Sequence record: KY014601.1
Length of the DNA stretch: 59,024 bases
Direction: 5' to 3' (one strand)
DNA from: Escherichia phage Utah
Within the stretch, counting starts at the first letter, position 1; each line of letters opens with the position of its first letter. This document shows, in pieces, positions 1-59,024 of the stretch. The notes below the pieces were generated by a model. It did no database searches. It saw only the letters and a program-made list of their open reading frames with translations, and was not told the origin of the DNA. Both the position numbers and the translations under genes were made by a program.

Positions 1-224
1 GGTGCGCAGAGCCGCTTTCTCGGAAAATGGGCCGGATCTGCCATAGCCCCGCTTTGCGAAATCAATAACTTAGCCGAAAAACCGAATTTCTCCCGTAGGG
101 AGTCTCCAAATCGCGGTGGTGACGGGGGTGCGGGCGGAACGGCGCTTTAGCCCCGCAATCGGTTGATTGTATTACTGTTTTACCCGGTGGGCGGGTGCTG
201 ACCAAGTCCACGGCAGCAGTATCA

Positions 225-504
225 GGTTACAAGTTACAGACGGGTTACAAGTTTTTCACTTTGTAACCTCTGACTATCTAACTGTTTTTACAACGTTTTT
301 CTTCTATAAAGTTACAAGTTACAAATAAAGTATAGTAATAGTCCAGAAATAGAGAAAACGAGGTAAAAATGTGAATTTTATATAGGGGGGAATTTTACCC
401 GGGCGCTAAACCACTTCGGTTTGTAACCTGAATACCCGGATCGCTGAGAGCCGCGCCGCCACTGGCCTGAACATGGTTACAAACGGCGAAAATGGTATGT
501 AACC
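225..504. repeat. Cluster of at least 8 GGTTACA/TGTAACC half-sites (direct and inverted) around an AT-rich stretch; candidate replication origin or operator array
   Basis: GGTTACAAGTTACA at 225-238 and 311-324; GGGTTACAAG 242-251 facing TTGTAACC 261-268; TTGTAACC 421-428; GGTTACAAA 475-483 facing TGTAACC 498-504; AT-rich 270-400; no convincing ORF in 1-613. Confidence 0.5.
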
Positions 505-545
505 TTTTGCCCGTTTTGGCCGTTTTCTTGCGTTTCAATAACAAA

Positions 546-593
546 TTTGTTATACGTCTTGACCTGAATCCTGCTATAATTTATTTGTTATAA
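546..593 (+). promoter_or_regulatory. Extended -10 promoter (TGCTATAAT, 572-580) for the HTH gene, bracketed by direct TTTGTTATA repeats (546-554, 584-592)
   Basis: TGnTATAAT match 34 nt upstream of ATG 614; RBS AAGAGG 602-607; nearby TTGACC (559-564) is only 10 nt from the -10, so not a canonical -35. Confidence 0.4.
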
Positions 594-613
594 ACAGCAA
601 AAAGAGGTCAAAA

Positions 614-901
614 ATGCAGCACGATGAATGCCGTGAAACGTTGATGGATTTCAAACGACAATTACAGACACATTTGAAGGCGATTTTACGTCGTCAGGGG
701 GTCACACAGAGCGCGCTTGCGACGATGATCGGCGTACACCAGTCAAGATTAAGTTTCATGCTTAACAGTGACGCAGACAGAGTTTCGATCGATAAACTCA
801 TTGAAGCGATAGTGAAACTGGATGGCGTGTTTATGGTGAAAATCGGAGATCAAACAGACATAAATCGAGTGCGGTACAAGGAGTGCGAAGACAACGTTTG
901 A
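614..901 (+). CDS. XRE-family helix-turn-helix transcriptional regulator (Cro/CI-like)
   Basis: 95 aa; HTH segment QSALATMIGVHQSRLSFMLN typical of XRE/HTH_3 regulators; own promoter and terminator. Confidence 0.6.
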   Translation: MQHDECRETLMDFKRQLQTHLKAILRRQGVTQSALATMIGVHQSRLSFMLNSDADRVSIDKLIEAIVKLDGVFMVKIGDQTDINRVRYKECEDNV

Positions 902-912
902 CAGACAAAAAC

Positions 913-937
913 AAGGCCGGATTTCCCGGCCTTTTTA
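913..937. terminator. Bidirectional rho-independent terminator between convergent genes
   Basis: GGCCGG(915-920)-ATTTC-CCGGCC(926-931) followed by TTTTT; reverse strand also has a T-run after the stem. Confidence 0.6.
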
Positions 938-941
938 TCGA

Positions 942-3527
942 CTAAACTTCGTCTTCATCGTCAAACGGGTCTGGCTTTTTGCCGACCAGTTTTTCGACTT
1001 CTGCGTCATGCCGTTTTAACGTAGTCTGCACCCATGACGAGTTAAGTTTCCCCGCGTCATCGAATGCCCCTTTGACCCGCTTACGGACATAAACGCGGCC
1101 AGATTCGCCGCCAAATTTGACCACGCCGCCCGGCTTGAAGCCCAATTCCATAAGCATGTTTTTCAGGCGGTTCGTCTTCGGCATTTCCACGTCTGTCATT
1201 TCGAGGAATGCGTTTTTCAGGGACGGCACGAAGATGACGTCGCGGTGTACGCCCGGCGTCGTTCCGTCACGAAGCATTTGTGCGATTGCGCCTTCCACGC
1301 CATCGTCAGACGCGTCGGCCATGACCGCGAATGCTTCGGTGTCCTGCGGTGCGTGTCCTTTGGCATCGAAATCCTTTCCGATCTCCCAATCGAGGAACCA
1401 CTTTTTGATAGCAGGTGCGTGGTTTTCGATTGCCCGGTACACGTTTTTGAAGAAGCGCGCGCGTTCAGTCTTCGACCCGTAAACCCGCTCCATGTCCAGA
1501 TGATTTTCTGCCTGCGTTGACACCACCAGATAACGACGCTGGTTTTCATCGAGTGGCAATGCGTTGAAGTGGTTGGTGAACATCATTTTGCTGCTGGTGT
1601 TCACTACTTCCTTCGGCTTGCGGCCCTTTGGCTCAATCTGGAAGCGGTCGTTTGTGATGAATTCCTTCTGGCGTTCCACCGCGCTGTACCTATCGCCTTT
1701 GTCGTAGATCTCTTCCACGATTTTCAGGATGTGGCCCTCGGCCCAATCGCTGAAACGGCCATTCATCACGGTGTTTGACACATAGCCCACGTTCGACGCG
1801 CCGAGCATCCGCGACATGATGATGCCGAGCGTCGTTTTACCAGAACCATGCGCACCACGGATCAGAAGCGAGTAGTTGATGCGTTTCGTTGGGTGCTGAA
1901 TAACCCACGCCATCCAGTCCAGAACATAGCGGCGTTCCTTCTCGTTCGGGAAAAGCACGATGAAGAAGTCTTTGATGATCTCCAGCGCCTTTTTGTCGTA
2001 CGGAGAAAGGTCAGTCGCGGCCTCCGGAATGGATTCAGGGTCAAAAGAGTTCAGCCACGTACGCCCACGGTCGTCAATAAAGAATTCCGGCCCGATCACC
2101 CCCTCTTTCGGCTTCCACACAGATTCCGGCATGTCACCGTGCATCGCCGGGTAGTACATCGCGTCCCAAACGATAGGAACCGGGCGGACTACCGACGCAT
2201 AGTGGACAGGCTTGAAGGCTTCTTCCTCAAACACGCATTTTTTCGCAAAAGCGACGTCGAAAGCGCCTTTTGTGATGTAATCGCCCGTGGTTTTTTCGAT
2301 AAAACTGTCATTTGCCTTCGAGAAAACGAAGTTTTTCAGCCACTGCGGAGTCTCTTTTGACCCGTAATCGAAGCCCAAAAGCTCCCTTTTGTCACCAGCA
2401 GTGAGGCGGAAGTTGTTGATCCTGCGGTATGCTTCGGCCGCAATCTGGACGATGGCCTTGCGGGTAAGCCCGAAAATCTGCGCTTTTTTGAATGATTCGG
2501 CCCACGCATTCCAGTCATTCGCCTCGGTACACTCGGCGAAAGCCTCGCGGTACTCGATGGCGCGTTCTTCCTGCTCGGCTTTCTCGATGTCCTGCACTTC
2601 TTTGATGATGGTGCCGAGCGTGATCAGTCGAGTCGAGTTGTGCGCGAAGCCCTTATCCCACTTGTATTCGAAATCACCTTCGTCGAAGTTGTGTGCCTGC
2701 ATGGCCCATTCGCGGGCAATGGCCTTCGCCTCGTCCTGATCGCGGCAGGAAATTTGCAGCGCGGCCAGTACGGTGATGTAGTTCTCGTAATCTTCCGGGT
2801 TCGGGTATTTCAGGACGATGTCGCGCAGTTCATCGTACGTGCCGTCCCACTTTTTGACGTCAGACAGCGCGGCCCAATCGTCATCGTCTGCCGAACCGAT
2901 AGACTCATAACCGTTCATTGGCCGTTTGACCATTGTCCAGCCCAAGTCCTTCGCGTATCGGTCGAATTCGGCGGCGATCTCGCGAGCGGTATCGAGGCTG
3001 ATCTCTTCGAGGTCAAGGTCGGCGGCGTTGTTCAGCGGATTCTCGCCATCAATCCAGTAATAGTCGCGCTTGGTGTCCGGGTGGATACCGTACGCAACGA
3101 ACTGCTGGCCGTCGGCGAGGATTTCAACTGCATGGCGCTGGCCGAAGTCGTCTTCCCACACGCCGGATTTCACTTTGGCGAACGGGTTTTCGGTTCGGTA
3201 CAGGTAGAGTTTCTTCGGCTCCCGGCCGATACGACATGGCGCTGCACCGACGTTCTCGGCGATCCAGTCTGCCATGTGCGCCACGGCGTCTTCATCGTAA
3301 ACGTCGATGTCAACCGCCGGGGTGTATTTGGTCAGAATCCCGATGCCGTTATTCGTATAGCGTTTCGCCCAACGCTGGATCTGCTCCTTATCATTGATTG
3401 TTCGTTCCCAATCTTCACCGATAGGGCGTTTGCCCGCACCCTTCTTATCGGCGTCCGGGGCGTAGATAGGTACGATGGTGTACCCATTCCCCCAAAGCGT
3501 TTCGCCGTACTCTTGCCAGTAGTTCAT
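942..3527 (-). CDS. Bifunctional primase-polymerase (PrimPol N-terminus) fused to D5/SF3-type helicase
   Basis: 861 aa; N-terminal PrimPol-like region (TIVPIYAPDADKKGAGKRPIG..., VDIDVYDED acidic motif); C-terminal Walker A GAHGSGKTT; acidic tail ...DDEDEV. Confidence 0.8.
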   Translation of the reverse strand: MNYWQEYGETLWGNGYTIVPIYAPDADKKGAGKRPIGEDWERTINDKEQIQRWAKRYTNNGIGILTKYTPAVDIDVYDEDAVAHMADWIAENVGAAPCRIGREPKKLYLYRTENPFAKVKSGVWEDDFGQRHAVEILADGQQFVAYGIHPDTKRDYYWIDGENPLNNAADLDLEEISLDTAREIAAEFDRYAKDLGWTMVKRPMNGYESIGSADDDDWAALSDVKKWDGTYDELRDIVLKYPNPEDYENYITVLAALQISCRDQDEAKAIAREWAMQAHNFDEGDFEYKWDKGFAHNSTRLITLGTIIKEVQDIEKAEQEERAIEYREAFAECTEANDWNAWAESFKKAQIFGLTRKAIVQIAAEAYRRINNFRLTAGDKRELLGFDYGSKETPQWLKNFVFSKANDSFIEKTTGDYITKGAFDVAFAKKCVFEEEAFKPVHYASVVRPVPIVWDAMYYPAMHGDMPESVWKPKEGVIGPEFFIDDRGRTWLNSFDPESIPEAATDLSPYDKKALEIIKDFFIVLFPNEKERRYVLDWMAWVIQHPTKRINYSLLIRGAHGSGKTTLGIIMSRMLGASNVGYVSNTVMNGRFSDWAEGHILKIVEEIYDKGDRYSAVERQKEFITNDRFQIEPKGRKPKEVVNTSSKMMFTNHFNALPLDENQRRYLVVSTQAENHLDMERVYGSKTERARFFKNVYRAIENHAPAIKKWFLDWEIGKDFDAKGHAPQDTEAFAVMADASDDGVEGAIAQMLRDGTTPGVHRDVIFVPSLKNAFLEMTDVEMPKTNRLKNMLMELGFKPGGVVKFGGESGRVYVRKRVKGAFDDAGKLNSSWVQTTLKRHDAEVEKLVGKKPDPFDDEDEV

Positions 3528-3805
3528 TCAAGGATTTCCCCTGTTTCGCTGTCCGTTTTGATCCATGAAGGGTTAGTCAGCCAATGCGGACGGATGCCGC
3601 AGTGAGGGACAGCTTTGCAAACTTTTTCGGCCACGCTGCTCGTTACGTTGTTCTGCACGGCCCATAACAATGTCGGGTAACTGATCTTCGCTGCCTTCGC
3701 CAGTTCGGCCATTCTGGCGTTCGGGTCTACCTCCAAAGCCGCTTGCATCATGAGAAATTTGACCCGCATCCGGTCGTCGTTTAAAGCCCAATCTGGAAAT
3801 CGCAT
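3524..3805 (-). CDS. Small putative DNA-binding protein (HTH-like), first gene of leftward primase operon
   Basis: 93 aa; segment MAELAKAAKISYPTLLWAVQNN resembles an HTH; 4-bp overlap with primase-helicase start; promoter immediately upstream. Confidence 0.4.
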   Translation of the reverse strand: MRFPDWALNDDRMRVKFLMMQAALEVDPNARMAELAKAAKISYPTLLWAVQNNVTSSVAEKVCKAVPHCGIRPHWLTNPSWIKTDSETGEILE

Positions 3806-3847
3806 AGTGATGCCCTCGCGTAATGTGCGCGTGTTATAGATTTGCGG

Positions 3848-3876
3848 ATATTATATCCGGGCTTGACATCTGTCAA
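3848..3876 (-). promoter_or_regulatory. Leftward sigma70-like promoter (TTGACA-17-TAATAT) embedded in two palindromes
   Basis: Minus strand: TTGACA (3871-3876), 17-nt spacer, TAATAT (3848-3853); plus-strand palindromes GGATAT-T-ATATCC (3846-3858) and TTGACA-TC-TGTCAA (3863-3876) overlap -10 and -35. Confidence 0.55.
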
Positions 3877-3890
3877 GTTGGCCAGTTATT

Positions 3891-3941
3891 CGGGTACCAA
3901 AGGCGCTTTATGTCCGGAAAACAAAGGGCTTGCGGTACCCG
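3891..3941. promoter_or_regulatory. 8-bp inverted repeat CGGGTACC ... GGTACCCG, candidate operator in divergent control region
   Basis: CGGGTACC at 3891-3898 and GGTACCCG at 3934-3941, 35 bp apart. Confidence 0.3.
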
Positions 3942-3965
3942 AATAAAAAATTTCTAAAAAAGTGT

Positions 3966-3995
3966 TTGACAGTGATTCGGCGTTTGGGCCATACT
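3966..3995 (+). promoter_or_regulatory. Candidate rightward promoter for the long plus-strand operon
   Basis: TTGACA 3966-3971, then weak -10 CATACT about 18 nt downstream; ATG 4048 with GGAG RBS. Confidence 0.3.
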
Positions 3996-4047
3996 TCATC
4001 CCGTCAACACGACACGACCTTTTAAACACTTAACGGAGTAGAAAATT

Positions 4048-4464
4048 ATGTCTGGTATCTTCGAACAACTGCTGGCTGAACAACAAAAAACCAACACCCT
4101 GCTGGAAGGCGTTCTGGCAGCACTGAAAGGCGGCGCGGTGAACACTTCCGCTGACGCTGGTAGCGAAACTACTGAAAAAACCACCACCACCAAAGGCGGT
4201 GCTAAGGGCGGCGCGAAAGGCGGTGCAGGTAAAACCGAAACTAAAGCGGTCAAGCCTAAACACACCAAAGACGAAGTAGTCGCGGCTGTCGTTGCGGTTA
4301 AAGACGCGTTCGGCGCGCCGGAAGCCAAGAAAATCACCGCACACTTCGGCCTCGCCAAAGTCGCGGAAGCGAAGGAAGAACACTTCGACGAAATCGTCGA
4401 AATGTGTGAAGCCAAACTGGCTGAAAAAGATGAAGGCGGTAACGGCGAAGAAGACGACGTTTAA
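4048..4464 (+). CDS. Hypothetical Ala/Lys/Gly-rich protein with acidic C-terminal tail
   Basis: 138 aa; KGGAKGGAKGGAGK low-complexity segment; ends ...GNGEEDDV; good RBS. Confidence 0.5.
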   Translation: MSGIFEQLLAEQQKTNTLLEGVLAALKGGAVNTSADAGSETTEKTTTTKGGAKGGAKGGAGKTETKAVKPKHTKDEVVAAVVAVKDAFGAPEAKKITAHFGLAKVAEAKEEHFDEIVEMCEAKLAEKDEGGNGEEDDV

Positions 4465-4525
4465 TCTTTCGCCCCGCATCGGCTCCCTTCGGGGGGCCGT
4501 TTTTCACACCAACGGAGAGGCAATT

Positions 4526-4855
4526 GTGACCAGCATTACTTTCACCAACGTAGCAACATCCGGCGGCGCAGTTCTCGCGCGCACTTGGGCGGAGTTTCGT
4601 TTTCAAATCGGTGATCGCGATGTGCTGTTCAGAGTTACTTCACCTGTTTCGAAACACGAAGCGCCGCTGCTCGTAACCCATGCTGCATCGGGCTATCGAG
4701 TGTGCGACGTCTGGTGGGACGACGTGGCGAAGACTCGCTTTAACGCAGGCCGCAATAATTACAGCGGGGCAGGCGCTAGGGCATTGGTAGCGACGATTGA
4801 GCGAGTCGGCGAACACCGATTCCTCAATGCGATAAAGGCGTATCCGAATGAGTAG
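4526..4855 (+). CDS. Hypothetical protein (GTG start)
   Basis: GTG at 4526 preceded by GGAGAGG RBS; longer ATG-initiated ORF (4292) would overlap previous gene by 170 nt and span a terminator-like hairpin. Confidence 0.4.
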   Translation: MTSITFTNVATSGGAVLARTWAEFRFQIGDRDVLFRVTSPVSKHEAPLLVTHAASGYRVCDVWWDDVAKTRFNAGRNNYSGAGARALVATIERVGEHRFLNAIKAYPNE

Positions 4856-6185
4856 TAAGTCACTGTTAGTCCGCATCATGCGGGAATTCGGCGGTGGCGG
4901 CCACTCAATCTTCGCGCCTTCTGCGTCAGCGCGTTGGATCGCATGTTCTGGAAGCCTGATAGCCGGGCTTTTCGAGCATGACGAAACCATCTACGAGGCG
5001 GCGGAAGGCACGGTGGCCCACGGAATCGCCGAACAATGGCTGCGAACGGATGTCCGGCCAACCCATTTAATCGGTACGGTCGAGACGATCACGGAAGGCG
5101 GTGTCAGCCATGACATCCCCATTACTCGGTCAATGCTCGACTCGGTTCAGGAGTACGTTGACTGGTGCCGATTTGAAGAGGGTGAAATGTTCACGGAAAT
5201 CCGGGTCTGGTTTACCGACCTGATGCCGCGAGCGAACCCGGATGAACCTGACGAAGACCCGATCGAGTTTGTCGCTCAGGGCGGAACGGCGGATAATATC
5301 ATCATCCGCGACCGAACCTTGATCGTGACCGACCTGAAATACGGGACTGGCGTTCAGGTTTTCGCGGAAGGGAACCCGCAGGCGCTACTTTACGCGTACG
5401 GTGCGTACCGCGCTTTCTCGGATGAATACGAGTTTGACCGTATTGTCATCCGGATCGCGCAGCCGAGGCTCGACCATTTCGATACGTGGGAAATCACGAT
5501 TGACGAATTGTTAGAGTTCGCGGAGTATGCCCGGGAGCGAATTGCAGCGGCATGGAGCCTTACCGCGCCGCGCCGCGCATCCCTGAAAGGGTGTCGTTTT
5601 TGCCGGGCAGCACATAACTGCGCAGCGATAGCGTACATGATGGAATGCGCAGTGGGCGGGGATGTGGAATTCCTTGAAGCTGAATTCGGGGAGGAAGAAA
5701 TGTCAGTATTGCGTGATGCGCTGGCGCAGGAGTATAAATTCCGGCGTGCGCAGTTCGGGAACCTGACAACCGAGCAGATGGCGAAGATCCTGCCATACCG
5801 CAAGGTGGTCGAAAACTGGTTCTCGCGCCTTGACTTCGAACTGGAACGCCGCGCAATGAACGGCGAGAAGGTACCGGGTCAAAAGCTGGTGGAGTCGCGG
5901 ACAAACCGCAAATTCGCCAACGAGAAAGATGCGATCGCGCTGTTCAAGTTCCTCGATATCGAAGAGGACAAGTACATCGAGCGCAAACTGCGTACCCCGG
6001 CGCAGATGGAAGAAGTGCTCAGGGATGAATTGGGCGTGTCCCGGGCTGGCGCGCCGAACATCATCGCGGGGATCGTCTACAAGCCGGAAGGCAAGCCTAC
6101 ACTGGCACCGCTTACCGATAAGCGGCCACCACTGGACGGCAAGTATTCCGGGGCGTGGGACGACGAAGATGATGACGAAGTGTAA
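4848..6185 (+). CDS. PD-(D/E)XK nuclease with Cas4/RecB-like Fe-S cysteine cluster (DUF2800-like)
   Basis: 445 aa; N-terminal Cys in WIACSGS plus C-terminal CRFCRAAHNC; DxK-type motif IVTDLKYG; acidic tail ...WDDEDDDEV; position next to SSB and PolA. Confidence 0.65.
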   Translation: MSSKSLLVRIMREFGGGGHSIFAPSASARWIACSGSLIAGLFEHDETIYEAAEGTVAHGIAEQWLRTDVRPTHLIGTVETITEGGVSHDIPITRSMLDSVQEYVDWCRFEEGEMFTEIRVWFTDLMPRANPDEPDEDPIEFVAQGGTADNIIIRDRTLIVTDLKYGTGVQVFAEGNPQALLYAYGAYRAFSDEYEFDRIVIRIAQPRLDHFDTWEITIDELLEFAEYARERIAAAWSLTAPRRASLKGCRFCRAAHNCAAIAYMMECAVGGDVEFLEAEFGEEEMSVLRDALAQEYKFRRAQFGNLTTEQMAKILPYRKVVENWFSRLDFELERRAMNGEKVPGQKLVESRTNRKFANEKDAIALFKFLDIEEDKYIERKLRTPAQMEEVLRDELGVSRAGAPNIIAGIVYKPEGKPTLAPLTDKRPPLDGKYSGAWDDEDDDEV

Positions 6186-6239
6186 ACCCGTAAAACCGTA
6201 GAAAGTAAACCCGTAAAACAGTAAACCGAGGATATTAAG

Positions 6240-6836
6240 ATGGCCGAGAAATTAGTCCCTGCGAAAAAAGTCAAGAATGGCGTGCTGTACAAATCTGGTC
6301 ACATCAAGATTTCTAACGTACGTGCTTCTTACCCGCACCTCGATAAGCCGTACGGCGGTGAAGACGGCGGCGAGCCGAAATACTCGCTGACGCTTTTGAT
6401 GCCGAAAGACAGCCACGGCGAGATCGAGAAAATCATCCGTGAGCAGATCGAAGTCACCAAGAAGAACCACAAGACAGGCGCGCTGAAAGTCGCCCCGTCC
6501 ATGTTGTTCATCAAAGACGGTGATACCGATTTTCCGGATAAGCCGGAATGCGAAGGGATGTGGGTTATCTCCGCACGCGAAAGCAAACGCCCGGATGTGT
6601 ATAACATCGAGCGCGAAGAGTTGACTACCTCTTCCGAAATTCTGGAAGAGATCTACGGTGGTTGTTGGGTGTCGGTTGTCATCCGTCCGTGGTCGCAGGA
6701 AAACAAATTCGGCAAACGCGTTAACGCCAACCTGATTTCCGTTCTGAAACGCAAAGACGACGAGCCGTTCGGTGAAGGTCGTGTGGACACGTCCGACGCG
6801 TGGGATGAAGACGAAGATTGGGAAGACGAAGTGTAA
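6240..6836 (+). CDS. Single-stranded DNA-binding protein-like (phage SSB, DUF2815-like)
   Basis: 198 aa; position between nuclease and DNA polymerase; long acidic C-terminal tail ...DTSDAWDEDEDWEDEV as in SSBs. Confidence 0.5.
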   Translation: MAEKLVPAKKVKNGVLYKSGHIKISNVRASYPHLDKPYGGEDGGEPKYSLTLLMPKDSHGEIEKIIREQIEVTKKNHKTGALKVAPSMLFIKDGDTDFPDKPECEGMWVISARESKRPDVYNIEREELTTSSEILEEIYGGCWVSVVIRPWSQENKFGKRVNANLISVLKRKDDEPFGEGRVDTSDAWDEDEDWEDEV

Positions 6837-6861
6837 TGTACGCCCTCGGGCGGTAATACAA

Positions 6862-6886
6862 GGCCCGCCGCGTGCGGGCTTTTTTC
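6862..6886 (+). terminator. Rho-independent terminator/attenuator after SSB-like gene
   Basis: GCCCGC-CGCGT-GCGGGC followed by TTTTTT (6880-6885). Confidence 0.55.
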
Positions 6887-6902
6887 ATACAGGAGCGTTA
6901 AC

Positions 6903-8942
6903 GTGACCGATTGCATTAATCTGGACTATGAATCCCGAAGCCGGGTGAACCTTAAAACGAACGGATTCGACCGATATTCGAACGACGAATCGACTAAAAT
7001 TCTGATGGGCGCATGGTCTATCAATGGCGGAGCGGTGCAGCACATCGACCTTCACCGAGGGAAGAAGTTGCCCGGCGAACTGCGTGAAGCGCTGGAAGAC
7101 CCGGCCGTCGAGAAGTGGGCCTTTAACGCGCAGTTCGAACGCGTAATGACCCGCCGGGTGCTCGGCATCAAGACGCCGTATAAATCGTGGCGCTGTACGA
7201 TGGCGCTGGCGTACATGCTCGGCTTTGCTGGCGACCTTCTGGCCGTCGGCACGCAGATCGGCTTGCCGGAAGAGAAACTGAAAGACCCGGAAGGCAAGCG
7301 CCTGATCGACCTGTTCAGCAAGCCGCAGCGTGTCACGAAGAAAAACCCGTTTGAGTGGCGCAATGAAGCGACCGACCCGGAAGACTGGTGGCACTTCTGC
7401 AAATATAACGTGCGGGACGTTGAAACCGAACTGGCGATTAAAGCCCGCCTGATGCGGTACCCGGTTCTGGATGCCGAATGGGACATGTACGCGCTGGATC
7501 AGTTCATCAACGATACAGGCGTGATGATTGACCGCGAATTCGCGTACTCGGCGCTGGCGCTCGCAGAGGCGCGCAAACCGCAGATTATCGAAGAAATGGC
7601 CGACATCACTGGCCTGAACAACCCCAATTCCCCGGCGCAGTTAACACCGTGGCTCAAAGAGCGCGGCTATCCGTTCAGCGACCTTCGCAGTGACACCGTC
7701 AACAAGGTCATTCGCGAAGCCGATGAAAACGGCGTTGACCCGGATGCGATCCGCGTGCTGCGGATGCGCCTGAATAGCGCGAAAAACTCCCTGTCAAAAT
7801 ATCAGACCATGATTGACGCGGCTGGCGAAGATGGCCGATTCCGCTTCTCGCTGCAATTCGCCGGGGCAAGCCGCACGAACCGTTGGGCTGGCCGCCGTAT
7901 TCAGACTCAAAACCTGCCGAGAACGCCGAAGCTGATCGAGGACGTGACCGACCTGTCCATCGTTAACAAGATGATCCACCAGCGCGACCTTGATGCGTTG
8001 ACGCTGTATGTGGGCGAGCCGATGGACGCGCTGGTGGGCTGCATTCGCTCCGCCTTCATCCCGACGCCGGGCCACAAGTTCATCGTTGCCGACCTGTCGT
8101 CCATCGAATCCGTGGTCATCGGGTGGCTGACAAACTGCAAATGGTTCATGGACACGCTGGCGGCCAAGCACGACCTTTACCGTTCATTCGCGGCTCACTG
8201 GCTGCACCTGCCGTACGAAGAAACGAAGCCACACCGCCCGAAAGCCAAACCTGCTACCCTCGGCGCGGGCTATCGCCTCGGCGGCGGCCACATGGACGAG
8301 AATGGCAAGAAGACCGGACTGTGGGGCTACGCCGAAAACATGGGCGTACACATGACGCAGAAAGAGGCAGAAGAGTCGGTACAGGCGTTCCGCGACCTTT
8401 GCCCGGAAATTGTGCGCGCATGGTATGACCTCGAAAACGCGGTATTCAAGGTTATCCGTACCCGTCAGGCCGTCGTATGGGGCTGTCTGATCATCGAATA
8501 CACAAAACCTTTCCTGACCATCCGTCTGCCGTCTGGCCGCAAAATGTATTACTTCCGTCCGCGTCTGGTCGAGCGCCAGATGACCGTTCAGAAAGGGCCG
8601 AAGAAGGGTGAGAAGTACACAAAGACCAACTTCCAGTACGAAGGCAAGGTGGAAGGAAGCGGCACCAAGTGGGGCAAGATTTACAGCCACGGCGGTAAGC
8701 TGGTGGAAAACATCGTTCAGGCGCTGGCGCGCGACGTGCTCGCCGAAGGTCTGAAAAAGGCGCACCGCATGGGCTTCCGGATCGTCATGCACATCCACGA
8801 TGAAATCGTAACCGAAGTGCCGGAAGACAGCCCGCTGACCGTGGACGACCTTATTTCCTGCATGGCGGCCGAACTACCGTGGGCCGAAGGGCTACCGCTT
8901 GGCGCTGCCGGGTGGGAAGGCTATTTCTACCGTAAGGATTAA
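6903..8942 (+). CDS. Family A DNA polymerase with 3'-5' exonuclease domain
   Basis: 679 aa; Exo I-like DYESRS near N-terminus; motif A-like DLSSIE; motif C HDE in MHIHDEIVTEV; GTG start. Confidence 0.85.
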   Translation: MTDCINLDYESRSRVNLKTNGFDRYSNDESTKILMGAWSINGGAVQHIDLHRGKKLPGELREALEDPAVEKWAFNAQFERVMTRRVLGIKTPYKSWRCTMALAYMLGFAGDLLAVGTQIGLPEEKLKDPEGKRLIDLFSKPQRVTKKNPFEWRNEATDPEDWWHFCKYNVRDVETELAIKARLMRYPVLDAEWDMYALDQFINDTGVMIDREFAYSALALAEARKPQIIEEMADITGLNNPNSPAQLTPWLKERGYPFSDLRSDTVNKVIREADENGVDPDAIRVLRMRLNSAKNSLSKYQTMIDAAGEDGRFRFSLQFAGASRTNRWAGRRIQTQNLPRTPKLIEDVTDLSIVNKMIHQRDLDALTLYVGEPMDALVGCIRSAFIPTPGHKFIVADLSSIESVVIGWLTNCKWFMDTLAAKHDLYRSFAAHWLHLPYEETKPHRPKAKPATLGAGYRLGGGHMDENGKKTGLWGYAENMGVHMTQKEAEESVQAFRDLCPEIVRAWYDLENAVFKVIRTRQAVVWGCLIIEYTKPFLTIRLPSGRKMYYFRPRLVERQMTVQKGPKKGEKYTKTNFQYEGKVEGSGTKWGKIYSHGGKLVENIVQALARDVLAEGLKKAHRMGFRIVMHIHDEIVTEVPEDSPLTVDDLISCMAAELPWAEGLPLGAAGWEGYFYRKD

Positions 8943-8943
8943 C

Positions 8944-9231
8944 ATGGCCGAGCCGATAATCAGAGAATCGAAGGTCGAAAAGCGCTGCTGCGAATACGCG
9001 CAGGGGCGCGGGTGGTGGGTGTCAAAATTCACCTCCCCCGGCAAAAAAGCCGTCCCGGATCGCGTGCTGATCCGTGGCGGCATTGTGCTTTTTATCGAAT
9101 TCAAACGCCCCGGCGAAGAACCAACGGCGCAGCAGTATCACCGCCACAAGGAAATGCGCAAGGCCGGGGCTAACGTGACATGGGTGGACAATTTTGCAGA
9201 CTTTAAAAACTACATTATCGCCTTTGAGTAG
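8944..9231 (+). CDS. VRR-NUC domain nuclease
   Basis: About 96 aa from ATG 8944 (MAEPIIRESKVEK...); conserved E/K pattern IVLFIEFKRPGEEPTAQQ typical of VRR-NUC. Confidence 0.6.
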   Translation: MAEPIIRESKVEKRCCEYAQGRGWWVSKFTSPGKKAVPDRVLIRGGIVLFIEFKRPGEEPTAQQYHRHKEMRKAGANVTWVDNFADFKNYIIAFE

Positions 9232-10753
9232 AGCGCTCGCGTACTGCCTGCGGACGGTTAAACTGAACCGCAGCGACATGCACGACTATCAGGACGAAGG
9301 CGTCCAGTTCATCAAAGACCATCCGTACTGCGGCATGTTCGTAGACCTCGGCTTGGGTAAGACTGTCATGACCGGGACGGCCATGCTCGACCTGATCGCG
9401 GACGGCGAAATCAACAAAGTCCTCGTCGTCGCGCCGAAGCGCGTGGCCCGTACCGGGTGGCCGACGGAATTCGACGAGTGGGGCCACCTGTGTTTCTACA
9501 AGATGTCGGTCATCGCCGGGAACGCCAAAGAGCGCGCAGCGGCCGCGAGTAAGGACTGCCATTTTTACACGATCAGCGTGGATAACATTGCGTGGCTGTG
9601 TGAGCACTTCAAGACGAAATGGCCGTTCGACGCCGTGGTGCTGGACGAGTCGAGCATGTTCAAATCCCACACCTCGCAGCGCTTCAAACTGCTGCGCCGG
9701 GTGCGGAAGTACATCAAACGGATCGTCGAGTTGACGGCCACGCCTGCGGCCGAAGGGTACATGGGTATCTTCTCGCAAATTTACCTGCTGGACGAAGGCG
9801 AGCGCTTTGGCTCCACCATCGGCGGTTATCAGGAAAACTACTTCACGCAGAACCGCTACAACTTCAAATGGAAACTTCGCCCCGGTGCGGAAGACGAGAT
9901 TATTCGGAAGATTTCTGATATATGTTTAGTCATGAAAGCGGAAGACTACCTTGACATGCACGAACCGAATTTCGTTCCTGTCCCGGTCGAGTTAGACGGG
10001 GAGACGGCGGAGCGGTACCGCATGATGGAGGAAGAGAGCCTCGTCGAGATTATGCCGGACGATTTCGATGAACATCTGGATGACCCAATCGTGATCGAAG
10101 CGGAGCAGGCCGCGTCTTTGCAGTCGAAGTTATTGCAGATGTGCTCAGGCTTCATCTACGACACGAAAATCGTTGGCATAACGCAAGACGACAAGGTCAT
10201 TAAGCAGAAGGACACGTACAGGCTGCACGACCTGAAATTCGATGCACTGGAAGAACTGCTGGAAACCACGCTGGCCGATAAAAACGTGCTGATCGCCTAT
10301 CACTTCAAGCCGACCCTCGAACGACTGAAAGAGCGGTTTAAAGATCTGGTGGTCATGGATGATGACGGTAAGTGCATCAAGAAGTGGAACGCCGGAAAGA
10401 TTCGACTGCTGGCCGCGCACCCTCAGTCAGCGGGACACGGTTTAAACCTCCAGCATGGGGGCCACGTCATCGTCTACATCGACAATCCGTGGTCGCTCGA
10501 ACGCTTCCTGCAATTCAACGGCAGACTTCACCGTCAGGGCCAGAAGTACCCGGTTACTATCTACCAGTTCAAAGCCATGCTGCGAACACCGAACGGGCTT
10601 CTGGCCGAGACAGCGGACGACGTCGTGATTCAGGCGCTGAACGACAAAGAGGACGTGCAGGACGCGTTCTTCGAACTGCTCGAACGCATCAAAGGGCGCA
10701 TCAAACGCCGCAAGAAATCGAAAAATAAAGGGGTATGGGATGACGAAGAGTAA
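9194..10753 (+). CDS. SNF2-family (SF2) ATP-dependent helicase
   Basis: Motif I DLGLGKT, motif II VVLDESSMFK, C-terminal helicase motifs HPQSAGHGLNLQ and NGRLHRQGQ; start ambiguous (ATG 9194 overlaps VRR-NUC; alternative ATG 9278). Confidence 0.8.
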   Translation: MQTLKTTLSPLSRALAYCLRTVKLNRSDMHDYQDEGVQFIKDHPYCGMFVDLGLGKTVMTGTAMLDLIADGEINKVLVVAPKRVARTGWPTEFDEWGHLCFYKMSVIAGNAKERAAAASKDCHFYTISVDNIAWLCEHFKTKWPFDAVVLDESSMFKSHTSQRFKLLRRVRKYIKRIVELTATPAAEGYMGIFSQIYLLDEGERFGSTIGGYQENYFTQNRYNFKWKLRPGAEDEIIRKISDICLVMKAEDYLDMHEPNFVPVPVELDGETAERYRMMEEESLVEIMPDDFDEHLDDPIVIEAEQAASLQSKLLQMCSGFIYDTKIVGITQDDKVIKQKDTYRLHDLKFDALEELLETTLADKNVLIAYHFKPTLERLKERFKDLVVMDDDGKCIKKWNAGKIRLLAAHPQSAGHGLNLQHGGHVIVYIDNPWSLERFLQFNGRLHRQGQKYPVTIYQFKAMLRTPNGLLAETADDVVIQALNDKEDVQDAFFELLERIKGRIKRRKKSKNKGVWDDEE

Positions 10754-11309
10754 TGCGCCACTGGCAACCCGGAATCGCCGCTCTAATGCGCCGGACGCCG
10801 ATACCGAAGCGATGATCTTTCAGGGCTGCAACATCACGCAACTGGCGAAGCTGTTTCGCATGGAGCGCCGGGACATCACGCCGAAAATCATGGATGTCCC
10901 GCCTGTCGGCGAGCGTGGCGGGTACCCGATCTACGCGGTTCACGAAGTGGCCCCGTACCTCGTTAAGCCGCTGTACGATGTCGAGACGTACCTGCGCCGC
11001 ATGAATTTCAAGGATCTGCCGAAGGAGTTGTCGAAAGAGTTTTGGGCCGGGCAGCGTGCAAAGCAGGACTTCGACATCAAAGCGGGAAACCTGTGGGAAA
11101 CCGAGAAGGTGATCGAGCACTTCGGCGAGGCGGTGAAGGTGCTGCGCATGTCGATGTTGCTCATTCCCGACACGCTGGCGCGTCAGGCCGGACTCAGCGA
11201 GCCGCAACGTCAGGTCATCACGTCATCCATTGACGCCATGCTGAACGACCTGTCGAGCGCGCTGATCGATAAGTTCAACGGCGACGAGGTGGATGACGAT
11301 GAAGTTTAA
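10740..11309 (+). CDS. Terminase small subunit (Nu1-like) with acidic C-terminus
   Basis: Immediately upstream of and overlapping TerL; HTH-like N-region ITQLAKLFRMERRDITPKI resembling lambda Nu1 N-terminus; ends ...DEVDDDEV; possible alternative start at 10812. Confidence 0.55.
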   Translation: MTKSNAPLATRNRRSNAPDADTEAMIFQGCNITQLAKLFRMERRDITPKIMDVPPVGERGGYPIYAVHEVAPYLVKPLYDVETYLRRMNFKDLPKELSKEFWAGQRAKQDFDIKAGNLWETEKVIEHFGEAVKVLRMSMLLIPDTLARQAGLSEPQRQVITSSIDAMLNDLSSALIDKFNGDEVDDDEV

Positions 11310-13374
11310 GAGCATCGGGCAGATTATCAGTTCGGTGGCCGAGCAGTTACGTCCGCCAATGCGCATGACGGTGGCCGACGCGGCCGCCAAGTATCGCTAC
11401 GTCAACCAACCCGGCGCATACGTCGGGGATTGGCTTAACTCGACGACGCCGTACATGGTCGAGCCGATGAACATGATGAACAGCCGGGCGTACGACAAGA
11501 TGGCCTTTGTCGGCCCGGCGCAGTCCGGTAAAACCGATGCGCTGATCCTGAATAGCATTGTCTATTCGGTGAAAGTTGACCCGATGGATCTGATGGTCTA
11601 CTGCCCGACGTCAACGGCCGCGCGCGACTTCTCGATGCGACGTGTAGACCGTCTTCACCGCCATAGCCCGAAGGTGGGCGAAATGCTGATGAAGAACCGC
11701 GACGCCGACAACAAATTCGACAAACACTACGTCACAGGCATCATCCTGACGTTGAGTTATCCGTCAGTAACCGAACTGGCCGGGCGTCCCGTTGGTCGCA
11801 TCATCATCACCGACTACGACCGTATTGACGACGACATCGGCGGCGACGGTAACGCCTTCGACCTCGCATCAAAACGTACGACGACCTTCGGGTCGTTTGC
11901 CATGTGTGCAGCCGAGTCATCGCCATCGCGCCCGATTAAAGACCCAAGCTGGATTAAGCGCACGCCCCACGAAGCCCCGCCGTGTGACGGGATTGTCGGC
12001 CTGTACAACCGTGGCGACCGCCGCCGCTGGAAATGGCCGTGTCCGCATTGCGACCAGTATTTCGAAGGTACCTTCCAGCTTTTGAAGTGGAACACGAAAG
12101 ACGCCGATGGCAACCCTCTAACCAACCTCGAAAAGTCGGAGACAGTGCGCATGGCCTGTCCACACTGCGGCTGCGAAATAGACCCGGTTGATAAGTATGA
12201 AATGAACCTGTGGGGGATGTGGGTGCCGGAAGGCTGTCATGTCAACGAGTTGGGCCAACTGGCCGGGGTACCGATGCGCTCGTCGTTCGCGTCCTTCTGG
12301 CTTCGCGGAACGGCGGCCGCATTCATCACATGGCAGAAACTGGTTCTGAACTACCTCGATGCGATGGATGACTACGAGCGTACGATGTCCGAAGAGTCCT
12401 TGAAGAAATTCTGGAACAACGACATGGGCGAACCGTACGTGCCGAAGGCGATCGAGACGGTACGCGTTCCGGAAGCGCTGAAAGCCCGCGCCGAGAAGTG
12501 GCCGGAACAGACGGTGCCGAAGAATGTGCGGTTCTTGGCGGCCACGGTGGACGTGCAGAAGCATAGCTTTGAAGTGTCGGTGCATGGTGTGGCCCCCGGC
12601 TACCCGTTCGACACCTATCTGATCGACCGCTTCAACATCACGAAATCGCGCCGACTCGATGACGATGGCGACCCGAAAATCCTGCACCCGGGCGCGTACC
12701 TCGAAGATTGGGATCTCATTGAAACCGAAGTGATGAACAAGACGTATCCGCTGTCCGATAATTCGGGCCGTTCGCTGCCGATCAAGATGACCGCGTGCGA
12801 CTCCGGTGGTGAAGCCGGGGTAACGGGCAACGCGTACGAATTCTTCCGGAAACTGCGGAAGGAAGGGAAAACCGGGCGCTTCTGTCTGGTGAAGGGCGAC
12901 CCGAAAGCGAACAACCCGCGCACCCGTGTAGCGCTACCGGACTCCAACCAGAAAGACAAGAAAGCCATCGCACGCGGCGACGTTCCGGTGCTGATGATTA
13001 ACTCGAACGTGATGAAAGACAGCCTGAACGGCCGACTGGACGTCGTGGAGCCGGGCAAAGGCATGTACCACATCCCGGACTGGATGGGCGACGCGGTATT
13101 CGCCGAACTGTGTACGGAGACGCGTGACGAGAAAGGCTGGCACAACCCATCCCACGCCCGAAACGAAACGTGGGACTTGGCATATTATTTATTGGGAATT
13201 TGCGTCAGTGGCCGCGTGCTCGGGATTGAGCAGATAGATTGGGATAACCCGCCATCATGGGCGGCCGAGTGGGACGATAACAGCATGGTTATTTTACCGC
13301 AGAGCGATGAACCTATTGATGCACCGAAAGATACCGAATACAGTTTCGAGAAACTCGCAATGGCGTTAGCATAG
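11293..13374 (+). CDS. Terminase large subunit (lambda gpA-like)
   Basis: 693 aa; Walker A-like GPAQSGKT; lambda gpA-like C-terminal segment NETWDLAYYLLG; gene order TerS-TerL-W-portal. Confidence 0.85.
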   Translation: MTMKFKSIGQIISSVAEQLRPPMRMTVADAAAKYRYVNQPGAYVGDWLNSTTPYMVEPMNMMNSRAYDKMAFVGPAQSGKTDALILNSIVYSVKVDPMDLMVYCPTSTAARDFSMRRVDRLHRHSPKVGEMLMKNRDADNKFDKHYVTGIILTLSYPSVTELAGRPVGRIIITDYDRIDDDIGGDGNAFDLASKRTTTFGSFAMCAAESSPSRPIKDPSWIKRTPHEAPPCDGIVGLYNRGDRRRWKWPCPHCDQYFEGTFQLLKWNTKDADGNPLTNLEKSETVRMACPHCGCEIDPVDKYEMNLWGMWVPEGCHVNELGQLAGVPMRSSFASFWLRGTAAAFITWQKLVLNYLDAMDDYERTMSEESLKKFWNNDMGEPYVPKAIETVRVPEALKARAEKWPEQTVPKNVRFLAATVDVQKHSFEVSVHGVAPGYPFDTYLIDRFNITKSRRLDDDGDPKILHPGAYLEDWDLIETEVMNKTYPLSDNSGRSLPIKMTACDSGGEAGVTGNAYEFFRKLRKEGKTGRFCLVKGDPKANNPRTRVALPDSNQKDKKAIARGDVPVLMINSNVMKDSLNGRLDVVEPGKGMYHIPDWMGDAVFAELCTETRDEKGWHNPSHARNETWDLAYYLLGICVSGRVLGIEQIDWDNPPSWAAEWDDNSMVILPQSDEPIDAPKDTEYSFEKLAMALA

Positions 13375-13384
13375 GAGAACCACC

Positions 13385-13639
13385 ATGACACCAGAAGAAT
13401 GCCGCGCGCAATATCGCCTCATGCTCAAAGAAGCGATGGATGCGTACCACCAATTAAACCTCGGCGGCTCGGTGCGCGTCGTGGTGGATCAGAACAGTGA
13501 ACGCGTGGAATATACCGCAGCGAACCGACAAAGCCTATGGGCCTACATCGTTCGACTGCAAAACGCGATTAATTCGGACAACCCTTGCGCGGCCTTCATG
13601 GGCCTACCAAGTTCACCAGCAGGATTCTTATTCCCATGA
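13385..13639 (+). CDS. Head-tail joining protein (lambda gpW-like)
   Basis: 84 aa; RVVVDQNSERVEYTAANRQSLWAYIVRLQ and C-terminal PAGF resemble lambda gpW; sits between TerL and portal. Confidence 0.6.
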   Translation: MTPEECRAQYRLMLKEAMDAYHQLNLGGSVRVVVDQNSERVEYTAANRQSLWAYIVRLQNAINSDNPCAAFMGLPSSPAGFLFP

Positions 13640-15315
13640 CCGAGAAAAAGAGAAGCACTACACAACGGGCGAAGAAAGCGGCAAAGACCGCCGACGTCGC
13701 TACGTTGGACGCCACGCCGCAGAATCCTTCGGCACTCGGTGGCGGCTTAGAGGGGGCTGAACGGAACACGCGTGAAATGTTCCGCTGGACGCCTGCCATC
13801 ATTTCACCAGACCAGCAGATCGCCCAAGACGGTACGCTGGCGCTTTCGCGTGCGCAGGACATCGTACAGAACGACGGCTACGCATTTGGCGCGGTGGCGA
13901 TTCACCGTGACAGCGTCGTCGGCTCGCAGTACAAACTCAACTCGAAACCGAATTCGCTGGTGCTCGGCGCGCCGGAAGGTTGGGCGGATGAATTTCAGGA
14001 GGTAGTCGAGGCGCGCTTCAACATGGTGGCCGAGTCTCCTGAAAACTGGTTCGATGCCCGCCGGATGAACACGCTGACCGGGCTTGTCCGTCTGGCCGTT
14101 GGCGGCTTCATCATGACCGGGGAAGTTCTGGCGTCATGCGAGTGGATGAAGCCGAAGGGAACCCGTATGCAGCGCCGTCCGTTCGGCACTGCGATCCAGA
14201 TGATTTCGCCGTACCGTCTGTCCAACCCGGACAACATCATGGACGACAAGTATCTGCGCTCCGGCGTCAAACTGGATGAAATGGGCGCTCCGATCGGCTA
14301 CTGGCTGCGTAAAGCGTTCCCGGGCGACCCGACTGACCTCGAACAATGGCGATGGGAATACCAGCCCGCTCGCTTCGATTGGGGCCGACGTCGGATGATC
14401 CACATCATCGAAGCGCTGCTGCCGGGCCAGACTCGCGGTATCAGTGAAATGGTCGCAGCGTTGAAGCAGATGAAGATGACCCGAAACTTTCAGGAAGTCA
14501 CGCTGCAAAACGCCATCGTCAACGCGACCTACGCGGCCGCCATCGAATCAGAATTGCCGTCTGACGTGGTCTTCAATCAGATGGGGATGGGACAGACGCC
14601 GTTCGGCGACATCCTGAAAACCTACATGGGGAGTCTGGCCGAGTACATCGCCGGATCGAAAAACATCGCAATCGACGGGGCGAAAATCCCGCACCTGTTC
14701 CCCGGTACGAAACTGAAAATGCAGCCCGCAGGAACGCCGGGCGGAGTCGGAACCGATTATGAAGAATCGTTGCTCAGGAACATCGCCGCATCACTCGGCC
14801 TTTCGTACGAGCAGTTCAGCCGCGACTATACGAAAACGAACTACTCTTCTGCCCGCGCTTCGATGGCTGAAACGTGGAAGTACATGGAAAGCCGTAAAAA
14901 GCTGGTAGCCGACCGTTTCGCGTCGATGATTTATACGTTGTGGTTGGAAGAAGAGGTTAACGCTGGTAATGTTCCACTGCCGCCGGGCTTCACTTGGCGC
15001 GACTTCTACGACCCGATGAAACGTGACGCGCTTTGCAACGCAGAATGGATCGGCGCGAGTCGCGGCCAGATCGACGAGAAGAAAGAAACCGAAGCCGCTA
15101 TCCTTCGCATCAAGAATGGCCTGTCAACGTACGAAGCAGAAATCGCCCGCCTCGGTGGGGACTTCCGCGAAGTATTCAAACAGCGCGCCCGCGAAGAAGG
15201 CATCATCAAAGATTTGGGCCTTGATTTCTCCGGCAAGATGGTCGAAGGGACGGAGGCAAGCGGTTCAACTGGCAGCACTGGCTCGGACAACAACGAAGAG
15301 GATACGAAGGAATGA
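13636..15315 (+). CDS. Portal protein (lambda gpB-like)
   Basis: ATG 13636 overlaps gpW stop (ATGA); about 560 aa; position between W and prohead protease. Confidence 0.8.
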   Translation: MTEKKRSTTQRAKKAAKTADVATLDATPQNPSALGGGLEGAERNTREMFRWTPAIISPDQQIAQDGTLALSRAQDIVQNDGYAFGAVAIHRDSVVGSQYKLNSKPNSLVLGAPEGWADEFQEVVEARFNMVAESPENWFDARRMNTLTGLVRLAVGGFIMTGEVLASCEWMKPKGTRMQRRPFGTAIQMISPYRLSNPDNIMDDKYLRSGVKLDEMGAPIGYWLRKAFPGDPTDLEQWRWEYQPARFDWGRRRMIHIIEALLPGQTRGISEMVAALKQMKMTRNFQEVTLQNAIVNATYAAAIESELPSDVVFNQMGMGQTPFGDILKTYMGSLAEYIAGSKNIAIDGAKIPHLFPGTKLKMQPAGTPGGVGTDYEESLLRNIAASLGLSYEQFSRDYTKTNYSSARASMAETWKYMESRKKLVADRFASMIYTLWLEEEVNAGNVPLPPGFTWRDFYDPMKRDALCNAEWIGASRGQIDEKKETEAAILRIKNGLSTYEAEIARLGGDFREVFKQRAREEGIIKDLGLDFSGKMVEGTEASGSTGSTGSDNNEEDTKE

Positions 15316-16628
15316 GCAACCACGTAAGAGCGAGCGTCTCAATGGCGCTCAGTCGAATGAACGGCCAGCCGATCGCCATTCGCGAGAATGACCCGACGCT
15401 GCTGACCAACATGCAGCAGATGATGTCCTGCGATGACGAAGATTTTCAGGAGCGCGCTGAACAGCAGATGCGCGAAAACCTGTGTGCAGCGTACGGCGTT
15501 GGCCGACCGTCTGCGGACAAGCCTTTCGCCTTCTCGAACGGCCTCGCCATCATCCCGATTCACGGCACCCTGATTAACCGCTATGGCGGGTATTACTACG
15601 GCTACGTGACGGGCTACAATTTTATCCGCAGTCAGCGTAATGCAGCGCTGGCCGACCCAGATGTCGAGGCTATCATCTACGACGTTAACTCGAACGGCGG
15701 GGAAGCAGCAGGCTGTTTCGAGCTGTCACAGGAAATGTTTGATACACGCGGCGAGAAACCTTCGCTGGCGGTTGTCGATTCAAACTGCTATTCTGCGGCA
15801 TATGCGTTGGCGAGCGCAGCGGATAAAATCGTTGTAACGCCGTCCGGCGGTGCCGGAAGCATCGGTGTTATCGCCCTCCACATCGACATGTCGAAGATGT
15901 TGGCGGACATCGGTATCACCGTGAATATCATCAAGTCCGGGGAGCACAAAGCCGACGGCAACCCGTACGAACCAATGAGCGATGAAGTACGAGCAGACTG
16001 GCAAGCGAGCGTAGATTCAATGCGTACCGACTTCGTCAATCTTGTCGCTCAAAACAGGGATTTAGATCCGAAAGTGGTGCGCGACACCGAAGCGATGTGC
16101 TATAACGCTGGTGAAGCGATGTCAATCGGTCTAATTGACGCGGTATCAACGCCTTCGAAGGCTGTTACCGAATTCCTCAACGGGCCGTCCGATAACAGCC
16201 CGGATCACTCAGGAGCGAACGCAATGAGCTTTACGCAAGAAGAAATGGACGCAGCCCGCGCAGAGGCGGCGACCAACGAACGAACCCGCATTGCCGGGAT
16301 CATGGGCTGTGATGCAGCGGCTAACCGTACCAAACTGGCAAACCACATCGCCTTCAACACGAATATGTCCGTTGAAGACGCGACTGCAATGCTGACCAAT
16401 TCCGCCGAAGAACCGAAAGCCGCTGTTACGACTACCGTCGTTGACGCTGCTGCGCCGGGTAAAACCGGAACCGAAGCGAAGGGTGACAGCCCGTTCGATT
16501 CAGTGATGGCAAGCGCGGAACATCCTAACGCTGGTGCCGATGCAGGCAACGAGCAGGAAGGCGCGAAAGAAACGGCTGGCCTGATGGCGGCAATGACCGC
16601 TGTCGCTGGCAACAACATGGCTAAGTAA
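15312..16628 (+). CDS. Prohead protease, S49/ClpP-class (lambda gpC-like), with Ala-rich C-terminal extension
   Basis: 438 aa; S49-like active-site region VVDSNCYSAAYALASAADKIVVTPSGGAGSIGVIA; C-terminal third is Ala/Thr-rich and scaffold-like. Confidence 0.75.
   Translation: MSNHVRASVSMALSRMNGQPIAIRENDPTLLTNMQQMMSCDDEDFQERAEQQMRENLCAAYGVGRPSADKPFAFSNGLAIIPIHGTLINRYGGYYYGYVTGYNFIRSQRNAALADPDVEAIIYDVNSNGGEAAGCFELSQEMFDTRGEKPSLAVVDSNCYSAAYALASAADKIVVTPSGGAGSIGVIALHIDMSKMLADIGITVNIIKSGEHKADGNPYEPMSDEVRADWQASVDSMRTDFVNLVAQNRDLDPKVVRDTEAMCYNAGEAMSIGLIDAVSTPSKAVTEFLNGPSDNSPDHSGANAMSFTQEEMDAARAEAATNERTRIAGIMGCDAAANRTKLANHIAFNTNMSVEDATAMLTNSAEEPKAAVTTTVVDAAAPGKTGTEAKGDSPFDSVMASAEHPNAGADAGNEQEGAKETAGLMAAMTAVAGNNMAK
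16224..16628 (+). CDS. Candidate nested scaffolding protein (Nu3-like), in-frame internal start within protease gene
   Basis: ATG 16224 is in frame with 15312 ORF and preceded by AGGAG (16211-16215); encodes the Ala-rich C-terminal 134 aa; mirrors lambda C/Nu3. Confidence 0.4.
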   Translation: MSFTQEEMDAARAEAATNERTRIAGIMGCDAAANRTKLANHIAFNTNMSVEDATAMLTNSAEEPKAAVTTTVVDAAAPGKTGTEAKGDSPFDSVMASAEHPNAGADAGNEQEGAKETAGLMAAMTAVAGNNMAK

Positions 16629-16642
16629 TAGGGGATCTTCGG

Positions 16643-17062
16643 ATGAATCTTTTGACTATGATGGCCGCCTCCAGCCTGCCTAACTATCTGGCTGGAAACG
16701 GCGACCTCGGCTCTTGGGAGCCAACCCAAATCTTCGCAGGTGAAGCGGATATTGTGACCGAAGGCGGTGCCGCTGGCGCTGACATCGAGATCTATCAGGT
16801 TATCGCGAAGAACGCCGCTGGCGCTATGGTGCCACATGACCCGACTGCGACCACTGGCACGTCTCCGGACGAAGTACCAGCACCGCAGTCTGTGGCTATC
16901 GGTATCGCAGCGCAGCCCGCGAAGTCCGGCCAGAACGTGCCGTACTACATCGGTGGTGTATTCAACCACGCTGCCCTCGGTTGGCACGCGTCGCTTGATA
17001 CGCTGGCAAAACGTCAGGCGGTCTTCGACCGTACTAACATCCACATCGGCAATCTGTACTAA
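16643..17062 (+). CDS. Head decoration protein (lambda gpD-like)
   Basis: 139 aa; between protease/scaffold and major capsid gene; Ala/Gly-rich like gpD. Confidence 0.55.
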   Translation: MNLLTMMAASSLPNYLAGNGDLGSWEPTQIFAGEADIVTEGGAAGADIEIYQVIAKNAAGAMVPHDPTATTGTSPDEVPAPQSVAIGIAAQPAKSGQNVPYYIGGVFNHAALGWHASLDTLAKRQAVFDRTNIHIGNLY

Positions 17063-17074
17063 GGAGCAGCGCAA

Positions 17075-18139
17075 ATGGCTGGACTTTACACTACTTACCA
17101 ACTGCTCGAAGTACAGCGCAAGCTGAAAACGCTGCCTGCGTTCTTCCTGCAATGGTTCCCGCGCCAGATTAACTTTCAGGAAGACATGATTGCCTTCGAT
17201 AAAGTTATTCAGGACGTAACCCGCGTCGCTCCGTTCGTTGCACCCAACGTACAGGGCCGCGTGATCAAAGAAAGCGGCTACAACACGAAGACTTTTAAAC
17301 CTGCCTACGTGAAGCCGAAACATGTCATCGACCCTAACATGATCATCCCGCGTCAGCCGGGTGAAGCGTTGGGTACTGGCACCCTGTCTATCGCGCAGCG
17401 CCGCGACCGTGTCATCGCATATCTGCTGATGAAACACCGCGCCATGCACGAAAATACGTGGGAATGGATGGCGGCGCAGGCTGCGCAATACGGTTACGTT
17501 GACGTTCAGGGTCAGGACTACCCGCTGGTGCGTGTAGACTTCGGCCGTGATGCAGCGCTGACCATGACAACCGACTGGACTGCCAGCGGCGTCACCCTGA
17601 TGGACATGATTGCTGACCTGCGTGACGGTCAACGTCTGGTGTCCGATAAGTCCATGTCCGGCACCGTGATCCGCGACTACGTCTTCGGCGGCGACGCTTG
17701 GGATCAGTTCGTCAAGGTCGGCGGTAAAGAACTGTGGGGCAAAGATGGCCTGATGGACTCAACCATCCGTGGGTCTGAAACCAACGTTACCCGCCTGTGG
17801 GACGACGTGGAAGGCGTTCAGTACATGGGCGAACTGGTAGGGGCTAACGGTGCTGGCCGTATGCGTATTTGGGTGAACACTCAGAAATACCGCGACCAGA
17901 ACGACCAAGAACAGTTCCTGATGAAGCAGAAGGCGGTAATGGGTATTTCCTCGGCGATCGAGGGCGTACGTTGCTTCGGCGCGATTCTGGACAAAGGTGC
18001 GGGCTATCAGGCGCTTGATTACTTCCCGAAAATGTGGGATCAGGAAGACCCGAGTGTGGAATACCTGATGTCTCAGGGCGCACCACTGATGGTTCCAGCA
18101 GACCCGAACGCGTCGTTCCTGCTGACCGTGATGTCCTAA
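17075..18139 (+). CDS. Major capsid protein (lambda gpE-like)
   Basis: 354 aa; N-terminal YTTYQLLEV and YVKPKH motif, C-terminal SQGAPLM resemble lambda gpE (YTTAQLLA, YVKPKH, SAPLM). Confidence 0.85.
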   Translation: MAGLYTTYQLLEVQRKLKTLPAFFLQWFPRQINFQEDMIAFDKVIQDVTRVAPFVAPNVQGRVIKESGYNTKTFKPAYVKPKHVIDPNMIIPRQPGEALGTGTLSIAQRRDRVIAYLLMKHRAMHENTWEWMAAQAAQYGYVDVQGQDYPLVRVDFGRDAALTMTTDWTASGVTLMDMIADLRDGQRLVSDKSMSGTVIRDYVFGGDAWDQFVKVGGKELWGKDGLMDSTIRGSETNVTRLWDDVEGVQYMGELVGANGAGRMRIWVNTQKYRDQNDQEQFLMKQKAVMGISSAIEGVRCFGAILDKGAGYQALDYFPKMWDQEDPSVEYLMSQGAPLMVPADPNASFLLTVMS

Positions 18140-18200
18140 TAACCCGTAATTCAAACCTACGATCCGCCTGTACCGGGCGGGTCGCTTTGAGGAAAGAGCC

Positions 18201-18494
18201 ATGCCAAAACGTAAAGTTCTCCAGACCGTCATCGTTTACCGCGACGGCGCGCGTATCAAACCGTCCATCGGCGAGATCTTCGATTTCAAACAAGCCGAAC
18301 TGGACAGCATCAACAAAATCAACCCGGATGCCATCGGCCGCCCGGTGATGGAAGTTGACATGGAAAATCAGGCAGCGCAGGAAGCCGCAGCGCAGCAGGC
18401 GAAAGCTGAAACGTCCAAAAAAGACGAGAAGGCTGACGGTGCTAAGAAAAACGCCAAAGACGATAAAAAGTCTGGCGCGGAAGACGAAGTCTAA
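18201..18494 (+). CDS. Hypothetical head-associated protein with Lys-rich region and acidic C-terminus (FI position)
   Basis: 97 aa; ends ...KKSGAEDEV; location equals lambda FI slot. Confidence 0.45.
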   Translation: MPKRKVLQTVIVYRDGARIKPSIGEIFDFKQAELDSINKINPDAIGRPVMEVDMENQAAQEAAAQQAKAETSKKDEKADGAKKNAKDDKKSGAEDEV

Positions 18495-18496
18495 TT

Positions 18497-18862
18497 ATGG
18501 CTTCTAACTTCGCAGCAATTAAAGCGAAGGCTCGCAGGGACGTACACGCGTCCCTGTCAGTACCTGCTCGCTACGAGAATTATTCGCAGGACGTCATCGT
18601 CGAAGGTCTTAGCGTCCGCTGGCACAACAAAATCGCTATCATGGGCGATCTTGAAAACGGCGGATACGCGAACATCGTTGAGGGCGTCGAGCGAATCATT
18701 TTCACGCGTGAAGAACTGGCCGTCAAAGGCGTGGTGCTGTCCGAAGGCGATAGCATCATAATGACGGCCGAGGGCTACGAGAACGCCCGTCTGGTTCTCA
18801 AAACGCAAGAACCCATCGTCGGGCCAGTGGAAGTCGTCTGGCAGGTGGCGAGGGCCGACTGA
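18497..18862 (+). CDS. Putative head-tail adaptor / head completion protein (FII position)
   Basis: 121 aa; position between capsid and tail completion genes; no motif recognised. Confidence 0.4.
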   Translation: MASNFAAIKAKARRDVHASLSVPARYENYSQDVIVEGLSVRWHNKIAIMGDLENGGYANIVEGVERIIFTREELAVKGVVLSEGDSIIMTAEGYENARLVLKTQEPIVGPVEVVWQVARAD

Positions 18863-19488
18863 TGCCTGTTAACGTGTTAGCGATTGGCTCCAACGAGTTG
18901 AAGGAGTATCTGGAACAGGTACCGGAAATCGCTAACAACTCGATCCGCATGGCGATTAATAGCGTGGCTGCTGGCAAGGGCATGACCCTTATCAAGAAGT
19001 CGATGACCGACGAGATCGCCTTTCCATCCGGCTATCTCAACGCAGACCGCCTAAAGCTAACTAAGCGCGCCACTCAGACCAACCTCGAAGCCGTCATTAC
19101 CGGGCGTAAACGCGCCACCAGCCTCGCCCGTTTCGTTACTGGCGGGGCGATGGTCGCTAATAGCAAACGGGGCGGCGGCGTACAAGTTCGCGTGAAGAAG
19201 GGTAAGACCACCTACCTGAAAAACGCGTTTCTGGTGCGCCTGAACAAAGGGGCCAGTCTTACCGAGGACAACTACAACATCGGTCTGGCCGTACGGCTTT
19301 CCGCCGGGGAATCCTTATCTAACAAACGCTCGCAGCACAAGTCATGGCTCGTACCGGGCCGCGTCGCATTGCTGTACGGGCCGTCGGTAGATCAGGTCTT
19401 CGCGGAAGTGTCCGAGACGGTCGCGCCGAAGATAGGTGACATGGTAGCGGCAGAATTCCATCGTAATTTCGCGAGGCTGTCTAAATGA
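18862..19488 (+). CDS. Tail completion protein (lambda gpZ-like)
   Basis: 208 aa; N-terminus IGSNELKEYLEQVPEIANNSIRMAINSVAAG resembles lambda gpZ (GLEQAVENL...AAMAINRVASS). Confidence 0.55.
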   Translation: MPVNVLAIGSNELKEYLEQVPEIANNSIRMAINSVAAGKGMTLIKKSMTDEIAFPSGYLNADRLKLTKRATQTNLEAVITGRKRATSLARFVTGGAMVANSKRGGGVQVRVKKGKTTYLKNAFLVRLNKGASLTEDNYNIGLAVRLSAGESLSNKRSQHKSWLVPGRVALLYGPSVDQVFAEVSETVAPKIGDMVAAEFHRNFARLSK

Positions 19489-19988
19489 GTCAAAGGCTTG
19501 ACATTCTTAAAGCATTGACAGCGCACCTTGAACAGATCACCATTGCAAACGGATACGCTTATGACCTGAAAGGTAAAGTGTATCGCGGGCGCGACCGATT
19601 TGGGGCGGACTTCACGGCCCGCCTGCCTATCGTGTCGATCCTCGAAGCGAAGGCCACCGACTACGGTAGCTTTGCCAACGAGGAACAGACCGTACGCATG
19701 GACGATTGGGTGCTGCTGGTACAGGGGTGGGTCAAAGATGACCCGCGAAACCCTACCGACCCGGCGTACGAACTGCTGGCCGAGGTGGAAAAAAGACTGG
19801 CTATGCTGGTGGCGAAGGACGAGCAGGGGCAACCGATGTATCCAGCCCTCTACCGCTTGGGTGGGAAGATTGCTAAACTCACACTCGCGCAGCCCGTTGT
19901 CAGACCACCAGAAGACGGCTTGTCCGATACGGCGTTTTTCTTCCTACCTGTTAGGGTAGGACTCAAAGTGGACATTAGGAATCCTTAA
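19485..19988 (+). CDS. Tail terminator protein (lambda gpU-like)
   Basis: 167 aa; position between Z-like and major tail genes. Confidence 0.45.
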   Translation: MSQRLDILKALTAHLEQITIANGYAYDLKGKVYRGRDRFGADFTARLPIVSILEAKATDYGSFANEEQTVRMDDWVLLVQGWVKDDPRNPTDPAYELLAEVEKRLAMLVAKDEQGQPMYPALYRLGGKIAKLTLAQPVVRPPEDGLSDTAFFFLPVRVGLKVDIRNP

Positions 19989-20001
19989 CAGGAGAAACAG
20001 A

Positions 20002-21141
20002 ATGAACGATAACTACCAGAATAACTACGTGGTAGGTCGCGGAACGGTCTACTTTGACCGATTCCAAGACGGCACTAACCGTAAGACAGGTGAAATGTAT
20101 TTCGGTAACACGCCGGAATTCACCATCAACACCGATTCCGAAACGCTGGATCACTACTCTTCTGATCACGGTATGCGCGTGATGGATGCGTCCGTCCTGC
20201 TGGAAGCGTCTCAGGGCGGTACCTTCACCTGTGACAACATCAACGCGGATAACCTCGCGCTGTGGTTCCTCGGTGAAGTATCGAACACCACTCAGACGCA
20301 GCAGACTGACGCGAAAGAAGTGTTCAACCCGATTATGCGCGGCCGTTACTATCAACTCGGCACCACTGACGATAACCCGACGGGTGTTCGCAGCGTGACT
20401 AACTTCCAGATGGTCAAGGCGGACGCGTCCATCGCGATTTCCGTTGGTTCAGGCGACATCACTTCTATCGTGGGTGCCACCGTCGTTAACCCGGCTGGTA
20501 ACTACGAAATTGATCTGGAAGCGGGCCGTATCTACATCGAGCCGGATTCAGCCGACCTCGCGGGCAACGTGCAGATCGCGGTTCAGTACGACGTTGATGC
20601 GCAGAAACGTACGCTGGTCATTGGCAAGTCCAACATGGTGTACGGCGCGCTGCGCATGATCTCCGATAACCCGGTGGGTCTGAACAAGAACTACTACTTC
20701 CCGAAAGTGTCCATCGCGCCGGACGGCGATTATGCACTGAAAGGCGACGACTGGCAGGTCATGTCCTTCACCTTCAAGGCCATGCAGCTTAACAACATCA
20801 CGCAGCGCGTCTACATCGACATCGTCGAAGCGGCCGCAGCGGTTGACCCGACCTCGCAACGCACCATCGAGATCTCGCCTGCATCGACCTCGGCCGCATC
20901 CGGTGGCGCAGGTGTCGTTTGTACGGTGACTGTCCGTGACGGCACTGGCACAGCCGTTCAGGGTGATGCAGTGACGTTTACCACCGTTTCCGGTGCGACC
21001 GTTACGCCTAACAGCGCGACGACCGGGGCTACCGGGACGGCGACCACCACCGTCAACCGTGCCGCCGCTGGTACCGCGACTGTCACCGCCACGCTGGCGA
21101 ATGGCAAAGCGGCCACGACGGGTACCATTACCTTCTCGTAA
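20002..21141 (+). CDS. Major tail tube protein (gpV-like) with C-terminal Ig-like domain
   Basis: 379 aa; C-terminal ~90 aa Thr/Ala/Gly-rich beta-rich segment (VVCTVTVRDGTGTAVQGDAVTFTTVSGATVTP...) typical of Big_2 Ig-like domains; strong terminator follows. Confidence 0.75.
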   Translation: MNDNYQNNYVVGRGTVYFDRFQDGTNRKTGEMYFGNTPEFTINTDSETLDHYSSDHGMRVMDASVLLEASQGGTFTCDNINADNLALWFLGEVSNTTQTQQTDAKEVFNPIMRGRYYQLGTTDDNPTGVRSVTNFQMVKADASIAISVGSGDITSIVGATVVNPAGNYEIDLEAGRIYIEPDSADLAGNVQIAVQYDVDAQKRTLVIGKSNMVYGALRMISDNPVGLNKNYYFPKVSIAPDGDYALKGDDWQVMSFTFKAMQLNNITQRVYIDIVEAAAAVDPTSQRTIEISPASTSAASGGAGVVCTVTVRDGTGTAVQGDAVTFTTVSGATVTPNSATTGATGTATTTVNRAAAGTATVTATLANGKAATTGTITFS

Positions 21142-21160
21142 TACATGCCAAACTGATAAA

Positions 21161-21184
21161 GCGCCTTCGGGCGCTTTTCTTTTA
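21161..21184 (+). terminator. Rho-independent terminator after major tail gene
   Basis: GCGCC-TTCG-GGCGC then TTTTCTTTT. Confidence 0.7.
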
Positions 21185-21237
21185 TCTGCAAGTATGTGCT
21201 ACATTAACGACGGATTAGCGCAAAGGAGATCCGTCAA

Positions 21238-21699
21238 ATGTCATTAGCAGATTACGCACCAGAAATCGAAGAAATCACCATCCCGGCCAGACACGGTAAA
21301 AAGGCTGGCTCGTTTAACGTCCGTGGGCTTTCCTTCCACGACATTTCCAAAATCATCCGCGTCCACTATCACGACCTTGATGGCCTGTTCGACCTGTACC
21401 AGAAGACTGCCGGGGAAGACCTGACGGCCATCGCTACGGGGCGTTTCGCCGTGTCGCTGGTATCGGACGCGCCGGGGCTGGTGGCACATGTCATCGCGCT
21501 GGCCGCCGACGAAGAAGCCGAACTGGAAAAGGTACAGACGCTGCCGCTTCTGGTGCAGTTCGACGCCTTGAAAAAGATTGCTGGTCTGACGTTCTCGGAC
21601 GTTGAAGAAGTAAAAAAGATGTTCGCTCAGGTAATGGAGCAGATCGGCAAGATGAAGGGCGAAGAGGCGGGGTCGAAACCCGGTCAAAGCGCGAAATAG
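21238..21699 (+). CDS. Tail assembly chaperone (gpG-like)
   Basis: 153 aa; directly upstream of tape measure; contains slippery site near 3' end. Confidence 0.6.
   Translation: MSLADYAPEIEEITIPARHGKKAGSFNVRGLSFHDISKIIRVHYHDLDGLFDLYQKTAGEDLTAIATGRFAVSLVSDAPGLVAHVIALAADEEAELEKVQTLPLLVQFDALKKIAGLTFSDVEEVKKMFAQVMEQIGKMKGEEAGSKPGQSAK
21612..21618 (+). other. Programmed -1 ribosomal frameshift slippery heptamer A_AAA_AAG
   Basis: In G frame codons are gta AAA AAG atg; the -1 frame is open from 21612 through 21941 with no stop. Confidence 0.6.
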
Positions 21700-21941
21700 T
21701 TCTCGACTTCCACAATAACCTTCGTGCCACGGTGTCCTTCCTCATGTCCGAGGGACACCCGGCCGCCCGGCATTACCCGTTAGGATATTTGTGGTCAGAA
21801 ACGAAAATCGCGAAGCGCCGGGTAAACGCGGGTTATGTCACCCAAAGTTTACTGATGCAGTCCTGTATCGGCGCTGTACTCAACGGCAAGAAAGGCGGGA
21901 AAGAGTATAAAAAACTAATCAAGGAATTATCTGATGGCTAA
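21612..21941 (+). CDS. -1 frame extension producing G-T fusion tail assembly chaperone (gpGT-like)
   Basis: Open -1 frame after slippery site ends 7 nt inside tape measure gene; ORF track shows only the 21732..21941 part from an internal GTG. Confidence 0.5.
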   Translation, partial: KKDVRSGNGADRQDEGRRGGVETRSKREIVLDFHNNLRATVSFLMSEGHPAARHYPLGYLWSETKIAKRRVNAGYVTQSLLMQSCIGAVLNGKKGGKEYKKLIKELSDG

Positions 21942-24900
21942 CAGTAAAGACGTCGAGCTACGAATCCGGGCGAGGGACTACAGCCAGAAGCCCCTAAAGG
22001 CTGTGACCAGCGCCATTGAGCATATGGCGAAGGCGCAGGACGAACAGCGTAAAGCAGCCGAGCGCGGTGAAATCTCGACGCGTGATCTGGAAGCCGCATA
22101 CAAAAAGCTGGAAAGTGCCGGGAACCAACTGCTTAAACTCAACTCGCTGATCGAGGTGTTCAAACGGCAGAATCAGGCCATGACGGAGGCGACGGCCAAG
22201 ACCGAAGCACTCCGCCAGAAACAGGCCGACCTCCAGAAGACCTACGATGCAACCGCGAATGTTACGCAGAAACAGGAACGGGCGCTGGCCCGGGTAACAC
22301 GTCAGGTCGAAGCCGCAACCCGCGCGGAAGCGAATCAGGCTGATCGCGTGAACCGGGCCGCCCGCGACCTCGAACGATACGGGATCGAGACGTCGAAAGT
22401 TGGGGCGGCCCAAGCGGGTATCATCACCAGCGTCGCGCAGGTTAACCGTGTCCTCGAACGTCAGGACGAAATCATTTCAACGTCTGCTGCTGCGGCCGCA
22501 CAAGCGAAGGTAATTCGTGGATTGCAGCAGCAGGCAGATCAGGCGATGGCGACGGCGCGAGGGTACCAAACCCTCGGCCGCGTGGTGCAGCAGGCAACCG
22601 GGCAACTCGGGCCGCTTGGCACGCAGATCCAGACCATCGTCAGTCCGGCAGAAGCGGCGCGCCGCACGCTGTCCGGCCTTGAGAAGCAGGTACACGGCGT
22701 TACTACCGAACTGGCCCGTAACAGTAAGGAAGTGGAAAACGTCGCTCAGAAAGTCCGAATGCTCAACGAGGCGAATAAAACAGTCTCGGCGCTGGCGCAG
22801 CAAATCGACCTGTACCGCCAGCAGGTGTCAACCCTTCGGAACGCCCGCACTGAATACCAACAAGCGCGACAAGACGTCATCAAGTTAGCACAGCAGATGC
22901 GCACCGCGACAACTGATACGGGCGCTTTAGGTATTCAGATGCAGGCCGCCCAACAACGGCTATCCGCAGCCGCGACGGCCATGCGAAACACGGCCACGGC
23001 CGCACGGTCTACACAAGCCGCATTACGTGCAGCACAGGTGGACACTCGCAACCTGTCCGATGCGGAAGCCCGGCTGATCTCCACCAGCCAACAATCGGCC
23101 GCAGCGCTTAACACGCTGTCCACCGCGACGAACCGGAACAGCCAAGCGGCGCGCGACGGCTCAAAGGCGTGGTCACTGTTCCGGGACGAGGGCCGTACCA
23201 CGTTGTCCTTCCTGCAACGTATTCGCGGTGAAGTGCTGGCGCTGACGACCACTTACATCGGTTTTCAGGGGGCTATCAATCTGGCGGGCGGCGCGATCGA
23301 CGCGTACAAGAACCGTCAGCAGGCGATGGTCAAGATTTCGAACGTGGTGGGTAACAGCCAAGCGGCCATCAACAAAGAGTGGGATTACATGCGCGATCTG
23401 GCGAACACGCTCGGGATCGACATCACCACCTTGTCGCAGTCGTACACGAAATTCGCCGTGTCCGCGAAGGCGGTTGGCCTGTCATTGCAGGACACAAAGT
23501 TCATCTTCGAAAGCGTAGCGAAAGCGGGCCGTGTCTTCCACTTGTCACAGGCCGACATGGAAGGCGTATTCCGTGCGCTGGAACAGATGCTGTCGAAGGG
23601 TCAGGTGTATGCGGAAGAATTGCGCGGCCAATTGGGTGAACGTCTCCCGGCGGCTTTCGCGCTGTTCGCAAAAGGCATGGACATGACCACCGCCGAATTG
23701 ATGAAGGCAATGCAAAACGGGGAAGTCACTGGCGAGGCGGTTATCAACTTCGCCCGCGAGCAGGCCAAAGCGATCGACGCGCAACTCGAAACAGCGCAGA
23801 AAGGCGTTGATGCAATGGAAGCGCGCGCCCGTAACGCCATGAACGCGTTCCAACTGGCATTGGCCGACGCAGGCTTTATCGAAGCGTACGTGCAGATGCT
23901 TAACAAGATCACCGACTTCCTGAACAGCGAGGATGGCCGGGCGGCCGCCGTTAAACTCGGCGAGGCGTTCGGCACGTTGGCCGACGCTGTGACGTGGTGC
24001 ATCGAGAACGTGGACACGCTGATCACCGCGTTAAGCATTCTGGCCGGGCTGAAAGTGGTGCAGTTCATCGGCGGCATGATTTCGGGCCTTAAAAACCTGC
24101 TGCCGCTGTTCAGCACGCTCGGTAAAATCGGCGATGGCATTATCACGGTGCTGGAAGGTGTCGCGGCCAGAATGATTGCGGCACAAGGGGCCGTAGGGCT
24201 TCTCGGCATCGCGTTGAAAGGGCTGACCCGGTTAATCCCGATTGTCGGGTGGGCGCTGCTGGCCTACGACATCGGTGCCATCATGTACGACCAGTCGCAG
24301 ACCTTCCGCGAGGCGGTCAACGCGGTCATCCGGGACTTCAAGAACCTCGGCAATCAACTGGCGGCCGTCGTCGATTCTATCCCGGCGCTGCTGTACGATC
24401 TGGCCGTGTCGGTGCTGCGCCCTATTACCACGATGTTCGCCGACACCACGCAGGCGATTATTAAGTGGATCGCGGATGTCCTGAAACTGATCCCGGGCGT
24501 TGGTCAAGGGCTGTCCGAGTGGGCCACATCCATCGGCGACGACCTGACGAAAGAGCAGCGCGGCTTCCTCGAATCGACTGGCCGTATTTGGGATAACGTC
24601 AATAAGCAGTGGGTGAAACTGAACGACGAAATGGTCGCGAAGAACGCCGATGCGACTGACAAGATTCGCGGGCAGGTCAACCAACTGGCCGCCGACATGG
24701 CCGCTATCACGAAGGGTGATGGCTTCCAGTTCACGCAAGACCCGGGAACAGGCGTCACGAAGCGCAGCCGTGAAATCGCGGGCCTGACGAAAGAACTGAA
24801 CAAGATGGAAGAGGCGGCCAAGAAGGCGGACGTTGCATCGCGTAAAGCCGAACAGCGGAAGAACCTGTCCGGCCGCCTCGCCATCATTGACGAGGAATTT

Positions 24901-26229
24901 GCGCCGCAGTACGCCCGCGCTAAGTCGATTGGCGGCTCGGAGGGTGACGCCCTTACCAAACGTCTTGACGCCGTCGTGGCCGCGCGCAAGAAGGCAGAAA
25001 CGACCCTCTTCAACTCGCAGCAACGTACGACGGGTGGTATCAAGAAACAGGAAAACGCATTACAGGCGCTGATCAACAAGTACAACGAGTTGAATGCTGC
25101 CGTCGGCGTGAAGGAAGTTAAGATTGACCCGAATGCCACGTTTGACGACCGTCTGGCCGCTAAACTGGCCGCCGTCAATACGCAGTACGATCAGCTGATC
25201 GCCAAGTCGAAGAAACTCGGGACTGGCGGGCAGAATCTGGCCGGGCAGTTCGAAGACCTGCGCAAACGCAATCTGGAATACGCGACCACGCAGGCCAAAC
25301 TCGAAGAACTGAAACGCATTGAGGATCAGTTAAACTCGCAGCAGGAGACGAAGAAAAACCTGCTGGACGAAATCAACGCCAAACAGCAGGCCGGGATTAT
25401 CTCCGAAAACGAAGCTGTCGCGCAGACGGTAGCCTTGTATCAGAACATGAATGCGGGCATCGCGTCGTCAGCCGAGCAGCTTGACGTCTTTGCGCAGAAG
25501 ATTAAAGACACGATGTCGCCGGAAGAATTCAGCCGCATCATGGCGCAGATTGCATCCATCAAAGCCGGGCTGGTGGACGTCACAGGCACCTTCACGACGA
25601 TGGACACGACTGTCGTTCAGGGTGTACTGGACGGAATGAGCACGGCGCTGTCATCCATCGTTGATGAAATGGCGTTGGTGGTGGCCGGGTCACAAAGCAT
25701 TGGCGATGCGTTCTCAAACCTCGGCGTGGCCGTGGCACGGTTCTTCGCAGACTTCTTGCAGAAGATCGCAATGGCAATCTTGCAGCAGATGGCGCTCAAC
25801 GCGTTGGCCTCTATGGGGGGTGGCATCGGTTCGGCGGCCGTTGCATTAGGCGGCACCGTGGCGAAACATAACGGCGGCACCGTCGGCAGTAAGACAACTG
25901 GTGGCACGCAGATGAAGGGCGGGATCAGCCCGGCCATGTTCGCGAATGCTCCGCGTTTCCATGACGGCGGCCTGCCGGGCTTGCGTTCTGACGAAGTCCC
26001 GACCATTCTGCAAAAAGGCGAACAGGTACTGTCGAAGGATGACCCGAACAACGTGCTTAACCAGTCGCGCGGCGGCGGCCAGACGGCGCAGTCGCCACAA
26101 GGTCTTCGCTTCGTGCTGGTGGATGACAGGTCGAAAGTGCCGGAAGCCATGAACACGCCGGAAGGAGAAAAGGCGGTGATGCAGATTCTTCAACGCAACG
26201 TACCGACGTTGAAAAACTTAGTGGGATAA
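21934..26229 (+). CDS. Tail tape measure protein
   Basis: 1431 aa; Ala/Gln-rich coiled-coil N-half, hydrophobic Gly/Ala-rich segments; follows G/GT. Confidence 0.85.
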   Translation: MANSKDVELRIRARDYSQKPLKAVTSAIEHMAKAQDEQRKAAERGEISTRDLEAAYKKLESAGNQLLKLNSLIEVFKRQNQAMTEATAKTEALRQKQADLQKTYDATANVTQKQERALARVTRQVEAATRAEANQADRVNRAARDLERYGIETSKVGAAQAGIITSVAQVNRVLERQDEIISTSAAAAAQAKVIRGLQQQADQAMATARGYQTLGRVVQQATGQLGPLGTQIQTIVSPAEAARRTLSGLEKQVHGVTTELARNSKEVENVAQKVRMLNEANKTVSALAQQIDLYRQQVSTLRNARTEYQQARQDVIKLAQQMRTATTDTGALGIQMQAAQQRLSAAATAMRNTATAARSTQAALRAAQVDTRNLSDAEARLISTSQQSAAALNTLSTATNRNSQAARDGSKAWSLFRDEGRTTLSFLQRIRGEVLALTTTYIGFQGAINLAGGAIDAYKNRQQAMVKISNVVGNSQAAINKEWDYMRDLANTLGIDITTLSQSYTKFAVSAKAVGLSLQDTKFIFESVAKAGRVFHLSQADMEGVFRALEQMLSKGQVYAEELRGQLGERLPAAFALFAKGMDMTTAELMKAMQNGEVTGEAVINFAREQAKAIDAQLETAQKGVDAMEARARNAMNAFQLALADAGFIEAYVQMLNKITDFLNSEDGRAAAVKLGEAFGTLADAVTWCIENVDTLITALSILAGLKVVQFIGGMISGLKNLLPLFSTLGKIGDGIITVLEGVAARMIAAQGAVGLLGIALKGLTRLIPIVGWALLAYDIGAIMYDQSQTFREAVNAVIRDFKNLGNQLAAVVDSIPALLYDLAVSVLRPITTMFADTTQAIIKWIADVLKLIPGVGQGLSEWATSIGDDLTKEQRGFLESTGRIWDNVNKQWVKLNDEMVAKNADATDKIRGQVNQLAADMAAITKGDGFQFTQDPGTGVTKRSREIAGLTKELNKMEEAAKKADVASRKAEQRKNLSGRLAIIDEEFAPQYARAKSIGGSEGDALTKRLDAVVAARKKAETTLFNSQQRTTGGIKKQENALQALINKYNELNAAVGVKEVKIDPNATFDDRLAAKLAAVNTQYDQLIAKSKKLGTGGQNLAGQFEDLRKRNLEYATTQAKLEELKRIEDQLNSQQETKKNLLDEINAKQQAGIISENEAVAQTVALYQNMNAGIASSAEQLDVFAQKIKDTMSPEEFSRIMAQIASIKAGLVDVTGTFTTMDTTVVQGVLDGMSTALSSIVDEMALVVAGSQSIGDAFSNLGVAVARFFADFLQKIAMAILQQMALNALASMGGGIGSAAVALGGTVAKHNGGTVGSKTTGGTQMKGGISPAMFANAPRFHDGGLPGLRSDEVPTILQKGEQVLSKDDPNNVLNQSRGGGQTAQSPQGLRFVLVDDRSKVPEAMNTPEGEKAVMQILQRNVPTLKNLVG

Positions 26230-26234
26230 TAACA

Positions 26235-27923
26235 ATGGCTTTGAGCGGACTGCGCCCCGCGCGCGAACAGTTTAACCAAGCAATCTACGACGCCCTTAAC
26301 GGGGCGTACCAGCTTTACGTTCAGGACGTCTTCGGGCAGGCGGCGGCCAACCAGACGTACTACATGGCGAAGTGGATGAAGTTGAAGGCCGGGTCATATA
26401 CGGCGGTCATGTATGTCGATGACTCCGGCACCCTGTCTATCGATCATGCCGTCGTCGCGACTGCGGCCATCGGCACCAATCCGAACAGCGGGGAGTTTAC
26501 GATCTCCGCCGACGGCGTGTACCGCTTTGACTGCATCTACTCCAACGTCCCGGCCGACACTCCGGCGTACATGGCATTCCAGCTAATCCTTGACGGCCAG
26601 ACCGTCGAGGTTAGCCGGGCCAACGACTTTATCGCGGACATCGTGCCGATCCCGGATAAGGCATTGGGGCCGAAGCCACCATACTCTGACGACGTCCGCC
26701 TGACATACCCGGTATTCCTGCCGCTGCCGAACTGGAAAGACGGCGTCACCGAGCGCATCGAGTGGCAAACTGACGTCATGATTTCCGAGTCCGGCGCAGA
26801 ACAGCGACGCCCGATCCGCCTGCACCCTCGCCGCTCATTCGAAGCGACGTTCCTGCGTTGGGAGGAAAAGCGTACGCTGCTCGACACGACCATCGCGGGC
26901 GTCGGCCAGTCTCCGTTACTCCTGCCTTTGTGGCACGACATGACAGCCACGGAAAACGACGCGCCAGCCGGGTCGGTGGACATCTTCGGCCAGTTCCGGG
27001 TGAAAGACTTCAACGTGGGTGACGTGGTCATGTTCAACCGTGGCACGACGTGGGACTATGAGACGAACATCATCGCCGGGCTGGACATTGACGCCGGGCA
27101 TATGACGCTGACGTTTGGCCTCCAGTCGGACACGCCGCGAGGCACGCGCCTGTATCCGGTTCGCGTTGCGCAGATCCGGGAGGCGATGAACGGCCAGCAG
27201 ATGACCGATAGCGTGTCACAGACCCAAGTCCGGTTCTTCTGCACAGAGAACTATGACCTGACGCCATCGTGGTCAGACTTCCCGGTCTACACCCGTACCG
27301 GGCTGCACATCTTCGTCCTGCCGGAAGATTGGGGATCATCCAATGAAATCACGTCTGACCGCCTGACCTACAATTTCGATAACCAGTCCGGCCCGGTGGT
27401 CATCGTTGACCCGGGCGGCCAGAACTACGGCACCGTGAAGAAGTCATACACCATTAACGGCCGCACAGCGGATCGGCAGTTCCGGCAGATCCTGTTCGCA
27501 CTCCGTGGCCGCACCAAGACTTTCCACCTACCGCTCGATACGAATGACTTCATTCTGTCCCGCGACATCAACCCGGCCGACGGCGCGCTCGTAGTCCGGC
27601 GCTGCGGTTATACTCAGTACATCGGCGGGACGCAGGAAACGAAACGTGACATCATGGTCGAACTGTACGACGGCACCAGAATCCCGACCACCATCATTTC
27701 GAGTCGTATCGTTGGGGATGAAGAGTGGCTATTCCTGTCACAGTCCATCCCGGCGACGTCCAGAAACGACGTCCGGCGCATCGGATATATCCCCGTAGCG
27801 CGATTAGATGTTGACGGAATCGAAATAAAACGGTTGACTGACTCGGCGGGCGTAAGTCAAGTTTCTCTGACCTTCAAGTTTTTCGACGATCGGAGGATTG
27901 CAACGCCCTTACCATTATCATAA
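26235..27923 (+). CDS. Minor tail protein (distal tail, gpM position)
   Basis: 562 aa; between tape measure and L-like gene; much larger than lambda gpM. Confidence 0.45.
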   Translation: MALSGLRPAREQFNQAIYDALNGAYQLYVQDVFGQAAANQTYYMAKWMKLKAGSYTAVMYVDDSGTLSIDHAVVATAAIGTNPNSGEFTISADGVYRFDCIYSNVPADTPAYMAFQLILDGQTVEVSRANDFIADIVPIPDKALGPKPPYSDDVRLTYPVFLPLPNWKDGVTERIEWQTDVMISESGAEQRRPIRLHPRRSFEATFLRWEEKRTLLDTTIAGVGQSPLLLPLWHDMTATENDAPAGSVDIFGQFRVKDFNVGDVVMFNRGTTWDYETNIIAGLDIDAGHMTLTFGLQSDTPRGTRLYPVRVAQIREAMNGQQMTDSVSQTQVRFFCTENYDLTPSWSDFPVYTRTGLHIFVLPEDWGSSNEITSDRLTYNFDNQSGPVVIVDPGGQNYGTVKKSYTINGRTADRQFRQILFALRGRTKTFHLPLDTNDFILSRDINPADGALVVRRCGYTQYIGGTQETKRDIMVELYDGTRIPTTIISSRIVGDEEWLFLSQSIPATSRNDVRRIGYIPVARLDVDGIEIKRLTDSAGVSQVSLTFKFFDDRRIATPLPLS

Positions 27924-27932
27924 GAGGGCATT

Positions 27933-28751
27933 ATGTCTTACAACATTATCGAGACGTCCAACGACAACGGCAGGCCCGTATTTATGTACGAGTTTCGCCT
28001 GCTGGATAAATACTGGCGTTATACCTCCGCAGACGCTAAAGTAAGTGCGCTGGGGAGCATTTGGGAACCGATGGGAGTGTCCGACGACGGGATTAAACAA
28101 ACGGGCGAGGCTAAGACGGATGCGCTAAATCTGACGCTGCCAAACTCGAATCCCGTCGTCGGCCTCTTCATCGGGACTCCCCCCGGCTCCCCCGTAACCC
28201 TGACTATCCGACGGATGCACCTTGACGATAACGACCCGGTGGTCTGTTATGTCGGCACCGTCGATAGCATCAATCAGGGCGAAAACCCTACCGTAGCAAC
28301 TGTCACCTGTTCAACCCTGTCGGCCACGATGGACAGAAATGGTCTGCGCCTGTCGTGGAGCCGTGGTTGTCCGCACGCGCTGTATGACGGCCAATGCCGC
28401 GTCAACAAAGAAGCCTTCCGCGTAGATGCCACCATCCTCACCGTCGGCGCGGGCACCGTTACAGCCGCTGCATACGCTACCCGGCCAGACGGGTACTTCG
28501 CGGGCGGCTTCATTGAGTGGATCGACCCGGTGTACGGCGTGGAACGGCGCGGCATCGAAACCCATACAGGGAACACCATCACCATCTTTGGTACCGTAGA
28601 CGGCTTGGCCGGGGGCTACATCCTCAAGACTTACCCGGGATGCCCGCGCACCAGTACGGCCTGTGATACCATCTTCAACAATCTGGCGAACTTCGGCGGT
28701 ATCCCGTCGCTGCCAGACCGTTCCCCGTTCGACGGCAACCCAATCTTTTAA
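27933..28751 (+). CDS. Minor tail protein L-like (Fe-S cluster cysteines)
   Basis: 272 aa; C-terminal NLANFGG and Cys pairs (GCPHALYDGQC, GCPRTSTAC) resemble lambda gpL C-terminus (NVGNFGG, Cys cluster). Confidence 0.65.
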   Translation: MSYNIIETSNDNGRPVFMYEFRLLDKYWRYTSADAKVSALGSIWEPMGVSDDGIKQTGEAKTDALNLTLPNSNPVVGLFIGTPPGSPVTLTIRRMHLDDNDPVVCYVGTVDSINQGENPTVATVTCSTLSATMDRNGLRLSWSRGCPHALYDGQCRVNKEAFRVDATILTVGAGTVTAAAYATRPDGYFAGGFIEWIDPVYGVERRGIETHTGNTITIFGTVDGLAGGYILKTYPGCPRTSTACDTIFNNLANFGGIPSLPDRSPFDGNPIF

Positions 28752-28762
28752 GGAGAATCGCT

Positions 28763-28993
28763 ATGTGGTGGGCGTTAGCAATGCTGGTGGCCTCGGTGCT
28801 GATCAACGCGGCCCTCGCGCCGAAGCCTGCATCGGCAAAACCAGCAACAATTCAAGATTTCGACATCCCGCAGGTGAAGGAAGGCACGCCGCAGTCGGTG
28901 GTATTCGGCGAGGTGTGGACAGCCGACTGGCAGGTATTGGGCTTCGGCAACTTCCGAACCAAAGCAGTTAAAGCGAAACAGGCGAAAAAATAA
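28763..28993 (+). CDS. Small hypothetical tail-region protein with N-terminal hydrophobic segment
   Basis: 76 aa; WWALAMLVASVLINAALA hydrophobic N-terminus. Confidence 0.35.
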   Translation: MWWALAMLVASVLINAALAPKPASAKPATIQDFDIPQVKEGTPQSVVFGEVWTADWQVLGFGNFRTKAVKAKQAKK

Positions 28994-29232
28994 TGAGCAG
29001 ACACGACGAGCCGCAGGATCAGCCGCGCATCTTTATGCGCCATGCCCGGAAACTCGGGTATTGCAAAAACGGGTCGGAGCGCTTGGCCGAGCGCTTCGGG
29101 ATCACCTTCGAACAATTCCTACGGGAAGGCTACCCGGTAGCGGAAGCCATGAAGTCCGCAAACCCGCTGCTGCGTAAGGCCGCAGCCGTGGCCCAACAAG
29201 AATGGGACGAGGCGCACGCACATGGGAAGTAA
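28993..29232 (+). CDS. Small hypothetical tail-region protein
   Basis: 79 aa; overlaps neighbours by 1 and 11 nt. Confidence 0.35.
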   Translation: MSRHDEPQDQPRIFMRHARKLGYCKNGSERLAERFGITFEQFLREGYPVAEAMKSANPLLRKAAAVAQQEWDEAHAHGK

Positions 29233-32200
29233 AGCCAAGAAGGTTACGGTTGGGTACAAATACTACATGGGCCTGTTTATGGGCCTTTTCCGTGGCCCGG
29301 TGAATGAGATTGTCGAGATCCGCGTGGGCGACCGTACCGCGTGGACAGGCTCAATCACTGGCAACACAACCATCCGGATCAACCGCGAAGACTTGTTCGG
29401 CGGCACGAAGGCGGAAGGCGGCATTGATGGCCCGCTCGAAGTTTACATGGGCGCGCCGACGCAGACCGTCAGCCAGAAGTTAAAGAACATGCTCGGTGGC
29501 CGTCAGCCGGAATTCCGTGGCGTCGTTACCGCATACTTCGACGGTCTTATCTGCGCCATGAATCCGTACCCGAAGCAGTGGAAATTCAAGGCCCGCCGCT
29601 CTACAGCCGGGTGGACTGGCGGCGTCTGGTATCCGGAAAAATGTCTGGTCAAGATGCAGGGGTACGACGGTCAGGGCAATCAGCACGAAATCCATGCCAT
29701 GAACCCGGCGCACATCCTGTATGAGTGCCAGTCGAACTACGAATGGGGCCGTGGCCTGTCACGCTCGCTTATCGACGATACGACGTTCCGCCTCGCGGCC
29801 GACACCCTGTTTAACGAAAACTTCGGCCTTTGCATCCGATGGAACCGTCAGGACACGCTCGAATCGTTCATGCAGCTTATCCTCGACCATATCGGCGGTG
29901 CGATGTACGTCAGCAAAGTGACGGGTAAACTGTCCCTGCGGTTGATCCGGAAGGACTACGACTTCGACACGCTGCCGATCTTCGACACGGATTCCGGGCT
30001 GCTGTCCATTCAGGAAGCGACCAACGCGTCTCCGGCCAATCTGGTTAACGAAGTGGTCGTGACCTACCACAACCCGATCATGGACGAAGACCAGCAGGTG
30101 CGTAGCCACAACCTCGCGCAGATCCAGAATCAGGGCTGTCTGAACAGCAATACGATTGAATACCTCGGCATCCCTACCGGGAAACTGGCGATGCAGGTGG
30201 CACAGCGTGACTTGCGCGCCGCGTCAACCAACGTCCGCCGTTTCACCGTGATCTGTGACCGCCGGGCATGGAACGTGCAACCGGGCGACGTGCTGAAAGT
30301 GCGTGACCCGAAACAGCGCGGCCTGACCGAAGTGGTTATCCGCGTCGGTACCGTAGAAGACGGCACGCTGCCGGACGGCAAGATCAAGGTTGTCGCGCTG
30401 CAAGACCAGTTCGCCTTCCAGTTAAACACGTTCAACCAAGTCGAGCCGCCAGCCGGGTATGAGCCAGACCTGATTCCTGCGATTGCCCGCCGCATCGTGT
30501 ACGAAATGCCGTACGTGGATTTGGTGCAGCAGTTACCGGACGGTGAACTGAATGCCGTTGGCCCTAACGATGCGTTTATCAACTCGCAGGCTGAGAAGCC
30601 GACCGACATGTCCGCCGCGTATGACATGGGTATCATGGCCGAAGGTGAATCCGGCTTCGACATCCGTGGCAACGGTGACTTCGGCGCGTTCGGATCACTG
30701 GCCGCCGACATCGACTACCTGTCAACGCAAATCATCCTGTCCGAAATGACCGACATGTGGGACGACGTTCAGCCCGGATTTGTGGCGCGCATCGCCAAGC
30801 CTGTTCTTGACGGCCAACGCACGCAGATGGAAATCGCCGAAGAGTTTGTCCGCATCGACGCCATCAATGGCAACGTGATTACCGTAGCGCGCGGCGTACT
30901 CGACACTATCCCATTCCGCCACCAGAAAAGCGAAATGCTTTGGGTGACGACGTACGACGGCGGTACTGACTGGCAGAAATACGCGGGCAACGAGTCCATC
31001 GACATCAAAATCCTGCCGTGGACATTGGGCGGCGGCCGCTTCCCGATTGAAGATGCGCCGATTGATCATCTGGACATGGACTTCCGCCAAATCCGCCCAT
31101 ACCCGCCGGGCAACGTGCAGCACTATCTCGCTTCGACGTCAACTCTGCAACGCTGGTATGTACCGTCCGCGCTGACCTACACGGCCAACGCCGGGGAAAC
31201 GCCTGACACGTACACCCTGACTTGGGCGCACCGCGACCGGATCCTGCAAGGCGATAAGCCTGTCCCGCACATCGACGGCGACATCGGGCCTGAACCGGGA
31301 ACCTCGTACACTATCCGCGTCTACAATCAGGAAGGAACGTTGGTTCGCACCGAGTCAGGTATCAACGGCACGACGTGGAATTGGCCGTACGCAACCGCAG
31401 CGGCTGACATGAATGTCGAAGCCAGCCTGTTTGACCCGGTGCTCGCGACGCTCCGCCTGACGTCTGTCCGCAATGGCCGTGAAAGTTGGGAATACTACGA
31501 AATGAAGGTCAGCGTTTATAAGAAGCCGCCGCAGTTCGTATATGACGCCAGCCTGATGCAGTTTGCTGCGCAGCCGTACAACGCCGCCAGTGATCCTAAC
31601 CCGCCAACGCCACCGATGGACGGCCCGTATGTTTCGTCCCTGATGCAGTTTGCCGCGCAGCCAGATGGTAGCGAGGACTTCGGCCCGGCGGAAAGCATGA
31701 ATGGCCCGAACGTGGCGCTACTGCCGCACCAAGTCACGCAGACGTCGTCAATCATTACGCCGCTCGATACGCTGCTGTACGAAACCCCGTACATCCAGTT
31801 ATCCCGCGACGGCCGTGACCTGAACACGTCGAAAGTCAGCGCATACGTGGCGCGTTCGTCCGACCGCACCGTCGATTCGTATACCCTGTTCACCAAGCAC
31901 GAAGCGGACGCAAACTACACGTCGGCCGGGACTCAGCCGTGGACACCGTGGGGCATGACCACCGTCGGCCTCGGCTTCTTCACGGACGAAGTGACCCTCG
32001 ACCCGACGTCGGATAAAGACGGCGTTCCTATCGCTGGCGCGCAGGTGGGCGACCTTCTGCTTATCGATCAGGAATTGATGTCCATCACCGCCATCAACGG
32101 CCGCACGTACAAGATTGGGCGTGGTGTGGCTGACACCATTCCGGCGCAGCACTACAGCCGCCGTCCGGTCTGGCTGATCTCCGTGGGCTTCGGCTACTCC

Positions 32201-33112
32201 GACATGGCATTCGGCGATAACGAAAAGGCGATGGTCATCATTCGCCCGGATACCTACGGCACCGACATCCCGCTGAACAAGCTGTACCCGCTCCAGTTGC
32301 AGATGCAGTACCGTCCGAAACGTCCATACCCGCCGGGTCTGATGATGATTGGCGGCCAACCGTTCTTCAACACCGCGAGCGGACTGGCAGACGATTTCAA
32401 CCCGTACAACAATCTGAAAGCGAAAGACGTGGTATGCACGTACGCACACCGCAACCGTGTATCACAATCCACCACGGCGCGCGACCACTTCGCCGTCGGC
32501 ATCACTCCGGAACCGGGCGTGAAGTACCGCGTGCGCATTGGTTATGCGTACTGGTCGCAGTCCGGAAGCGGCTTCTCGCTGCTGTCTCAGTTCGAAACGG
32601 AAGACGCGGGCTTCATCATGCGCGCGGCCGACCTTGAACGTTGGGGCCGTCAGGCGGGCTATGCGCAAGACGCTGGCGGCTACTCCACGTTAAACGTGAC
32701 CGTCAACGCGATTCGTGATGGAATGCTGAACTGGCAGGGATATACGATGACCGTGCGCGTGCCGTCCTTCCCGCTTCCTCCGGGACAGAAACCGGGCGGT
32801 GGCGATGGGCCGTGGAACCCGCCGGGCGGTGGCAATACTGGCGGTACTACTCCGCCGACGGAGCCGCCGGATCGTCCAGACCCGAGCGAGCCGGGCACCA
32901 CTGACCCATCCGAGCCGACGAAGCCGGACGAGCCGGAAGAACCGCAGCCACCAGTCGATCCGGAAGACCCGGATACTGACCCGCCGGAACCGCCGGAACC
33001 GCCCGTTGACCCGACCAACGTACCGGGATGGTCATTGAGTTGGGATCACGGTTGGGCGATGACACTGCCAGATTTCCGATATGTTCCACCAGCAGAAGAG
33101 GAACCTGAATAA
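29222..33112 (+). CDS. Host specificity / central tail fibre protein (lambda gpJ-like) with Pro/Asp/Glu-rich C-terminal region
   Basis: 1296 aa; N-terminus MGSKAKK... like gpJ MGKGSSKG...; internal duplication SLMQFAAQP x2; C-terminal PPGQKPGGGDG...PPEPPEPPVDP low-complexity stretch. Confidence 0.7.
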   Translation: MGSKAKKVTVGYKYYMGLFMGLFRGPVNEIVEIRVGDRTAWTGSITGNTTIRINREDLFGGTKAEGGIDGPLEVYMGAPTQTVSQKLKNMLGGRQPEFRGVVTAYFDGLICAMNPYPKQWKFKARRSTAGWTGGVWYPEKCLVKMQGYDGQGNQHEIHAMNPAHILYECQSNYEWGRGLSRSLIDDTTFRLAADTLFNENFGLCIRWNRQDTLESFMQLILDHIGGAMYVSKVTGKLSLRLIRKDYDFDTLPIFDTDSGLLSIQEATNASPANLVNEVVVTYHNPIMDEDQQVRSHNLAQIQNQGCLNSNTIEYLGIPTGKLAMQVAQRDLRAASTNVRRFTVICDRRAWNVQPGDVLKVRDPKQRGLTEVVIRVGTVEDGTLPDGKIKVVALQDQFAFQLNTFNQVEPPAGYEPDLIPAIARRIVYEMPYVDLVQQLPDGELNAVGPNDAFINSQAEKPTDMSAAYDMGIMAEGESGFDIRGNGDFGAFGSLAADIDYLSTQIILSEMTDMWDDVQPGFVARIAKPVLDGQRTQMEIAEEFVRIDAINGNVITVARGVLDTIPFRHQKSEMLWVTTYDGGTDWQKYAGNESIDIKILPWTLGGGRFPIEDAPIDHLDMDFRQIRPYPPGNVQHYLASTSTLQRWYVPSALTYTANAGETPDTYTLTWAHRDRILQGDKPVPHIDGDIGPEPGTSYTIRVYNQEGTLVRTESGINGTTWNWPYATAAADMNVEASLFDPVLATLRLTSVRNGRESWEYYEMKVSVYKKPPQFVYDASLMQFAAQPYNAASDPNPPTPPMDGPYVSSLMQFAAQPDGSEDFGPAESMNGPNVALLPHQVTQTSSIITPLDTLLYETPYIQLSRDGRDLNTSKVSAYVARSSDRTVDSYTLFTKHEADANYTSAGTQPWTPWGMTTVGLGFFTDEVTLDPTSDKDGVPIAGAQVGDLLLIDQELMSITAINGRTYKIGRGVADTIPAQHYSRRPVWLISVGFGYSDMAFGDNEKAMVIIRPDTYGTDIPLNKLYPLQLQMQYRPKRPYPPGLMMIGGQPFFNTASGLADDFNPYNNLKAKDVVCTYAHRNRVSQSTTARDHFAVGITPEPGVKYRVRIGYAYWSQSGSGFSLLSQFETEDAGFIMRAADLERWGRQAGYAQDAGGYSTLNVTVNAIRDGMLNWQGYTMTVRVPSFPLPPGQKPGGGDGPWNPPGGGNTGGTTPPTEPPDRPDPSEPGTTDPSEPTKPDEPEEPQPPVDPEDPDTDPPEPPEPPVDPTNVPGWSLSWDHGWAMTLPDFRYVPPAEEEPE

Positions 33113-33852
33113 TGCCGAAAAAGACAGCCCCGAATCAGGGGCTACCCTACGGGTGGATTCGCGGGGAAGACTATTGGGGTGGCCCGATGTCAGACTCGCA
33201 AATCTTCCTCGACACCACGCTATTCCTGACACTGGAATCGCTGACCTTCTCCGCTCCGCCGCCGGACGTGGTGGACGGGGCCACCTACGTCGTCGCGGCT
33301 AACCCGACGGGGGCGTGGGCCGGACATGAAGGCGATGTGGCCGTGTACGTGGAAAAGGTCTGGACGTTTTACAAGCCTCGTTACGGATGGCGCGCTCGCG
33401 TCCGTTCGTACGAGAAATTCTTGTGGTTTAACGGCACGACGTGGCTTGACGAGGCGACCGGGGAAGACCCGGTCAACCCTGACCCCGACCCAAGCGTTAA
33501 GCCGAAATGGTACGACATCGGCGTGACAGTGTCGGACAGCATGTACGCGAATGAACCCGTCGTGCATCTGCCGATCCTTGACCCGATGTATCTGCCTGCC
33601 AATATGGTTGGCTCACAGTTCGACATGGCCGACGGCGCAAGCCCGGCCTATTACCAATTCCGCGTGCAGCGCAACGGCCAGAACGTCGCAACGATGACCG
33701 TGGAAATCGGAAACTTCAACGCATCGTTTACCACTGCCGGGGGCAACCCGATTTCCTTCGCCGCCGGGGATCGCATGACGGTTCGCGCGCAGCAGGAAGC
33801 CGTCGCCGGGATGAAAAACTTTGGCTTCGTAATTCGCATGGGACTGGTCTAA
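33112..33852 (+). CDS. Hypothetical tail-associated protein
   Basis: 246 aa; start overlaps J-like stop. Confidence 0.4.
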   Translation: MPKKTAPNQGLPYGWIRGEDYWGGPMSDSQIFLDTTLFLTLESLTFSAPPPDVVDGATYVVAANPTGAWAGHEGDVAVYVEKVWTFYKPRYGWRARVRSYEKFLWFNGTTWLDEATGEDPVNPDPDPSVKPKWYDIGVTVSDSMYANEPVVHLPILDPMYLPANMVGSQFDMADGASPAYYQFRVQRNGQNVATMTVEIGNFNASFTTAGGNPISFAAGDRMTVRAQQEAVAGMKNFGFVIRMGLV

Positions 33853-33861
33853 GGGGATCAC

Positions 33862-34869
33862 ATGGCAAGTTATTTTGATGGATATGAGCAGTTCCGTTCG
33901 ACGGACACGTCTAACCCGGGAACCTTTATGCGGCTCGCCGGGTACACGGTTCGAGGCGCGATTTCGGCGGGTCTTGGCCGCCTCCCGGCGAGCATCGGAC
34001 TGTACACGCTGAACAGCGCCTACGAGCGCGACTGGACATGGGGTGGCGACACCCTCACCATCGGCTTTGCGTGCAAGCAGCAGGCGCGTGGCGCGCTATT
34101 TGGGCTAAAGGTCGGTGACGCCACTGGCCGCGATGTTCCGCATGTCGTTGTCTACACTGACCCGGTGTCGGCGCTCGTCACCATCCAGACCGGGCCAGAC
34201 CAGTCGGAAGTCGGGTATGTCACGCCGATCCCGACACGCTGGTATTACTATGAAGTCGTGATGAACCGCGCCACGAAGGTTATCGAGGTGTTTGTCAACG
34301 GGAAATCGGACGTAGCCTATACACTGCCGGACGTCATTGCGGCGTCGGCCGTCGTGCGCATGGTCTTCAACCCGTTCGACATGCTGCCATCGTTCCCTGC
34401 CGATGCGAACTACAAGGAAGACACGAAGGTATTCGACGACATGTACGCGCAGGACGGCGGCCGCTTAGGGGCCATCCAGATCAGCGGACGTCTGCCGGAC
34501 GGCGACCGTGATACCGAATGGGGCGTGGCCGGGCCTAACCCGACGGCAGCGCATAACCAGATGGTCGGCCGACTGCCGCCAGACATGGCAAACATGTACA
34601 TCTACACTGGTACGAATGACCGTCACGACTCGTTTATCTCGACGGCGAAGTTACCGGATAACGGGGCCATTCTGGCGCAGGGACTGATCGCATTAGTCCG
34701 GAAGGCCACGGCCGACCCGGTGTCGATTATCGCGAACATTGACAGTCACACCGTTACCCTGTCGAATATCGGCCGTAATTGGGAATATCGTTACGCGCAA
34801 TTCACCACAAGCGGTTATGATCGAGCCGCCATTGAAGCCGCCGAATTCGGTGTGCGTTCAGTAATTTAA
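33862..34869 (+). CDS. Lectin-like (LamG/ConA-like signature) putative receptor-binding protein, paralog 1
   Basis: 335 aa; shares MxxFxDGYD N-terminus, WYYYEVV...IEVFVNG, IQISGRLP, YIYTGTND motifs with the two following genes. Confidence 0.5.
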   Translation: MASYFDGYEQFRSTDTSNPGTFMRLAGYTVRGAISAGLGRLPASIGLYTLNSAYERDWTWGGDTLTIGFACKQQARGALFGLKVGDATGRDVPHVVVYTDPVSALVTIQTGPDQSEVGYVTPIPTRWYYYEVVMNRATKVIEVFVNGKSDVAYTLPDVIAASAVVRMVFNPFDMLPSFPADANYKEDTKVFDDMYAQDGGRLGAIQISGRLPDGDRDTEWGVAGPNPTAAHNQMVGRLPPDMANMYIYTGTNDRHDSFISTAKLPDNGAILAQGLIALVRKATADPVSIIANIDSHTVTLSNIGRNWEYRYAQFTTSGYDRAAIEAAEFGVRSVI

Positions 34870-34879
34870 AGGGGTTACT

Positions 34880-35842
34880 ATGCTGAAATTTATGGACGGT
34901 TTTGACCAGCTACGCGGCTGGTCTGACGTTACGGATGGGCTGACCAAATGCGGGTACACCGTGTCTGGCACGCCTACGTTAGAAGAAGGACGCGTGGCTA
35001 CGCAGATGGCGGTATCACTGCCGGACACGGCCAGCCTGAAACGCGTGTTCACCTCCGGGGCCACGAAGGTCGTGTTTGGCTTTGCCTTCCGCGCTATCGG
35101 TCTGCGCCACACCCTGATCACCATCAAAGATGTCGCGACGATTACGTGGAACGAGACTGACGGGAAGATCACGGCCGCTGGCGGTACCGGAACGGCGGTG
35201 CTGCTGCTGGACTTGTGGTACTACATCGAAGTGGTTCTGGACAAGACTACCAGCACGATCGAGGTGTACGTGAACAACGGGCTGGACATCACCGCTCCTT
35301 CGCCGTCGAGCGCTAACCCGGTCACTAACTATGAAGTCACATGGGCGGGCGTTGCCACGGCGCAGTTCCTTCTCGACGACATCCAGTTCATCGACAACCA
35401 GCCGGGTAAGTATACCGGGCGCATCGGGCCTATCCAGATCACCAGCCGCTTGCCGATGGTGGACGTGGACAAAGAATGGTCGCCGTCATCCGGCAATGAT
35501 CACTACCCGCTCGTCTACAATCAGCCGCCCGTCGAGGGGTCGTACATCCAGTCGAACACGTCCGGCGCGACCGACACGTTTCTATCAAACACCGTCATCC
35601 CTGATACGCAAAACATTCTGGCCGTCGGCATGACCGTGCTGAACAAAAAGTCAGACGTGGACAACCGTCAGTTAGGCATGGTCATCGGCCAAAAAGGCGA
35701 CACGCAAAAAGAAGTTATCGACGCGGCGCTATCCACGACTGAAAAGTATAGTTATGCTGTGTTCGAGACGAACGCGGCCGGGCAAGACTGGAATGACGAA
35801 CGACTCAGCGAAGCGCCGTTCGGCGTCATCGTAAGACCATAA
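34880..35842 (+). CDS. Lectin-like putative receptor-binding protein, paralog 2
   Basis: 320 aa; WYYIEVV...IEVYVNNG, IQITSRLP, YIQSNTSGATD. Confidence 0.5.
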   Translation: MLKFMDGFDQLRGWSDVTDGLTKCGYTVSGTPTLEEGRVATQMAVSLPDTASLKRVFTSGATKVVFGFAFRAIGLRHTLITIKDVATITWNETDGKITAAGGTGTAVLLLDLWYYIEVVLDKTTSTIEVYVNNGLDITAPSPSSANPVTNYEVTWAGVATAQFLLDDIQFIDNQPGKYTGRIGPIQITSRLPMVDVDKEWSPSSGNDHYPLVYNQPPVEGSYIQSNTSGATDTFLSNTVIPDTQNILAVGMTVLNKKSDVDNRQLGMVIGQKGDTQKEVIDAALSTTEKYSYAVFETNAAGQDWNDERLSEAPFGVIVRP

Positions 35843-35855
35843 GGAGCATACCGAA

Positions 35856-36875
35856 ATGTTTAAATTCTGTGACGGGTACGACCACTATGCCGAAATCGGC
35901 GCGAAGGGTACGGCCCTACAAAGTTATCTGGAAGCCGCCGGGTACGTGGTGCGTAATGCCAGCGATTCCACGTTTTCCGTTGTCGAGGGCCGCCGGACAG
36001 GTGCGCGTGCGCTGAAATTCACCGTGGCCGCCAGTTCATCTGTCAACGCCTCACTGTCATGGGGATTCACCACGACGGCCTCGTCAGTCGTCTTCGGATT
36101 TGCCATGAAAGCCGGGCTATCCCGTATGCGTATCGCGCGTATCGAGAACATCGTGGACATCGAGTGGGACACCACGACCGGGAAAATCCGCGTAGGCGAG
36201 CAGTTAGGCGTCAACCCGCTGATCCTGAACGCATGGTACTACTTCGAAATCGAGATCGATAAGACGGCCAACACCGTCAAGGTCTACGCGAATAACGAAT
36301 TGCAGTTAACCGTTACGCCATCGAGTGCGCCGACCACCACGTACACAATCGTTTGGGGGCAGACGGGTACCGCACCTAATGCTGGCGAACAGACACTGGA
36401 TGACTTCTACGTGATCGACGGTTCCGGTAGCCGCAACAACGCGCGCCTGACTCCGGTCGAAGTGACCAGTCGTATGCCAACGGCCGACGTTTCTACGCAG
36501 TGGGAAGTCGTGAACGCCTCGTCTGCCACGCCGCACTATCAGATCGTGTCACAGCTTTCCCCGGGCGGCGAGTCGAAGCCATACCTGCAATCGAACACCG
36601 CAGGGGCGACCGATATGTACCGTTCGAACGTGACGCTGCCGAACAATAACCAGATCTTCGCCGTGTCCGTCATCGCGTACGCCCGTAAAGGCGACCTTGA
36701 TGATCGTAAACTCGGGCTGGTGGTCAACACGGAAGGCGGTACGCCGACTGAAATTCAGGTGCCGCTCACCGAGTCGTACAAGTATTATCAGGCATCGTTC
36801 GAGCAAGCGCCGGGCGGAAGTGACTGGAACCAGAACAACGTCGAATCTTTGCAATTCGGCATCATCACTCGATAA
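35856..36875 (+). CDS. Lectin-like putative receptor-binding protein, paralog 3
   Basis: 339 aa; WYYFEIE...VKVYANN, VEVTSRMP, YLQSNTAGATD. Confidence 0.5.
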   Translation: MFKFCDGYDHYAEIGAKGTALQSYLEAAGYVVRNASDSTFSVVEGRRTGARALKFTVAASSSVNASLSWGFTTTASSVVFGFAMKAGLSRMRIARIENIVDIEWDTTTGKIRVGEQLGVNPLILNAWYYFEIEIDKTANTVKVYANNELQLTVTPSSAPTTTYTIVWGQTGTAPNAGEQTLDDFYVIDGSGSRNNARLTPVEVTSRMPTADVSTQWEVVNASSATPHYQIVSQLSPGGESKPYLQSNTAGATDMYRSNVTLPNNNQIFAVSVIAYARKGDLDDRKLGLVVNTEGGTPTEIQVPLTESYKYYQASFEQAPGGSDWNQNNVESLQFGIITR

Positions 36876-36889
36876 GGGAGGGACTCACT

Positions 36890-38116
36890 ATGCCTGTAGT
36901 ATGGCACTGCGGTTTTAATGGTTTTATCAACAATGCGTCGGGGCAGGGTCAGTCTAACCTGTTTATCAACACAAACGATAACGTGGCGGGAGGCCATGCC
37001 CTCTCCACCGACAATTTAATTAATAACGTTTTTGGTCGTGGAAACGGCAACCAAAACGGCGGCTTTCTCCCTCTGATCACTTACTACGGATGTAAATGGA
37101 CGGCATCCGGGTCGTACGGGTCGTCTTATGTTTTTGGTCGTGTTAAGCCGTCTTTCTTTGATAATTCCGTGCCATGCCTAAGCACCGAACAATACCAACC
37201 TGCTAACCAATCTGACTGGTGGGCCGGGTGGCAGTTCCGAATTGATTTGTGCTGGCCTTCGGCGGAACGCCTGACGACGTCGTGGCGCATGGGCTTCCGT
37301 ATTGGCCGCGCAACACACCCCACATACAATATTGGTTATCAAGTCTATATCTGCCCGGCAGGTATTAACGGCGCAGAAGGCCGAGACTTATATCGTATCC
37401 CGATCACTGCGGGTCAGGACGAGAAGTATATGGAGGTGGAATGGTTGGCGGGTACCAAGACCCTTAACATCTATCTGAACGACGAACTTGTCTCGACCCG
37501 CACCAACTACACCGCCTACGATATGTCGTACGGCCTTATTTTGGTGTGCGAACATTACGCTAGCAATAGCACTAGCTCCACACCGTTCTTCGGTTTTGAA
37601 CTGCGGGACATGTATGTCCAGAAAATCGTTTCAGATGCAGATCAACGCCTCGGGTCTTCGACGAAAGTATATGCGTTCAATCCCGTTAATGACGATGTTG
37701 TACAGTTCTCTCGGCCAGACGCATATTCGTCAAACGCCGCCGTCGCGGCAACGCCGATCGCTCCCGGTGGTATCACCCCGACGCCGTCGCAATCTACTGC
37801 AATTCTCGGGGCGGACGTGGTCGGACAGCAAGACCTGTATAACATTGACATTTCCAAAGTCAGCACACGTCTGGCGTCGATTGAAGCGGTTAACGTCCGG
37901 ACGATGGCCCGAAATCCGTTGCTTGGAAATAGACAATCTGCCGCGATCGCCAAGTCCGGGGCCACTCAAACCCAAAGCGAGAACACATCGACGCTCGAAC
38001 AAGGCGGCCTGTGGCGTTTCAACACGTTGCAGATGGTGTCTGACCCGGCGGATGGCTCGCGCTGGAACCTTACAAAACTGGCCGGGCTTAAAGTCGGTAC
38101 CAAATTCGTCGCGTAA
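36890..38116 (+). CDS. Hypothetical tail-region protein, possibly divergent fourth paralog
   Basis: 408 aa; MEVEWLAGTKTLNIYLNDEL loosely resembles the WYY..E...VYVNN core. Confidence 0.4.
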   Translation: MPVVWHCGFNGFINNASGQGQSNLFINTNDNVAGGHALSTDNLINNVFGRGNGNQNGGFLPLITYYGCKWTASGSYGSSYVFGRVKPSFFDNSVPCLSTEQYQPANQSDWWAGWQFRIDLCWPSAERLTTSWRMGFRIGRATHPTYNIGYQVYICPAGINGAEGRDLYRIPITAGQDEKYMEVEWLAGTKTLNIYLNDELVSTRTNYTAYDMSYGLILVCEHYASNSTSSTPFFGFELRDMYVQKIVSDADQRLGSSTKVYAFNPVNDDVVQFSRPDAYSSNAAVAATPIAPGGITPTPSQSTAILGADVVGQQDLYNIDISKVSTRLASIEAVNVRTMARNPLLGNRQSAAIAKSGATQTQSENTSTLEQGGLWRFNTLQMVSDPADGSRWNLTKLAGLKVGTKFVA

Positions 38117-38125
38117 GGGGGCCAT

Positions 38126-40321
38126 GTGGCGGATGAAGACGTAGGTATCAGCGCGGCCAAACTGGTCGGCGAAGCCTTGCAGTGGAATGGCGCGAAGCCC
38201 AAACTCACATACCTGTCCCGGTGTGTGGGCGAAGCGTTAGCCATTTCCGCATTGAACATCGACGCGGCGAAAAACTTCGGGGAGGTTTTGCAGTGGGACG
38301 GTAAATTGCCGTCCATCTTCCGCGCGGCCGAGTTGGTCGGCGAAGTGCTGGCGATTCAGAAGATGGAGATCCGCGCGTCAACGATGGTCTGTGAAGCACT
38401 GGTCAAAGAGCCGCAATTTATGGCGGCCGAAATGATCTGCGAGGCTATCGGTCAGGCGGCCACGGAACGGCCACCGCTTTACGCAGATGCGGTTTATCAG
38501 TACGTCACGCAGCACGATGTCGTACCGCCGTTGTCGGATGTCATTTCGCCGGAAAGTCTGTACACGTTGTGGAATTACGCCATTGTCCAGCGGCCGATCG
38601 ATGCCCCGATTTCCTACAACATCGTGAAGCAGGCGGTGACGCTGTCCGTTCTGGCGTCGCCTATCGTGACTATTTCGTACGACAAGGTGAAGACCGCGTG
38701 GTCGTATGCCGTGGTGTCCGCGACGCTCGGTGACTTCCCGCTGCCGGATGAAATGTGGTCGAAGATCAGCACGAAACAGGCGTGGAATCTGGTATTGCAG
38801 TCGATCGACATCCCGTACGTCCCGACGTCTGGTGTGTTCGTTCGCCATGAATCGACGCTGGTGGTTCAGGCCCATCCGCTGCCGATGTACACGACGCCTG
38901 CGTCCGTGAAGTCGAACGTGGTTCTGGCCGCGCAGAAGCGCCCGGTTGAACGACTCCCGCGCTCAAGGACTCGCGTGGCGCAGGCATTATCGCAGGCCGT
39001 TACCGCGTTGCCGATCCCGATGCCCCGGTCAAACGTGTTCGCCGCGCAGACGCTGTCACAGGCGGTCATCCCGGCGGACTTCGTTGACCCGACTGTCGGT
39101 GTCGAGCACGCGGCCGCAGTGACGTCGTATGCTGTTTGCGAGTATCAGGTGTCGCTTCCTATCAGTTACACGCGCGCGAAGACCCTGACGCCGCTGGTGC
39201 TGCAATTTAGCGATAACCAACGAACCATCCCGCTGTCCACGATGCGCACCAAACACGTTTCGTCTCAGTTCTTGGTCAAGTCTGACTTGCGCCCGGTGCT
39301 GTCTCGGATGCGCACCAAACACGTTTCGTCTCAGTTCTTGGTCAAGTCTGACTTGCGCCCGGTGCTGTCTCGGACGCGCGTTAAACAGGTACGCGGCTAT
39401 GCGGTGCGGGCGGAAGAGTACACGCCTCCGATTAACCTGCTGGTATGGTCGCGCGCTGACGCTGTTCGCATGTCGGTGGTGCAGCAGGCAACGGACTACC
39501 CTGACCCGGGAATACCTACAACGTCGGCCATCGTTAGTGCGGCCACGGCGTACCACGTCATGAAAGCGCTGGACTACGAAGACCCGAACGATATGTGGGA
39601 GGCGAGCAAGGTTCAGACCGTGCCGCAGTTATTAGAGAAGGTGGTGAAAGCCCAACCGCTCCGGCTCCCGATCTCGTACGCTCCGCTGGCGCAATTTGTT
39701 GAACTGGTGACGCGGTACCAATACATGCCGCCTCCGGGTGAAGTTGCCGAGTCCGGTATCCATGTTCGTCAGGTAATGCAGCCAGTGGCGTTCCGCGCGA
39801 CGTACCCTGACCCGACTGTCCCGGTATCCTACCTGACGGTCAATCAGGTACTGGAGCACATCGCGACCCCGGCCGACTACCCGGACGCCCACCTGCCGAC
39901 GTCGGACGCGATTGTAAATCAGGTATTGGAACACGTTGCGCAGATTGACGATTTCCCTGATCCCGGTACCATGTTCCGGCCGCTTATTGTCAGCCAGATC
40001 ATTCAGCAGGCGGCACAGGATGCGTCTTACCCGGATTGGAGCACACTGCATAAACCGCTTGCGGTTCAGCAGGTAATTCAGCATGTATCAATGACGGCGG
40101 AATACCCTGACAAGGACGTCCCGCAATCATTTGCAAAGGTGTCTCAAGTTTTGCAGCACTATGCCGATAAAGCTAATTACCCAGACAAAGATGCTCCCCA
40201 ATCCACGCTACGAGTCCGTCAGGTACTTGAGCAGGTAATGATGCGCGACAAGTCGATGTACGAAATGCCGCAGCCACCACGGAAACATCGGGTGCAAATC
40301 ACTTGCCGCTTTGTGTACTGA
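38126..40321 (+). CDS. Highly repetitive protein (N-terminal VGEALQW repeats, tandem 22-aa duplication, C-terminal YPD repeats); possible fibre
   Basis: 731 aa; GTG start after AAGGGGG RBS; repeats LVGEALQWNG / FGEVLQWDG / LVGEVLAI; six or more YPDx units with VNQVLEH / VSQVLQH. Confidence 0.5.
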   Translation: MADEDVGISAAKLVGEALQWNGAKPKLTYLSRCVGEALAISALNIDAAKNFGEVLQWDGKLPSIFRAAELVGEVLAIQKMEIRASTMVCEALVKEPQFMAAEMICEAIGQAATERPPLYADAVYQYVTQHDVVPPLSDVISPESLYTLWNYAIVQRPIDAPISYNIVKQAVTLSVLASPIVTISYDKVKTAWSYAVVSATLGDFPLPDEMWSKISTKQAWNLVLQSIDIPYVPTSGVFVRHESTLVVQAHPLPMYTTPASVKSNVVLAAQKRPVERLPRSRTRVAQALSQAVTALPIPMPRSNVFAAQTLSQAVIPADFVDPTVGVEHAAAVTSYAVCEYQVSLPISYTRAKTLTPLVLQFSDNQRTIPLSTMRTKHVSSQFLVKSDLRPVLSRMRTKHVSSQFLVKSDLRPVLSRTRVKQVRGYAVRAEEYTPPINLLVWSRADAVRMSVVQQATDYPDPGIPTTSAIVSAATAYHVMKALDYEDPNDMWEASKVQTVPQLLEKVVKAQPLRLPISYAPLAQFVELVTRYQYMPPPGEVAESGIHVRQVMQPVAFRATYPDPTVPVSYLTVNQVLEHIATPADYPDAHLPTSDAIVNQVLEHVAQIDDFPDPGTMFRPLIVSQIIQQAAQDASYPDWSTLHKPLAVQQVIQHVSMTAEYPDKDVPQSFAKVSQVLQHYADKANYPDKDAPQSTLRVRQVLEQVMMRDKSMYEMPQPPRKHRVQITCRFVY
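39241..39372 (+). repeat. Perfect 66-bp tandem duplication inside the repeat-protein gene
   Basis: 39241-39306 is identical to 39307-39372 (GATGCGCACCAAACACGTTTCG...GTGCTGTCTCG), encoding MRTKHVSSQFLVKSDLRPVLSR twice. Confidence 0.9.
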
Positions 40322-40339
40322 CAATTGACGGGTTAATAT
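40311..40339 (+). promoter_or_regulatory. Candidate promoter for lysis cassette (TTGTGT-17-TAATAT) directly abutting a terminator hairpin
   Basis: TTGTGT 40311-40316, TAATAT 40334-40339; predicted start would fall inside the 5' arm of the 40344-40370 hairpin. Confidence 0.35.
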
Positions 40340-40343
40340 TCTT

Positions 40344-40370
40344 AGCGGGCTTGTCCCGCTAATTTTTTTT
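40344..40370 (+). terminator. Rho-independent terminator after repeat-protein gene
   Basis: AGCGGG-CTTGT-CCCGCT followed by TTTTTTTT (40363-40370). Confidence 0.7.
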
Positions 40371-40385
40371 GTGAGGAAGCACCCA

Positions 40386-40724
40386 ATGAGCGAAATGGAA
40401 CGGGAACGGCCGGGGGATACCTCCGGCGGCATCAAGTTAGACTTGTCTGTCAATCTCCCCACGATTCTGACGATGGCTTCGATGCTGGTGGCGGCGGTAC
40501 TGTACGTCAATAACCGCTTCGCCGACCTATCAAATCAGAACACGCAGACGGACACCCGGCTTACCAACGTAGAGAAACGTCAGGACTCCACTGAAGCGGC
40601 GTTCACGGTTCTCCGGGCCGAAACCGTCTCGCAAAACTCCGCCCTTCGATCAGACCTTCGCGCCGACATGCGCGACCTGAAACAAAGCGTGGATACCCTA
40701 TCTTCCCAAATGATGAGGAAATAA
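40386..40724 (+). CDS. Putative holin-like membrane protein with C-terminal coiled-coil
   Basis: 112 aa from ATG 40386 (RBS GAGGAAG); single TM-like segment LPTILTMASMLVAAVLYV; directly upstream of lysin-like gene. Confidence 0.4.
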   Translation: MSEMERERPGDTSGGIKLDLSVNLPTILTMASMLVAAVLYVNNRFADLSNQNTQTDTRLTNVEKRQDSTEAAFTVLRAETVSQNSALRSDLRADMRDLKQSVDTLSSQMMRK

Positions 40725-40727
40725 CCG

Positions 40728-41441
40728 ATGGCTAAACAGAAGCCGCGCGGGATTCGCAATAACAACCCGGGCAACATCGAGTGGGGGTCGCCGTGGCAAG
40801 GGCTGATCCCGCGTAACGAGGCGACGGACAGCCGCTTCGCGCAGTTCAAAGACCCGGCATCCGGCATCCGCGCCATTGCTGTCACCCTGACCACCTACTA
40901 CGACAAGCGCAAGGCCAACGACGGCAGCAAAATCGACTCGGTTCGCGAAGTGATCGAGCGGTGGGCACCCGCCGTTGAGAACAACGTATCTGCATACGCT
41001 AAACAGGTGGCCGCCGTTCTGGCCGTTGACCCGAATAGCGAAACGCTGAATCTCCACGACTACGACACCATGCGCGGTCTGGTGGAAGGCATCATCCGCC
41101 ACGAAAACGGGAACCCGGAAGCGTTCGGCCTGACGCCGTACAGCAACGCGAATATGTGGTACTCGGACGAAGTGATCGAGGAGGGTCTGCGCCGGGCGGG
41201 CATCGTTAAGGCGGCCAAGCCTGTTAACCGTACCACCGTGGCCGCGACAAGCGTGGCAGGACTCGGCGCGGCGCAACTGGTTGACATGGTACAGCCCGTC
41301 AAGGCTGCGATGGACAGCGCCCACGGTGATATTTCTTCCGGTGATTGGGTACGCATCGCATTCGGCGCGGCCACAATCGCGATTGGCCTGTACATGGGAT
41401 GGGTCGCGTACCGGAAGCATCGGGCCGGGGCCGCTGCATGA
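40728..41441 (+). CDS. Putative peptidoglycan hydrolase (endolysin-like) with C-terminal transmembrane segment
   Basis: 237 aa; N-terminal GIRNNNPGNIEW motif that I recall from phage muramidase-type proteins (family uncertain); C-terminal hydrophobic WVRIAFGAATIAIGLYMGWVAY; followed by spanins. Confidence 0.45.
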   Translation: MAKQKPRGIRNNNPGNIEWGSPWQGLIPRNEATDSRFAQFKDPASGIRAIAVTLTTYYDKRKANDGSKIDSVREVIERWAPAVENNVSAYAKQVAAVLAVDPNSETLNLHDYDTMRGLVEGIIRHENGNPEAFGLTPYSNANMWYSDEVIEEGLRRAGIVKAAKPVNRTTVAATSVAGLGAAQLVDMVQPVKAAMDSAHGDISSGDWVRIAFGAATIAIGLYMGWVAYRKHRAGAAA

Positions 41442-41692
41442 CGGGGCTACTCGCCCGGATTAAGACGGGCGTCCTTGCGGCGCTCGTTTTCGTTGTGGCC
41501 CTCTTCGGCGTCTGGCGGGCAGGACGCGCGAAGGGCAAACAGGATCAGATTAATAACCAGAACTACGACACGTTGCGGGAACAGGCAAACGCGGATAAAA
41601 ATGTGGCCGAGGTGCATAATGAAATCAATAAACTCCCTGATGGTGGCGCTAACGATCTGCTTCGCCGTAAGTGGATGCGTCGAAAGGATTAA
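41438..41692 (+). CDS. Inner-membrane spanin (Rz-like)
   Basis: 84 aa from ATG 41438 (ATGA overlap with previous stop); N-terminal TM GVLAALVFVVALFGVW, then charged coiled-coil region. Confidence 0.5.
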   Translation: MTGLLARIKTGVLAALVFVVALFGVWRAGRAKGKQDQINNQNYDTLREQANADKNVAEVHNEINKLPDGGANDLLRRKWMRRKD

Positions 41693-41822
41693 CCCTGCGC
41701 CGTCTTTCTGTTCTGTCGCGCGCGCCATCTACATCGGCGAGGAAGACGTGCTGACAGATGAAACCGCACGGCAGATCGCCACCCACGATGAAATCGGCGA
41801 ACGGCTATGCGGCTGGAAATAG
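41619..41822 (+). CDS. Outer-membrane lipoprotein spanin (Rz1-like), overlapping i-spanin in another frame
   Basis: 67 aa from ATG 41619; signal peptide with lipobox LTICFAVSGC. Confidence 0.5.
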   Translation: MKSINSLMVALTICFAVSGCVERINPAPSFCSVARAIYIGEEDVLTDETARQIATHDEIGERLCGWK

Positions 41823-42284
41823 TTAAATGGTCGGGTGGGTAATAATCACAGTACGTTCACCCTCGATTGTCTGGTGGTACCGCAGTGAGGACACCAGATG
41901 ATCGAGGTTATTGAAGACCGGGATATTCAGCCGCTTCGCCTCTTCCACCTCAGCGCGGGTACCGGAACTGCGCATCGCATCTTCGCCAATCAGCAGAACC
42001 GCGTCACAACGGCGCATCAATTCCATCGTGCATTCCAGCCAATATTCGTCCGGTATCTCGCCCTCTGTCTTGTGCTCGAAGTGGGCCGTGTTCAGGTGCG
42101 GAGTAACCGGGAACATCTTGTGGACGTAAAGTTGATCGACAACCGACACGGCCGTCTCTTCGGCTTTCAGGATGTTGACCGTCGTCGGAACGGTGCAGCC
42201 CGAACCGATGATGTACGGGCGGTACGGCCCGGCCAGATAGATCATGACGGGCTTGGCCGCCGGGTTACACATATTCACGTTCAT
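41823..42284 (-). CDS. Nucleoside 2'-deoxyribosyltransferase / DNPH1-like protein
   Basis: 153 aa; VMIYLAGPY N-terminal motif and LLIGEDAMRSSGTRAEVEEA resembling the catalytic-Glu region of deoxyribosyltransferase-fold enzymes. Confidence 0.5.
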   Translation of the reverse strand: MNVNMCNPAAKPVMIYLAGPYRPYIIGSGCTVPTTVNILKAEETAVSVVDQLYVHKMFPVTPHLNTAHFEHKTEGEIPDEYWLECTMELMRRCDAVLLIGEDAMRSSGTRAEVEEAKRLNIPVFNNLDHLVSSLRYHQTIEGERTVIITHPTI

Positions 42285-42565
42285 ATTAAGCCTCGGTTAT
42301 ATTCGTCCACGTATTTTTCATTTTCAGGAGATCGGTCTACCTGATTAATCTCGCTGAACTCGCAGGAAATAATATCCCCACTAGGCAGGCGCACCCGCCA
42401 AAAAACATCCTCTTCACGCGGCCCGGTGCGTTCCCATTCGAGCACGGTTCCGTAGTATTTATGCCCGTTGAATCGGTCAGTGAAATGCACGGAGTCGCCT
42501 TTAATCGGCCAGCCCGGTTTTATCTTGGCACGGTATTTCCGTTTTATAGCCTCAACGTCGATCAT
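42281..42565 (-). CDS. Hypothetical protein
   Basis: 94 aa; operon context, 4-nt overlap with downstream gene. Confidence 0.45.
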   Translation of the reverse strand: MIDVEAIKRKYRAKIKPGWPIKGDSVHFTDRFNGHKYYGTVLEWERTGPREEDVFWRVRLPSGDIISCEFSEINQVDRSPENEKYVDEYNRGLI

Positions 42566-42640
42566 ACTTCATCCTCCTCAAAGTCTTCGTCAAAAAGGTC
42601 GGACTGGCCGCCGGAAAAGCTGACGACAAGCGGCGCTTTG

Positions 42641-43354
42641 TTAGTTGGCATCGGTTGAGTCCTCGCATAATGGTATGAAGTCCTTCGGGCCGTCGCCTGA
42701 ACCGGGGAAGCGCCGGAAGACCATTTCGTCTTCAATGGTCAGTTTATCCTTGCTGTTCCCGCGACGATAGAAGTCGGCCATGCCGCTCCCGTACGAACGG
42801 TCAATCCCGGCACCGTACGGATCTTGCGGGCAAAGTTCCAGCGCCAGCACTTCTCGCCAGTCAGGACGATCGATGCGGCTGACGATGCGATGGTTATTCG
42901 ACACCCGGCAGTACCCCGAGGCTATCAGCGTTTCCGCCAGCCGGGCCTGTTCCTTGCCGCGCATCGTTTTCGCGCGCTTGACATCCTCTTTCCTTGCCCG
43001 GGCGAAATACTCCCGCGAGAAGCGGCTACCGACGTTCTCCGCGAAGATGCGCTGGTCTTTGATGACCATGCCCCATTTCCGTCGGCTACCTTCTTCCACG
43101 TAGCGAATGGCCCCGGCGTAGCGCAGCAGCATGGCATCGGTCAGGCGGGCATTCTTCGGGTCTTTGGCTTTCCACCAGCCGTACACCTCCACCATGCGGG
43201 CCATCGCCTTGTCGCAGTACCACAACTCGGCGTGGCTGGTGGGCGAGTATGTTGGGTAAGACTTTGCGCCGCCGTCAAACGCCCGGTAGCAGTACCAGAC
43301 CCCGCCGCTGTACTGGAAGTGCGGTATCTTGTGATGCTCTTTCATCGTAGCCAT
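42641..43354 (-). CDS. Hypothetical protein
   Basis: 237 aa; Trp/Tyr-rich N-region; no motif recognised. Confidence 0.5.
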   Translation of the reverse strand: MATMKEHHKIPHFQYSGGVWYCYRAFDGGAKSYPTYSPTSHAELWYCDKAMARMVEVYGWWKAKDPKNARLTDAMLLRYAGAIRYVEEGSRRKWGMVIKDQRIFAENVGSRFSREYFARARKEDVKRAKTMRGKEQARLAETLIASGYCRVSNNHRIVSRIDRPDWREVLALELCPQDPYGAGIDRSYGSGMADFYRRGNSKDKLTIEDEMVFRRFPGSGDGPKDFIPLCEDSTDAN

Positions 43355-43355
43355 G

Positions 43356-43808
43356 TCAGTCCTCGGCCAGTTCAGGATTAATGGTAAACCGCAGCCCGTA
43401 CTTAAAATCGTTTACGGACAGCAGATGGATGATGTCGTCCGAGTTTTCTATCTTGATTCCCTTCGCGGCCAGCGCATCCCTCGGCGAAAGCCACGGATCG
43501 ATAGTTAACTGGCGGTATACCGGATCCATGTGTATCGGCGAGCCTTCGCGCACGATGAACGGCAGCGGGTACGGACGGCCAGACCGGGCGTGGATACGGC
43601 GTGGCCCGGGCGAACGGGTAATACCGTAGAACGATGCCATAACGTCGGGCAGCCCTTTCCCGTACATCGAGCGTACGACTTCTTCGTCGCCGCGCAGGAG
43701 CCGCTTAACGATATGCCGGACAAACGGGTACAGATCCCACTTCGCGCGTTGGCGGATGACCGAAGCCTGTCGGCGGGCCTCCTGCTGGAATAATGATCCG
43801 CGTTTCAT
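43356..43808 (-). CDS. Hypothetical protein
   Basis: 150 aa; tightly packed in leftward operon. Confidence 0.5.
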   Translation of the reverse strand: MKRGSLFQQEARRQASVIRQRAKWDLYPFVRHIVKRLLRGDEEVVRSMYGKGLPDVMASFYGITRSPGPRRIHARSGRPYPLPFIVREGSPIHMDPVYRQLTIDPWLSPRDALAAKGIKIENSDDIIHLLSVNDFKYGLRFTINPELAED

Positions 43809-44152
43809 TTTTTATATTTATCCTCTTCGTTGAAATTACGGACAGGCACGCCGTCCCAAATGCGTACGATGCCCGGGTGCGCCTCGCGCCACGATCCGAG
43901 CAGGTGGTCAGCCCACTCCTTCAAGTCTTCGCTGTATGCGGCCAGAAGTCGGTCTTCAATGGACTGGCGTTCCGCTGCGGACATCGGCCCGACCTGATGG
44001 ATGATGTCAAACCAGATCTCGTCGTGGACACCGTTGACGGCCACCAGATAGCCTTTTGCTTCCAGATCTGCGATGACGGCGTGGGTGCGGTCGGCTTTCA
44101 TGCGCATGTAGTTCATGCGGCGGCCCTCCCCCATAAGATTTGCAATGTGCAT
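43805..44152 (-). CDS. Hypothetical protein
   Basis: 115 aa; start uncertain (internal Met at 44116 would give a 2-nt overlap instead of 40 nt). Confidence 0.45.
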   Translation of the reverse strand: MHIANLMGEGRRMNYMRMKADRTHAVIADLEAKGYLVAVNGVHDEIWFDIIHQVGPMSAAERQSIEDRLLAAYSEDLKEWADHLLGSWREAHPGIVRIWDGVPVRNFNEEDKYKK

Positions 44153-44394
44153 GGCGGCTCGTCAGGATCGGAATAGATTTCGAACCCGGCGTCCTTTATC
44201 CAGCCGATCAGCATGGCGCGGGATTTATCGGACAGCGGGTGGTCGTTGTGTAACAGCGCGACCGTAGTGGTTGTCAGCCCGGCCGATGCGGCCCGGCGGA
44301 TAAGATGCTCCACCTCGCCACGCACTTCAATCGCTTCGGCAGTGTGGTGGTCAGTTGCGGCTTGATACATTTCTTCGGCGGTGATAGTCAGCAT
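44113..44394 (-). CDS. Hypothetical protein, first gene of leftward unit 4
   Basis: 93 aa; ATG 44394 preceded by GGGGG RBS and promoter at 44438-44467. Confidence 0.5.
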   Translation of the reverse strand: MLTITAEEMYQAATDHHTAEAIEVRGEVEHLIRRAASAGLTTTTVALLHNDHPLSDKSRAMLIGWIKDAGFEIYSDPDEPPCTLQILWGRAAA

Positions 44395-44415
44395 GTTGCC
44401 CCCTAAAGTAAAAAT

Positions 44416-44435
44416 CCCCGTTGTTGCCTTCGGGG
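44416..44435 (-). terminator. Terminator-like hairpin overlapping the start region of promoter 44438-44467
   Basis: Minus strand: CCCCG-AAGGCAACAA-CGGGG followed by AUUUU; lies between -10 and RBS. Confidence 0.45.
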
Positions 44436-44437
44436 AT

Positions 44438-44467
44438 AATATAGGTTATACACGCGACGTATGTCAA
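44438..44467 (-). promoter_or_regulatory. Leftward promoter with conserved spacer element (TTGACA-TACGTCGCGTGTATAAC-CTATAT)
   Basis: Minus strand -35 TTGACA (44462-44467); spacer contains ACGTCGCGTGTA core shared with promoters at 46494, 49756, 53083. Confidence 0.6.
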
Positions 44468-44474
44468 ACGGTTT

Positions 44475-44987
44475 CTAAGACTTTCTTTTCCGGGCGTGCT
44501 CCAGTCGATCACCGTGGCCCTTCTCGACCATGAAATCGCGGGTCTGTTTGTGCAGGTTGGCGATCGTTTCCTTCGTTTTCCACCAGCGCGCCACTATCCC
44601 TTCGCGCACTTCCCGTTCGCGGAACAGGACGGCCAAGTCATTCGCGGTGATGTCATACCCTTCGCACGCGGCCAAAACTCCGGCCTTGAATTCGTAGAAC
44701 AGGCTTTGGATCTCCCGGAATTCGGCCTCGGTTACGATCTCGATATTGACCGTTTTCCCTTCACCGATGTCGTCCTCGGTAAACAGGCACCCGGCTTCGC
44801 CAATGGCGCGGCCATCGTCCTTCCGGTAGCGCGTATTCCCTACGATGATCTGCGTCGGCGTGGTGCGCTCTACGCGTCGTTTCACGGCGAAGGTTACTTC
44901 CGGGCTGTACCCGATACGGATGCTGTTACGCTCCAGTGTCATGTCGCCAGTTTCGAGGTGTCCGAATCTCAATTTTTTATCGGCCAT
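44475..44987 (-). CDS. Hypothetical protein
   Basis: 170 aa; last gene of leftward unit 3. Confidence 0.5.
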   Translation of the reverse strand: MADKKLRFGHLETGDMTLERNSIRIGYSPEVTFAVKRRVERTTPTQIIVGNTRYRKDDGRAIGEAGCLFTEDDIGEGKTVNIEIVTEAEFREIQSLFYEFKAGVLAACEGYDITANDLAVLFREREVREGIVARWWKTKETIANLHKQTRDFMVEKGHGDRLEHARKRKS

Positions 44988-45223
44988 TCTGCGTATTCTC
45001 CCTTCGGTAATTCGTCAGTCACGTCGCGCTCGGCCCATTTCAGGAACGCTTCGCGGGTACAACTCGGGTAGTGTCGGCCGAAGCCTACGACCGGGCCGTC
45101 GTACTGGATGTGCGTGGCCCCGATGTACAGGATAGTGCGGTCGTTCACCAGTCCGTTTCGGTTCTGCGGCCGTTTACCGCGATAGGTGCGGCCGACTTTA
45201 AGTTTTAACTCTTCATCGGCCAT
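44969..45223 (-). CDS. Hypothetical protein
   Basis: 84 aa; overlapping neighbours. Confidence 0.45.
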   Translation of the reverse strand: MADEELKLKVGRTYRGKRPQNRNGLVNDRTILYIGATHIQYDGPVVGFGRHYPSCTREAFLKWAERDVTDELPKGEYAEWPIKN

Positions 45224-45458
45224 CGGTGTCCACCTCGACTTCGAACGTGCGCGGAACGGTCATGGTCAGCACGTCATTCTCGGTGAACGGTGACAGCGGT
45301 TCGTCGCCCGGCTGGAAGCGCAGCGTGACGCTGCCAACGTTGTGATACGTGATATAGCGAAGGCGGAACTGCTCGCCAAATATGGTAGCGAGTACGCCCG
45401 GCTTAACGTCTCCTGCGGGAATTTTCATGGTCATAGTCTCCAGTCTAACGGCTCCCAT
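45213..45458 (-). CDS. Hypothetical protein
   Basis: 81 aa. Confidence 0.45.
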   Translation of the reverse strand: MGAVRLETMTMKIPAGDVKPGVLATIFGEQFRLRYITYHNVGSVTLRFQPGDEPLSPFTENDVLTMTVPRTFEVEVDTDGR

Positions 45459-45625
45459 TGGCCGTCTCGTTTGATGTAGCAGCCGCTTAACGGGCTGTAT
45501 TTGGTTGGTAGTTCGGTCTGGACGCTGACGTCGTTACACCCGATCGCCGCGCCCACACGGCCAATGACAAACAGCACACCGCAGATAATCAATACAAACA
45601 GCGTTAGCGCAGCGATCTTCTTCAT
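45431..45625 (-). CDS. Small secreted or membrane protein (possible lipoprotein)
   Basis: 64 aa; N-terminal signal-like KKIAALTLFVLIICGVLFVIG with Cys. Confidence 0.45.
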   Translation of the reverse strand: MKKIAALTLFVLIICGVLFVIGRVGAAIGCNDVSVQTELPTKYSPLSGCYIKRDGQWEPLDWRL

Positions 45626-45635
45626 GGTGGCCCCT

Positions 45636-46454
45636 TTATTCCTTCGGTGGATTTGATTGGTGGCGATTTAGCCAGATGACAATCCCGGCAGTATAATTGA
45701 TCACGCCGAGCAACTCCCTAACCCTTTGGTCATGCGTTGGCAGGTTGACGCCTTCTACGACCTTCTTGCACACCTGATAGACCAATCCAAGCGGGCTATC
45801 GATCAGATCAGAAATGGCGTTCATCGGCTGCTGGCTGAACGGCAGGTCATTGGCGTGTCGCTCCCGCCCTTTACCATACGCGGCTTGCGTCAGCGCATCA
45901 TGCAGCACTTTGACTAATTCGGAATAATCGTTACTGTCTTTGATGTTCCGGAATTCGTACCGCCATGACCGGGAGGCCGACGGTGCAACGGCTTCCGGCG
46001 CGACGAGGGATTCGTTAAGCGGCCAGCCCTGCGCGAAGGCGAACATGATGTAATTCATCGCGTCGATGTACTGATTCTCTTCGAGACAACGACGAATGGC
46101 GTCGGAACATTGCTTCGGCCAGTCCGGCTGCATCCATCCCAATTCCAGCCCCGGGTTTTTGCGCTCGAACTGCACCAGACGGTCAAGCATGTAGCCGAAC
46201 GTCTTCTCGGCCTGTTCAACCGTTGGCGCGCTCAGTTTAGGGCGGCGCAGCACGATGACCGTCTCGGCGTCGGCGGCTTTCGGGATGGCGATCTCATTGT
46301 CCTTCATGGAATTGAGAAGGCCGAGCACGTAGTCGGTCGCGTCGTCGTCCGTTTCAAAGTCGTCCATGTCGAGGTTTAACGCGTTCATCACTGCGTTGCG
46401 GAAACGCTGCGCGGATGGCTTGCCAGCGTGCTTTTGTTTCTGTACGTCTACCAT
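45636..46454 (-). CDS. Hypothetical protein
   Basis: 272 aa; ATG 46454 lies right after hairpin T-run without clear SD, so true start may be internal (Met 46388). Confidence 0.5.
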   Translation of the reverse strand: MVDVQKQKHAGKPSAQRFRNAVMNALNLDMDDFETDDDATDYVLGLLNSMKDNEIAIPKAADAETVIVLRRPKLSAPTVEQAEKTFGYMLDRLVQFERKNPGLELGWMQPDWPKQCSDAIRRCLEENQYIDAMNYIMFAFAQGWPLNESLVAPEAVAPSASRSWRYEFRNIKDSNDYSELVKVLHDALTQAAYGKGRERHANDLPFSQQPMNAISDLIDSPLGLVYQVCKKVVEGVNLPTHDQRVRELLGVINYTAGIVIWLNRHQSNPPKE

Positions 46455-46463
46455 AATAAAAAA

Positions 46464-46491
46464 CTCCCGTTGGTGGATTAACCTTCGGGAG
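46464..46491 (-). terminator. Intrinsic terminator hairpin overlapping promoter 46494-46522
   Basis: Minus strand: CUCCCG-(16 nt loop)-CGGGAG followed by UUUUUU (plus A-run 46458-46463). Confidence 0.6.
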
Positions 46492-46493
46492 TA

Positions 46494-46522
46494 ATATTAA
46501 TTACACATGTCGCGTATGTCAA
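46494..46522 (-). promoter_or_regulatory. Leftward promoter (TTGACA-17-TAATAT) with conserved spacer element
   Basis: -35 TTGACA 46517-46522, spacer TACGCGACATGTGTAAT, -10 TAATAT 46494-46499. Confidence 0.6.
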
Positions 46523-46531
46523 ACGCTTTCT

Positions 46532-47218
46532 TTAAATCTCGTCCCACATCTTGATCCAGCGGTTCCGGATCTTGGCCGATACGTTAGCCAGTGGTGCGCC
46601 GATTTCCAGTAGCGTTTCACGGTCGATATACTCGTTGGGGAAGATGCGGTCAGTCGCCGGGTCGAAGATGTGGATGGCTGCGCCGAACCCGGCCGACGTG
46701 ATTTCGCTGCTGCCTTCCTTCGGCCGGAACCAGACTGGCGGTTCGAACCCGATGCGCCCTTTGATGAAGATGGTGCGCGTGGCGATAGCGTCCGGCCACC
46801 AGCTTTCCGACGTCGCCGCTTTGGTCAGCCAGATGGTGCCAGCGCCTTTTGCCCGTTCCTCGTCGGCCTTGCGCATGATGTGGGTCATCCCGGTAAGCGG
46901 TTCTTTCCCGGCGCGCTTCTGACTGTACGGCGGGTTAGCGTAGGCCCAAACTCGGGTCTTGGCGTCGAATTCGTCGCTGGCGTGGATCTCGGCCAGACGC
47001 TTCGCCCAATCCTGCCGCAGCGCGTTATCTTCGGCCGTAAAGAATCGCTCGCATTTGGCGTTCTGGCCGTCGGTGAACAGGTCGAGCACGATTGGCCCGT
47101 ACAGCTTGTTAATCGCTTGGAACAGCCACTCCGGCGTACGCCATTGGTCGCCTATCCACTTCGGTTCATGCTCGTCTAAACCTTTCAGCGCGTTCAGCGC
47201 ATCAACGTACTGACTCAT
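46532..47218 (-). CDS. DNA N6-adenine methyltransferase (phage Dam-type)
   Basis: 228 aa; N-terminal WRTPEWLF motif and catalytic ANPPY motif IV characteristic of phage N6-adenine MTases. Confidence 0.7.
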   Translation of the reverse strand: MSQYVDALNALKGLDEHEPKWIGDQWRTPEWLFQAINKLYGPIVLDLFTDGQNAKCERFFTAEDNALRQDWAKRLAEIHASDEFDAKTRVWAYANPPYSQKRAGKEPLTGMTHIMRKADEERAKGAGTIWLTKAATSESWWPDAIATRTIFIKGRIGFEPPVWFRPKEGSSEITSAGFGAAIHIFDPATDRIFPNEYIDRETLLEIGAPLANVSAKIRNRWIKMWDEI

Positions 47219-48318
47219 TAAAAAGTTTCTCCGTTCAGCAGGTCTTCGGCCTCAATGTAGAAGGCTTCGTATTTGTCAGCCGCCATCATGGACAGCGGGT
47301 GGGCGCCGGAATATTTACGGATCAGATCGCTGAACGTGGATGCGCTCATTGACGCGTGGATGCGGTTTATCATGTCCTTGACCATCTGCTGCGTGACTGG
47401 TTTTGGCGGAGGTGACAGCAGCAGGTTATCGCACATCGCATGGATGTACGTGACGATCGGTGCTGGCAGGTTCGCCACCAGATTCGCGTCAAGGCGGTAA
47501 TGCGGCGTGTCGAGGTACTCGGCGGCATGGTCAGGGTACGCCCGAAAGCCGGACAGGATCACCATGCGGGCCGTGGTCAGGTCGATGGCCGCCAGTTCTT
47601 CCCACGCGGCGCGGACTGACGCGGACTGTCGGGTGTACCGTACGTTATTCTGCATCGACTTAACCGTGGCGCGCAGCTTTGTGATCTCCCTGTCGTGCTC
47701 GGTGTTATCGTCAGCGTGTCGGCGATGGGCTTCGGCCAACTGGATTTGCAGACTGGTGACAGCGCTTTCCGCCGTATCGAGGCTGCGGGTCTTGGTATCC
47801 AGCGCTTCGCGTAGTGCGGCCAGTTCGCCCGGCGTGATGTTGGCGAGGCGCAGCGGTTCGAAGTCTTTCAGCGTCAGCGGGCCATCGCTGGTCATCTGTC
47901 CGGTCAGGCGCTGTATGTCCTGCATAGCGAGGCTTCCAGCCAGACCGATGCTGGTGGTGCCTGCAATCTTCGCGTATTTAGCGCTGGCACGTACCGTTTC
48001 GAGGATGGTGCTCAGGATCTGCTGGCACTGCTCGCGCTCCCACTCGGTCACTTCTGCGGCCGTTGGCGTAACCGCCGATGGGCGTTTAACTCGCGTCCAG
48101 TGAATGCGGATTTCCCGGGGCATTGCGTCGCCGTCCACCTCGACTTCATCGACTGACTGGATGTTCCCTTCCGGAACGCCGCAGTTATCGAGAAGGTATT
48201 TATGCGCCACGCACAGGATATGATTTGGGGATATGCCGCCTTCCTGCTCGATAGCCATGACGAGGATGTCTTTCAGGCTTTTGTCGTCGGTGATGTAAGT
48301 GACTTTTGGTTCGCTCAT
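47218..48318 (-). CDS. Hypothetical protein
   Basis: 366 aa; central coiled-coil-like region; no motif recognised. Confidence 0.5.
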   Translation of the reverse strand: MSEPKVTYITDDKSLKDILVMAIEQEGGISPNHILCVAHKYLLDNCGVPEGNIQSVDEVEVDGDAMPREIRIHWTRVKRPSAVTPTAAEVTEWEREQCQQILSTILETVRASAKYAKIAGTTSIGLAGSLAMQDIQRLTGQMTSDGPLTLKDFEPLRLANITPGELAALREALDTKTRSLDTAESAVTSLQIQLAEAHRRHADDNTEHDREITKLRATVKSMQNNVRYTRQSASVRAAWEELAAIDLTTARMVILSGFRAYPDHAAEYLDTPHYRLDANLVANLPAPIVTYIHAMCDNLLLSPPPKPVTQQMVKDMINRIHASMSASTFSDLIRKYSGAHPLSMMAADKYEAFYIEAEDLLNGETF

Positions 48319-48989
48319 TTGGATGCCTTTAAGATGTTAGAGAATTCAACGATGTTAACGATTTTGTGCTGGCGGCCGCTGTTCGATCTGGCGAGGCTGG
48401 CCGACTCCATCACGCGAGGATTCATTTCAACGCGCGGCGTGCGCCCGGTACCGTATTGATCCATGCTGCTCATGCGGTCAACGCTGATGCTGTACATCTG
48501 GCTGGCCGTCATCCAGTTACCCATCGTATTGATGAAAAATTCCATCGCCTGCAATGCGTCGAGTGCATAGACCAACGTGGACGCGTTGTCCGTGTACAGC
48601 ACGTACGCGCCGACGGACGGAACAACCTTATCGACGCCGCTCATGTATTCGGCGATCCACTCCGGCGGCACTGGCGGTACCGCTCGACATTCTCCGGACG
48701 CCGGGGTGCCGTACGGATAGGCGAAAGCCGGGCTGGCCGAAACGCGACGTCCGGTGGGCGTGGTCGTAACAGTTGCTTTCGGCTCGTCTTTCGGAAGGTT
48801 CTGGAGACAGGCCGGGCCGCCTTGCCAGCGTTTCCAGATCGTTTTCTTCGGCTCGTCTGACTCCGGAGCGGTACATGGCGGCGGGTCGATGTCATTCGCG
48901 TCCCATGTCTTCTGGCAGTCGCGACAATAAAACTGGTCGCTATGCTGCACGACGGATAAATGACTTCCGCCATTGGCTTCGATTCTCAT
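48315..48989 (-). CDS. Hypothetical protein with N-terminal Cys-rich (zinc-ribbon-like) segment
   Basis: 224 aa; FYCRDCQKTW...PPPC near N-terminus. Confidence 0.5.
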   Translation of the reverse strand: MRIEANGGSHLSVVQHSDQFYCRDCQKTWDANDIDPPPCTAPESDEPKKTIWKRWQGGPACLQNLPKDEPKATVTTTPTGRRVSASPAFAYPYGTPASGECRAVPPVPPEWIAEYMSGVDKVVPSVGAYVLYTDNASTLVYALDALQAMEFFINTMGNWMTASQMYSISVDRMSSMDQYGTGRTPRVEMNPRVMESASLARSNSGRQHKIVNIVEFSNILKASK

Positions 48990-49732
48990 ATCTCAACGTC
49001 CTCTTCTTTCAAAATGCGGAATGCGCCACCGCCGACTTTCCAGCCCTGCCATACGTCGGCCAGAAGCGCCGCCCGGTACTTCCGGCGAAACACGTTGTAG
49101 ATCATGTCCCAATTCTCGGATGGCAGGTCTGACGCGATACCGCCGCTCTCCCAAGCCCAATCGCGAGGCGACTGCGTCAGCCATTTCAGCGGGGGCCGGG
49201 GGTAGACGTACGGATTCGCCAGACCGCAGGCCACCAGCCCGCGTTTAATCCATGCACGTTGCCACCATAAATCGTGAACCGTCTTCCCGGCGATGAATTC
49301 TTCGTCCAGCATCGCGCACAGGATCGTCATGGCGGCCTTTTCTGCGTTCATGGGTACGCCAATGTCGTCCCAATCTTCCAGCGCGGCCCTGACGCCGTCA
49401 GCGCTGCCGTCGTCGTTGCTGGAGGCTGAACGGTCATGCAGGATGACGTCGAAAACCATGAACGGGAACACGACCTGTTCGCCGTTCCGCGTGTATTTCG
49501 GGTTAGGCTCGCTGAACATAGCCGAGTACAGGCGGCGGACGTGGTCTTCGAGATCCGGGACGAAGCCCGTCAGGTTGTCGGTTGTATCGGCGTTAACGAC
49601 TTCAATGTCGGTTCCGTTGGTGCGGATCAGGCAGCGCGGCCCGTATGGCAGGGGGAAAACGTACAGCACTTCTTTCCCGATCAACGCTTGGTTGAAAGGT
49701 ACGAATTTCATTACGTGGGTCTTCATCGGCAT
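48986..49732 (-). CDS. Hypothetical protein, first gene of leftward unit 2
   Basis: 248 aa; ATG 49732 with AAGGAG RBS downstream of promoter 49756-49784. Confidence 0.5.
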   Translation of the reverse strand: MPMKTHVMKFVPFNQALIGKEVLYVFPLPYGPRCLIRTNGTDIEVVNADTTDNLTGFVPDLEDHVRRLYSAMFSEPNPKYTRNGEQVVFPFMVFDVILHDRSASSNDDGSADGVRAALEDWDDIGVPMNAEKAAMTILCAMLDEEFIAGKTVHDLWWQRAWIKRGLVACGLANPYVYPRPPLKWLTQSPRDWAWESGGIASDLPSENWDMIYNVFRRKYRAALLADVWQGWKVGGGAFRILKEEDVEI

Positions 49733-49755
49733 GACTCCTTTGTTATGGTACGGGA

Positions 49756-49784
49756 ATATTAGTCGTACACGCGACGTACGTCAA
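49756..49784 (-). promoter_or_regulatory. Leftward promoter (TTGACG-17-TAATAT) with conserved spacer element
   Basis: -35 TTGACG 49779-49784, spacer TACGTCGCGTGTACGAC, -10 TAATAT 49756-49761. Confidence 0.6.
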
Positions 49785-49808
49785 TAACTTTATTCGGGGC
49801 AAAAGAAA

Positions 49809-49835
49809 GCCCGCGTAAAGGGATTGCGGGCTTTT
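49809..49835 (-). terminator. Bidirectional rho-independent terminator ending leftward unit 1
   Basis: GCCCGC (49809-49814)-loop-GCGGGC (49826-49831) with TTTT on plus side and AAAAGAAA (U-run on minus transcript) on the other. Confidence 0.65.
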
Positions 49836-49921
49836 GGAAGGTGGCATCCGAAGATTACCACTGGCTTAAAGCGGACAACGCAGGAGCCGATAAGGAAGCA
49901 CTATGCCGAGTCCGCAGTTAA

Positions 49922-50197
49922 TCATATGTCGGGGTTACTGTAAATAAGATTCCAGTATTTGTACTCCTTCAAGTCCAGTTCGATGACGCATGGGTCATCC
50001 AGCGCGCTCAGGCAGGTGCCGTAGTCCTCGACAAAGACGCAGGAGGATTCCGGGTGATGCAGCAGTCGCACCCGTCGGTAGTTCAGGTGCCATTCCGGAC
50101 TGAACACATGGTTCTCCGGCTGGCGTATCAGCATGATCTGGCCTGTCGTTCTGACCTGCCAGTATTGGTCTACTTGGGGCGTGGCATAGGCTCCCAT
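49922..50197 (-). CDS. Hypothetical protein
   Basis: Start placed at internal ATG 50197 (RBS AAGGAG) rather than 50329 to avoid 128-nt overlap with upstream gene. Confidence 0.4.
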   Translation of the reverse strand: MGAYATPQVDQYWQVRTTGQIMLIRQPENHVFSPEWHLNYRRVRLLHHPESSCVFVEDYGTCLSALDDPCVIELDLKEYKYWNLIYSNPDI

Positions 50198-50201
50198 TTC
50201 G

Positions 50202-50435
50202 TTACTCCTTTTTGTCCGCTCTGTCCCGGTAAACGCGGGTACCCATCTTCCCGTAGATCTGGTCTTGCAACGTGAACCGGATGGACAGGCGGATGTTAAG
50301 CCGATAGCCCATTCGACGCAGATAGCCAAGATCCTGCGGCTTCACGCCTTCGATAAAGAACGAATCGCCGTCCTTCATCCCGAGCAGAAGTTTTTCGTGA
50401 GTTTCACGCACGCTTTTGTCGGTAGTCGCGGCCAT
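50202..50435 (-). CDS. Hypothetical protein
   Basis: 77 aa; immediately downstream of RdgC-like gene. Confidence 0.45.
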   Translation of the reverse strand: MAATTDKSVRETHEKLLLGMKDGDSFFIEGVKPQDLGYLRRMGYRLNIRLSIRFTLQDQIYGKMGTRVYRDRADKKE

Positions 50436-50437
50436 TG

Positions 50438-51526
50438 TTAAACCTCGTCGTCGTCTTCTTCGTCGTCTTCTTCGTCGTTCAGCGTTCCGGTGTACTCGAC
50501 TACCTGCCCGGCCTCGTCCAGCACGCTGATCACCGCACGCAGGGACTTATCGAGTTGGAACAGGTTAGCCATCATGGTCAGGAACTGGCCGCCGTCGGTG
50601 CCGTAGCGTTCGAGCGTGGCGTCGTAGTTCGCATCAACGTCGGCCTCGCCGATGTGGATACCGGACAGGATGGCTTTGTCGGACAGGCGGAAGTACACGG
50701 TGTCGATGCCCGGGCATTGCGTATCGACTTCGAGATCCAGCGCGCGGACAGTCCAGTGACGTGACAGCAGGTCAACCACCGACTCGTCTTTGAAGATGTC
50801 CGTGTCCTTCATCTTGACGTCGTCGCCATCGTCGTGTTTCAGGTGGATAAACGCATCGCCCTTGATGCCGTCCTGCTGGCCGAGAACCGCGCGCTGCATT
50901 AACTGGCGCAGCTCATACTCGCTCGGCAGGAGGTGTTCGACGGGCCATGTGCCGAGCGCGGTACGGATCAGCGCGCTGCACTCTTCTGCCGTCTTCGCGC
51001 TCGACGTGAACACGTACACGAACGGGGCGGACAGGATGACGTTGACGCGGGAAGGGCGGATAGGCGCGTGTTTCAGCATTTCCGCTTCCACGTCGTCCTT
51101 CATCTGCGCCCAATCCTTGCGGTTCGGCTCCCAACCCTCGATCTCTTTCTCCCGCAACGCGGCCATGCGCTTCACGACTTCATTTCGTACGCTGACGCCG
51201 GGCAACACACGTTCGCGTTTCTCGATCTGGAAGACGATGGCGTTTGTCCCGGGGATGGCGAGGGCGAATTTGCTGTCAACCTCTTCGCCGTACGCTGCAA
51301 AGCCCATTGTCTTGTAAGACGCCTCCGGCGGATCTGACACTTCATGCTTTTCGAGTGCATCGCTTAACGCTCCTTTAGCGAAAGACGTCACCGCCTCTTC
51401 GTCAACGTTCGGCAGATTCAGGATCAGGCGGTGCAGCGGCTTGACCTTCTCGTTACCGTCGTTGGCCGCGTCATACAGCGCGCCGAGGTGCAGGATAATG
51501 GCTTTCTCATAACCCTTGATTTTCAT
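50438..51526 (-). CDS. RdgC-like recombination-associated protein with long acidic C-terminal tail
   Basis: 362 aa; region SALIRTALGTWPVEHLLPSE resembles E. coli RdgC (LALLRKSLGSLPVVPLS); ends ...NDEEDDEEDDDEV. Confidence 0.55.
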   Translation of the reverse strand: MKIKGYEKAIILHLGALYDAANDGNEKVKPLHRLILNLPNVDEEAVTSFAKGALSDALEKHEVSDPPEASYKTMGFAAYGEEVDSKFALAIPGTNAIVFQIEKRERVLPGVSVRNEVVKRMAALREKEIEGWEPNRKDWAQMKDDVEAEMLKHAPIRPSRVNVILSAPFVYVFTSSAKTAEECSALIRTALGTWPVEHLLPSEYELRQLMQRAVLGQQDGIKGDAFIHLKHDDGDDVKMKDTDIFKDESVVDLLSRHWTVRALDLEVDTQCPGIDTVYFRLSDKAILSGIHIGEADVDANYDATLERYGTDGGQFLTMMANLFQLDKSLRAVISVLDEAGQVVEYTGTLNDEEDDEEDDDEV

Positions 51527-51869
51527 TCTCTATGGCTCCCAAGTTGATTAGATTGGCTGGTGCTCCGTGGTACATGGATTGCGCTGCATGGAACATCGCG
51601 GCGCGTAGTGCTTCTTTGGCCGCCCGAAGGCCCGCCATTGATTCAGCGTACTGGTCGCTGACCGTGTTATACGCCGCCTCGTCGTTGTCCAGCGTGGCGA
51701 GGTCGAGCATTTTGGTACTATGGGCCTGCACGTCGTCTTCCATGTCCTTGAAAAACGTCTCAAGGGCAGACAGTTTGCAGGTGATTTGGTCTAACCGGAC
51801 TTTGCGCAGTTCTTGGTACTGCACGCGAACGAATTCAATGCCTTCCACCAGCCACCTCCACGACGACAT
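51507..51869 (-). CDS. Hypothetical protein
   Basis: 120 aa. Confidence 0.45.
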   Translation of the reverse strand: MSSWRWLVEGIEFVRVQYQELRKVRLDQITCKLSALETFFKDMEDDVQAHSTKMLDLATLDNDEAAYNTVSDQYAESMAGLRAAKEALRAAMFHAAQSMYHGAPANLINLGAIENENQGL

Positions 51870-52170
51870 TCTGCACTTCCGGGCATGGCATATTCGTCAT
51901 GGCCCAATCCAGAAACTTCACGATGTACATGCGCATGGCCGCACATTCGTCCGCGCCACGGGCCTTGCCGTGCTTCGCGATGGCCGGGTCGCCGGACTGA
52001 TAGAAGGTCACGCGGTGATTCGTGGCCGACGACACCTTGATCCCGGTGTGCGTGGCATGGATGGTCACGCTGTAGATCCGCTCGATAGCGCGGAACGCCG
52101 GGACGACGTCGATGCGGCCTTTCGGGTGAATAGCGTTGTTCACCATCAACGCGGTATTAGTCGGCTGCAT
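51835..52170 (-). CDS. Hypothetical protein
   Basis: 111 aa. Confidence 0.45.
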   Translation of the reverse strand: MQPTNTALMVNNAIHPKGRIDVVPAFRAIERIYSVTIHATHTGIKVSSATNHRVTFYQSGDPAIAKHGKARGADECAAMRMYIVKFLDWAMTNMPCPEVQNVVVEVAGGRH

Positions 52171-52597
52171 TGAGCGGATCCTCTTTCAGACGGTAGGTGA
52201 TGGTGTCCGGGCGAGTCGCGTCGATTTCCAGTTCAGGCATCTGCCCGGTGATCAGGCGGGACGGCGTAAGAACTGCGGTGCGCAGGCCGTTCTCGAACAT
52301 GATGTTGGCCGCCGTGACCAGCGAAATACTTTCGATGTGGTCTTGGGTCTGGTCGAGGCGGCGCTGTAACAGTTCGACCTTCTCGGCGTTCTCGTCCGGA
52401 ATGTCGAAGGCAGACCGCAATCCGGCGATCAATGCGATGGCGTCCGCGCGGGTCAGGGGGGTGGCGATCTCGGTGTCACCGTTGTCCTTCTCGATGTAGA
52501 TCTCGCCCTCTTTTTGGCCGGGCTTCTTATAGATAAAGGCCGTACGGGCAATGTCTCGTACCGGACTCAGTTCAATAGGGTGGTGCGTTGTTTTCAT
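52157..52597 (-). CDS. Hypothetical protein
   Basis: 146 aa. Confidence 0.45.
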   Translation of the reverse strand: MKTTHHPIELSPVRDIARTAFIYKKPGQKEGEIYIEKDNGDTEIATPLTRADAIALIAGLRSAFDIPDENAEKVELLQRRLDQTQDHIESISLVTAANIMFENGLRTAVLTPSRLITGQMPELEIDATRPDTITYRLKEDPLNAAD

Positions 52598-52668
52598 CGG
52601 TGTGCGTCCTATAGGGTGTCAGGTCAAAAGGGTGGTACGCCATTTTTCAGGCGTGCCGTCCTACGTTT

Positions 52669-53040
52669 TTAAACTTCGTCGTCGTCCGCGACGTCGGTGG
52701 CCGTACAGGTTACGACGGCCTGAATGAACATGCGGCCAGACGGGTAAGTCACCAGTGCGGATTCCATACTGAACCGTTGGCCGTGGTGTTTCATGGCGTT
52801 CCGGATGGAAGAATTAAGGCTGGCCCGCATCTTCGCTTTGAGGGCATTGGCCTCGTCCTGTACCTGCGAAAGCGTACGGTCAAGCGGGAGTTCTTGGGAC
52901 AGGGTGTACACGCCACCGACTTCCAGCGCAATGAGGTTCCCCACGACGCTGTACACGCGCACGCGTGACGGCAGTTCAACATCCGGCTCGGTCGTCATCA
53001 TTGCGCCAGTCAGTTCGGCCGGGCTTAGTTCTTTGCTCAT
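52669..53040 (-). CDS. Hypothetical early protein with acidic C-terminus, first gene of leftward unit 1
   Basis: 123 aa; ends ...TDVADDDEV; promoter 53083-53111 upstream. Confidence 0.5.
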   Translation of the reverse strand: MSKELSPAELTGAMMTTEPDVELPSRVRVYSVVGNLIALEVGGVYTLSQELPLDRTLSQVQDEANALKAKMRASLNSSIRNAMKHHGQRFSMESALVTYPSGRMFIQAVVTCTATDVADDDEV

Positions 53041-53082
53041 TGGGATGGCTCCAGTTGGTTCGTTAAATGTTACGTTCGGAGA

Positions 53083-53111
53083 ACAATAGTTCTACACGCG
53101 ACGTATGTCAA
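53083..53111 (-). promoter_or_regulatory. Leftward early promoter (TTGACA-17-TATTGT) with conserved spacer element
   Basis: -35 TTGACA 53106-53111, spacer TACGTCGCGTGTAGAAC, -10 TATTGT 53083-53088. Confidence 0.55.
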
Positions 53112-53164
53112 TTCATTTCATCCAGTAATTATGATGACCGGGTGACGCTCCAGTTTAGTTTCAG

Positions 53165-53409
53165 CCGGATGACGTTTTGAAGTAAGGCGGGTGGCCGGGC
53201 CGCCGGGCTTCAACCGGGTAACTTTTTCAAGTAAGCGCGGAACGTCGCAACGACAACCGGACAGGTTTTTCAAGTAAGCCCGTCGGCCGGGTGAAATTGC
53301 CCCGACGCTGGTGGACAAAACCGTCAGCCGGGTAGGTTTTTGAAGTAAGGACTGGCCGCGTTGTTCAAAATTTTTCAACCGGGTAACTTTTTCAAGTAAG
53401 CCCGTCGGG
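53165..53409. repeat. Five direct iteron-like repeats, consensus CCGG(G/A)NA(A/G)NNTTTT(C/G)AAGTAAG
   Basis: Copies start at 53165, 53214, 53257, 53328, 53379 (spacing 43-71 bp); followed by AT-rich patch and a GC-rich block 53440-53700; no ORF. Confidence 0.6.
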
Positions 53410-53706
53410 AATTTTTATAGAGAAAGTCAGGCCCGGCGCGGTCTGCCGTTGTGGGCGGTTGTCGTTTTTGGCGGAATTTCGTACAAATCGTTATAAATCA
53501 ATGGTTTAACCTATGCGCCGATCGGCCTGTTTTGGCCCGGTTGGCGTCGGTTTTTCATATAGAATTCAAGGGTTTAGGACGTGGCGCCGCGTGCCGTTTG
53601 GCGGTGTGCCGGGGCGGGGGCCGTGGGGCGCGGCGGTGCAATGCGGCCCGGCGTGGCGATCGGTGGCGCTTTTATGTGCGGTTACTCAAATAATATGAAA
53701 AAAGAT

Positions 53707-53753
53707 TTGACGCACGCCGCGTATATCATCTACATTTGAATTCCCTTCGGGGG
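53707..53753 (+). promoter_or_regulatory. Rightward promoter unit with conserved core and 5' UUCG stem-loop
   Basis: TTGACGCACGCCGCGTATATCAT-CTACAT then CCCTTCGGGGG; about 47-nt unit nearly identical to 56484-56530. Confidence 0.55.
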
Positions 53754-53800
53754 ACGGGGCAAAAAGTCCAGGCGATAAACTAACTTTATGAGGTATCACG

Positions 53801-54058
53801 ATGGAAAAGGTATATAACGCGATCAAGGGTCAGACGTTGCAACATTGGTTAACTATTGCCATCAAGCGCGACGAAAACGGAGACGCGACGGTCGAACTAC
53901 GCAGCACGATCCACGTTAACCGGGTGAGCACGCTTTCTTTTTCATGGGGGAAGGAATTCACCGACGCCGATATTTTGAATGACGCCGATTTATTACGCGT
54001 CATTTATCAGAAGTATGGGCGCGAAATTTTCACCGCTGATTTTACACGTAACATCTAA
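53801..54058 (+). CDS. Hypothetical protein (AT-richer right-arm operon)
   Basis: 85 aa; RBS GAGGT; A/T-rich codon third positions by eye. Confidence 0.5.
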   Translation: MEKVYNAIKGQTLQHWLTIAIKRDENGDATVELRSTIHVNRVSTLSFSWGKEFTDADILNDADLLRVIYQKYGREIFTADFTRNI

Positions 54059-54076
54059 TTTAATAAGGGGATCACT

Positions 54077-54616
54077 ATGCAAACCATTAACACCAAATAC
54101 CATAACGGGAAAATCGTTGCGACGTCGTGGAATGGCTGGACGCGTTCAGAATATGACGCGGCGTTATCCAGTGAGCAAAATCACCGCGCCGCCGCTGAAA
54201 AGCTAATCATTAAACTGAATAAAGGCCGCTCGATGGAATGGGGGATCGTGAATAGTGCGCCATCCGTGCCGGGCGTGCGTGGTAAAGATAACGGCTGGAC
54301 GTTTATTATTGGTTATGTGCCGGAGGTTGCGCCGCTGGATATGTCAATCACTGTTAAATTCTGCCCGGCAACAAATAAAGGCCCGGCGTTTATGCGCGCT
54401 TATTCGTGGTTAGTGCCGCGCGGGATCAAGGTTAACTATTCGCCACGCGTCGCCGACGGGTCAGATATTCAGGCAAACGCACGTTATGCGGCGGGAATCA
54501 TGTTAGACCGCATTAATGAAATATGCCGCGAGGGGGGCGATCTCTTAGGCTGGAAAATCGCGGACTATGTGCAACTTTACGACGGCGATCGCCTGTTCAC
54601 ACTGAAATCTAATTAA
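54077..54616 (+). CDS. Hypothetical protein
   Basis: 179 aa. Confidence 0.5.
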   Translation: MQTINTKYHNGKIVATSWNGWTRSEYDAALSSEQNHRAAAEKLIIKLNKGRSMEWGIVNSAPSVPGVRGKDNGWTFIIGYVPEVAPLDMSITVKFCPATNKGPAFMRAYSWLVPRGIKVNYSPRVADGSDIQANARYAAGIMLDRINEICREGGDLLGWKIADYVQLYDGDRLFTLKSN

Positions 54617-54630
54617 TCCGGGGGCGCGTC

Positions 54631-54831
54631 ATGTTAATGGCTATTATCTTGATCGGTTATTCAATAATTGCGGCTGTTATATATCACGACGCGCGGGCGG
54701 TGTGGCGTCGCTGTAAGGTTGAGCGCCGTTATTCTTTCGGGCGCAAAACGTTTTATTTACGCGAGCGTAAAACGGGCCGTTTGATCGGCTGTTCAAATAA
54801 TTTTTTCACTCTTCTGTTACAAGGGGCGTAA
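54631..54831 (+). CDS. Small hypothetical membrane protein
   Basis: 66 aa; N-terminal hydrophobic MLMAIILIGYSIIAAVIY. Confidence 0.4.
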   Translation: MLMAIILIGYSIIAAVIYHDARAVWRRCKVERRYSFGRKTFYLRERKTGRLIGCSNNFFTLLLQGA

Positions 54832-54833
54832 CC

Positions 54834-55457
54834 ATGCGTACTATTTCACTTTATACTTTTAATGAACTGTCAGACGTCGCGAAAGCAAAAGCGATCGAAA
54901 ATTACCGCGAATATAAGAGCGGCGATCAATTCGACTTTTCAGAATACAAAGAAAGCCTACGTGAATTTTGTGATGATCTATGCGTCGAGGTGCGCGACTG
55001 GTCATACGGTCTGGGCGGTTGCGATGTTCGCTACGAAATTAATCATAGTTCAGATGTGGAAGATTTATCCGGCGTACGTGCGTACAAATGGATCATTAAT
55101 AATGTTAATGCGTTTAATATGCGTCGCCGCGTTTATCGTGAATACCGTGAAGTCAATAACCACGGTTTTAAACAAAAGGCGTCTTTCGTTAAATGGGTTA
55201 GCGGGGTGTTCAACGCGTCCGACGATTGCCCATATACAGGCGTATGCTATGACGAATCATTATTGAAGCCTTTTCGTGACTTCCTGAAAAAGCCGGATAA
55301 CCGCACGATCGCGGAACTGATACGCGAATCTATAGACGGGTATTGTTCGGATATGCTCGACGAACTGGAAGGCCGCGAAAGTGACGAATATTTACGGGAT
55401 GAACTGGAAAACGGCGACACGCCTGAATTTTTTGAAAACGGCGCTATTTATAACTAA
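54834..55457 (+). CDS. Hypothetical acidic protein
   Basis: 207 aa; D/E-rich throughout (e.g. DELEGRESDEYLRDELENGDTPEFFENG). Confidence 0.5.
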   Translation: MRTISLYTFNELSDVAKAKAIENYREYKSGDQFDFSEYKESLREFCDDLCVEVRDWSYGLGGCDVRYEINHSSDVEDLSGVRAYKWIINNVNAFNMRRRVYREYREVNNHGFKQKASFVKWVSGVFNASDDCPYTGVCYDESLLKPFRDFLKKPDNRTIAELIRESIDGYCSDMLDELEGRESDEYLRDELENGDTPEFFENGAIYN

Positions 55458-55468
55458 TCGGGGGATCT

Positions 55469-55672
55469 ATGGGTCATATGTATGGCGTTATCTTGTCAAA
55501 TGGTACGCATTGCGACACGTCAACCACGGAAAAGGGCGCGAAAAATTACGCCACGCGCCACGGGTACAAGGAAGTAAGCCGCCGCCTGAATTGCGGCTAT
55601 AGCGTCGAAATCGTAGCACATCGCGCCGGGTCGAAATGGATCGCCGGGCCTGCTGACCACTCAACCAAATAA
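55469..55672 (+). CDS. Hypothetical protein
   Basis: 67 aa. Confidence 0.4.
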   Translation: MGHMYGVILSNGTHCDTSTTEKGAKNYATRHGYKEVSRRLNCGYSVEIVAHRAGSKWIAGPADHSTK

Positions 55673-55682
55673 GGGGATCACC

Positions 55683-56231
55683 ATGAAACTGAATATTACC
55701 GCGCCGGGCCTTTTCTTTAATCGTAGCGGCGACCGCGTCACCGTGGATCAAATCGTTTTAGAGAATAGCGCCGGGGCCGTCGTGTCATTCCCGGTTAAGG
55801 GGCGGATCTGGAAAATGTACCGGGGCGCATATCGTCCGCGTGAGTTTAAGATCTGGACGGCGTCGGGCAAGTTTTACGCGGGCGAACAATCCCGATCACC
55901 GTGGGATATTGTCGGCGAGGTTGTCGCGGACGATGTGCGCCCGGTCTACTGGCAAGATCTGACCGATGACCAGAAAGCGCAAGCCGCCGCCAAATATCAC
56001 AACGGTGAAGGCACGCCGGGCGATTATTTCACCTATACGCCGGATCAATTCATTGTAATTAATGGTGACGTGTACGATCTGGACGCCGACGCGTCAGTCT
56101 ATGAGGTCGAAGGGTTAAAAGGTCATGTGCGCATACTGGAAAGCTCAAAGGCGGACGGGGCCGCGCTGGCGGTGCAATGTGTGGACGGCTGGCGGGTAAT
56201 AAGCGTTTACCGCGTACAGGTGACATCATGA
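55683..56231 (+). CDS. Hypothetical protein
   Basis: 182 aa. Confidence 0.5.
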   Translation: MKLNITAPGLFFNRSGDRVTVDQIVLENSAGAVVSFPVKGRIWKMYRGAYRPREFKIWTASGKFYAGEQSRSPWDIVGEVVADDVRPVYWQDLTDDQKAQAAAKYHNGEGTPGDYFTYTPDQFIVINGDVYDLDADASVYEVEGLKGHVRILESSKADGAALAVQCVDGWRVISVYRVQVTS

Positions 56232-56449
56232 ATAAAACCGGATTTTCGGGGAACGCCGCTAGGGCCGCGATCAAGTTTACCGCGTGCGGCGCGATCGTGG
56301 TGTTTATCGGGGCGGCGGTTATTTTCGGCGACAACGTCGGGCCGTATAAAGTGTTTTTGTATACCGTCGCCGGGGGCGTATGTGTGCGCCTGATTTGGCC
56401 TACACAAGACGAAGGCGACGCACTTATAAAACGGGATGACGGGCCGTAA
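56228..56449 (+). CDS. Small hypothetical membrane protein
   Basis: ATG 56228 overlapping previous stop (ATGA); hydrophobic AAIKFTACGAIVVFIGAAVIF; 5' end contains 27-bp repeat also found at 58480. Confidence 0.4.
   Translation: MNKTGFSGNAARAAIKFTACGAIVVFIGAAVIFGDNVGPYKVFLYTVAGGVCVRLIWPTQDEGDALIKRDDGP
56233..56259 (+). repeat. 27-bp perfect direct repeat, copy 1 (TAAAACCGGATTTTCGGGGAACGCCGC)
   Basis: Identical to 58480-58506; together they flank a ~2.2 kb block containing a promoter copy and four genes. Confidence 0.85.
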
Positions 56450-56483
56450 AGGTGACGCGGCCGACGATTAAAGAGAAAAGTTA

Positions 56484-56530
56484 TTGACGCACGCCGCGTA
56501 TATCATTTATATTTAAATTCCCTTCGGGGG
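56484..56530 (+). promoter_or_regulatory. Second rightward promoter unit (TTGACG-17-TTATAT) with conserved core and UUCG stem-loop
   Basis: TTGACGCACGCCGCGTATATCAT-TTATAT then CCCTTCGGGGG; gene ATG 56575. Confidence 0.6.
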
Positions 56531-56574
56531 CCGGGGGCAATGGGGCCGACGGTTAGCAAAACAGGTGCTACAAA

Positions 56575-57735
56575 ATGACACATGATCAAATCGTTGCAAT
56601 GGTTGGAAAATATAACATCAAGGCCGATCGCGCCGTGTCTTACAACTTTGATAAATACGGTTCAACGCAAGTCGAGATCCGCGAGGTGGACGGCGGATCA
56701 TTAATCTGGCGTGCGTGGTCTTATGAAAGCAATTTCGAAAACGTGTTAGAAAGCGCGCTTGATCATTCCGGTGTGCTGAAAACCGCCGACGAAATCGCCG
56801 AACAGGAAGCCGCCGCACGCGCTCAACGCTTGCGCACTGACGCAATTTTCTTCGATGTTCACGGGTTCGAAGATGATTTCATCCTCAACCTTTCCGACTT
56901 TACCCGCGCTGAAATCGAAGCGGAGATCATCGCGATGAATGCAGAATTAAACGCGGCAAGCGCCAACGCCGACGCCGACGCGGTTGATCACGTTTTACGC
57001 TCAACAAATCCGGCGGGGGAATACGTTTATTTAAAGCGCGGTTACTGGATGTTAGATCTTGATGACGCGGAGATCCTCAACGCCCGCCCGGATATTCACT
57101 GGACAAGCCTTTACGACACGCCGATCGAATATGTGACCGTTGAGCAGGCCCGCAAGGATGACCCGGAAAGCGATTTCATCAAACAACTTAAAGCGGGCTA
57201 CGTGACCGCCCCGACCGACTACGTCGATCGCGCGTGCGCCGCCGTTGAGCGGGGAAACGTTAACGCATCGGGGATCGTGCTGCATACCTTGCGCGACAAA
57301 ATCGACGGCGAATTTTACGAAATCGCGACACGTATTAGCCCGGCGGAATATCAGCTTTATCGTGTGCGCGTTGTCGTGTCCTGCTGCATTGATGGCGCAT
57401 TTCATAATGTCATTGAACTGGATCGCGATGTGAACACGGTTGAGCACGTCCGCGACGTGGTGCGCGTCGGCTGCATGAAACAATATATCAAGCAAGCCCG
57501 CGCGACGTATACCGCGACCGGGGCCGCCACGCTCAACAATGACAAGACGGCGACCCGCATCAAGATTAAAACCGTTGCGGGAATGACGTTGATCGCTAAA
57601 ACCGAAGACGTGATTTTTTCAGATAGCGGCCTGTTTTGCTCCGCGTGGTTGATGCGTCTTGATTTGCTGGAAAACAAGACTTACGCGCAAGCCGTCACGA
57701 CGTCGCAGATCAAAACCATCGAATTCATCAAATAA
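56575..57735 (+). CDS. Hypothetical protein
   Basis: 386 aa; no motif recognised. Confidence 0.5.
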   Translation: MTHDQIVAMVGKYNIKADRAVSYNFDKYGSTQVEIREVDGGSLIWRAWSYESNFENVLESALDHSGVLKTADEIAEQEAAARAQRLRTDAIFFDVHGFEDDFILNLSDFTRAEIEAEIIAMNAELNAASANADADAVDHVLRSTNPAGEYVYLKRGYWMLDLDDAEILNARPDIHWTSLYDTPIEYVTVEQARKDDPESDFIKQLKAGYVTAPTDYVDRACAAVERGNVNASGIVLHTLRDKIDGEFYEIATRISPAEYQLYRVRVVVSCCIDGAFHNVIELDRDVNTVEHVRDVVRVGCMKQYIKQARATYTATGAATLNNDKTATRIKIKTVAGMTLIAKTEDVIFSDSGLFCSAWLMRLDLLENKTYAQAVTTSQIKTIEFIK

Positions 57736-57778
57736 GGATCATCACAATGGGTATTAACATCATTAAACTGGATCGAGG

Positions 57779-57994
57779 TTGGTAATTATGGCGGGATTAT
57801 GGTTTTTCGTTGTGACGATGTGCGGCGCGGTTGGTGCTGATAATAAGGCGGCGGATTGTCATGATTATGTGATTGACGCGGGGATCTCGTTTGACGATTG
57901 CCGCGCGTCCGTGGCGGCTTATCCGGGCCGCATTGGCTTATATTCCGCACGTTGTGACCGGGGCGAGGCGGTAGAAGGGGGCAACGATGAATAA
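57779..57994 (+). CDS. Small hypothetical Cys-containing protein
   Basis: 71 aa; hydrophobic N-terminus, four Cys. Confidence 0.4.
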   Translation: MVIMAGLWFFVVTMCGAVGADNKAADCHDYVIDAGISFDDCRASVAAYPGRIGLYSARCDRGEAVEGGNDE

Positions 57995-58238
57995 AGGCCA
58001 ATACCGCGCCGCGCGTCGCCTGATACGTGATAACGGGATCTATGCGTTGCGATGGCTGGACGATGACACCGCGCCGATCATGGACGTGTTAGCAAGCCAG
58101 CATGATGACCAGTTAAAGACAAGGGCGGCGATCGTGGCGTACAGCGCCCGCGCCGGGCTTCCCTGTAATGTGCGTAAAACGGCGTCACTTGATCTTTTAG
58201 CGCGGTACAATGACCGCAAGGCGGCCCACAATGGATAA
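57987..58238 (+). CDS. Hypothetical protein
   Basis: 83 aa. Confidence 0.45.
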   Translation: MNKGQYRAARRLIRDNGIYALRWLDDDTAPIMDVLASQHDDQLKTRAAIVAYSARAGLPCNVRKTASLDLLARYNDRKAAHNG

Positions 58239-58482
58239 GGCGCAACGCTTAACGGCTGCACGTATGGCGGCGGATCGGTATGCCGGGATCGCACGGGCAA
58301 AAGGTTTTAAGCGTCATATTGATGGCGTGACGTTTACCCGGGCTGATGCGGATCTAACGTGGGATGACCGGGCGCGCGCTTTCCGTGTGACGCTGTACAA
58401 AATGGACGGGGCCGCACGTCTTTCCGTTGCCACTGTACGCGCGAATGCGATGCTTAACGTGCTGTTAAAAGCGTTTATCTAA
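58231..58482 (+). CDS. Hypothetical protein
   Basis: Start placed at ATG 58231 (overlap with previous stop) instead of 58210. Confidence 0.4.
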   Translation: MDKAQRLTAARMAADRYAGIARAKGFKRHIDGVTFTRADADLTWDDRARAFRVTLYKMDGAARLSVATVRANAMLNVLLKAFI

Positions 58483-58506
58483 AACCGGATTTTCGGGGAA
58501 CGCCGC
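58480..58506 (+). repeat. 27-bp perfect direct repeat, copy 2
   Basis: TAAAACCGGATTTTCGGGGAACGCCGC immediately after the stop of the last right-arm gene. Confidence 0.85.
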
Positions 58507-58551
58507 ACGATCCCTTTTAACCTGTTTTGACATATTCCCCATGTATCAAAG

Positions 58552-58575
58552 GCCGCCTATCCGGGCGGCTTTTTT
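58552..58575 (+). terminator. Rho-independent terminator ending the right-arm operon
   Basis: GCCGCC-TATCCG-GGCGGC followed by TTTTTT (58570-58575). Confidence 0.7.
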
Positions 58576-58585
58576 ATTGCCTTTC

Positions 58586-58783
58586 TGATATACGCGGCGT
58601 GCGTTGCGGTGCCGTGTAGCGGGCCTATGGTGTGCCGTGTGCGATGATATACGCGGCGTGCGCATGGCGGCCCGTCCTGATTTCTTCCTTCCTGATATAC
58701 ACGACGTGCATCAAAGCGGCCTTATGTGCGCGCTATGCCGTATGGCGGCCCGCTATGGTGCTGCATGATATACGCGGCGTGCG
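58586..58783. repeat. Four direct repeats of TGATATACGCGGCGTGCG (reverse complement of the rightward promoter core), lacking a good -35
   Basis: Copies at 58586, 58645, 58693 (variant TGATATACACGACGTGCA), 58766; spacing 48-73 bp; copy 4 reverse complement matches 53710-53729 over 20 nt. Confidence 0.75.
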
Positions 58784-59024
58784 TTGGCGTTATGCGGCTG
58801 CATATGGCTATCTATTCCCCTTTCTATGGTATCCCCTGCTATATGGTGTGACGGGGCGTTATTGTATGCCCTTATTTCGACCGCTACGGGGGGTAGACGG
58901 GGCGATCGTGGTGTAAGGTATGACTACCTATTACGATCTATCTTGCGTGGCGTGGCGGGCGGCTGAGGAAGAATTACGGTCATGCTTTCAAAAAGGTACT
59001 TACCCGGCGATCGGTCGGCCCGGG

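Follow-up and report, generated by a model that had tools for sequence, protein, structure and literature searches.

The prohead protease gene of Escherichia phage Utah raises the question of whether a single reading frame specifies one protein or two, that is, a full-length protease and, from an internal start in the same frame, a separate scaffold, as the lambda genes C and Nu3 do. In lambda the C/Nu3 mechanism has been a textbook case since 1980, when the overlap was reportedly described by Shaw and Murialdo (Nature 283:30). The locus was analysed within a window of 59,024 bp (the whole stretch of DNA under study), which shares 97 to 99.9% identity with chi-like phages (Casjensviridae).

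Gene setting and domains of the protease

Open reading frames and profile searches gave the order of the head module as large terminase, Ad1 adaptor (lambda W family), portal, protease, decoration and capsid (Table 1); from the portal through protease and decoration to the E-family capsid protein, Pfam matches and flanking genes follow the same order as in the lambda record. The portal start was taken from the equivalent Chi annotation, and the TGA stop of the portal gene overlaps the ATG of the protease gene in the sequence ATGA (15312-15315). Identification of the protease gene as such in the initial annotation is upheld by its Pfam S49 match and by the lambda-like head module around it. The full-length protein is 32% identical to lambda C (E=1e-47), the equivalent gene is labelled a capsid or head maturation protease in >100 records of chi-like phages, and a head maturation protease is included in the virion mass-spectrometry table of PIN1/PIN2. 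Residues 6-352 of the 354 in the capsid protein aligned with positions 1-329 of the 329 in the Phage_cap_E profile (PF03864); the profile thus spans the protein, and an N-terminal delta domain (~100 residues) is absent. No second scaffold candidate was visible within the head module, either in the ORF list or in profile searches.

In the AlphaFold model, two confident domains stand on either side of a disordered linker, and Met305 falls within its lowest-confidence segment. PDB structures of SppA matched residues 75-288, and the presumed catalytic dyad, Ser161 and Lys213, was invariant across 62 homologues (S161 aligning with lambda S166). The linker varies in both length and sequence, cannot be aligned between genera, and carries the internal Shine-Dalgarno (SD) sequence and start. 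Beyond it, helices were modelled at residues 309-332, 334-338, 340-349 and 354-363, a region with an ER.RI.GI..C motif common to lambda Nu3, in which R326 was invariant and I330 nearly so (62 homologues). Short helices at residues 394-401 and 422-432 interrupt the C-terminal tail, where M399 was invariant and P405 nearly invariant in the same homologues.

Table 1. Features of the protease locus and flanking head genes of phage Utah (window coordinates).
Feature	Position	Strand	Basis or remark
Portal gene, lambda B family	13636..15315	+	Pfam PF05136, E=5.6e-86
Full-length protease-scaffold gene, gpC-like, 438 aa, 46.3 kDa	15312..16628	+	ORF; Pfam Peptidase_S49 (PF01343), E=3.6e-33
S49 (SppA-like) serine protease domain, residues 1-290	15312..16181	+	AlphaFold pLDDT mostly >90
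Disordered inter-domain linker, residues 291-308	16182..16235	+	AlphaFold pLDDT <50 at residues 299-307
SD AGGAG for putative nested start	16211..16215	+	Written in TCA GGA GCG (Ser-Gly-Ala)
Nested in-frame ORF, Nu3-like scaffold candidate, 134 aa	16224..16628	+	Stop codon common with protease
Conserved helical domain of nested product, residues 309-363	16236..16400	+	Helices, pLDDT ~97
Ala/Gly/Glu-rich C-terminal tail, mostly disordered	16401..16625	+	AlphaFold pLDDT 43-68
Head decoration protein, lambda D family	16643..17062	+	Pfam PF02924, E=1.2e-8
Major capsid protein, lambda E family, without N-terminal delta/scaffold extension	17075..18139	+	Pfam PF03864

The internal start and its conservation

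An in-frame ATG at 16224, 8 nt behind an AGGAG SD and opening an Ala-rich C-terminal stretch of 134 residues, was the central observation of the initial annotation, and it proved exact: AGGAG lies at 16211-16215, the spacer CGAACGCA at 16216-16223 and the ATG at 16224-16226, making it codon 305 of the 438-codon ORF ((16224-15312)/3 = 304), while Ala accounts for 23.9% of the last 134 residues compared with 11.8% of residues 1-304. The predicted nested product has a mass of 13.6 kDa and a pI of 4.55, and would begin (M)SFTQEEM. Codon 305 showed the strongest predicted pairing with the 16S anti-SD (-6.6 kcal/mol) among 29 internal in-frame ATG/GTG/TTG codons; for the gene's own start at 15312 the value was -5.8 kcal/mol. 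The motif AGGAG-N5-10-ATG was found 12 times on both strands of the 59,024 nt (5.6 +/- 2.5 in shuffled sequences), ~10 of the 12 being first starts of long ORFs, with 16224 the sole site deep within a long ORF and in frame. The motif is highly specific for real starts, yet a single internal match is not decisive: on a rough estimate, ~1 internal in-frame AGGAG-ATG is expected by chance in the genome, so the site alone is not beyond chance and its significance has to come from conservation in homologues only. Accessibility of the mRNA at 16224 (RNAplfold-type unpaired probability, -18 to +6) was unremarkable, at the 82nd percentile of gene positions, in a test that does not separate known starts, the real capsid-gene start falling at the 36th percentile. 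A scan for internal promoters returned one weak sigma-70-like match (15904-15931) where 2.9 were expected; the lack of an above-chance signal fits translation from a polycistronic mRNA, though phage late promoters may not fit the consensus.

Conservation was assessed in 75 unique homologues (32-100% identity, lambda included), from which 53 context-distinct lineages were taken for statistics. An in-frame start within the linker was present in 75/75 homologues; tblastn was positive for at least 774 phage records in all. A GGAG/AGGA/GAGG core stood at -17 to -5 of the linker start in 50 of the 53 lineages, compared with 2.9% of other internal in-frame ATGs, and the linker start ranked first for SD among internal starts in 36/53 where 4.4 would be expected (binomial p ~1e-26, lineages treated as independent). 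Both ATG and SD core occurred in 48 of 53 linker windows but in only 4.0% of windows of the same length taken from other parts of these genes. Spacers at the linker starts ranged from 4 to 11 nt (mode 6), the nested products from 110 to 158 aa (median 134); one lineage, Kokobel1, had a weak SD only (-4.5 kcal/mol). In 74% of lineages the internal Met was followed by Ser, Thr or Ala, compared with 39% for other internal Mets, a preference that resembles a protein N-terminus. Across six diverged chi-like lineages the SD-forming GGA codon was invariant while adjacent codons and wobble positions differed; GGA accounts for just 3-30% of the glycine codons of those genes. Such invariance amid synonymous drift points to selection at the nucleotide level, and the linker may conserve an RNA signal only (SD plus AUG) and no protein sequence.

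Relation to lambda and competing explanations

The likeness to lambda C/Nu3 proposed in the initial annotation is supported in both halves of the protein. Utah residues 305-438 matched lambda residues 309-439, the 131-aa Nu3 region (BLASTP E=4e-7); the 129-position profile phrog_17040 matched the nested product end to end (E=2e-50), and weak matches were obtained to the PHROG families "head scaffolding protein" and "capsid assembly protein", while searches of Pfam and NCBIfam with the 134 residues gave no family match. In both phages an S49 protease domain is followed by the homologous C-terminal region, the locus lies between the portal and the decoration and capsid genes, and the lambda record has nu3 nested in frame within C, with a common stop, as in the arrangement proposed here; the nested products are of similar size, 131 aa in lambda and 134 aa in Utah. 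The internal start falls at the equivalent domain boundary, with SD and start kept in nearly all homologues: codon 309 of lambda reads tcAGGAGGgcgaATG and codon 305 of Utah reads tcAGGAGcgaacgcaATG, and a Ser-Gly stretch, "TCA GGA G", supplies the SD in each just past the protease domain. The two differ in several respects. Overall identity is only 32%, the internal Met precedes the conserved ER.RI motif by 18 residues in Utah but by ~50 in lambda, and the AGGAG of Utah, 8 nt from its start, makes a weaker SD than the AGGAGG of lambda, which has a 4-nt spacer. Expression and function have been demonstrated for lambda only. In the literature accessible to us we found no experimental demonstration of separate translation or scaffold function in any chi-like phage, no N-terminal sequence, ribosome profiling or procapsid proteomics for Utah, Chi or other chi-like phages, and no discussion of their scaffold.

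Closer relatives have been annotated in the same manner. In the syntenic loci of two other Casjensviridae, Xylella phage Salvo (gp59/gp58) and Burkholderia phage BcepNazgul (gp61/gp60), whose proteins are 38-48% identical to that of Utah, the annotation already places a nested CDS at the corresponding linker Met (codon 307 and codon 306, respectively); SD ranking independently picked the same two codons. The Salvo CDS carries an annotated RBS and the product name "scaffold protein", and these annotations are apparently predictions. In the Chi record, which Hendrix and Casjens annotated, the full-length gene stands alone, without the nested CDS.

Among less closely related systems, the scaffold gpZ of Mu is an in-frame C-terminal product of protease gene I, and P2 gpO acts as a processed fusion instead of being separately initiated; the protease families of both differ from that of Utah. 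The herpesvirus scaffold UL26.5 has its own promoter and transcript within the UL26 protease system, whereas internal translation initiation on one mRNA is proposed for Utah, and the two are not homologous. By description, P2 gpO and Mu I/Z resemble the arrangement proposed for Utah in obtaining protease and scaffold from one gene (PMC8508860). Heads of the HK97 type share with Utah a protease gene just upstream of the capsid gene; in these the delta domain is fused to the capsid protein and there is no separate scaffold. This scaffold-less model was ruled out for Utah because its capsid protein is of the E family without an N-terminal extension and its protease is S49.

Could the frame yield nothing but the 438-residue protein, its C-terminal domain acting in cis as a scaffold or targeting domain and the internal AGGAG-ATG being coincidental? 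Chance alone predicts one such site per genome, a single product is annotated in the Chi record, in Utah-like records and in most others, and P2 gpO is a described fused protease-scaffold gene (PMC8508860). A coincidence would, however, have to recur as SD plus ATG in 48-50 of 53 diverged lineages, within a non-conserved linker and against a background of 3-4%, with spacers inside the functional 4-11 nt range and a GGA codon held invariant against synonymous drift; the homologous lambda nu3 is, moreover, a separate essential gene. We regard this reading as very unlikely. A choice of the wrong codon is less credible still. The ATG of codon 312 (16245), or a start earlier within the protease domain, might be preferred on the grounds that there are other in-frame Mets in Utah (codons 237, 262, 270 and 312) and that RefSeq starts lambda nu3 at 5132, inside the protease domain, for a product of 201 aa. 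Yet codon 312 has no SD, the best SD belongs to codon 305 in Utah and by far to codon 309 in lambda (-10.8 kcal/mol), and across homologues the SD-bearing start always lies within the linker; another start codon is thus extremely improbable.

It is also possible, though unlikely, that initiation at the internal codon does occur but yields a 134-residue protein other than the main scaffold (for instance a competitor, a regulator of the protease or a chaperone for portal incorporation), or that a C-terminal fragment arises mainly by autoproteolysis of the linker. The roles of lambda Nu3 exceed those of a simple scaffold, since it is reportedly required for portal incorporation and reported to bind C, E and itself (PMC3224144); structure comparison matched the nested product to no solved scaffold protein, and a disordered linker would be exposed to protease attack. 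Autoproteolysis alone nevertheless leaves the conserved SD unexplained, and a non-scaffold role has to be set against the want of any other scaffold candidate, a capsid protein without a delta domain, and homology to lambda Nu3, which is named a scaffolding protein. On this evidence the frame very probably specifies two proteins, a 438-residue protease and a separately initiated 134-residue scaffold.

Proposed mechanism and meaning for head assembly

By homology with lambda C/Nu3 we infer that the nested product is the procapsid scaffold, and we likewise infer internal initiation, the protease-to-scaffold ratio and the degradation of the scaffold. Both products would come from the same late mRNA. 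Initiation at ATG 15312, probably coupled to portal translation because of the ATGA overlap with the portal stop and a poorly placed SD, would give the protease with its S49 domain, floppy linker and C-terminal Nu3-like domain, while ribosomes binding AGGAG at 16211 would initiate independently at ATG 16224 and make the last 134 residues only. This short product, predicted to be small, acidic and Ala-rich and to combine a helical bundle with a disordered tail, would be a scaffold made in excess, co-assembling with the portal and major capsid protein and degraded later. Since the long product ends in the same C-terminal sequence, a small number of protease molecules would enter the procapsid together with the scaffold and afterwards digest both it and themselves. 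The survey of homologues suggests that the ratio of protease to scaffold is set by two in-frame starts of different strength, and that the common C-terminus delivers the protease into the procapsid.

The Utah site is a sound, ordinary instance of the textbook arrangement and leaves the concept unchanged. For the family as a whole, we lean towards regarding nested initiation as an ancestral, near-universal property of gpC-like S49 proteases and not as a peculiarity of lambda. In that case lambda nu3 would truly begin at codon 309 (lambda 5342), and its RefSeq CDS (start 5132, 201 aa) would be wrongly placed. The sequence of Salmonella phage 35 (KR296689) has a 1-nt deletion around the equivalent of Utah 16148; provided that this deletion is genuine, the phage would be a natural "unfused" variant, with a protease that lacks the scaffold domain. 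The signal is recognisable from sequence alone, as an SD and ATG in a disordered linker past the S49 fold. Research on chi-like phages is directed at flagellotropic infection and Salmonella biocontrol; to assemble their capsids in vitro, or for engineering, one has to know the scaffold. More than 100 chi-like genomes, the reference Chi record included, list no scaffold protein, and a nested CDS at the equivalent of Utah 16224 would supply the sole missing essential head-assembly function.

Putative nested start and head-module context

The initial annotation had proposed that an in-frame ATG at 16224, preceded by an AGGAG SD 8 nt upstream, could separately express the Ala-rich C-terminal 134 residues of the prohead protease. 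Start and SD are both present as described (see table), and the composition was confirmed: the nested product (13.6 kDa, pI 4.55) contains 23.9% Ala, compared to 11.8% in residues 1–304. Predicted anti-SD pairing at codon 305 (−6.6 kcal/mol) was the best among 29 internal in-frame ATG/GTG/TTG codons, with weaker pairing (−5.8 kcal/mol) predicted at the protease gene's own start. The protease ATG shares an ATGA with the portal stop, and this start is probably translationally coupled to the portal. A second ATGA overlap joins the Ad1 adaptor and portal genes; together the overlaps suggest translational coupling along the head operon.

Features of the Utah head module (window positions)
Feature	Position	Strand	Remarks
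Ad1 adaptor/portal start/stop overlap	13636–13639		ATGA
Portal/protease start/stop overlap	15312–15315		ATGA
Protease ORF	15312–16628	+	438 aa
SD AGGAG	16211–16215	+	followed by spacer CGAACGCA, then ATG 16224 (codon 305)
Antisense ORF	16205–17632	−	475 codons, TTG start; covers protease 3′ end, entire decoration gene and capsid 5′ half
97-aa ORF	18201–18494	+	just 3′ of capsid gene; phrog_7559 (unknown function)

A Peptidase_S49 domain was located at residues 147–287 of the protease (Pfam), and sequences of SppA crystal structures aligned to residues 75–288. Similarity to lambda gpC (BLASTP: 32% identity, 385 columns, E = 1e-47) extended through the Nu3 part, placing ERTRIAGIMGCDAAANR opposite ENSRIMGILNCEEAHGR; the 134-residue piece matched the 131-residue C-terminal piece of lambda at E = 4e-7. 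By Pfam, the flanking genes encode a portal of the lambda family and decoration and capsid proteins of the D and E families, respectively; a large terminase and Ad1 head-tail adaptor (lambda W family) lie 5′ of the portal, giving the same order as in lambda, A-W-B-C/Nu3-D-E. The Pfam profile spans the capsid protein end to end, and thus there is no delta domain. Within the Utah head module, no scaffold-like ORF other than the nested one was found. The 97-aa ORF, roughly in the place of lambda FI, has a Lys/Glu/Ala-rich tail; it is conserved among the chi-like phages, and its Chi counterpart is named “hypothetical protein gp18”. The portal start is TTG 13585 in the mechanical ORF list and the equivalent of ATG 13636 in the Chi annotation. 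Codon bias in G+C-rich genes probably accounts for the antisense ORF.

An AlphaFold model of the protease (62-sequence alignment, mean pLDDT of 85) comprised a confident S49 fold (residues 1–290), a disordered linker (residues 291–308; pLDDT of <50 at 299–307, where Met305 sits), a small, very confident helical bundle (residues 309–363; pLDDT ∼97) and an Ala/Gly/Glu-rich tail, mostly disordered but containing two short helices. Modeling the 134-residue product alone gave the same picture. The nested start falls exactly at the domain boundary, and the short product is therefore predicted to be a complete folding unit.

Conservation of the linker start

Within the window, AGGAG-N5-10-ATG occurred 12 times (5.6 ± 2.5 in shuffles). 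Because a long ORF has its first start at ∼10 of these 12 sites, the motif is very specific for real starts in Utah; one was a spurious 22-codon match, and 16224 was the only site both in frame and deep within a long ORF. By rough estimate, about one internal in-frame AGGAG-ATG is expected by chance, and 16224 alone is not beyond chance.

Utah is a flagellotropic chi-like siphophage of E. coli (56.4% G+C, cos ends, 59,024 bp; PMC5374247), and record taxonomy places its relatives in the Casjensviridae. ARAGORN detected no tRNA or tmRNA genes in the whole window, in agreement with what has been published on phage Chi. The 1,317-bp protease gene shares 97–99.9% identity with those of >100 chi-like Salmonella, Escherichia, Klebsiella and Yersinia phages. 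Homologues were taken from annotated phage records and 80 IMG/VR loci; once exact duplicates and any genes that were truncated or frameshifted had been discarded, 75 unique proteins (32–100% identity) were left. All 75 carried an in-frame start downstream of the S49 domain, whose end corresponds to Utah A284, and upstream of the Arg that is invariant in the C-terminal motif (R326 in Utah); GGAG, AGGA or GAGG preceded this start in nearly all.

Grouping by 33-nt start contexts (<80% identical between sets) yielded 53 lineages. An SD core at −17 to −5 preceded 50/53 linker starts vs 18/617 (2.9%) other internal in-frame ATGs, and the linker start had the best SD among all internal starts in 36/53 genes vs 4.4 expected (binomial P ∼1e-26, lineages treated as independent). 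Median pairing energy was −6.6 kcal/mol at linker starts and −1.7 at other internal ATGs, and Ser/Thr/Ala directly followed Met in 74% vs 39%. ATG plus SD core was found in 48/53 linker windows vs 117/2,919 (4.0%) windows of equal length from other parts of these genes, a control that eliminates “best-of-window” bias. Starts (50 ATG, 2 GTG, 1 TTG) had spacers of 4–11 nt (mode 6) and nested products of 110–158 aa (median 134). Between genera, the linker can essentially not be aligned at the protein level; the conserved feature is therefore the translation signal. Six diverged chi-like lineages share the pattern x-GGA-GCN-x-GCN-ATG. Around the SD, the codon before GGA varies (TCA, CCG, ACA, CCA or ACT), as do the wobble position of each Ala codon and the codon between the two; GGA itself is invariant, yet constitutes only 3–30% of Gly codons in those genes. 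At the level of sequence, we regard this comparative test as decisive evidence for the nested start.

Lambda and existing annotation

In the lambda record, nu3 is annotated as a CDS nested in frame within C and sharing its stop. The C/nu3 overlap was reportedly described by Shaw and Murialdo in 1980. Literature on lambda treats Nu3 as the essential scaffold, with C acting as protease (PMC3224144; PMC10695390), and a single gene for both protease and scaffold is noted for lambda, P2 and Mu (PMC8508860). Matching the family pattern, the strongest internal SD of lambda by a wide margin (−10.8 kcal/mol; tcAGGAGGgcgaATG) precedes codon 309. The parallel with C and Nu3 drawn initially is thus supported by homology over the protease and Nu3 parts, head gene order and the conserved linker start. 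RefSeq (NC_001416) places the nu3 start at 5132 (2633 in our lambda locus), within the protease domain, for a product of 201 aa; this start lacks an SD at functional distance (nearest GGAG ∼15 nt upstream). The family-conserved start, with by far the strongest SD, is C codon 309 at 5342 (locus 2843), giving 131 aa. In the phage 434 record, the note on the nu3 homologue opens “real Nu3 start ...”.

Among Casjensviridae, a nested “scaffold protein” with RBS is annotated at codon 307 in Salvo and a nested CDS at codon 306 in BcepNazgul; a Kokobel1 product name includes “scaffolding domain Nu3”. The Chi reference record (KM458633) and other inspected chi-like records annotate the protease in full-length form only, without a scaffold, and no scaffold mention was found in two genome announcements or the YSD1 capsid-structure paper. 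In the virion proteome of PIN1/PIN2, the protease is among the listed proteins. Salmonella phage 35 (KR296689) has a 1-nt deletion near locus 1426 (window 16148 equivalent), 76 nt before the internal start; its shifted frame meets a TGA overlapping the internal ATG (ATGA; window 16224–16227), and the record therefore annotates a “prohead protease-like protein” whose end coincides exactly with the start of a separate 134-aa “prohead protease”. The deletion represents a sequencing error or, alternatively, a natural protease/scaffold split. In Proteus phage P16-2532 (MN840486), the homologue is annotated as two consecutive CDSs (locus positions 515–1543 and 1570–1791), each named prohead protease; here too, the gene may have been frameshifted or split.

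Proposed mechanism and alternatives

The anatomy, homology, conservation and domain boundary of the gene are established. For internal initiation, stoichiometry, scaffold role and degradation, we infer the following scheme by analogy with lambda. A single late polycistronic mRNA would bear two same-frame initiation sites; an internal promoter scan gave no signal above chance, using a sigma-70-like consensus that is perhaps unlike phage late promoters. The portal-coupled upstream start would yield a protease-linker-Nu3-like fusion, probably at low level, and initiation at the internal AGGAG-ATG would supply the 134-residue scaffold in free form, probably in excess. The common C-terminal domain would let protease co-assemble with scaffold within the procapsid, and the S161/K213 protease would afterwards clear scaffold and itself.

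Were the gene to make only a fused, P2 gpO-like protein, the internal SD would be a coincidence, which is difficult to square with the statistics on conservation or the frozen GGA codon; we consider this very unlikely. It is also improbable that the short product has a non-scaffold role or arises mainly by autoproteolysis, as either would leave both the conserved SD and the missing scaffold gene unexplained. That another codon is the true nested start seems barely credible, alternative codons being without SD support. Strong comparative evidence instead supports a nested protease/scaffold reading, under which the Utah nested gene is an unannotated case of the well-known lambda-type arrangement; the main value of the finding lies in annotation and in the family-wide generality of nested initiation.

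Follow-up and report, generated by a model that had tools for sequence, protein, structure and literature searches.

A conserved A_AAA_AAG heptamer at the tail chaperone locus of Escherichia phage Utah: a probable programmed -1 frameshift of the G/GT class

The closest described counterpart of the element treated here is the gpG/gpGT pair of phage lambda (Levin, Hendrix and Casjens, 1993; Xu, Hendrix and Duda, 2004, 2013, 2014; as summarised in PMC5009743), which is made at a G:GT ratio of 30:1 (PMC5009743). Lynch et al. (2012) predicted AAAAAAG for phage AH2 and, in a passage citing Xu et al. (2004), name the same heptamer for VT1-Sakai, psiM2, PVL, PV83, ul36, and a Borrelia prophage (PMC3483164); A_AAA_AAG is no unusual choice for the G/GT class. 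This heptamer is among the most shift-prone in E. coli, and slippage on it relies on the single hypermodified tRNA-Lys(UUU) (PMC5009743). The best V_VVA_AAG heptamers have been measured at about 0.3% in the absence of stimulators, and a favourable 3' context raised this to as much as about 3.7% (Sharma et al., 2014; PMC4066793). Joined frameshift CDSs are annotated for the phages Chi (gene 23), Enc34, Redjac, Seifer, AH2, Salvo, and Smarc6, and the Salvo record carries a 'slippage point' feature. The genome announcements of Utah, Chi, and Seifer and the structure paper on YSD1 leave the frameshift unmentioned in their text.

Utah was announced as a chi-like phage (PMC5374247) and, with the taxonomy taken from its close relatives, is a chi-like siphovirus of the genus Chivirus, family Casjensviridae. 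Here, we describe the tail chaperone locus in the window, that is, the whole stretch of 59,024 nucleotides of record KY014601.1. The 704-bp region that covers G and T is 100% identical to several records of chi-like Salmonella phages and 96.9% identical to Chi. The features of the locus are as follows.

20002..21141: tube gene (major tail protein), with a Big_1 Ig-like C-terminus
21158..21186, plus strand: terminator-like hairpin followed by a T-run, with an 8-bp stem including 5 GC pairs, AAAGCGCCTTCGGGCGCTTT then TCTTTTATCT
21223..21228, plus strand: Shine-Dalgarno sequence AAGGAG, read from the sequence, with a spacing of 9 nt to ATG 21238
21238..21699, plus strand: G, the 0-frame tail assembly chaperone (pre-tape-measure protein), 153 aa
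21603..21605, plus strand: TGA that closes the -1 frame on its 5' side and bounds the shift window there
21612..21618, plus strand: slippery heptamer A_AAA_AAG, with AAA 21613-15 as P-site and AAG 21616-18 as A-site codon
21618..21941, plus strand: -1-frame part of GT, 107 codons and the stop TAA 21939-41, with G21618 read twice
21732..21734, plus strand: GTG from which many records annotate an independent 69-aa 'hypothetical protein', most likely V166 of GT
21897..21903, plus strand: GGGAAAG decoy, read as GGG AAA GAG in the T frame
21934..26229, plus strand: tape measure gene, 1431 aa, with the Shine-Dalgarno sequence AAGGA at 21921-25 and a match to TMP_3 (PF20155, E 9e-27)

The genes thus follow each other in the order major tail protein, G, -1 extension, and tape measure, and the Ig-like C-terminus of the first product is typical for tube proteins. 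G and GT have one start codon in common, ATG 21238, which is served by the AAGGAG sequence. G matches the Pfam family PF23789 (Pre_tape_measure) with an E-value of 3e-54 and 183.3 bits against a cut-off of 27. In the PHROGs family phrog_11703, G takes up positions 1-140 and the -1 extension positions 128-232; since this family was built on the fusion itself and spans both halves of GT, the database agrees with the fusion. The -1-frame part of GT consists of a variable linker rich in Arg, Gly, and Glu, followed from about 21687 by a conserved T domain. When the fusion is built conceptually from 21238-21618 (frame 0) and 21618-21938 (frame -1), its 234 aa are an exact sequence match to GenBank APD19345.1, 'tail assembly chaperone [Escherichia phage Utah]'. 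The public annotation of the Utah genome includes the feature, which was known before and is ordinary for long-tailed phages.

A strong intrinsic-terminator-like hairpin separates the tube gene from G, and Klebsiella phage Seifer has an annotated terminator at the corresponding position. The Utah hairpin would reduce read-through into the G/GT and tape-measure genes, and the ratio of tube to chaperone/tape-measure transcripts may be set by it.

The original prediction proposed for this locus the tail-chaperone frameshift strategy of lambda-like phages, and the gene order, the phase, the open -1 ORF, the conserved heptamer, and the conserved product all fit it. We estimate a probability of roughly 90% that the locus undergoes programmed -1 frameshifting of the G/GT type (Xu, Hendrix and Duda, 2004), in which a short and a long chaperone are made from one start. 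Ribosomes would initiate at ATG 21238, and most of them would terminate at TAG 21697-99 to give the 153-aa G, while a minority would shift once AAA 21613-15 occupies the P site and AAG 21616-18 the A site, both tRNA-Lys slipping back one base onto A_AA A_AA. G21618 would then be re-read as the first base of GAT and translation in the -1 frame would run to TAA 21939-41, so that the product would be a 234-aa GT in which a basic, disordered linker joins G residues 1-127 to a T domain of three helices. If the two proteins act as lambda gpG/gpGT do, many copies of G and few of GT may coat the tape-measure protein in an assembly role, with the T domain recruiting the tube protein, and neither G nor GT would end up in the virion.

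The phase and the reading frames come first in the evidence for such a ribosomal shift. The codons GTA 21610-12, AAA 21613-15, and AAG 21616-18 place A_AAA_AAG in the pattern X_XXY_YYZ, that is, in the correct phase, and the -1 frame contains no stop from 21606 until TAA 21939-21941, with an overlap of 8 nt with the tape-measure ATG 21934; both points had been predicted. The -1 frame begins six bases upstream of the heptamer, behind the TGA at 21603-21605, which sets the 5' limit for a shift 7 nt ahead of the heptamer. Because of this TGA on the upstream side and the G stop on the downstream side, the usable overlap of the -1 and 0 frames measures only 91 nt. The heptamer, which is the sole canonical one anywhere in G, occupies the 5' edge of this overlap and precedes the G stop (TAG 21697-99) by 26 codons. 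Within the overlap, no other in-phase A_AAG or canonical heptamer was found. A G_AAA_AAG at 21570-76 was considered as a shift site and is ruled out by the -1 stop at 21603-05. The lambda-type GGGAAAG at 21897-21903, set aside by the original prediction as being in the wrong context, is indeed unusable, since it lies past the G stop, where the 0 frame that it requires is untranslated.

How often such a site would arise by chance can be estimated from the genome itself. A crude set of 68 genes, with about 18,037 codon positions, contains 41 in-phase canonical heptamers (0.23% per codon), so that about 0.07 would be expected by chance in an overlap of about 30 codons. No in-phase A_AAA_AAG other than that at 21612 occurs in the genome, and the -1 extension of this site, 109 codons, is the longest past a 0-frame stop, barring one site at which the -1 frame enters the next gene. 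Elsewhere in the window, a 66-aa ORF (54631..54831) has an in-phase T_TTT_TTC at 54801-54807, 10 codons ahead of its stop; the -1 frame there is the one used by the next gene (54834..55457, 207 aa), so that a -1 shift would fuse the ORF to this gene, which may be coincidence. In the crude ORF set, in-phase TTTTTTC (28990, minus strand) and GGGTTTA (53570, plus strand) also have -1 frames that outrun the 0-frame stop.

Heptamer and open -1 frame could still be a product of chance, or an unexpressed relic from which no fusion is made. The genome shows no excess of AAAAAAG as a bare string (10 copies over both strands vs. 6.9 +/- 2.4 in shuffled sequences), no stimulatory structure was found at the Utah site, and the searchable literature on chi-like phages holds no experimental demonstration of the fusion in any of them. 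However, the low number of heptamers expected in the overlap, the conservation of the same alignment column across genera of diverse hosts, and the purifying selection on the T domain make this explanation extremely improbable. The decisive evidence for a programmed shift is the conservation of its position in relatives, rather than the statistics of a single sequence.

This conservation was assessed with a tblastn search with G, which gave 232 phage records, from which 21 loci were taken that cover a range from 100% to about 26% protein identity. The chi-like relatives belong to the same family as Utah (PF23789, phrog_11703) and have the heptamer at the same position. A_AAA_AAG is found at the homologous codons in 15 of the 21 relatives, 8 residues after an invariant Leu-Thr-Phe (LTF) motif. 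In another five, a different canonical heptamer lies in the same phase inside the overlap, namely A_AAA_AAA in FoX4 (with at least seven As), G_GGA_AAC in Salvo, Seregon, and Bhz60, and G_GGA_AAA in PspYZU01. A canonical in-phase heptamer is thus present in 20/21 relatives. The only sampled relative without one is Ruegeria phage DSS3-P1, which reads GTG GAA AAG (at about 1590-1600 of the locus) and whose G_GAA_AAG keeps only the A_AAG tetramer, for single-tRNA slippage. The conserved site spans genera that infect Enterobacteria, Aeromonas, Pseudomonas, Burkholderia, Xanthomonas, and Loktanella, and at all 21 loci a -1 ORF of 61-88 codons extends beyond the G stop and reaches the tape-measure start. 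The shift site is conserved, as had been claimed, and is fixed in position, and the -1-frame product is kept as a protein across the relatives.

The variety of heptamers also bears on another route to the same product, in which RNA polymerase stutters on the run of six As and adds or drops an A, so that some mRNAs encode GT directly. Such a homopolymer is present at the site, with at least seven As in FoX4, and the RNA-level route would give an identical protein, so that the two routes look alike in sequence data. Appreciable slippage of bacterial RNA polymerase is known for runs of about 8-9 or more, and the six As of Utah fall below the long homopolymers of transcriptional slippage sites. 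Moreover, four relatives have G_GGA_AAC or G_GGA_AAA, which contain no long homopolymer and fit tandem tRNA slippage, and the X_XXY_YYZ phase is strictly conserved, while transcription is blind to phase. The occurrence of differing heptamers at one position, all of the form X_XXY_YYZ, therefore favours tandem tRNA slippage over a homopolymer effect, and we regard polymerase stuttering as highly improbable.

The product of the -1 frame behaves as a protein in its own right. Aligning 17 conceptual GT proteins gave 11 invariant columns, of which five fall in the T part (L169, G173, H174, A177, and Y180), and R163, V166, and S167, also in the -1-frame part, are near-invariant. R163 belongs to a conserved motif, aromatic-x-x-[ILV]-R, upstream of the V166 codon; the sequence of the T domain contains EIVLDFHNNLR and HYPLGYLWSETK. 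Across the relatives, the identity of T tracks that of G (T vs. G: 0.74 vs. 0.67 for Enc34, and 0.38 vs. 0.44 for MA12), and the synonymous codon identity of T is ordinary in distant pairs. The only substitution between Utah and Chi/SP-039 in the overlap, at 21671, changes G to V in the 0 frame and is silent in the -1 frame. Judged from these alignments, the -1 frame is under purifying selection at the protein level.

A protein under selection could also be made from a small gene of its own, with T starting at GTG 21732 or ATG 21744 and the heptamer being coincidental. Several records annotate a 'hypothetical protein' or 'tail assembly chaperone' of 65-69 aa at T, and the ORF listing of the window contains a GTG-started ORF at 21732..21941. 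Neither start, however, is preceded by an SD-like sequence. The codon equivalent to V166 is GTA, GTT, GTC, or GCG, and hence no initiator, in most of the distant relatives (MA12, pPM_01, BUCT552, FoX4, Salvo, A18P4, and others), and the Met at 21744 is replaced by Leu, Thr, Ile, or Ser in most relatives. The conservation of T starts upstream of GTG 21732, at R163, and in every relative the -1 frame is free of stops from the heptamer up to T. A separate gene is very unlikely on this evidence, and GTG 21732 is most likely an internal Val codon of GT.

Within T, the stretch 21638-21937 differs between Utah and Chi or FSL SP-039 at only 1-2 sites, and the flanks differ at 5-11 sites per 100 nt. 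An extra constraint at the nucleotide level, or a hidden element in T, was rejected on the grounds that distant pairs show ordinary synonymous divergence. Since T diverges normally at synonymous positions in distant relatives, the near-identity looks like a recombination patch and not like a hidden element.

The original prediction recommended a search for a downstream stimulatory structure, and none is evident. The 82 nt downstream of the heptamer (21619-21700) fold no better than shuffled sequences (z -0.61; local hairpin of -7.9 kcal/mol), the fold of 21580-21760 is not significantly more stable than its shuffles (z -1.44), and RNAalifold gave zero consensus pairs over 13 relatives. A conserved downstream stimulator in the Chi group was rejected on these z-scores and the lack of consensus pairs. 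Upstream, no SD-like stimulator was found in Utah; the best duplex with the anti-SD sequence, between -20 and -4, has -4.1 kcal/mol and is near the gene background (mean -2.3, minimum -9.5 kcal/mol). The earlier description of the slippery sequence as dnaX-type holds for the A_AAA_AAG heptamer and fails for the rest of the dnaX cassette, its upstream SD and downstream stem-loop; with neither stimulator evident, only the heptamer is dnaX-like. As no stimulator was detected, the efficiency of the Utah shift could be very low. The range of about 0.3-3.7% for V_VVA_AAG heptamers fits the ratio of about 30:1 in lambda, and for Utah itself we infer low-level shifting, as in lambda G/GT.

Predicted stimulators are found in some of the relatives. 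In the three with G_GGA_AAC, a hairpin of -21 to -24 kcal/mol is predicted to start about 7 nt after the heptamer (in locus coordinates, 1515-1565 in Salvo, 1593-1643 in Seregon, and 1569-1619 in Bhz60), and A18P4, PspYZU01, and FoX4 have strong SD-like G-rich tracts just upstream of it.

Across the relatives, stimulators seem to vary with the strength of the heptamer. A tentative idea, to which we give less than even odds, is that exchanges of heptamers and stimulators tune the G:GT ratio across the family, which would then form a natural series. Its members would be the Utah/Chi group with A_AAA_AAG, where a stimulator is undetected, the Salvo clade with the weaker G_GGA_AAC and a hairpin, A18P4, PspYZU01, and FoX4 with their SD-like tracts, and DSS3-P1 with only G_GAA_AAG. 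If the combinations were to give similar fractions of GT, this would point to compensatory evolution of recoding signals under a fixed stoichiometric need. It is mildly interesting that heptamer and apparent stimulators vary across the family, with the position being fixed.

The main value of the analysis lies in the quality of annotation. Many chi-like genomes list T as a separate hypothetical protein of 65-69 aa, and the correct model would be a joined CDS that shifts at A_AAA_AAG. In matched public records, the single name 'tail length tape measure protein' is often given to G, T, and the tape measure alike, and one of these records names the tape measure 'smc: chromosome partition protein'. 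As a further example of the conserved G/GT strategy, the locus adds no new principle.

The fold of the Utah proteins was approached with predicted structures. AlphaFold2, run on the GT alignment, gave a model with a pLDDT of 77.6, in which the G domain has two short strands and helices, followed by a disordered linker (124-147) and a three-helix T domain. Foldseek against viral models returned members of the family and, marginally, GT of phage N15 (E 0.024). The best structural match to the predicted G fold is the HK97 tail assembly chaperone (PDB 2OB9; 86/104 residues aligned), and the fourth-best is YqbN of a B. subtilis prophage (PDB 3KLU; 90/119 residues aligned). At the level of sequence, nothing significant was found among solved structures, and G showed no homology to a profile of lambda gpG (hhalign probability 0.1%). 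The missing match to the gpG profile lowers the case for a gpG homologue by sequence and leaves untouched the view that the element works like G/GT. The element would work like G/GT and probably shares the chaperone fold, and it is not a sequence homologue of gpG.

The Utah site has the identical A_AAA_AAG heptamer as E. coli dnaX and the IS3-family elements IS911 and IS150. In dnaX, an upstream SD-like element and a downstream stem-loop accompany the heptamer, neither of which is detectable in Utah, and the shift, which occurs at a very high frequency of about 50%, truncates the product, whereas the Utah shift would extend it. Unlike in lambda, the heptamer is A_AAA_AAG instead of G_GGA_AAG, the distance from the site to the G stop is 26 codons compared to about 5 in lambda, and T is a predicted family-specific three-helix domain with an EGH...A..YPLG motif. 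Utah resembles lambda G/GT in having no obvious RNA stimulator, and it has the same gene order, a single start codon for both products, an in-phase X_XXY_YYZ heptamer that ends in AAG and is decoded by tRNA-Lys, and a T ORF whose end overlaps the start of the tape measure.

Follow-up and report, generated by a model that had tools for sequence, protein, structure and literature searches.

The tail-tip hub protein gp30 of a Chi-like siphophage: a duplicated distal module and a predicted flexible C-terminal arm with a candidate fibre-docking peptide

Identity of the gp30 locus

The locus under study lies in a window of 59,024 nucleotides of Escherichia phage Utah (KY014601.1). Nucleotide identity of the whole window was 99.2% with Salmonella phage TS13 and 96% with many Chivirus genomes, and on this similarity it is that of a Chi-like Salmonella siphophage. 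The open reading frame at 29222..33112 (+) encodes 1296 aa, and alignment identifies its product as the homologue of Chi gp30 (alias BH2P, YSD1_29), a protein which is already known. The Chi structure PDB 8vjh_A ('Minor tail protein') was aligned to it across its full length with 3011 bits, and YSD1_29 is the feature beneath the gp30 match in phage YSD1. Chi gp30/YSD1_29 is practically the same protein, having 1296 aa, near-identity over the full length, the same genome position and no substantive difference at the sequence level.

The domain PF13550 (Phage-tail_3) was found at aa 210-376 with 41.7 bits (gathering cut-off 23) and an E value of 1.4e-10, and the protein was assigned to phrog_6284, a tail protein family. 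The JBD30 hub 8rk3_o ('Tip attachment protein J domain-containing') matched aa 1-763 with an E value of 1.9e-137. The annotations of BSPM4 and Chi gave the order of the tail module as tape measure, distal tail protein, hub 1, small proteins, hub 2 (gp30) and fibre, and pairwise BLAST placed Chi gp26-gp31 in the same order as JBD30 gp49-gp54. The Phage-tail_3 match, the homology to solved hubs and the position in the tail module thus identify gp30 as a siphophage hub or J-like tip protein, as it had been named in a preliminary description of this DNA. In the available portions of the literature Chi BH2P figures as baseplate hub protein 2 in the tail tip. The deposited Chi tip structure, together with the accessible parts of the papers citing it, indicates that in Chi the hub trimer closes the tail tube distally.

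The domain order of gp30 was found to be a core (aa 1-424), module A (425-770), a linker (771-842), module B (843-1193), a spacer (1194-1265) and a short tail. No Pfam match was obtained on aa 764-1296, and a description of the sub-structure of this part (triple linker motif, module duplication, spacer and Trp tail) was not found in the openly accessible literature.

Hub core and duplicated distal module

Identity to JBD30 gp53 (PDB 8RK3) was 36% over gp30 aa 1-763. In this alignment the hub core, aa 1-424 (29222..30493, +), corresponds to domains I-IV of the JBD30 hub together with the long linker, and it is the best conserved region of gp30 between genera, with 47-73% identity. The alignment of module A, aa 425-770 (30494..31531, +), reaches residue 717 of the 735 of gp53 and covers the distal hub domains, which were described as FN3-like, small beta-barrel and FN3-like (PMC11445458). 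About 769 residues in total are modelled in 8vjh_A, which ends about where module A ends, and the C-terminal 527 residues of the Chi protein are absent from the deposited tip model. The accessible text of PMC12264135 reports that the flexibility of the C-terminal region was too great for SAXS and cryo-EM analysis.

Module B, aa 843-1193 (31748..32800, +), is an internal duplicate of module A. The two were aligned by BLASTP (aa 851-1187 with aa 425-770) at 25% identity and an E value of 3e-20. The AF2 model of module B had a pLDDT of 82-97, and its best Foldseek matches were 8rk3_b (E 3e-24) and 8vjh_A (E 8e-23). Module B is predicted to be a confidently folded copy of the distal module of the hub, of about 350 aa, placed after the repeat and ahead of the Pro-rich stretch. 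This folded module did not appear in the preliminary account of the C-terminal half.

The inter-module linker

The linker, aa 771-842 (31532..31747, +), consists of three tandem units, each having a motif followed by a Pro/Asp/Gly-rich spacer. The motif SLMQFAAQP, which had been reported to occur twice, was confirmed in two exact copies at aa 777-785 (31550..31576, +) and aa 806-814 (31637..31663, +), separated by 20 residues. The 27-nt stretches encoding them differ at 4 bases, every one of which is synonymous. The longest exact repeat in gp30 is 9 aa; the maximum among 1000 composition-preserving shuffles was 7, found in 5 of them, and since none gave an exact repeat of at least 9 aa the repeat is beyond chance. 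A third, degenerate copy, VALLPHQVTQ at aa 831-840 (31712..31741, +), is visible solely by comparison with other genera.

The three copies line up across five Casjensviridae genera, and a significant internal repeat with a spacing of 21-31 aa was found in 17 of 30 homologues. The linker is 57-74 aa long among the homologues compared, and its identity between genera beyond the closest one is 11-25%. Motif-like matches in the linkers numbered 16, compared with 1.9 expected from shuffles, a density about 50 times that of the remaining protein sequence. In the AF2 model aa 764-842 had a pLDDT below 52, and the linker itself stayed under 50, each motif copy showing a short helix of low confidence.

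The Pro-rich spacer

The last 110 aa of gp30 contain P 30%, G 12%, E 12%, D 11% and T 9%, together 74%, which agrees with the low-complexity C-terminus noticed earlier; the low complexity stops at about aa 1265, short of the C-terminus. The spacer proper, aa 1194-1265 (32801..33016, +), is Gly-rich and then acidic and Pro-rich, with a net charge of -17. Its pLDDT was 33-52 and secondary structure was nil in the AF2 model. The spacer was found in all double-module homologues, distant ones included, with a length of 52-77 aa and an identity of 25-43% between genera beyond the closest one. The linker repeat, spacer and tail are kept together across five Casjensviridae genera and in metagenomic homologues of 27-38% identity.

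In lambda, gpJ has the same general role of a central siphophage tip protein with FN3-like domains; the lambda tip structures 8k35_A and 8iyk_F gave weak Foldseek matches (TM about 0.16). A folded C-terminal receptor-binding domain of the lambda J type was not found by AF2 (aa 1194-1296, pLDDT below 52), Foldseek (low TM to the lambda tips) or Pfam (aa 764-1296). The LamB-binding C-terminal domain of lambda J has no counterpart here, where gp30 ends in predicted disorder and a short conserved peptide. The earlier suggestion of a flexible linker in place of a lambda-like receptor-binding end is supported by this model, in which aa 1194-1296 were without secondary structure, and it also fits the 769-residue Chi model and the flexibility reported in the accessible part of PMC12264135.

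The composition of the spacer resembles the (Glu-Pro)n/(Lys-Pro)n region of TonB, a functional analogy only and no homology. Pro-rich spacers of the TonB type are extended, polyproline-II-like and non-collapsing, and hold two functional ends apart. Unlike the TonB region, the gp30 spacer is uniformly acidic and has a Gly-rich hinge ahead of it. Collagen-like G-X-Y runs or a period-3 signal were not detected in aa 1194-1265; G-X-Y runs were seen in one distant homologue only (P0020).

The Trp-periodic peptide and the gp31 fibre

The final 31 aa of gp30, NVPGWSLSWDHGWAMTLPDFRYVPPAEEEPE, lie outside the low-complexity stretch and count among the better conserved parts of the C-terminal half; this Trp-rich tail had been passed over in the preliminary description. 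Within it lies the conserved peptide GWSLSWDHGWAMTLPD, aa 1269-1284 (33026..33073, +), with the consensus GWSLSWDHGWAxxLPD, in which W1270, W1274 and W1278 are placed at i, i+4 and i+8 (W-x3-W-x3-W). The peptide is kept in phages of Providencia, Hafnia, Proteus and Serratia and in metagenomic homologues (27-38% identity). Single-module hubs, that of JBD30 (GLGFRLGEELGG) included, carry the same periodic pattern straight after the last domain.

The stop codon of gp30 overlaps the start of gp31 in TAATG (33110..33114, +). The gp31 gene (33112..33852, +) encodes a DUF2793 fibre protein of 246 aa (PF10983, E 3.3e-22). The hub and fibre genes are close or overlapping in most related loci, and a DUF2793 gene was also found directly 3' of the hub gene in two homologues that are about 32% identical. 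The protein aligns with JBD30 gp54, with which it has invariant residues and a DUF2793-type N-terminal domain in common, and gp54 matched the gp31 family phrog_7049 with an E value of 1.9e-6. The N-terminal portion of about 125 aa (33112-33486, +) corresponds in alignment and in AF2/Foldseek comparison to the 'thigh' of JBD30 gp54 and to the rod and knob of the R4C fibre. It was modelled with a pLDDT of about 90, and its Foldseek matches were the R4C fibre 8gtc_T (E 4.6e-4, the best PDB match) and JBD30 8rk3_E (E 0.04, probability 0.92). Homology of this domain to the JBD30 thigh domain is moderately supported.

Co-occurrence of the tail and the fibre was analysed in 64 non-redundant DUF2793 loci, by a statistic which ignores phylogeny. 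Where the fibre carries the N-terminal segment of about 26 aa, the upstream ORF ends in an aromatic i/i+4/i+8 peptide in 45 of 48 loci (exceptions 3/48), while such a tail was present in 0 of 16 loci whose fibre is without the segment. A Pro-rich spacer accompanies the periodic tail in 36 of the 45 loci and is missing in 9. The tail and fibre pairs also covary, GWSxxWDHGWA with YGWxRGEDYWGGP, and HWDxNWDRHWDAY with YGWLRGEDWWGDP.

This arrangement can be compared with two solved systems. JBD30 has the same gene order (DTP, upper baseplate protein, two small proteins, hub, fibre), and its gp53 likewise ends in a hydrophobic i/i+4/i+8 peptide, the hub C-terminus being docked centrally in the helical bundle of the receptor-binding protein thigh, within the fibre trimer (PMC11445458). 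JBD30 gp53 has one distal module with the docking peptide attached directly, whereas the Chi-type hub adds the triple-motif linker, the second module and a Gly/Pro-rich acidic spacer of about 70 aa before the peptide. The pilus-dependent JBD30 also has separate gp47/gp48 fibres, for which no homologue was detectable here. The RcGTA and R4C megatron (PDB 8GTC) resembles Chi in having a DUF2793-type fibre gene directly downstream of the hub, and its three hub chains hold three fibre trimers at the C-terminal 'fibre-binding' end (PMC10276861). Unlike the proposed peptide docking of Chi, the R4C fibre binds a folded fibre-binding domain; the DUF2793 proteins of this group are without the N-terminal segment of about 26 aa and their hubs without the aromatic periodic tail. 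DUF2793 proteins were described as 'invariably' encoded after the gene for the central fibre, and it was proposed that they are attached to the particle by their N-termini (bioRxiv 10.1101/150227).

Judged by gene order and by homology to the JBD30, R4C and RcGTA systems, gp31 is the likely direct partner of the gp30 C-terminus. The earlier proposal that the low-complexity region tethers the downstream lectin-like paralogs is retained as far as the tether is concerned, with gp31 rather than gp32-34 as the likely direct partner. Docking was modelled with AF2 by fusing three N-domains of gp31 and the gp30 tail into one chain, with a paired alignment of 21 rows. The N-domains had a pLDDT of about 90 (pTM 0.72), and docking of the tail was unconfirmed in this fusion, the tail having a pLDDT of 33-42, although a short helix was predicted at LSWDHGWAMT.

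Proposed role of the C-terminal arm

The C-terminal half of gp30 is proposed, with moderate confidence, to be a flexible tether bearing a docking peptide for the gp31 fibre trimer. In this mechanism gp30 would be the trimeric tail-tip hub, or central fibre protein, of a flagellotropic Chi-like siphophage, in which residues 1-770 form the closed tip solved for Chi and the remaining 526 residues would depart from it as a flexible modular arm. The arm would run from the triple-motif linker of about 70 aa through the duplicated FN3 / barrel / FN3 module and the spacer, also of about 70 aa, to the Trp-periodic peptide. The spacer would work as an extended, non-collapsing tether, and the peptide may be the docking element for trimeric gp31, on the model of the JBD30 hub C-terminus. 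The arm would then make up the part of the Chi tail fibre nearest the tip, anchored in the hub, and the more distal fibre proteins would attach through it.

The long fibre is marked by anti-YSD1_29 immunogold in the accessible part of PMC12264135, and the literature gives one fibre of about 220 nm by electron microscopy. Residue counts put the contour of the arm at an estimated 65-75 nm at most. Three independent arms are therefore insufficient alone for the image of about 220 nm, so that either the arms run together or other proteins make most of the fibre.

The same immunogold result would suit a C-terminal half which is itself the receptor-binding fibre, with module B and/or the linkers in direct contact with the flagellar filament, and with the Trp tail, like the Pro-rich stretch, belonging to a binding or wrapping element and not to a docking site for another protein. 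This reading, unlikely on balance, is compatible with the tether proposal; antibody pre-treatment of virions blocks infection, according to the same accessible text, and FN3-like domains such as those in the Foldseek matches often mediate adhesion. However, neutralisation is equally expected if gp30 merely anchors the fibre, and by the residue-count estimate the arm covers at most about a third of the 220 nm. Unlike typical host-specific tips, the tail and spacer are kept among Salmonella, Providencia, Proteus and Hafnia phages, and the same tail pattern in pilus-dependent JBD30 is a docking peptide.

An extension of the tether proposal, which is speculative and quite unlikely as it stands, would make the arm a string of short linear docking sites building the whole Chi fibre, the linker motifs and the Trp peptide each recruiting a partner. 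The partners would then be trimeric gp31 and, perhaps, the three paralogs gp32-34, and the lineage-specific similarity of motifs within one protein would indicate co-evolution with them. The geometry that lets a single fibre wrap the rotating flagellum would come from the duplicated module and from the acidic Pro-rich spacer with its constrained length. Such modular, peptide-mediated fibre building would be unlike the rigid hub-fibre joints of JBD30, R4C and lambda.

An amphipathic helix carrying Trp in the i, i+4, i+8 pattern could plausibly be an interfacial or sugar-stacking element, and the peptide was undocked on gp31 in the AF2 fusion. On this ground the Trp peptide on its acidic tether might anchor to a membrane interface or glycan, contacting the outer membrane, LPS or a secondary receptor after the phage arrives at the cell surface. 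This is distinctly improbable, as the tail covaries with the DUF2793 N-terminal segment and is missing where the segment is missing, and the equivalent peptide is buried in the fibre trimer of the JBD30 structure (PMC11445458).

Least credible is a reading in which replication slippage or recombination, tolerated in a linker, left the repeat and the Pro-rich stretch behind as neutral sequence with no specific role except to join domains: the linker and spacer do have the lowest identity between genera and low-complexity sequence is slippage-prone, but both features survive in homologues of about 27% identity with constrained lengths, the purely synonymous differences between motif copies 1 and 2 indicate purifying selection, and the excess of motif-like matches in the linker stands against it.

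The lectin-like nature of the gp32-34 paralogs, as a fold of the concanavalin-A-like / LamG kind, is weakly suggested by their sequences. Laminin_G_3 matches were found in 3 of 14 family members, the best (E 0.006) being under the Pfam cut-off, and the best PDB match of the family profile was region 898-1008 of NTNHA, with an E value of 0.0057.

Identity of gp30 and published views of the Chi fibre

The open reading frame 29222..33112 (+) encodes gp30, a protein of 1296 aa. The 3.9-kb region showed 99.2% identity to Salmonella phage TS13 and 96-97% identity to most other Chivirus genomes among the matches listed. The equivalent position in the Chi record KM458633 is occupied by CHI_30, annotated as 'minor tail protein', with CHI_25 (tape measure), CHI_26 (distal tail protein), gp27 to gp29 and CHI_31 ('tail fiber protein') as its neighbours; the BSPM4 annotation agrees with this gene order. 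Among the PDB sequences, 8vjh_A ('Minor tail protein', 1296 aa) matched over the full length, and 8rk3_o, annotated in JBD30 as 'Tip attachment protein J domain-containing protein', matched aa 1-763 (E 1.9e-137). The homologue in phage YSD1 is YSD1_29. From these identities and matches, gp30 is an already known protein: it serves a flagellotropic siphophage of the Chi type as its hub (central fibre protein). The gp30 gene itself is no discovery, and its product has been solved in part.

Chi is the model flagellotropic phage. The accessible literature is divided on the make-up of its 220-nm fibre and the fixation of the fibre at the tail tip: CHI_31 is a putative fibre protein in one paper, and YSD1_29 is the fibre in PMC12264135. 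Cryo-EM does not show the C-terminal half of gp30. The residue-level map of this half offers targets (the three linker motifs, a duplicated module, the spacer and a W1270/W1274/W1278 peptide facing a putative DUF2793 partner) suited to mutagenesis, pull-downs and fibre engineering. This domain map appears to be an addition to the accessible literature, two primary papers excepted. The same goes for the association, seen across the family, of a periodic aromatic tail on the hub with the N-terminal segment of DUF2793 proteins.

Domain organization and proposed arrangement

Self-comparison of gp30 revealed that aa 851-1187 duplicate aa 425-770 (module A) with 25% identity over 363 columns (E 3e-20). 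The AlphaFold2 prediction of aa 764-1296, made with a 21-sequence alignment, gave a folded module B at aa 843-1193 (pLDDT 82-97), preceded by aa 764-842 with pLDDT below 50 and followed by aa 1194-1296 with pLDDT 33-52 and no secondary structure. A receptor-binding domain like that of lambda J at the C-terminus was rejected on this last result, together with the lack of a Pfam hit on aa 764-1296 and the weak Foldseek matches to lambda tip structures (TM about 0.16). The best Foldseek matches of the folded part were the JBD30 hub 8rk3_b (E 3e-24) and the Chi tip protein 8vjh_A (E 8e-23). The latter is listed at just 769 residues in the Foldseek output, so the deposited Chi model probably ends immediately ahead of the first linker motif.

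We lean towards an arrangement in which aa 1-770 would form the solved tail-tip hub and aa 771-1296 a flexible arm. The arm would start with a triple-motif linker, continue with the duplicated FN3 / barrel / FN3 module and an extended acidic Pro-rich tether, and end in a Trp-periodic peptide docked to the trimer of gp31, the next gene product. The tether proposed in the preliminary description is thus kept in substance; its likely partner changes from the lectin-like proteins to gp31, and a folded module and an anchor are added. The contour of the arm, estimated from residue counts, is at most roughly 65-75 nm, compared with about 220 nm for the Chi fibre in the literature; hence gp31-gp36 presumably make up most of the fibre.

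According to PMC12264135, anti-YSD1_29 antibody labels the fibre in immunogold experiments and neutralises infection. The hub-and-arm arrangement is compatible with these data, as an anchor or proximal segment would be labelled too and blocking it would stop infection. The map explains how antibody raised against gp30 could have both effects on the fibre even if the flagellum is bound by other proteins. That the arm itself binds the flagellum is considered unlikely; such binding would be compatible with the docked arm favoured here.

The hub tail and the downstream DUF2793 protein

The stop codon of gp30 overlaps the start of gp31, a 246-aa fibre protein (33112..33852, +), in the sequence TAATG. 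The DUF2793 domain was found in gp31 at E 3e-22. Chi gp26-gp31 are homologous and syntenic with JBD30 gp49-gp54; the N-terminal ~120 aa of gp31 align with JBD30 gp54, which matches the PHROG of gp31 at E 2e-6. The best matches of the AlphaFold2 model of the gp31 N-domain were the R4C fibre 8gtc_T (E 5e-4) and JBD30 gp54, 8rk3_E (E 0.04). Each hub C-terminus of JBD30 is docked in the centre of the helical bundle of a gp54 trimer (PMC11445458), and in R4C and RcGTA three fibre trimers sit on the fibre-binding ends of three hub chains (PMC10276861). Harvey et al. found DUF2793 genes always just downstream of the central fibre gene, and proposed that the conserved N-termini of their products attach these proteins to the particle (bioRxiv 10.1101/150227).

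The preliminary description had extended the low-complexity region to the very end of gp30; in fact, low complexity does not reach into the last 31 residues. These contain GWSLSWDHGWA, and the alignment of Redjacvirus, Enchivirus, Lavrentievavirus and Cenphatecvirus gave the tail consensus GWSxxWDH(G/D)WAxxLP(D/E). A like i/i+4/i+8 rhythm of hydrophobic or aromatic residues is seen at the C-terminal end of JBD30 gp53 (GLGFRLGEELGG) and of further single-module hubs (GYGMFYGATYGE, GWGMAWGDYYGG and similar).

The end of the upstream ORF was read in 80 viral loci with a DUF2793 relative, 64 of them non-redundant, found with an alignment from which JBD30 gp54 was left out. An aromatic periodic peptide ended the upstream ORF in 45 of the 48 loci whose DUF2793 protein matched from its first residues, and in none of the 16 whose protein is without the first ~26 residues (GTA-like); over the 64 loci the Fisher p was 2e-12, uncorrected for relatedness. 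Covariation of the tail with the DUF2793 N-terminus disfavours the reading of the Trp peptide as a membrane or glycan anchor, which is held to be quite improbable. The Pro-rich spacer was present in 36 of the 45 loci with an aromatic periodic end and absent in nine.

In the fusion model, Gly-Ser linkers joined the gp31 N-terminus (aa 1-130), present three times, and the C-terminal 36 aa of gp30, with an alignment of the equivalent fusions of 20 related loci paired phage by phage. AlphaFold2 gave the three N-domains a pLDDT of about 90 (pTM 0.72), each with a single helix, in keeping with the JBD30 description. The confidence of the gp30 tail was not raised (pLDDT 33-42), although a helix was now predicted at LSWD-HGWAMT. 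We infer from homology and co-occurrence that the gp30 tail may dock the gp31 trimer.

Another hub end was observed in the viral loci L073-L101. Hubs before DUF2793 genes without the N-terminal ~26 aa end there in ...Q(L/I)S..(F/Y)GRG... and not in an aromatic periodic tail, which points to another way of attachment, distinct from the first and like that of R4C and RcGTA.

Linker motifs and spacer

The motif SLMQFAAQP was found twice, as in the preliminary description, at aa 777-785 (nt 31550-31576) and aa 806-814 (nt 31637-31663). A third, degenerate copy, overlooked there, lies at aa 831-840. The longest exact repeat in gp30 is 9 aa, the maximum over 1000 protein shuffles being 7 aa. For all three copies AlphaFold2 predicted a short helix, and the alignment showed three copies ~29 aa apart in the Redjacvirus, Enchivirus, Lavrentievavirus and Cenphatecvirus homologues as well. 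A self-similarity test gave a significant internal repeat in 17 of 30 gp30 homologues, with a spacing of 21-31 aa. The PSSM built from the Casjensviridae copies matched 16 times in the linkers of 25 distant homologues, where 1.9 matches were expected from shuffles (maximum 7), and once outside the linker in the same proteins. A 14-aa motif profile (hmmbuild/hmmsearch) returned nothing at a score threshold of 3 bits.

The repeat sequence is lineage-specific (SLMQFAAQP, VSF(L/V)NQSVAQ, GI(L/R)VSGFSR and YG(M/I)RLA are examples), and copies inside one protein are more alike than orthologous copies. The two SLMQFAAQP copies of Utah differ at four DNA positions, all synonymous. The likeness within a protein and the purely synonymous differences argue for selection on the motif peptide; the pattern would fit binding of the copies to a common partner or, alternatively, constrained gene conversion.

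The last 110 residues of gp30 are 30% Pro and 74% P/G/E/D/T, which bears out the Pro/Asp/Glu-rich C-terminus described earlier; the spacer (aa 1194-1265) carries 19 acidic and 2 basic residues. Identity among homologues is lowest in the linker and the spacer, yet their length is constrained (57-74 aa for the linker, 52-77 aa for the spacer). The order of linker motifs, module B, a Gly-/Pro-rich acidic stretch and the tail is kept in the aligned homologues of the four other genera. The least probable reading, that repeat and low-complexity stretch are neutral linker sequence, is disfavoured by their conserved presence and length and by the synonymous-only differences between motif copies. A collagen-like triple helix was ruled out for the spacer, both the G-X-Y pattern and a three-residue periodicity being absent. 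True collagen-like G-X-Y runs (GDPGDPGDPGQPGGPGDPGQP...) were seen in the inter-module linker of the 877-aa homologue P0020, and a shorter run in its C-terminal spacer, which hints at a possible triple helix of the three chains in some lineages.

Distant homologues and gene neighbourhood

Distant relatives were sought by tblastn on phage genomes and by an exhaustive search of 1.8 billion representatives, which gave 1031 relatives, including full-length homologues at 27-38% identity. A lineage of ~800-aa proteins starting 'MANSDY...' is limited to the two modules A and B with the linker between them, the spacer and the tail. These proteins and the full-length distant homologues all end in W-x3-W-x3-W variants, e.g. 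HWDxNWDRHWDAY. Two metagenomic double-module proteins (~32% identity) have a DUF2793 gene directly downstream. The double-module arm was observed as a separate ~800-aa protein without the hub core in a metagenomic phage lineage (L009:671-3115 and P0011-P0024), and a DUF2793 gene directly follows the separate 'MANSDY...' arm gene as well.

Many ~500-aa proteins (P0074, P0077, P0100, P0111, P0130, P0132 and others) carry an N-terminal single module, 'MANSDY...GRGCxDTIP', and their ends, judged by eye only, resemble a LamG / ConA-like domain (e.g. ...FDEVRFTRAGRYSANYT). With such differing ends, the module seems to serve repeatedly as an N-terminal adaptor to which various C-terminal domains are joined. 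The gp30 homologue of Hafnia phage Enc34 (NC_019524.2) is annotated as two ORFs of 684 and 584 aa (L005:3711-5765 and L005:5833-7587). The break falls within module A and may be genuine or due to a frameshift in sequencing. The frame upstream of gp31 is open for just 503 aa in the IMG/VR locus L026, against more than 830 aa in relatives. PMC12264135 mentions a truncated YSD1_29 homologue in Salmonella phage 35 (KR296689.1), and the short L026 frame may be this same truncation.

Downstream of gp31, the genes gp32, gp33, gp34 and gp35 lie at 33862-34869, 34880-35842, 35856-36875 and 36890-38116. The first three are paralogs within phrog_2448, a PHROG of unknown function to which gp35 belongs as a distant member. 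Laminin_G_3 was found in 3 of 14 members of the gp32-34 family (E 0.006 or worse), and a jelly-roll region of NTNHA was matched at E 0.006; the 'lectin-like' or ConA/LamG-like fold is weakly suggested. Homology of gp32-34 to the JBD30 pilus-binding fibre proteins gp47/gp48 was rejected, BLAST being negative and the PHROGs different.

Upstream, the first 11 nt of gp30 (29222-29232) are also the last of gp29 (28993-29232), and the small ORFs gp28 and gp29 both match PHROGs labelled tail assembly chaperone. The composition of the minus-strand ORF 32680-33018 (112 aa, Gly/Ser-rich) mirrors that of the Pro-rich coding sequence opposite, and this ORF is most unlikely to be a gene. The GC content is 0.45-0.53 at positions 1-1000 and 53001-57000 of the window and 0.55-0.62 over most of the remainder, and the GC skew is strongly positive from ~52 kb on.

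Follow-up and report, generated by a model that had tools for sequence, protein, structure and literature searches.

Chi-like virions carry a single fibre (PMC6631126), and this one central fibre has been assigned to the J-like tail protein YSD1_29 by means of immunogold labelling (PMC12264135). According to the chi flagellin paper, the composition of the chi fibre has not been shown experimentally and there is no structure (PMC10399903). Yonseivirus phages, which infect immotile Klebsiella, have a different tail-fibre cassette (PMC12264135).

Other elongated repeat proteins and fibres offer points of comparison. In the side tail fibre protein Stf of phage lambda the N-terminus, which attaches to the virion, is conserved and the C-terminus, which binds the receptor, is variable. 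The adenovirus fibre shaft is built of 15-aa repeats, and shafts made of short tandem repeats differ in repeat number between relatives. Exchangeable apolipoproteins consist of 22-mer amphipathic helices punctuated by proline.

Here we explore a repeat protein encoded by Escherichia phage Utah (record KY014601.1), a Chi-like, flagellotropic member of Chivirus. The analysed stretch of DNA, hereafter the window, comprises 59,024 nucleotides. An earlier note, made from the letters of the window, had described a highly repetitive protein of 731 aa with a perfect 66-bp tandem duplication and had likened its position to that of the side tail fibres of lambdoid phages.

Identification and genomic context

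The repeat-protein ORF corresponds to Utah_037 (38126..40321, + strand), which has a GTG start and codes for 731 aa. It matches the phrog_7226 profile over its full length (E = 0, 1288.7 bits) and is therefore a member of PHROG 7226. Counterparts are YSD1_35, Chi gp36 and iEPS5_038, all three annotated as hypothetical, as well as JS26 gp49 of Serratia phage JS26. The family, to which we refer as gp36-gp49, forms 89 clusters at 50% identity among 1.84 billion representative proteins and its lengths cluster tightly, with an interquartile range of 644-709 aa. In the literature searched we found no published function, structure or repeat description for it. Among the matches listed in a tblastn search of Utah_037 against phages, almost all stem from motile host genera, the sole Klebsiella record being from K. 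aerogenes.

Utah_037 is the final gene of the tail module. It is preceded by the gene for the J-like central tail protein (29222..33112, +; 1296 aa), which equals YSD1_29 and chain A of PDB entry 8vjh, and by a conserved block that opens with a DUF2793 'tail fiber protein' gene (33112-33852, +) and continues with four paralogs of PHROG 2448 (33862-34869, 34880-35842, 35856-36875 and 36890-38116, all +). A Shine-Dalgarno-like AAGGGGG (38115..38121, +) lies 4 nt 5' of the GTG and overlaps the stop of the upstream gene; the Siskin record likewise carries an RBS annotation at this point. Downstream, an intrinsic terminator with an 8-bp GC-rich stem followed by T8 (40342..40370, +; also annotated in the Siskin record) ends the tail module; beyond it lies the lysis cassette, with a 117-aa holin or Rz-like protein and an endolysin. 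This gene order is kept in YSD1, iEPS5 and JS26 as well as in a distant metagenomic contig of phage origin (65 kb).

Two identities were considered and rejected. Utah_037 is not the published Chi/YSD1 tail fibre, since YSD1_29 is the J-like gene at 29222-33112. Both share an operon, presumably a virion region and, judged by the JS26 data, a similar abundance, but YSD1_29 (BH2P in Chi) is a separate gene that lacks sequence similarity to Utah_037, and its N-terminal structure has been solved (8vjh_A), whereas there is none for Utah_037. Nor is Utah_037 the tape measure protein: it lies outside the interval from the tail chaperones to the distal tail gene, approximately 12 kb downstream of an ORF of 1431 aa (21934-26229) that fills this role.

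Repeat organisation

The N-terminal region (aa 8-115; 38147..38470, +) consists of [LFV]-[VC]-[GC]-E-[AV]-[LI] units with a period of ~17-18 aa, as the earlier note had seen, and their number varies among homologues. The main repeat array (aa ~135-710; 38528..40255, +) holds about 26 units of 21-28 aa that follow the motif [P]-x-S-x-x-x-V-x-Q-x-h-x-x-h, in which h is a hydrophobic residue and the anchor serines are spaced 21-28 aa apart. A unit HMM gave 20 hits versus 1.4 in shuffles, having been trained on Utah_037 itself; it fails to transfer to distant homologues and the unit counts given here apply to Utah_037 only.

Three repeat families had been proposed, of which the separate N-terminal family stands and the division of the remainder does not. 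Profile-profile comparison by hhalign did not detect any relation between the N-terminal units and the other repeats (probability ~0), such that membership of the VGE[AV]L units in the main family is unsupported. The central and C-terminal repeats are, judged by their profiles, one family, because hhalign joined M1 with M2 at 94%, M1 with M3 at 85% and M3 with C at 96%.

The C-terminal part of the array contains six exact 25-aa [YF]PD units (aa 560-709; 39803..40252, +), each with a proline-containing, Pro-rich loop followed by ~14 residues with alpha-helical hydrophobic periodicity. The at least six YPD units of the earlier description thus correspond to six that are perfectly spaced at 25 aa, to which a diverged seventh at aa 458 can be added (YPD HMM: 9 hits versus 0.7 in shuffles). 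The six units lie within a C-terminal module of 175 aa, in which 66 homologues show no indels or almost none. The module closes with the basic C-terminal tail SMYEMPQPPRKHRVQITCRFVY (40253..40318, +), which is nearly invariant and ends in a strand-like alternating hydrophobic pattern. Conservation in the family is hence polar, with an N-terminus that varies in sequence as well as in unit number and a nearly invariant C-terminus. At the DNA level the Utah and Chi genes differ by 11.2% in the 5' part and by 6.4% in the 3' part.

Gain and loss of single units

The perfect 66-bp duplication, hereafter dupA, is confirmed together with the ORF that contains it: 39241-39306 is identical to 39307-39372, and period-66 identity spans 39241-39374 (TRF score 271). 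In codon phase the repeated segment reads MRTKHVSSQFLVKSDLRPVLSR and occupies aa 373-394 (39241..39306, +) and again aa 395-416 (39307..39372, +), which is exactly one unit of the main array. The second copy is absent in about 88 of the 98 Chivirus records. The stretch that follows had been taken for a degenerate third unit. It shares 25/66 nt and 4/22 aa with the duplicated unit, which identifies it as the next unit of the old array rather than a decayed copy.

dupA is also present in four other independently sequenced phages, namely iEPS5, TS13, ER3 (Malawi) and ABTNLsp1 (China), by which an assembly artefact or a feature private to Utah can be rejected. Within a phage the two copies differ by 0-3 nt, ER3 having one mismatch and ABTNLsp1 three. 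A very recent event, as had been suggested on the basis of the perfect identity, is not supported by these data, since the duplication is common to five phages, the genes of the other four are 0.8-2.9% different from that of Utah, and in ER3 and ABTNLsp1 the copies have already diverged.

Two units upstream of dupA a second tandem 66-bp duplication, dupB, is found in Siskin, BPS2, BPS4 and sal2. The corresponding unit TSYAVCEYQVSLPISYTRAKTL (aa 333-354; 39120..39185, +) is single-copy in Utah and has TGACG at both boundaries, 66 nt apart. About 88/98 Chivirus records have neither dupA nor dupB. dupA and dupB are two independent one-unit duplications in different Chivirus lineages, and the existing length forms are one of 709 aa and two different versions of 731 aa. 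ER6 has a single copy and is nested among the dupA carriers, which suggests a loss or recombination event. The most distant homologues lack the dupA unit altogether and their indels fall in the same zone. Comparison of copy number across relatives, as proposed in the earlier note, hence does show that repeat number varies, by two independent gains, the single copy in ER6 and the missing unit in distant homologues.

Short direct repeats are found 66 nt apart at the duplication boundaries. Most likely dupA arose by slippage or unequal exchange between such short direct repeats, one unit apart. With the duplication a length-tolerant middle zone grows by exactly one unit, and the rest of the protein would be left undisturbed. 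Because related phages twice gained exactly one extra unit, the length of the protein is, as far as sequence comparison can tell, adjustable in one-unit steps.

The JS26 homologue in virions

JS26 gp49 aligns to Utah_037 with 27% identity over 590 aa (E 2e-36), collinear to the C-terminus. Both are true homologues: JS26 gp49, like PHROG 7226 in general, is encoded by the tail gene that directly precedes the lysis genes and has the same three-part repeat plan. The two differ in that they are only 27% identical and in that the JS26 protein was annotated by its authors as 'putative capsid protein'. JS26 gene numbering was checked by position.

In purified JS26 virions gp49 was detected with 68 unique peptides, 1241 PSMs and 87.9% coverage (Table S6, PMC8754663), alongside the DUF2793 protein and the PHROG-2448 paralogs (PMC8754663). 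From the JS26 counts and gene lengths we computed PSMs per residue, a rough measure of abundance only, and obtained 1.8 for gp49, 2.2 for the J-like gp56, 2.0 for the DUF2793 protein gp55, 37 for the tail tube and 76 for the major capsid protein. A Tn-seq preprint on JS26 classed the cluster gp46-gp84 as essential, and predicted every virion-detected protein to be essential. The earlier note had named absence from virions together with dispensability as what would speak against its proposal; for the JS26 homologue we find 88% coverage in virions and a gene within the Tn-seq essential cluster. In the literature searched there were no virion data for the Utah, Chi and YSD1 counterparts, and virion presence is known from JS26 gp49 only.

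Transposon insertions may be polar on the downstream lysis genes, and the essential call covers the cluster rather than gp49 itself.

Domain and structure searches

Utah_037 matched no Pfam family at E <= 0.1 and nothing in NCBIfam. A PDB search with both the single sequence and a profile at E <= 1 gave no match, and the Chi tail-tip entry 8vjh does not contain a Utah_037 counterpart. AlphaFold2 modelling of the full-length monomer with an alignment of 28 sequences resulted in a pLDDT of 30. For a construct of three C-terminal 175-aa segments, connected through Gly/Ser linkers of 45 residues and modelled with an alignment of 16 sequences, the pLDDT was 27.

Functional interpretation

Utah_037 is probably a late, low-copy structural virion protein that has a modular length and belongs to the tail-tip or fibre apparatus of flagellotropic Casjensviridae. 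Its function we infer from JS26 gp49, which is abundant in virions and falls in the Tn-seq essential cluster. A further hint comes from one homologue of Utah_037 that carries, as a fusion, discoidin and Gly-rich domains of the kind often seen in adhesins and fibres. About 26 tandem units, each 21-28 aa long, would make up the body of Utah_037, and the protein would probably occur in about as many copies per virion as the trimeric J-like protein. The length-invariant C-terminal module of 175 aa, which ends in the conserved basic strand, probably docks onto a conserved phage partner, from which the variable N-terminus would point away. The tail-tip or fibre location, oligomeric state, docking polarity and effect of an extra unit are all put forward as parts of this model.

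Anatomy, homology and copy-number polymorphism are directly supported, as are the presence and abundance of the JS26 homologue in virions.

The analogy with lambda holds for position, since both Stf/Tfa and Utah_037 are encoded between the J-like gene and the lysis region, and Utah_037 is, like Stf, probably a fibrous accessory of the tail tip whose length is dispensable. As an identification it is not supported. Utah_037 has no homology to Stf or to Pfam fibre families (Pfam E <= 0.1; NCBIfam), its 3' neighbours are a terminator and the lysis cassette instead of a tfa-like assembly chaperone gene, its conserved and variable ends are the reverse of those of Stf, and Chi-like phages have one central fibre, attributed to the J-like YSD1_29 (PMC12264135). 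Repeat-shaft fibres such as that of adenovirus resemble Utah_037 in having a short, regular unit in which hydrophobic positions are conserved and a turn contains Pro, in whole-step changes of unit number between close relatives (none, one by dupA or one by dupB) and, presumably, in occurring as a few copies at a vertex or the tail end of the virion. The resemblance does not extend to sequence, and the periodicity of Utah_037 is alpha-helical rather than beta.

A more specific, tentative possibility is that the single long fibre which wraps the flagellum is built mainly from Utah_037, that the J-like protein serves as anchor only, and that the units are length or flagellin-contact elements. No other gene of the tail-end block has long, regular, fibre-like repeats, and in JS26 the homologue of Utah_037 reaches the abundance of the J-like protein. 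The C-terminal 533 aa of the J-like protein look mostly globular and end in a short, ~85-aa P/E/D-rich tail, thus the long fibre plausibly needs components beyond it. The near restriction of the tblastn matches listed to motile host genera and the different cassette of Yonseivirus from immotile Klebsiella (PMC12264135) point in the same direction, and a poor AlphaFold2 monomer model would be expected of an obligately co-assembled fibre. Against this, the fibre is ascribed to YSD1_29 on the evidence of immunogold labelling (PMC12264135), the C-terminus is conserved among phages of hosts with very different flagellins, the opposite of a receptor-binding end, the linked trimer was also without a usable model, and a relation between fibre length and the two protein lengths, 709 and 731 aa, is hypothetical. 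In a yet more speculative version, the chi fibre would consist largely of Utah_037-type protein rather than of the J-like protein alone, and the ~26 units of 22-25 aa would form nebulin-like contacts or length elements along the fibre or the flagellar groove. If so, gain or loss of a single unit would tune fibre length or grip, and the failure of AlphaFold2 would reflect a fold formed only on co-assembly.

The gp36-gp49 family is conserved among those Casjensviridae whose recorded hosts are motile, yet it is unannotated and lacks a structural relative. The regular array of ~26 units in Utah_037 and the natural forms of 709 aa and, twice, 731 aa make the protein a concrete, testable fibre candidate, and the natural, isogenic-like length variants can be directly compared for fibre length, adsorption and host range.

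It is unlikely that Utah_037 is instead a baseplate-like or tail-tip accessory beside the four paralogs, serving a second infection step at the cell surface rather than flagellum binding. Such a role would fit the fact that the DUF2793 protein and the PHROG-2448 paralogs are co-transcribed with it and turn up together with it in virions, and a conserved C-terminal docking module suits attachment to a conserved tip. Chi also requires a secondary cell-surface receptor, AcrABZ-TolC (as cited in PMC9266447). An extended array of about 26 units is, however, odd for a compact tip protein, the tip model deposited for Chi has neither density nor chain for the Utah_037 counterpart, and known adhesin or enzymatic domains were not found in Pfam and NCBIfam. 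If Utah_037 were a mere minor tip accessory, the finding would be no more than ordinary variation in repeat number within a structural gene of a phage.

Least credible, and to our minds very improbable, is an ejected or membrane-active virion protein whose apolipoprotein-like, proline-punctuated amphipathic helices act on the host envelope at DNA entry or lysis: the 22-25-aa units with helical hydrophobic periodicity and proline punctuation, the adjoining lysis cassette and the low-copy virion presence of the JS26 homologue agree with it, but a terminator separates Utah_037 from the lysis genes, Pfam gave no apolipoprotein, ejection-protein or other match, and the ejection role in siphophages is normally filled by the tape measure protein, which is present at 21934-26229. 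The likeness to apolipoproteins, ~22-aa units with amphipathic helical periodicity and prolines between them, is a formal one between proteins without homology (Pfam) and from different biological contexts.

Gene identity and genomic context

The ORF at 38126-40321 (+ strand; GTG start, 731 aa) is preceded by an AAGGGGG ribosome-binding motif, followed by a strong intrinsic terminator (40342-40362 plus T8), and its product shares 100% identity with 'hypothetical protein Utah_037 [Escherichia phage Utah]'. The phage is of the Chi-like, flagellum-dependent siphophage type, and the gene shows 99.2% identity to that of Salmonella phage iEPS5. Counterparts iEPS5_038, YSD1_35 and Chi gp36 all carry the annotation 'hypothetical'. 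In every neighbourhood examined the gene is the final member of a conserved block consisting of a J-like gene, a DUF2793 gene, several PHROG 2448 paralogs and the repeat protein gene, directly followed by lysis genes. In Utah these are the J-like gene (29222-33112), whose 1296-aa product matches PDB 8vjh chain A along the whole length, a DUF2793 'tail fiber protein' gene (33112-33852) and, 3' of it, four tandem PHROG 2448 paralogs (33862-38116; 335, 320, 339 and 408 aa).

Beyond the terminator, the 117-aa ORF at 40371-40724 carries conflicting annotations: Rz-like spanin (PHROG 7686), class III holin in the Siskin record and lysis protein B in that of iEPS5. The 'endolysin' at 40728-41441 has PHROG matches to profiles for tape-measure and tail-injection transglycosylase domains; its counterpart in Serratia phage JS26, gp47, occurs in virions in trace amounts (3 peptides, 10 PSMs).

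Repeat architecture

The perfect 66-bp tandem duplication described in the earlier note (39241-39306 = 39307-39372) was confirmed, with period-66 identity extending to 39374. This duplication, hereafter dupA, encodes MRTKHVSSQFLVKSDLRPVLSR twice (aa 373-394 and 395-416) and spans exactly one period of the main repeat family. The supposed degenerate third unit is simply the old array member that comes next, with only 25/66 nt and 4/22 aa in common with the duplicated unit.

Alignment on conserved serines resolves residues ~135-710 into a single array, about 26 units long, whose motif is [P]-x-S-x-x-x-V-x-Q-x-h-x-x-h (h = hydrophobic). Spacing is 21-28 aa overall, about 22 in the middle of the array and a strict 25 in its final six, the C-terminal YPD units noted before. 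Profile-profile comparison links the successive sub-regions M1, M2, M3 and C of the array (M1~M2 94%, M1~M3 85%, M3~C 96%) and detects no relation between these repeats and the VGE[AV]L units at the N-terminus (aa 8-115, period ~17-18), the number of which differs between homologs. The protein hence has two families of repeats instead of the three proposed. Since positions 10-25 of the 25-aa units show a hydrophobicity peak at 80-100 degrees per residue (alpha-helical), not at 160-180, each unit can be read as a loop rich in proline (YPDxxxPxS) that leads into an amphipathic helix of roughly 14 residues. AlphaFold2 produced no usable model, with a pLDDT of 30 for the monomer and of 27 for a construct of three C-terminal modules joined by linkers. 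In 66 homologs the C-terminal module (175 aa) is constant or almost constant in length, and the final 22 residues (...MPQPPRKHRVQITCRFVY) are nearly invariant.

Variation in repeat number

Among 98 Chivirus records containing the duplication region, a contiguous dupA junction was found in five, representing four phages (iEPS5, TS13, ER3 and ABTNLsp1). Another five, from Siskin, BPS2, BPS4 and sal2, have a different 66-bp duplication two units upstream (dupB, TSYAVCEYQVSLPISYTRAKSL twice); the other records have neither and encode a protein of 709 aa. None of the 98 combines both duplications or has three copies. Repeat number is thus variable among relatives, as anticipated. The dupA copies are identical in Utah, iEPS5 and TS13 and differ by 1 nt in ER3 and 3 nt in ABTNLsp1; those of dupB are perfect in Siskin and BPS2 and diverged in sal2. 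Being common to several phages and diverged in two of them, dupA is inherited and not brand new, which does not agree with the very recent event envisaged earlier. The dupA unit is entirely absent from the most distant homologs.

In the gene tree, dupB carriers are monophyletic and single-copy ER6 nests among dupA carriers. Because ER6 is also identical to Utah over alignment columns 900-1400 except for the 66 bp, its single copy points to secondary loss or to a recombination event. Each of the two duplications has a short direct repeat at its borders, the copies lying exactly 66 nt apart (GCTGTC for dupA, TGACG for dupB), and neighbouring unit starts are still similar to each other, which would fit an origin by slippage or unequal exchange between adjacent units. 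Length changes of one unit are indeed both tolerated and generated in the middle of the gene.

Probable virion association and possible function

Flagellum-dependent Serratia phage JS26 (PMC8754663) encodes a homolog, gp49 (23663-25786), which aligns collinearly with Utah_037 as far as the C-terminus at 27% identity across 590 aa (E 2e-36). It is one of 21 proteins listed for JS26 virions, where it is represented by 68 unique peptides and 1241 PSMs at a coverage of 87.9% (Tables S5 and S6, PMC8754663), which makes virion association of Utah_037 probable. From these published data we calculated 1.8 PSMs per residue for gp49, against 2.2 for the J-like gp56, 2.0 for DUF2793 protein gp55, 2.7 for distal tail protein gp60, 37 for tail tube gp64 and 76 for major capsid gp69, which puts gp49 at a low copy number similar to that of the tail-tip proteins. 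The five JS26 PHROG 2448 paralogs are all abundant in virions (2.9-6.2 PSMs per residue). A Tn-seq preprint classes the gp46-gp84 cluster as essential, subject to polarity on downstream genes, and predicts all virion-detected proteins to be essential (10.64898/2025.12.19.695335); gene numbering was checked by position.

The best-supported reading places Utah_037, as a low-copy structural protein, in the tail-tip or fibre apparatus. Its conserved C-terminal module would serve for docking, its N-terminus would be variable, and the length of its body would change by whole units.

The stronger claim, that the long fibre is largely built from Utah_037, seems rather unlikely. The C-terminal 533 aa of the J-like protein look mostly globular, ending in an ~85-aa Pro/Glu/Asp-rich low-complexity tail (~32850-33109), so additional fibre components are plausible, and apart from Utah_037 no sequence in the block is fibre-like; such a J-like C-terminus is hard to reconcile with the J-like protein alone making a very long thin fibre. 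However, the stronger claim conflicts with published immunogold data on YSD1_29, the published Chi-like tail fibre (PMC12264135). Utah_037 is not itself that published fibre protein, as YSD1_29 corresponds to the J-like gene. The suggested analogy with lambdoid side fibres fails on homology, on the missing downstream chaperone gene and on conservation polarity.

Family distribution

Utah_037 represents a family of repeat proteins still uncharacterised within a well-studied phage group, and readily testable. Its sole library match is PHROG 7226; no relatives were found in Pfam, NCBIfam or PDB. The family forms 89 clusters at 50% identity with tight lengths (interquartile range 644-709 aa), keeps its three-part plan even in very distant members, and occurs in Casjensviridae of Salmonella, Proteus, Providencia, Serratia, Hafnia, Cronobacter, Yersinia, Erwinia and Xanthomonas. 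One 1536-aa homolog has Gly-rich and discoidin (F5/8 type C) domains fused to repeats of the same YPD-type family. It is encoded at 10001-14611 of metagenomic locus L014 (protein P0093), on a 229-kb contig, perhaps a jumbo phage, from a tailings metagenome, and a neighbouring gene also has a discoidin domain.

In KR296689/NC_048632 (phage 35), KR296691/NC_029045 (phage 37), KX765862/NC_048648 (ST-101) and KX765863 (ST-118) the homolog measures 2129 instead of 2130 nt and has been split into two CDS, with product names that include 'putative capsid protein' and 'site-specific recombinase'; the cause is a 1-nt frameshift or else a sequencing error in a gene that is otherwise conserved. Finally, GU169904.1 (Staphylococcus phage SA1), OR844949.1 (Enterococcus phage fragment), OR848973.1 (Listeria phage fragment) and OR850062.1 place names of Gram-positive-host phages on Chi-like sequence with 90-99% identity to the Utah_037 gene; these are likely contaminated or mislabelled deposits.
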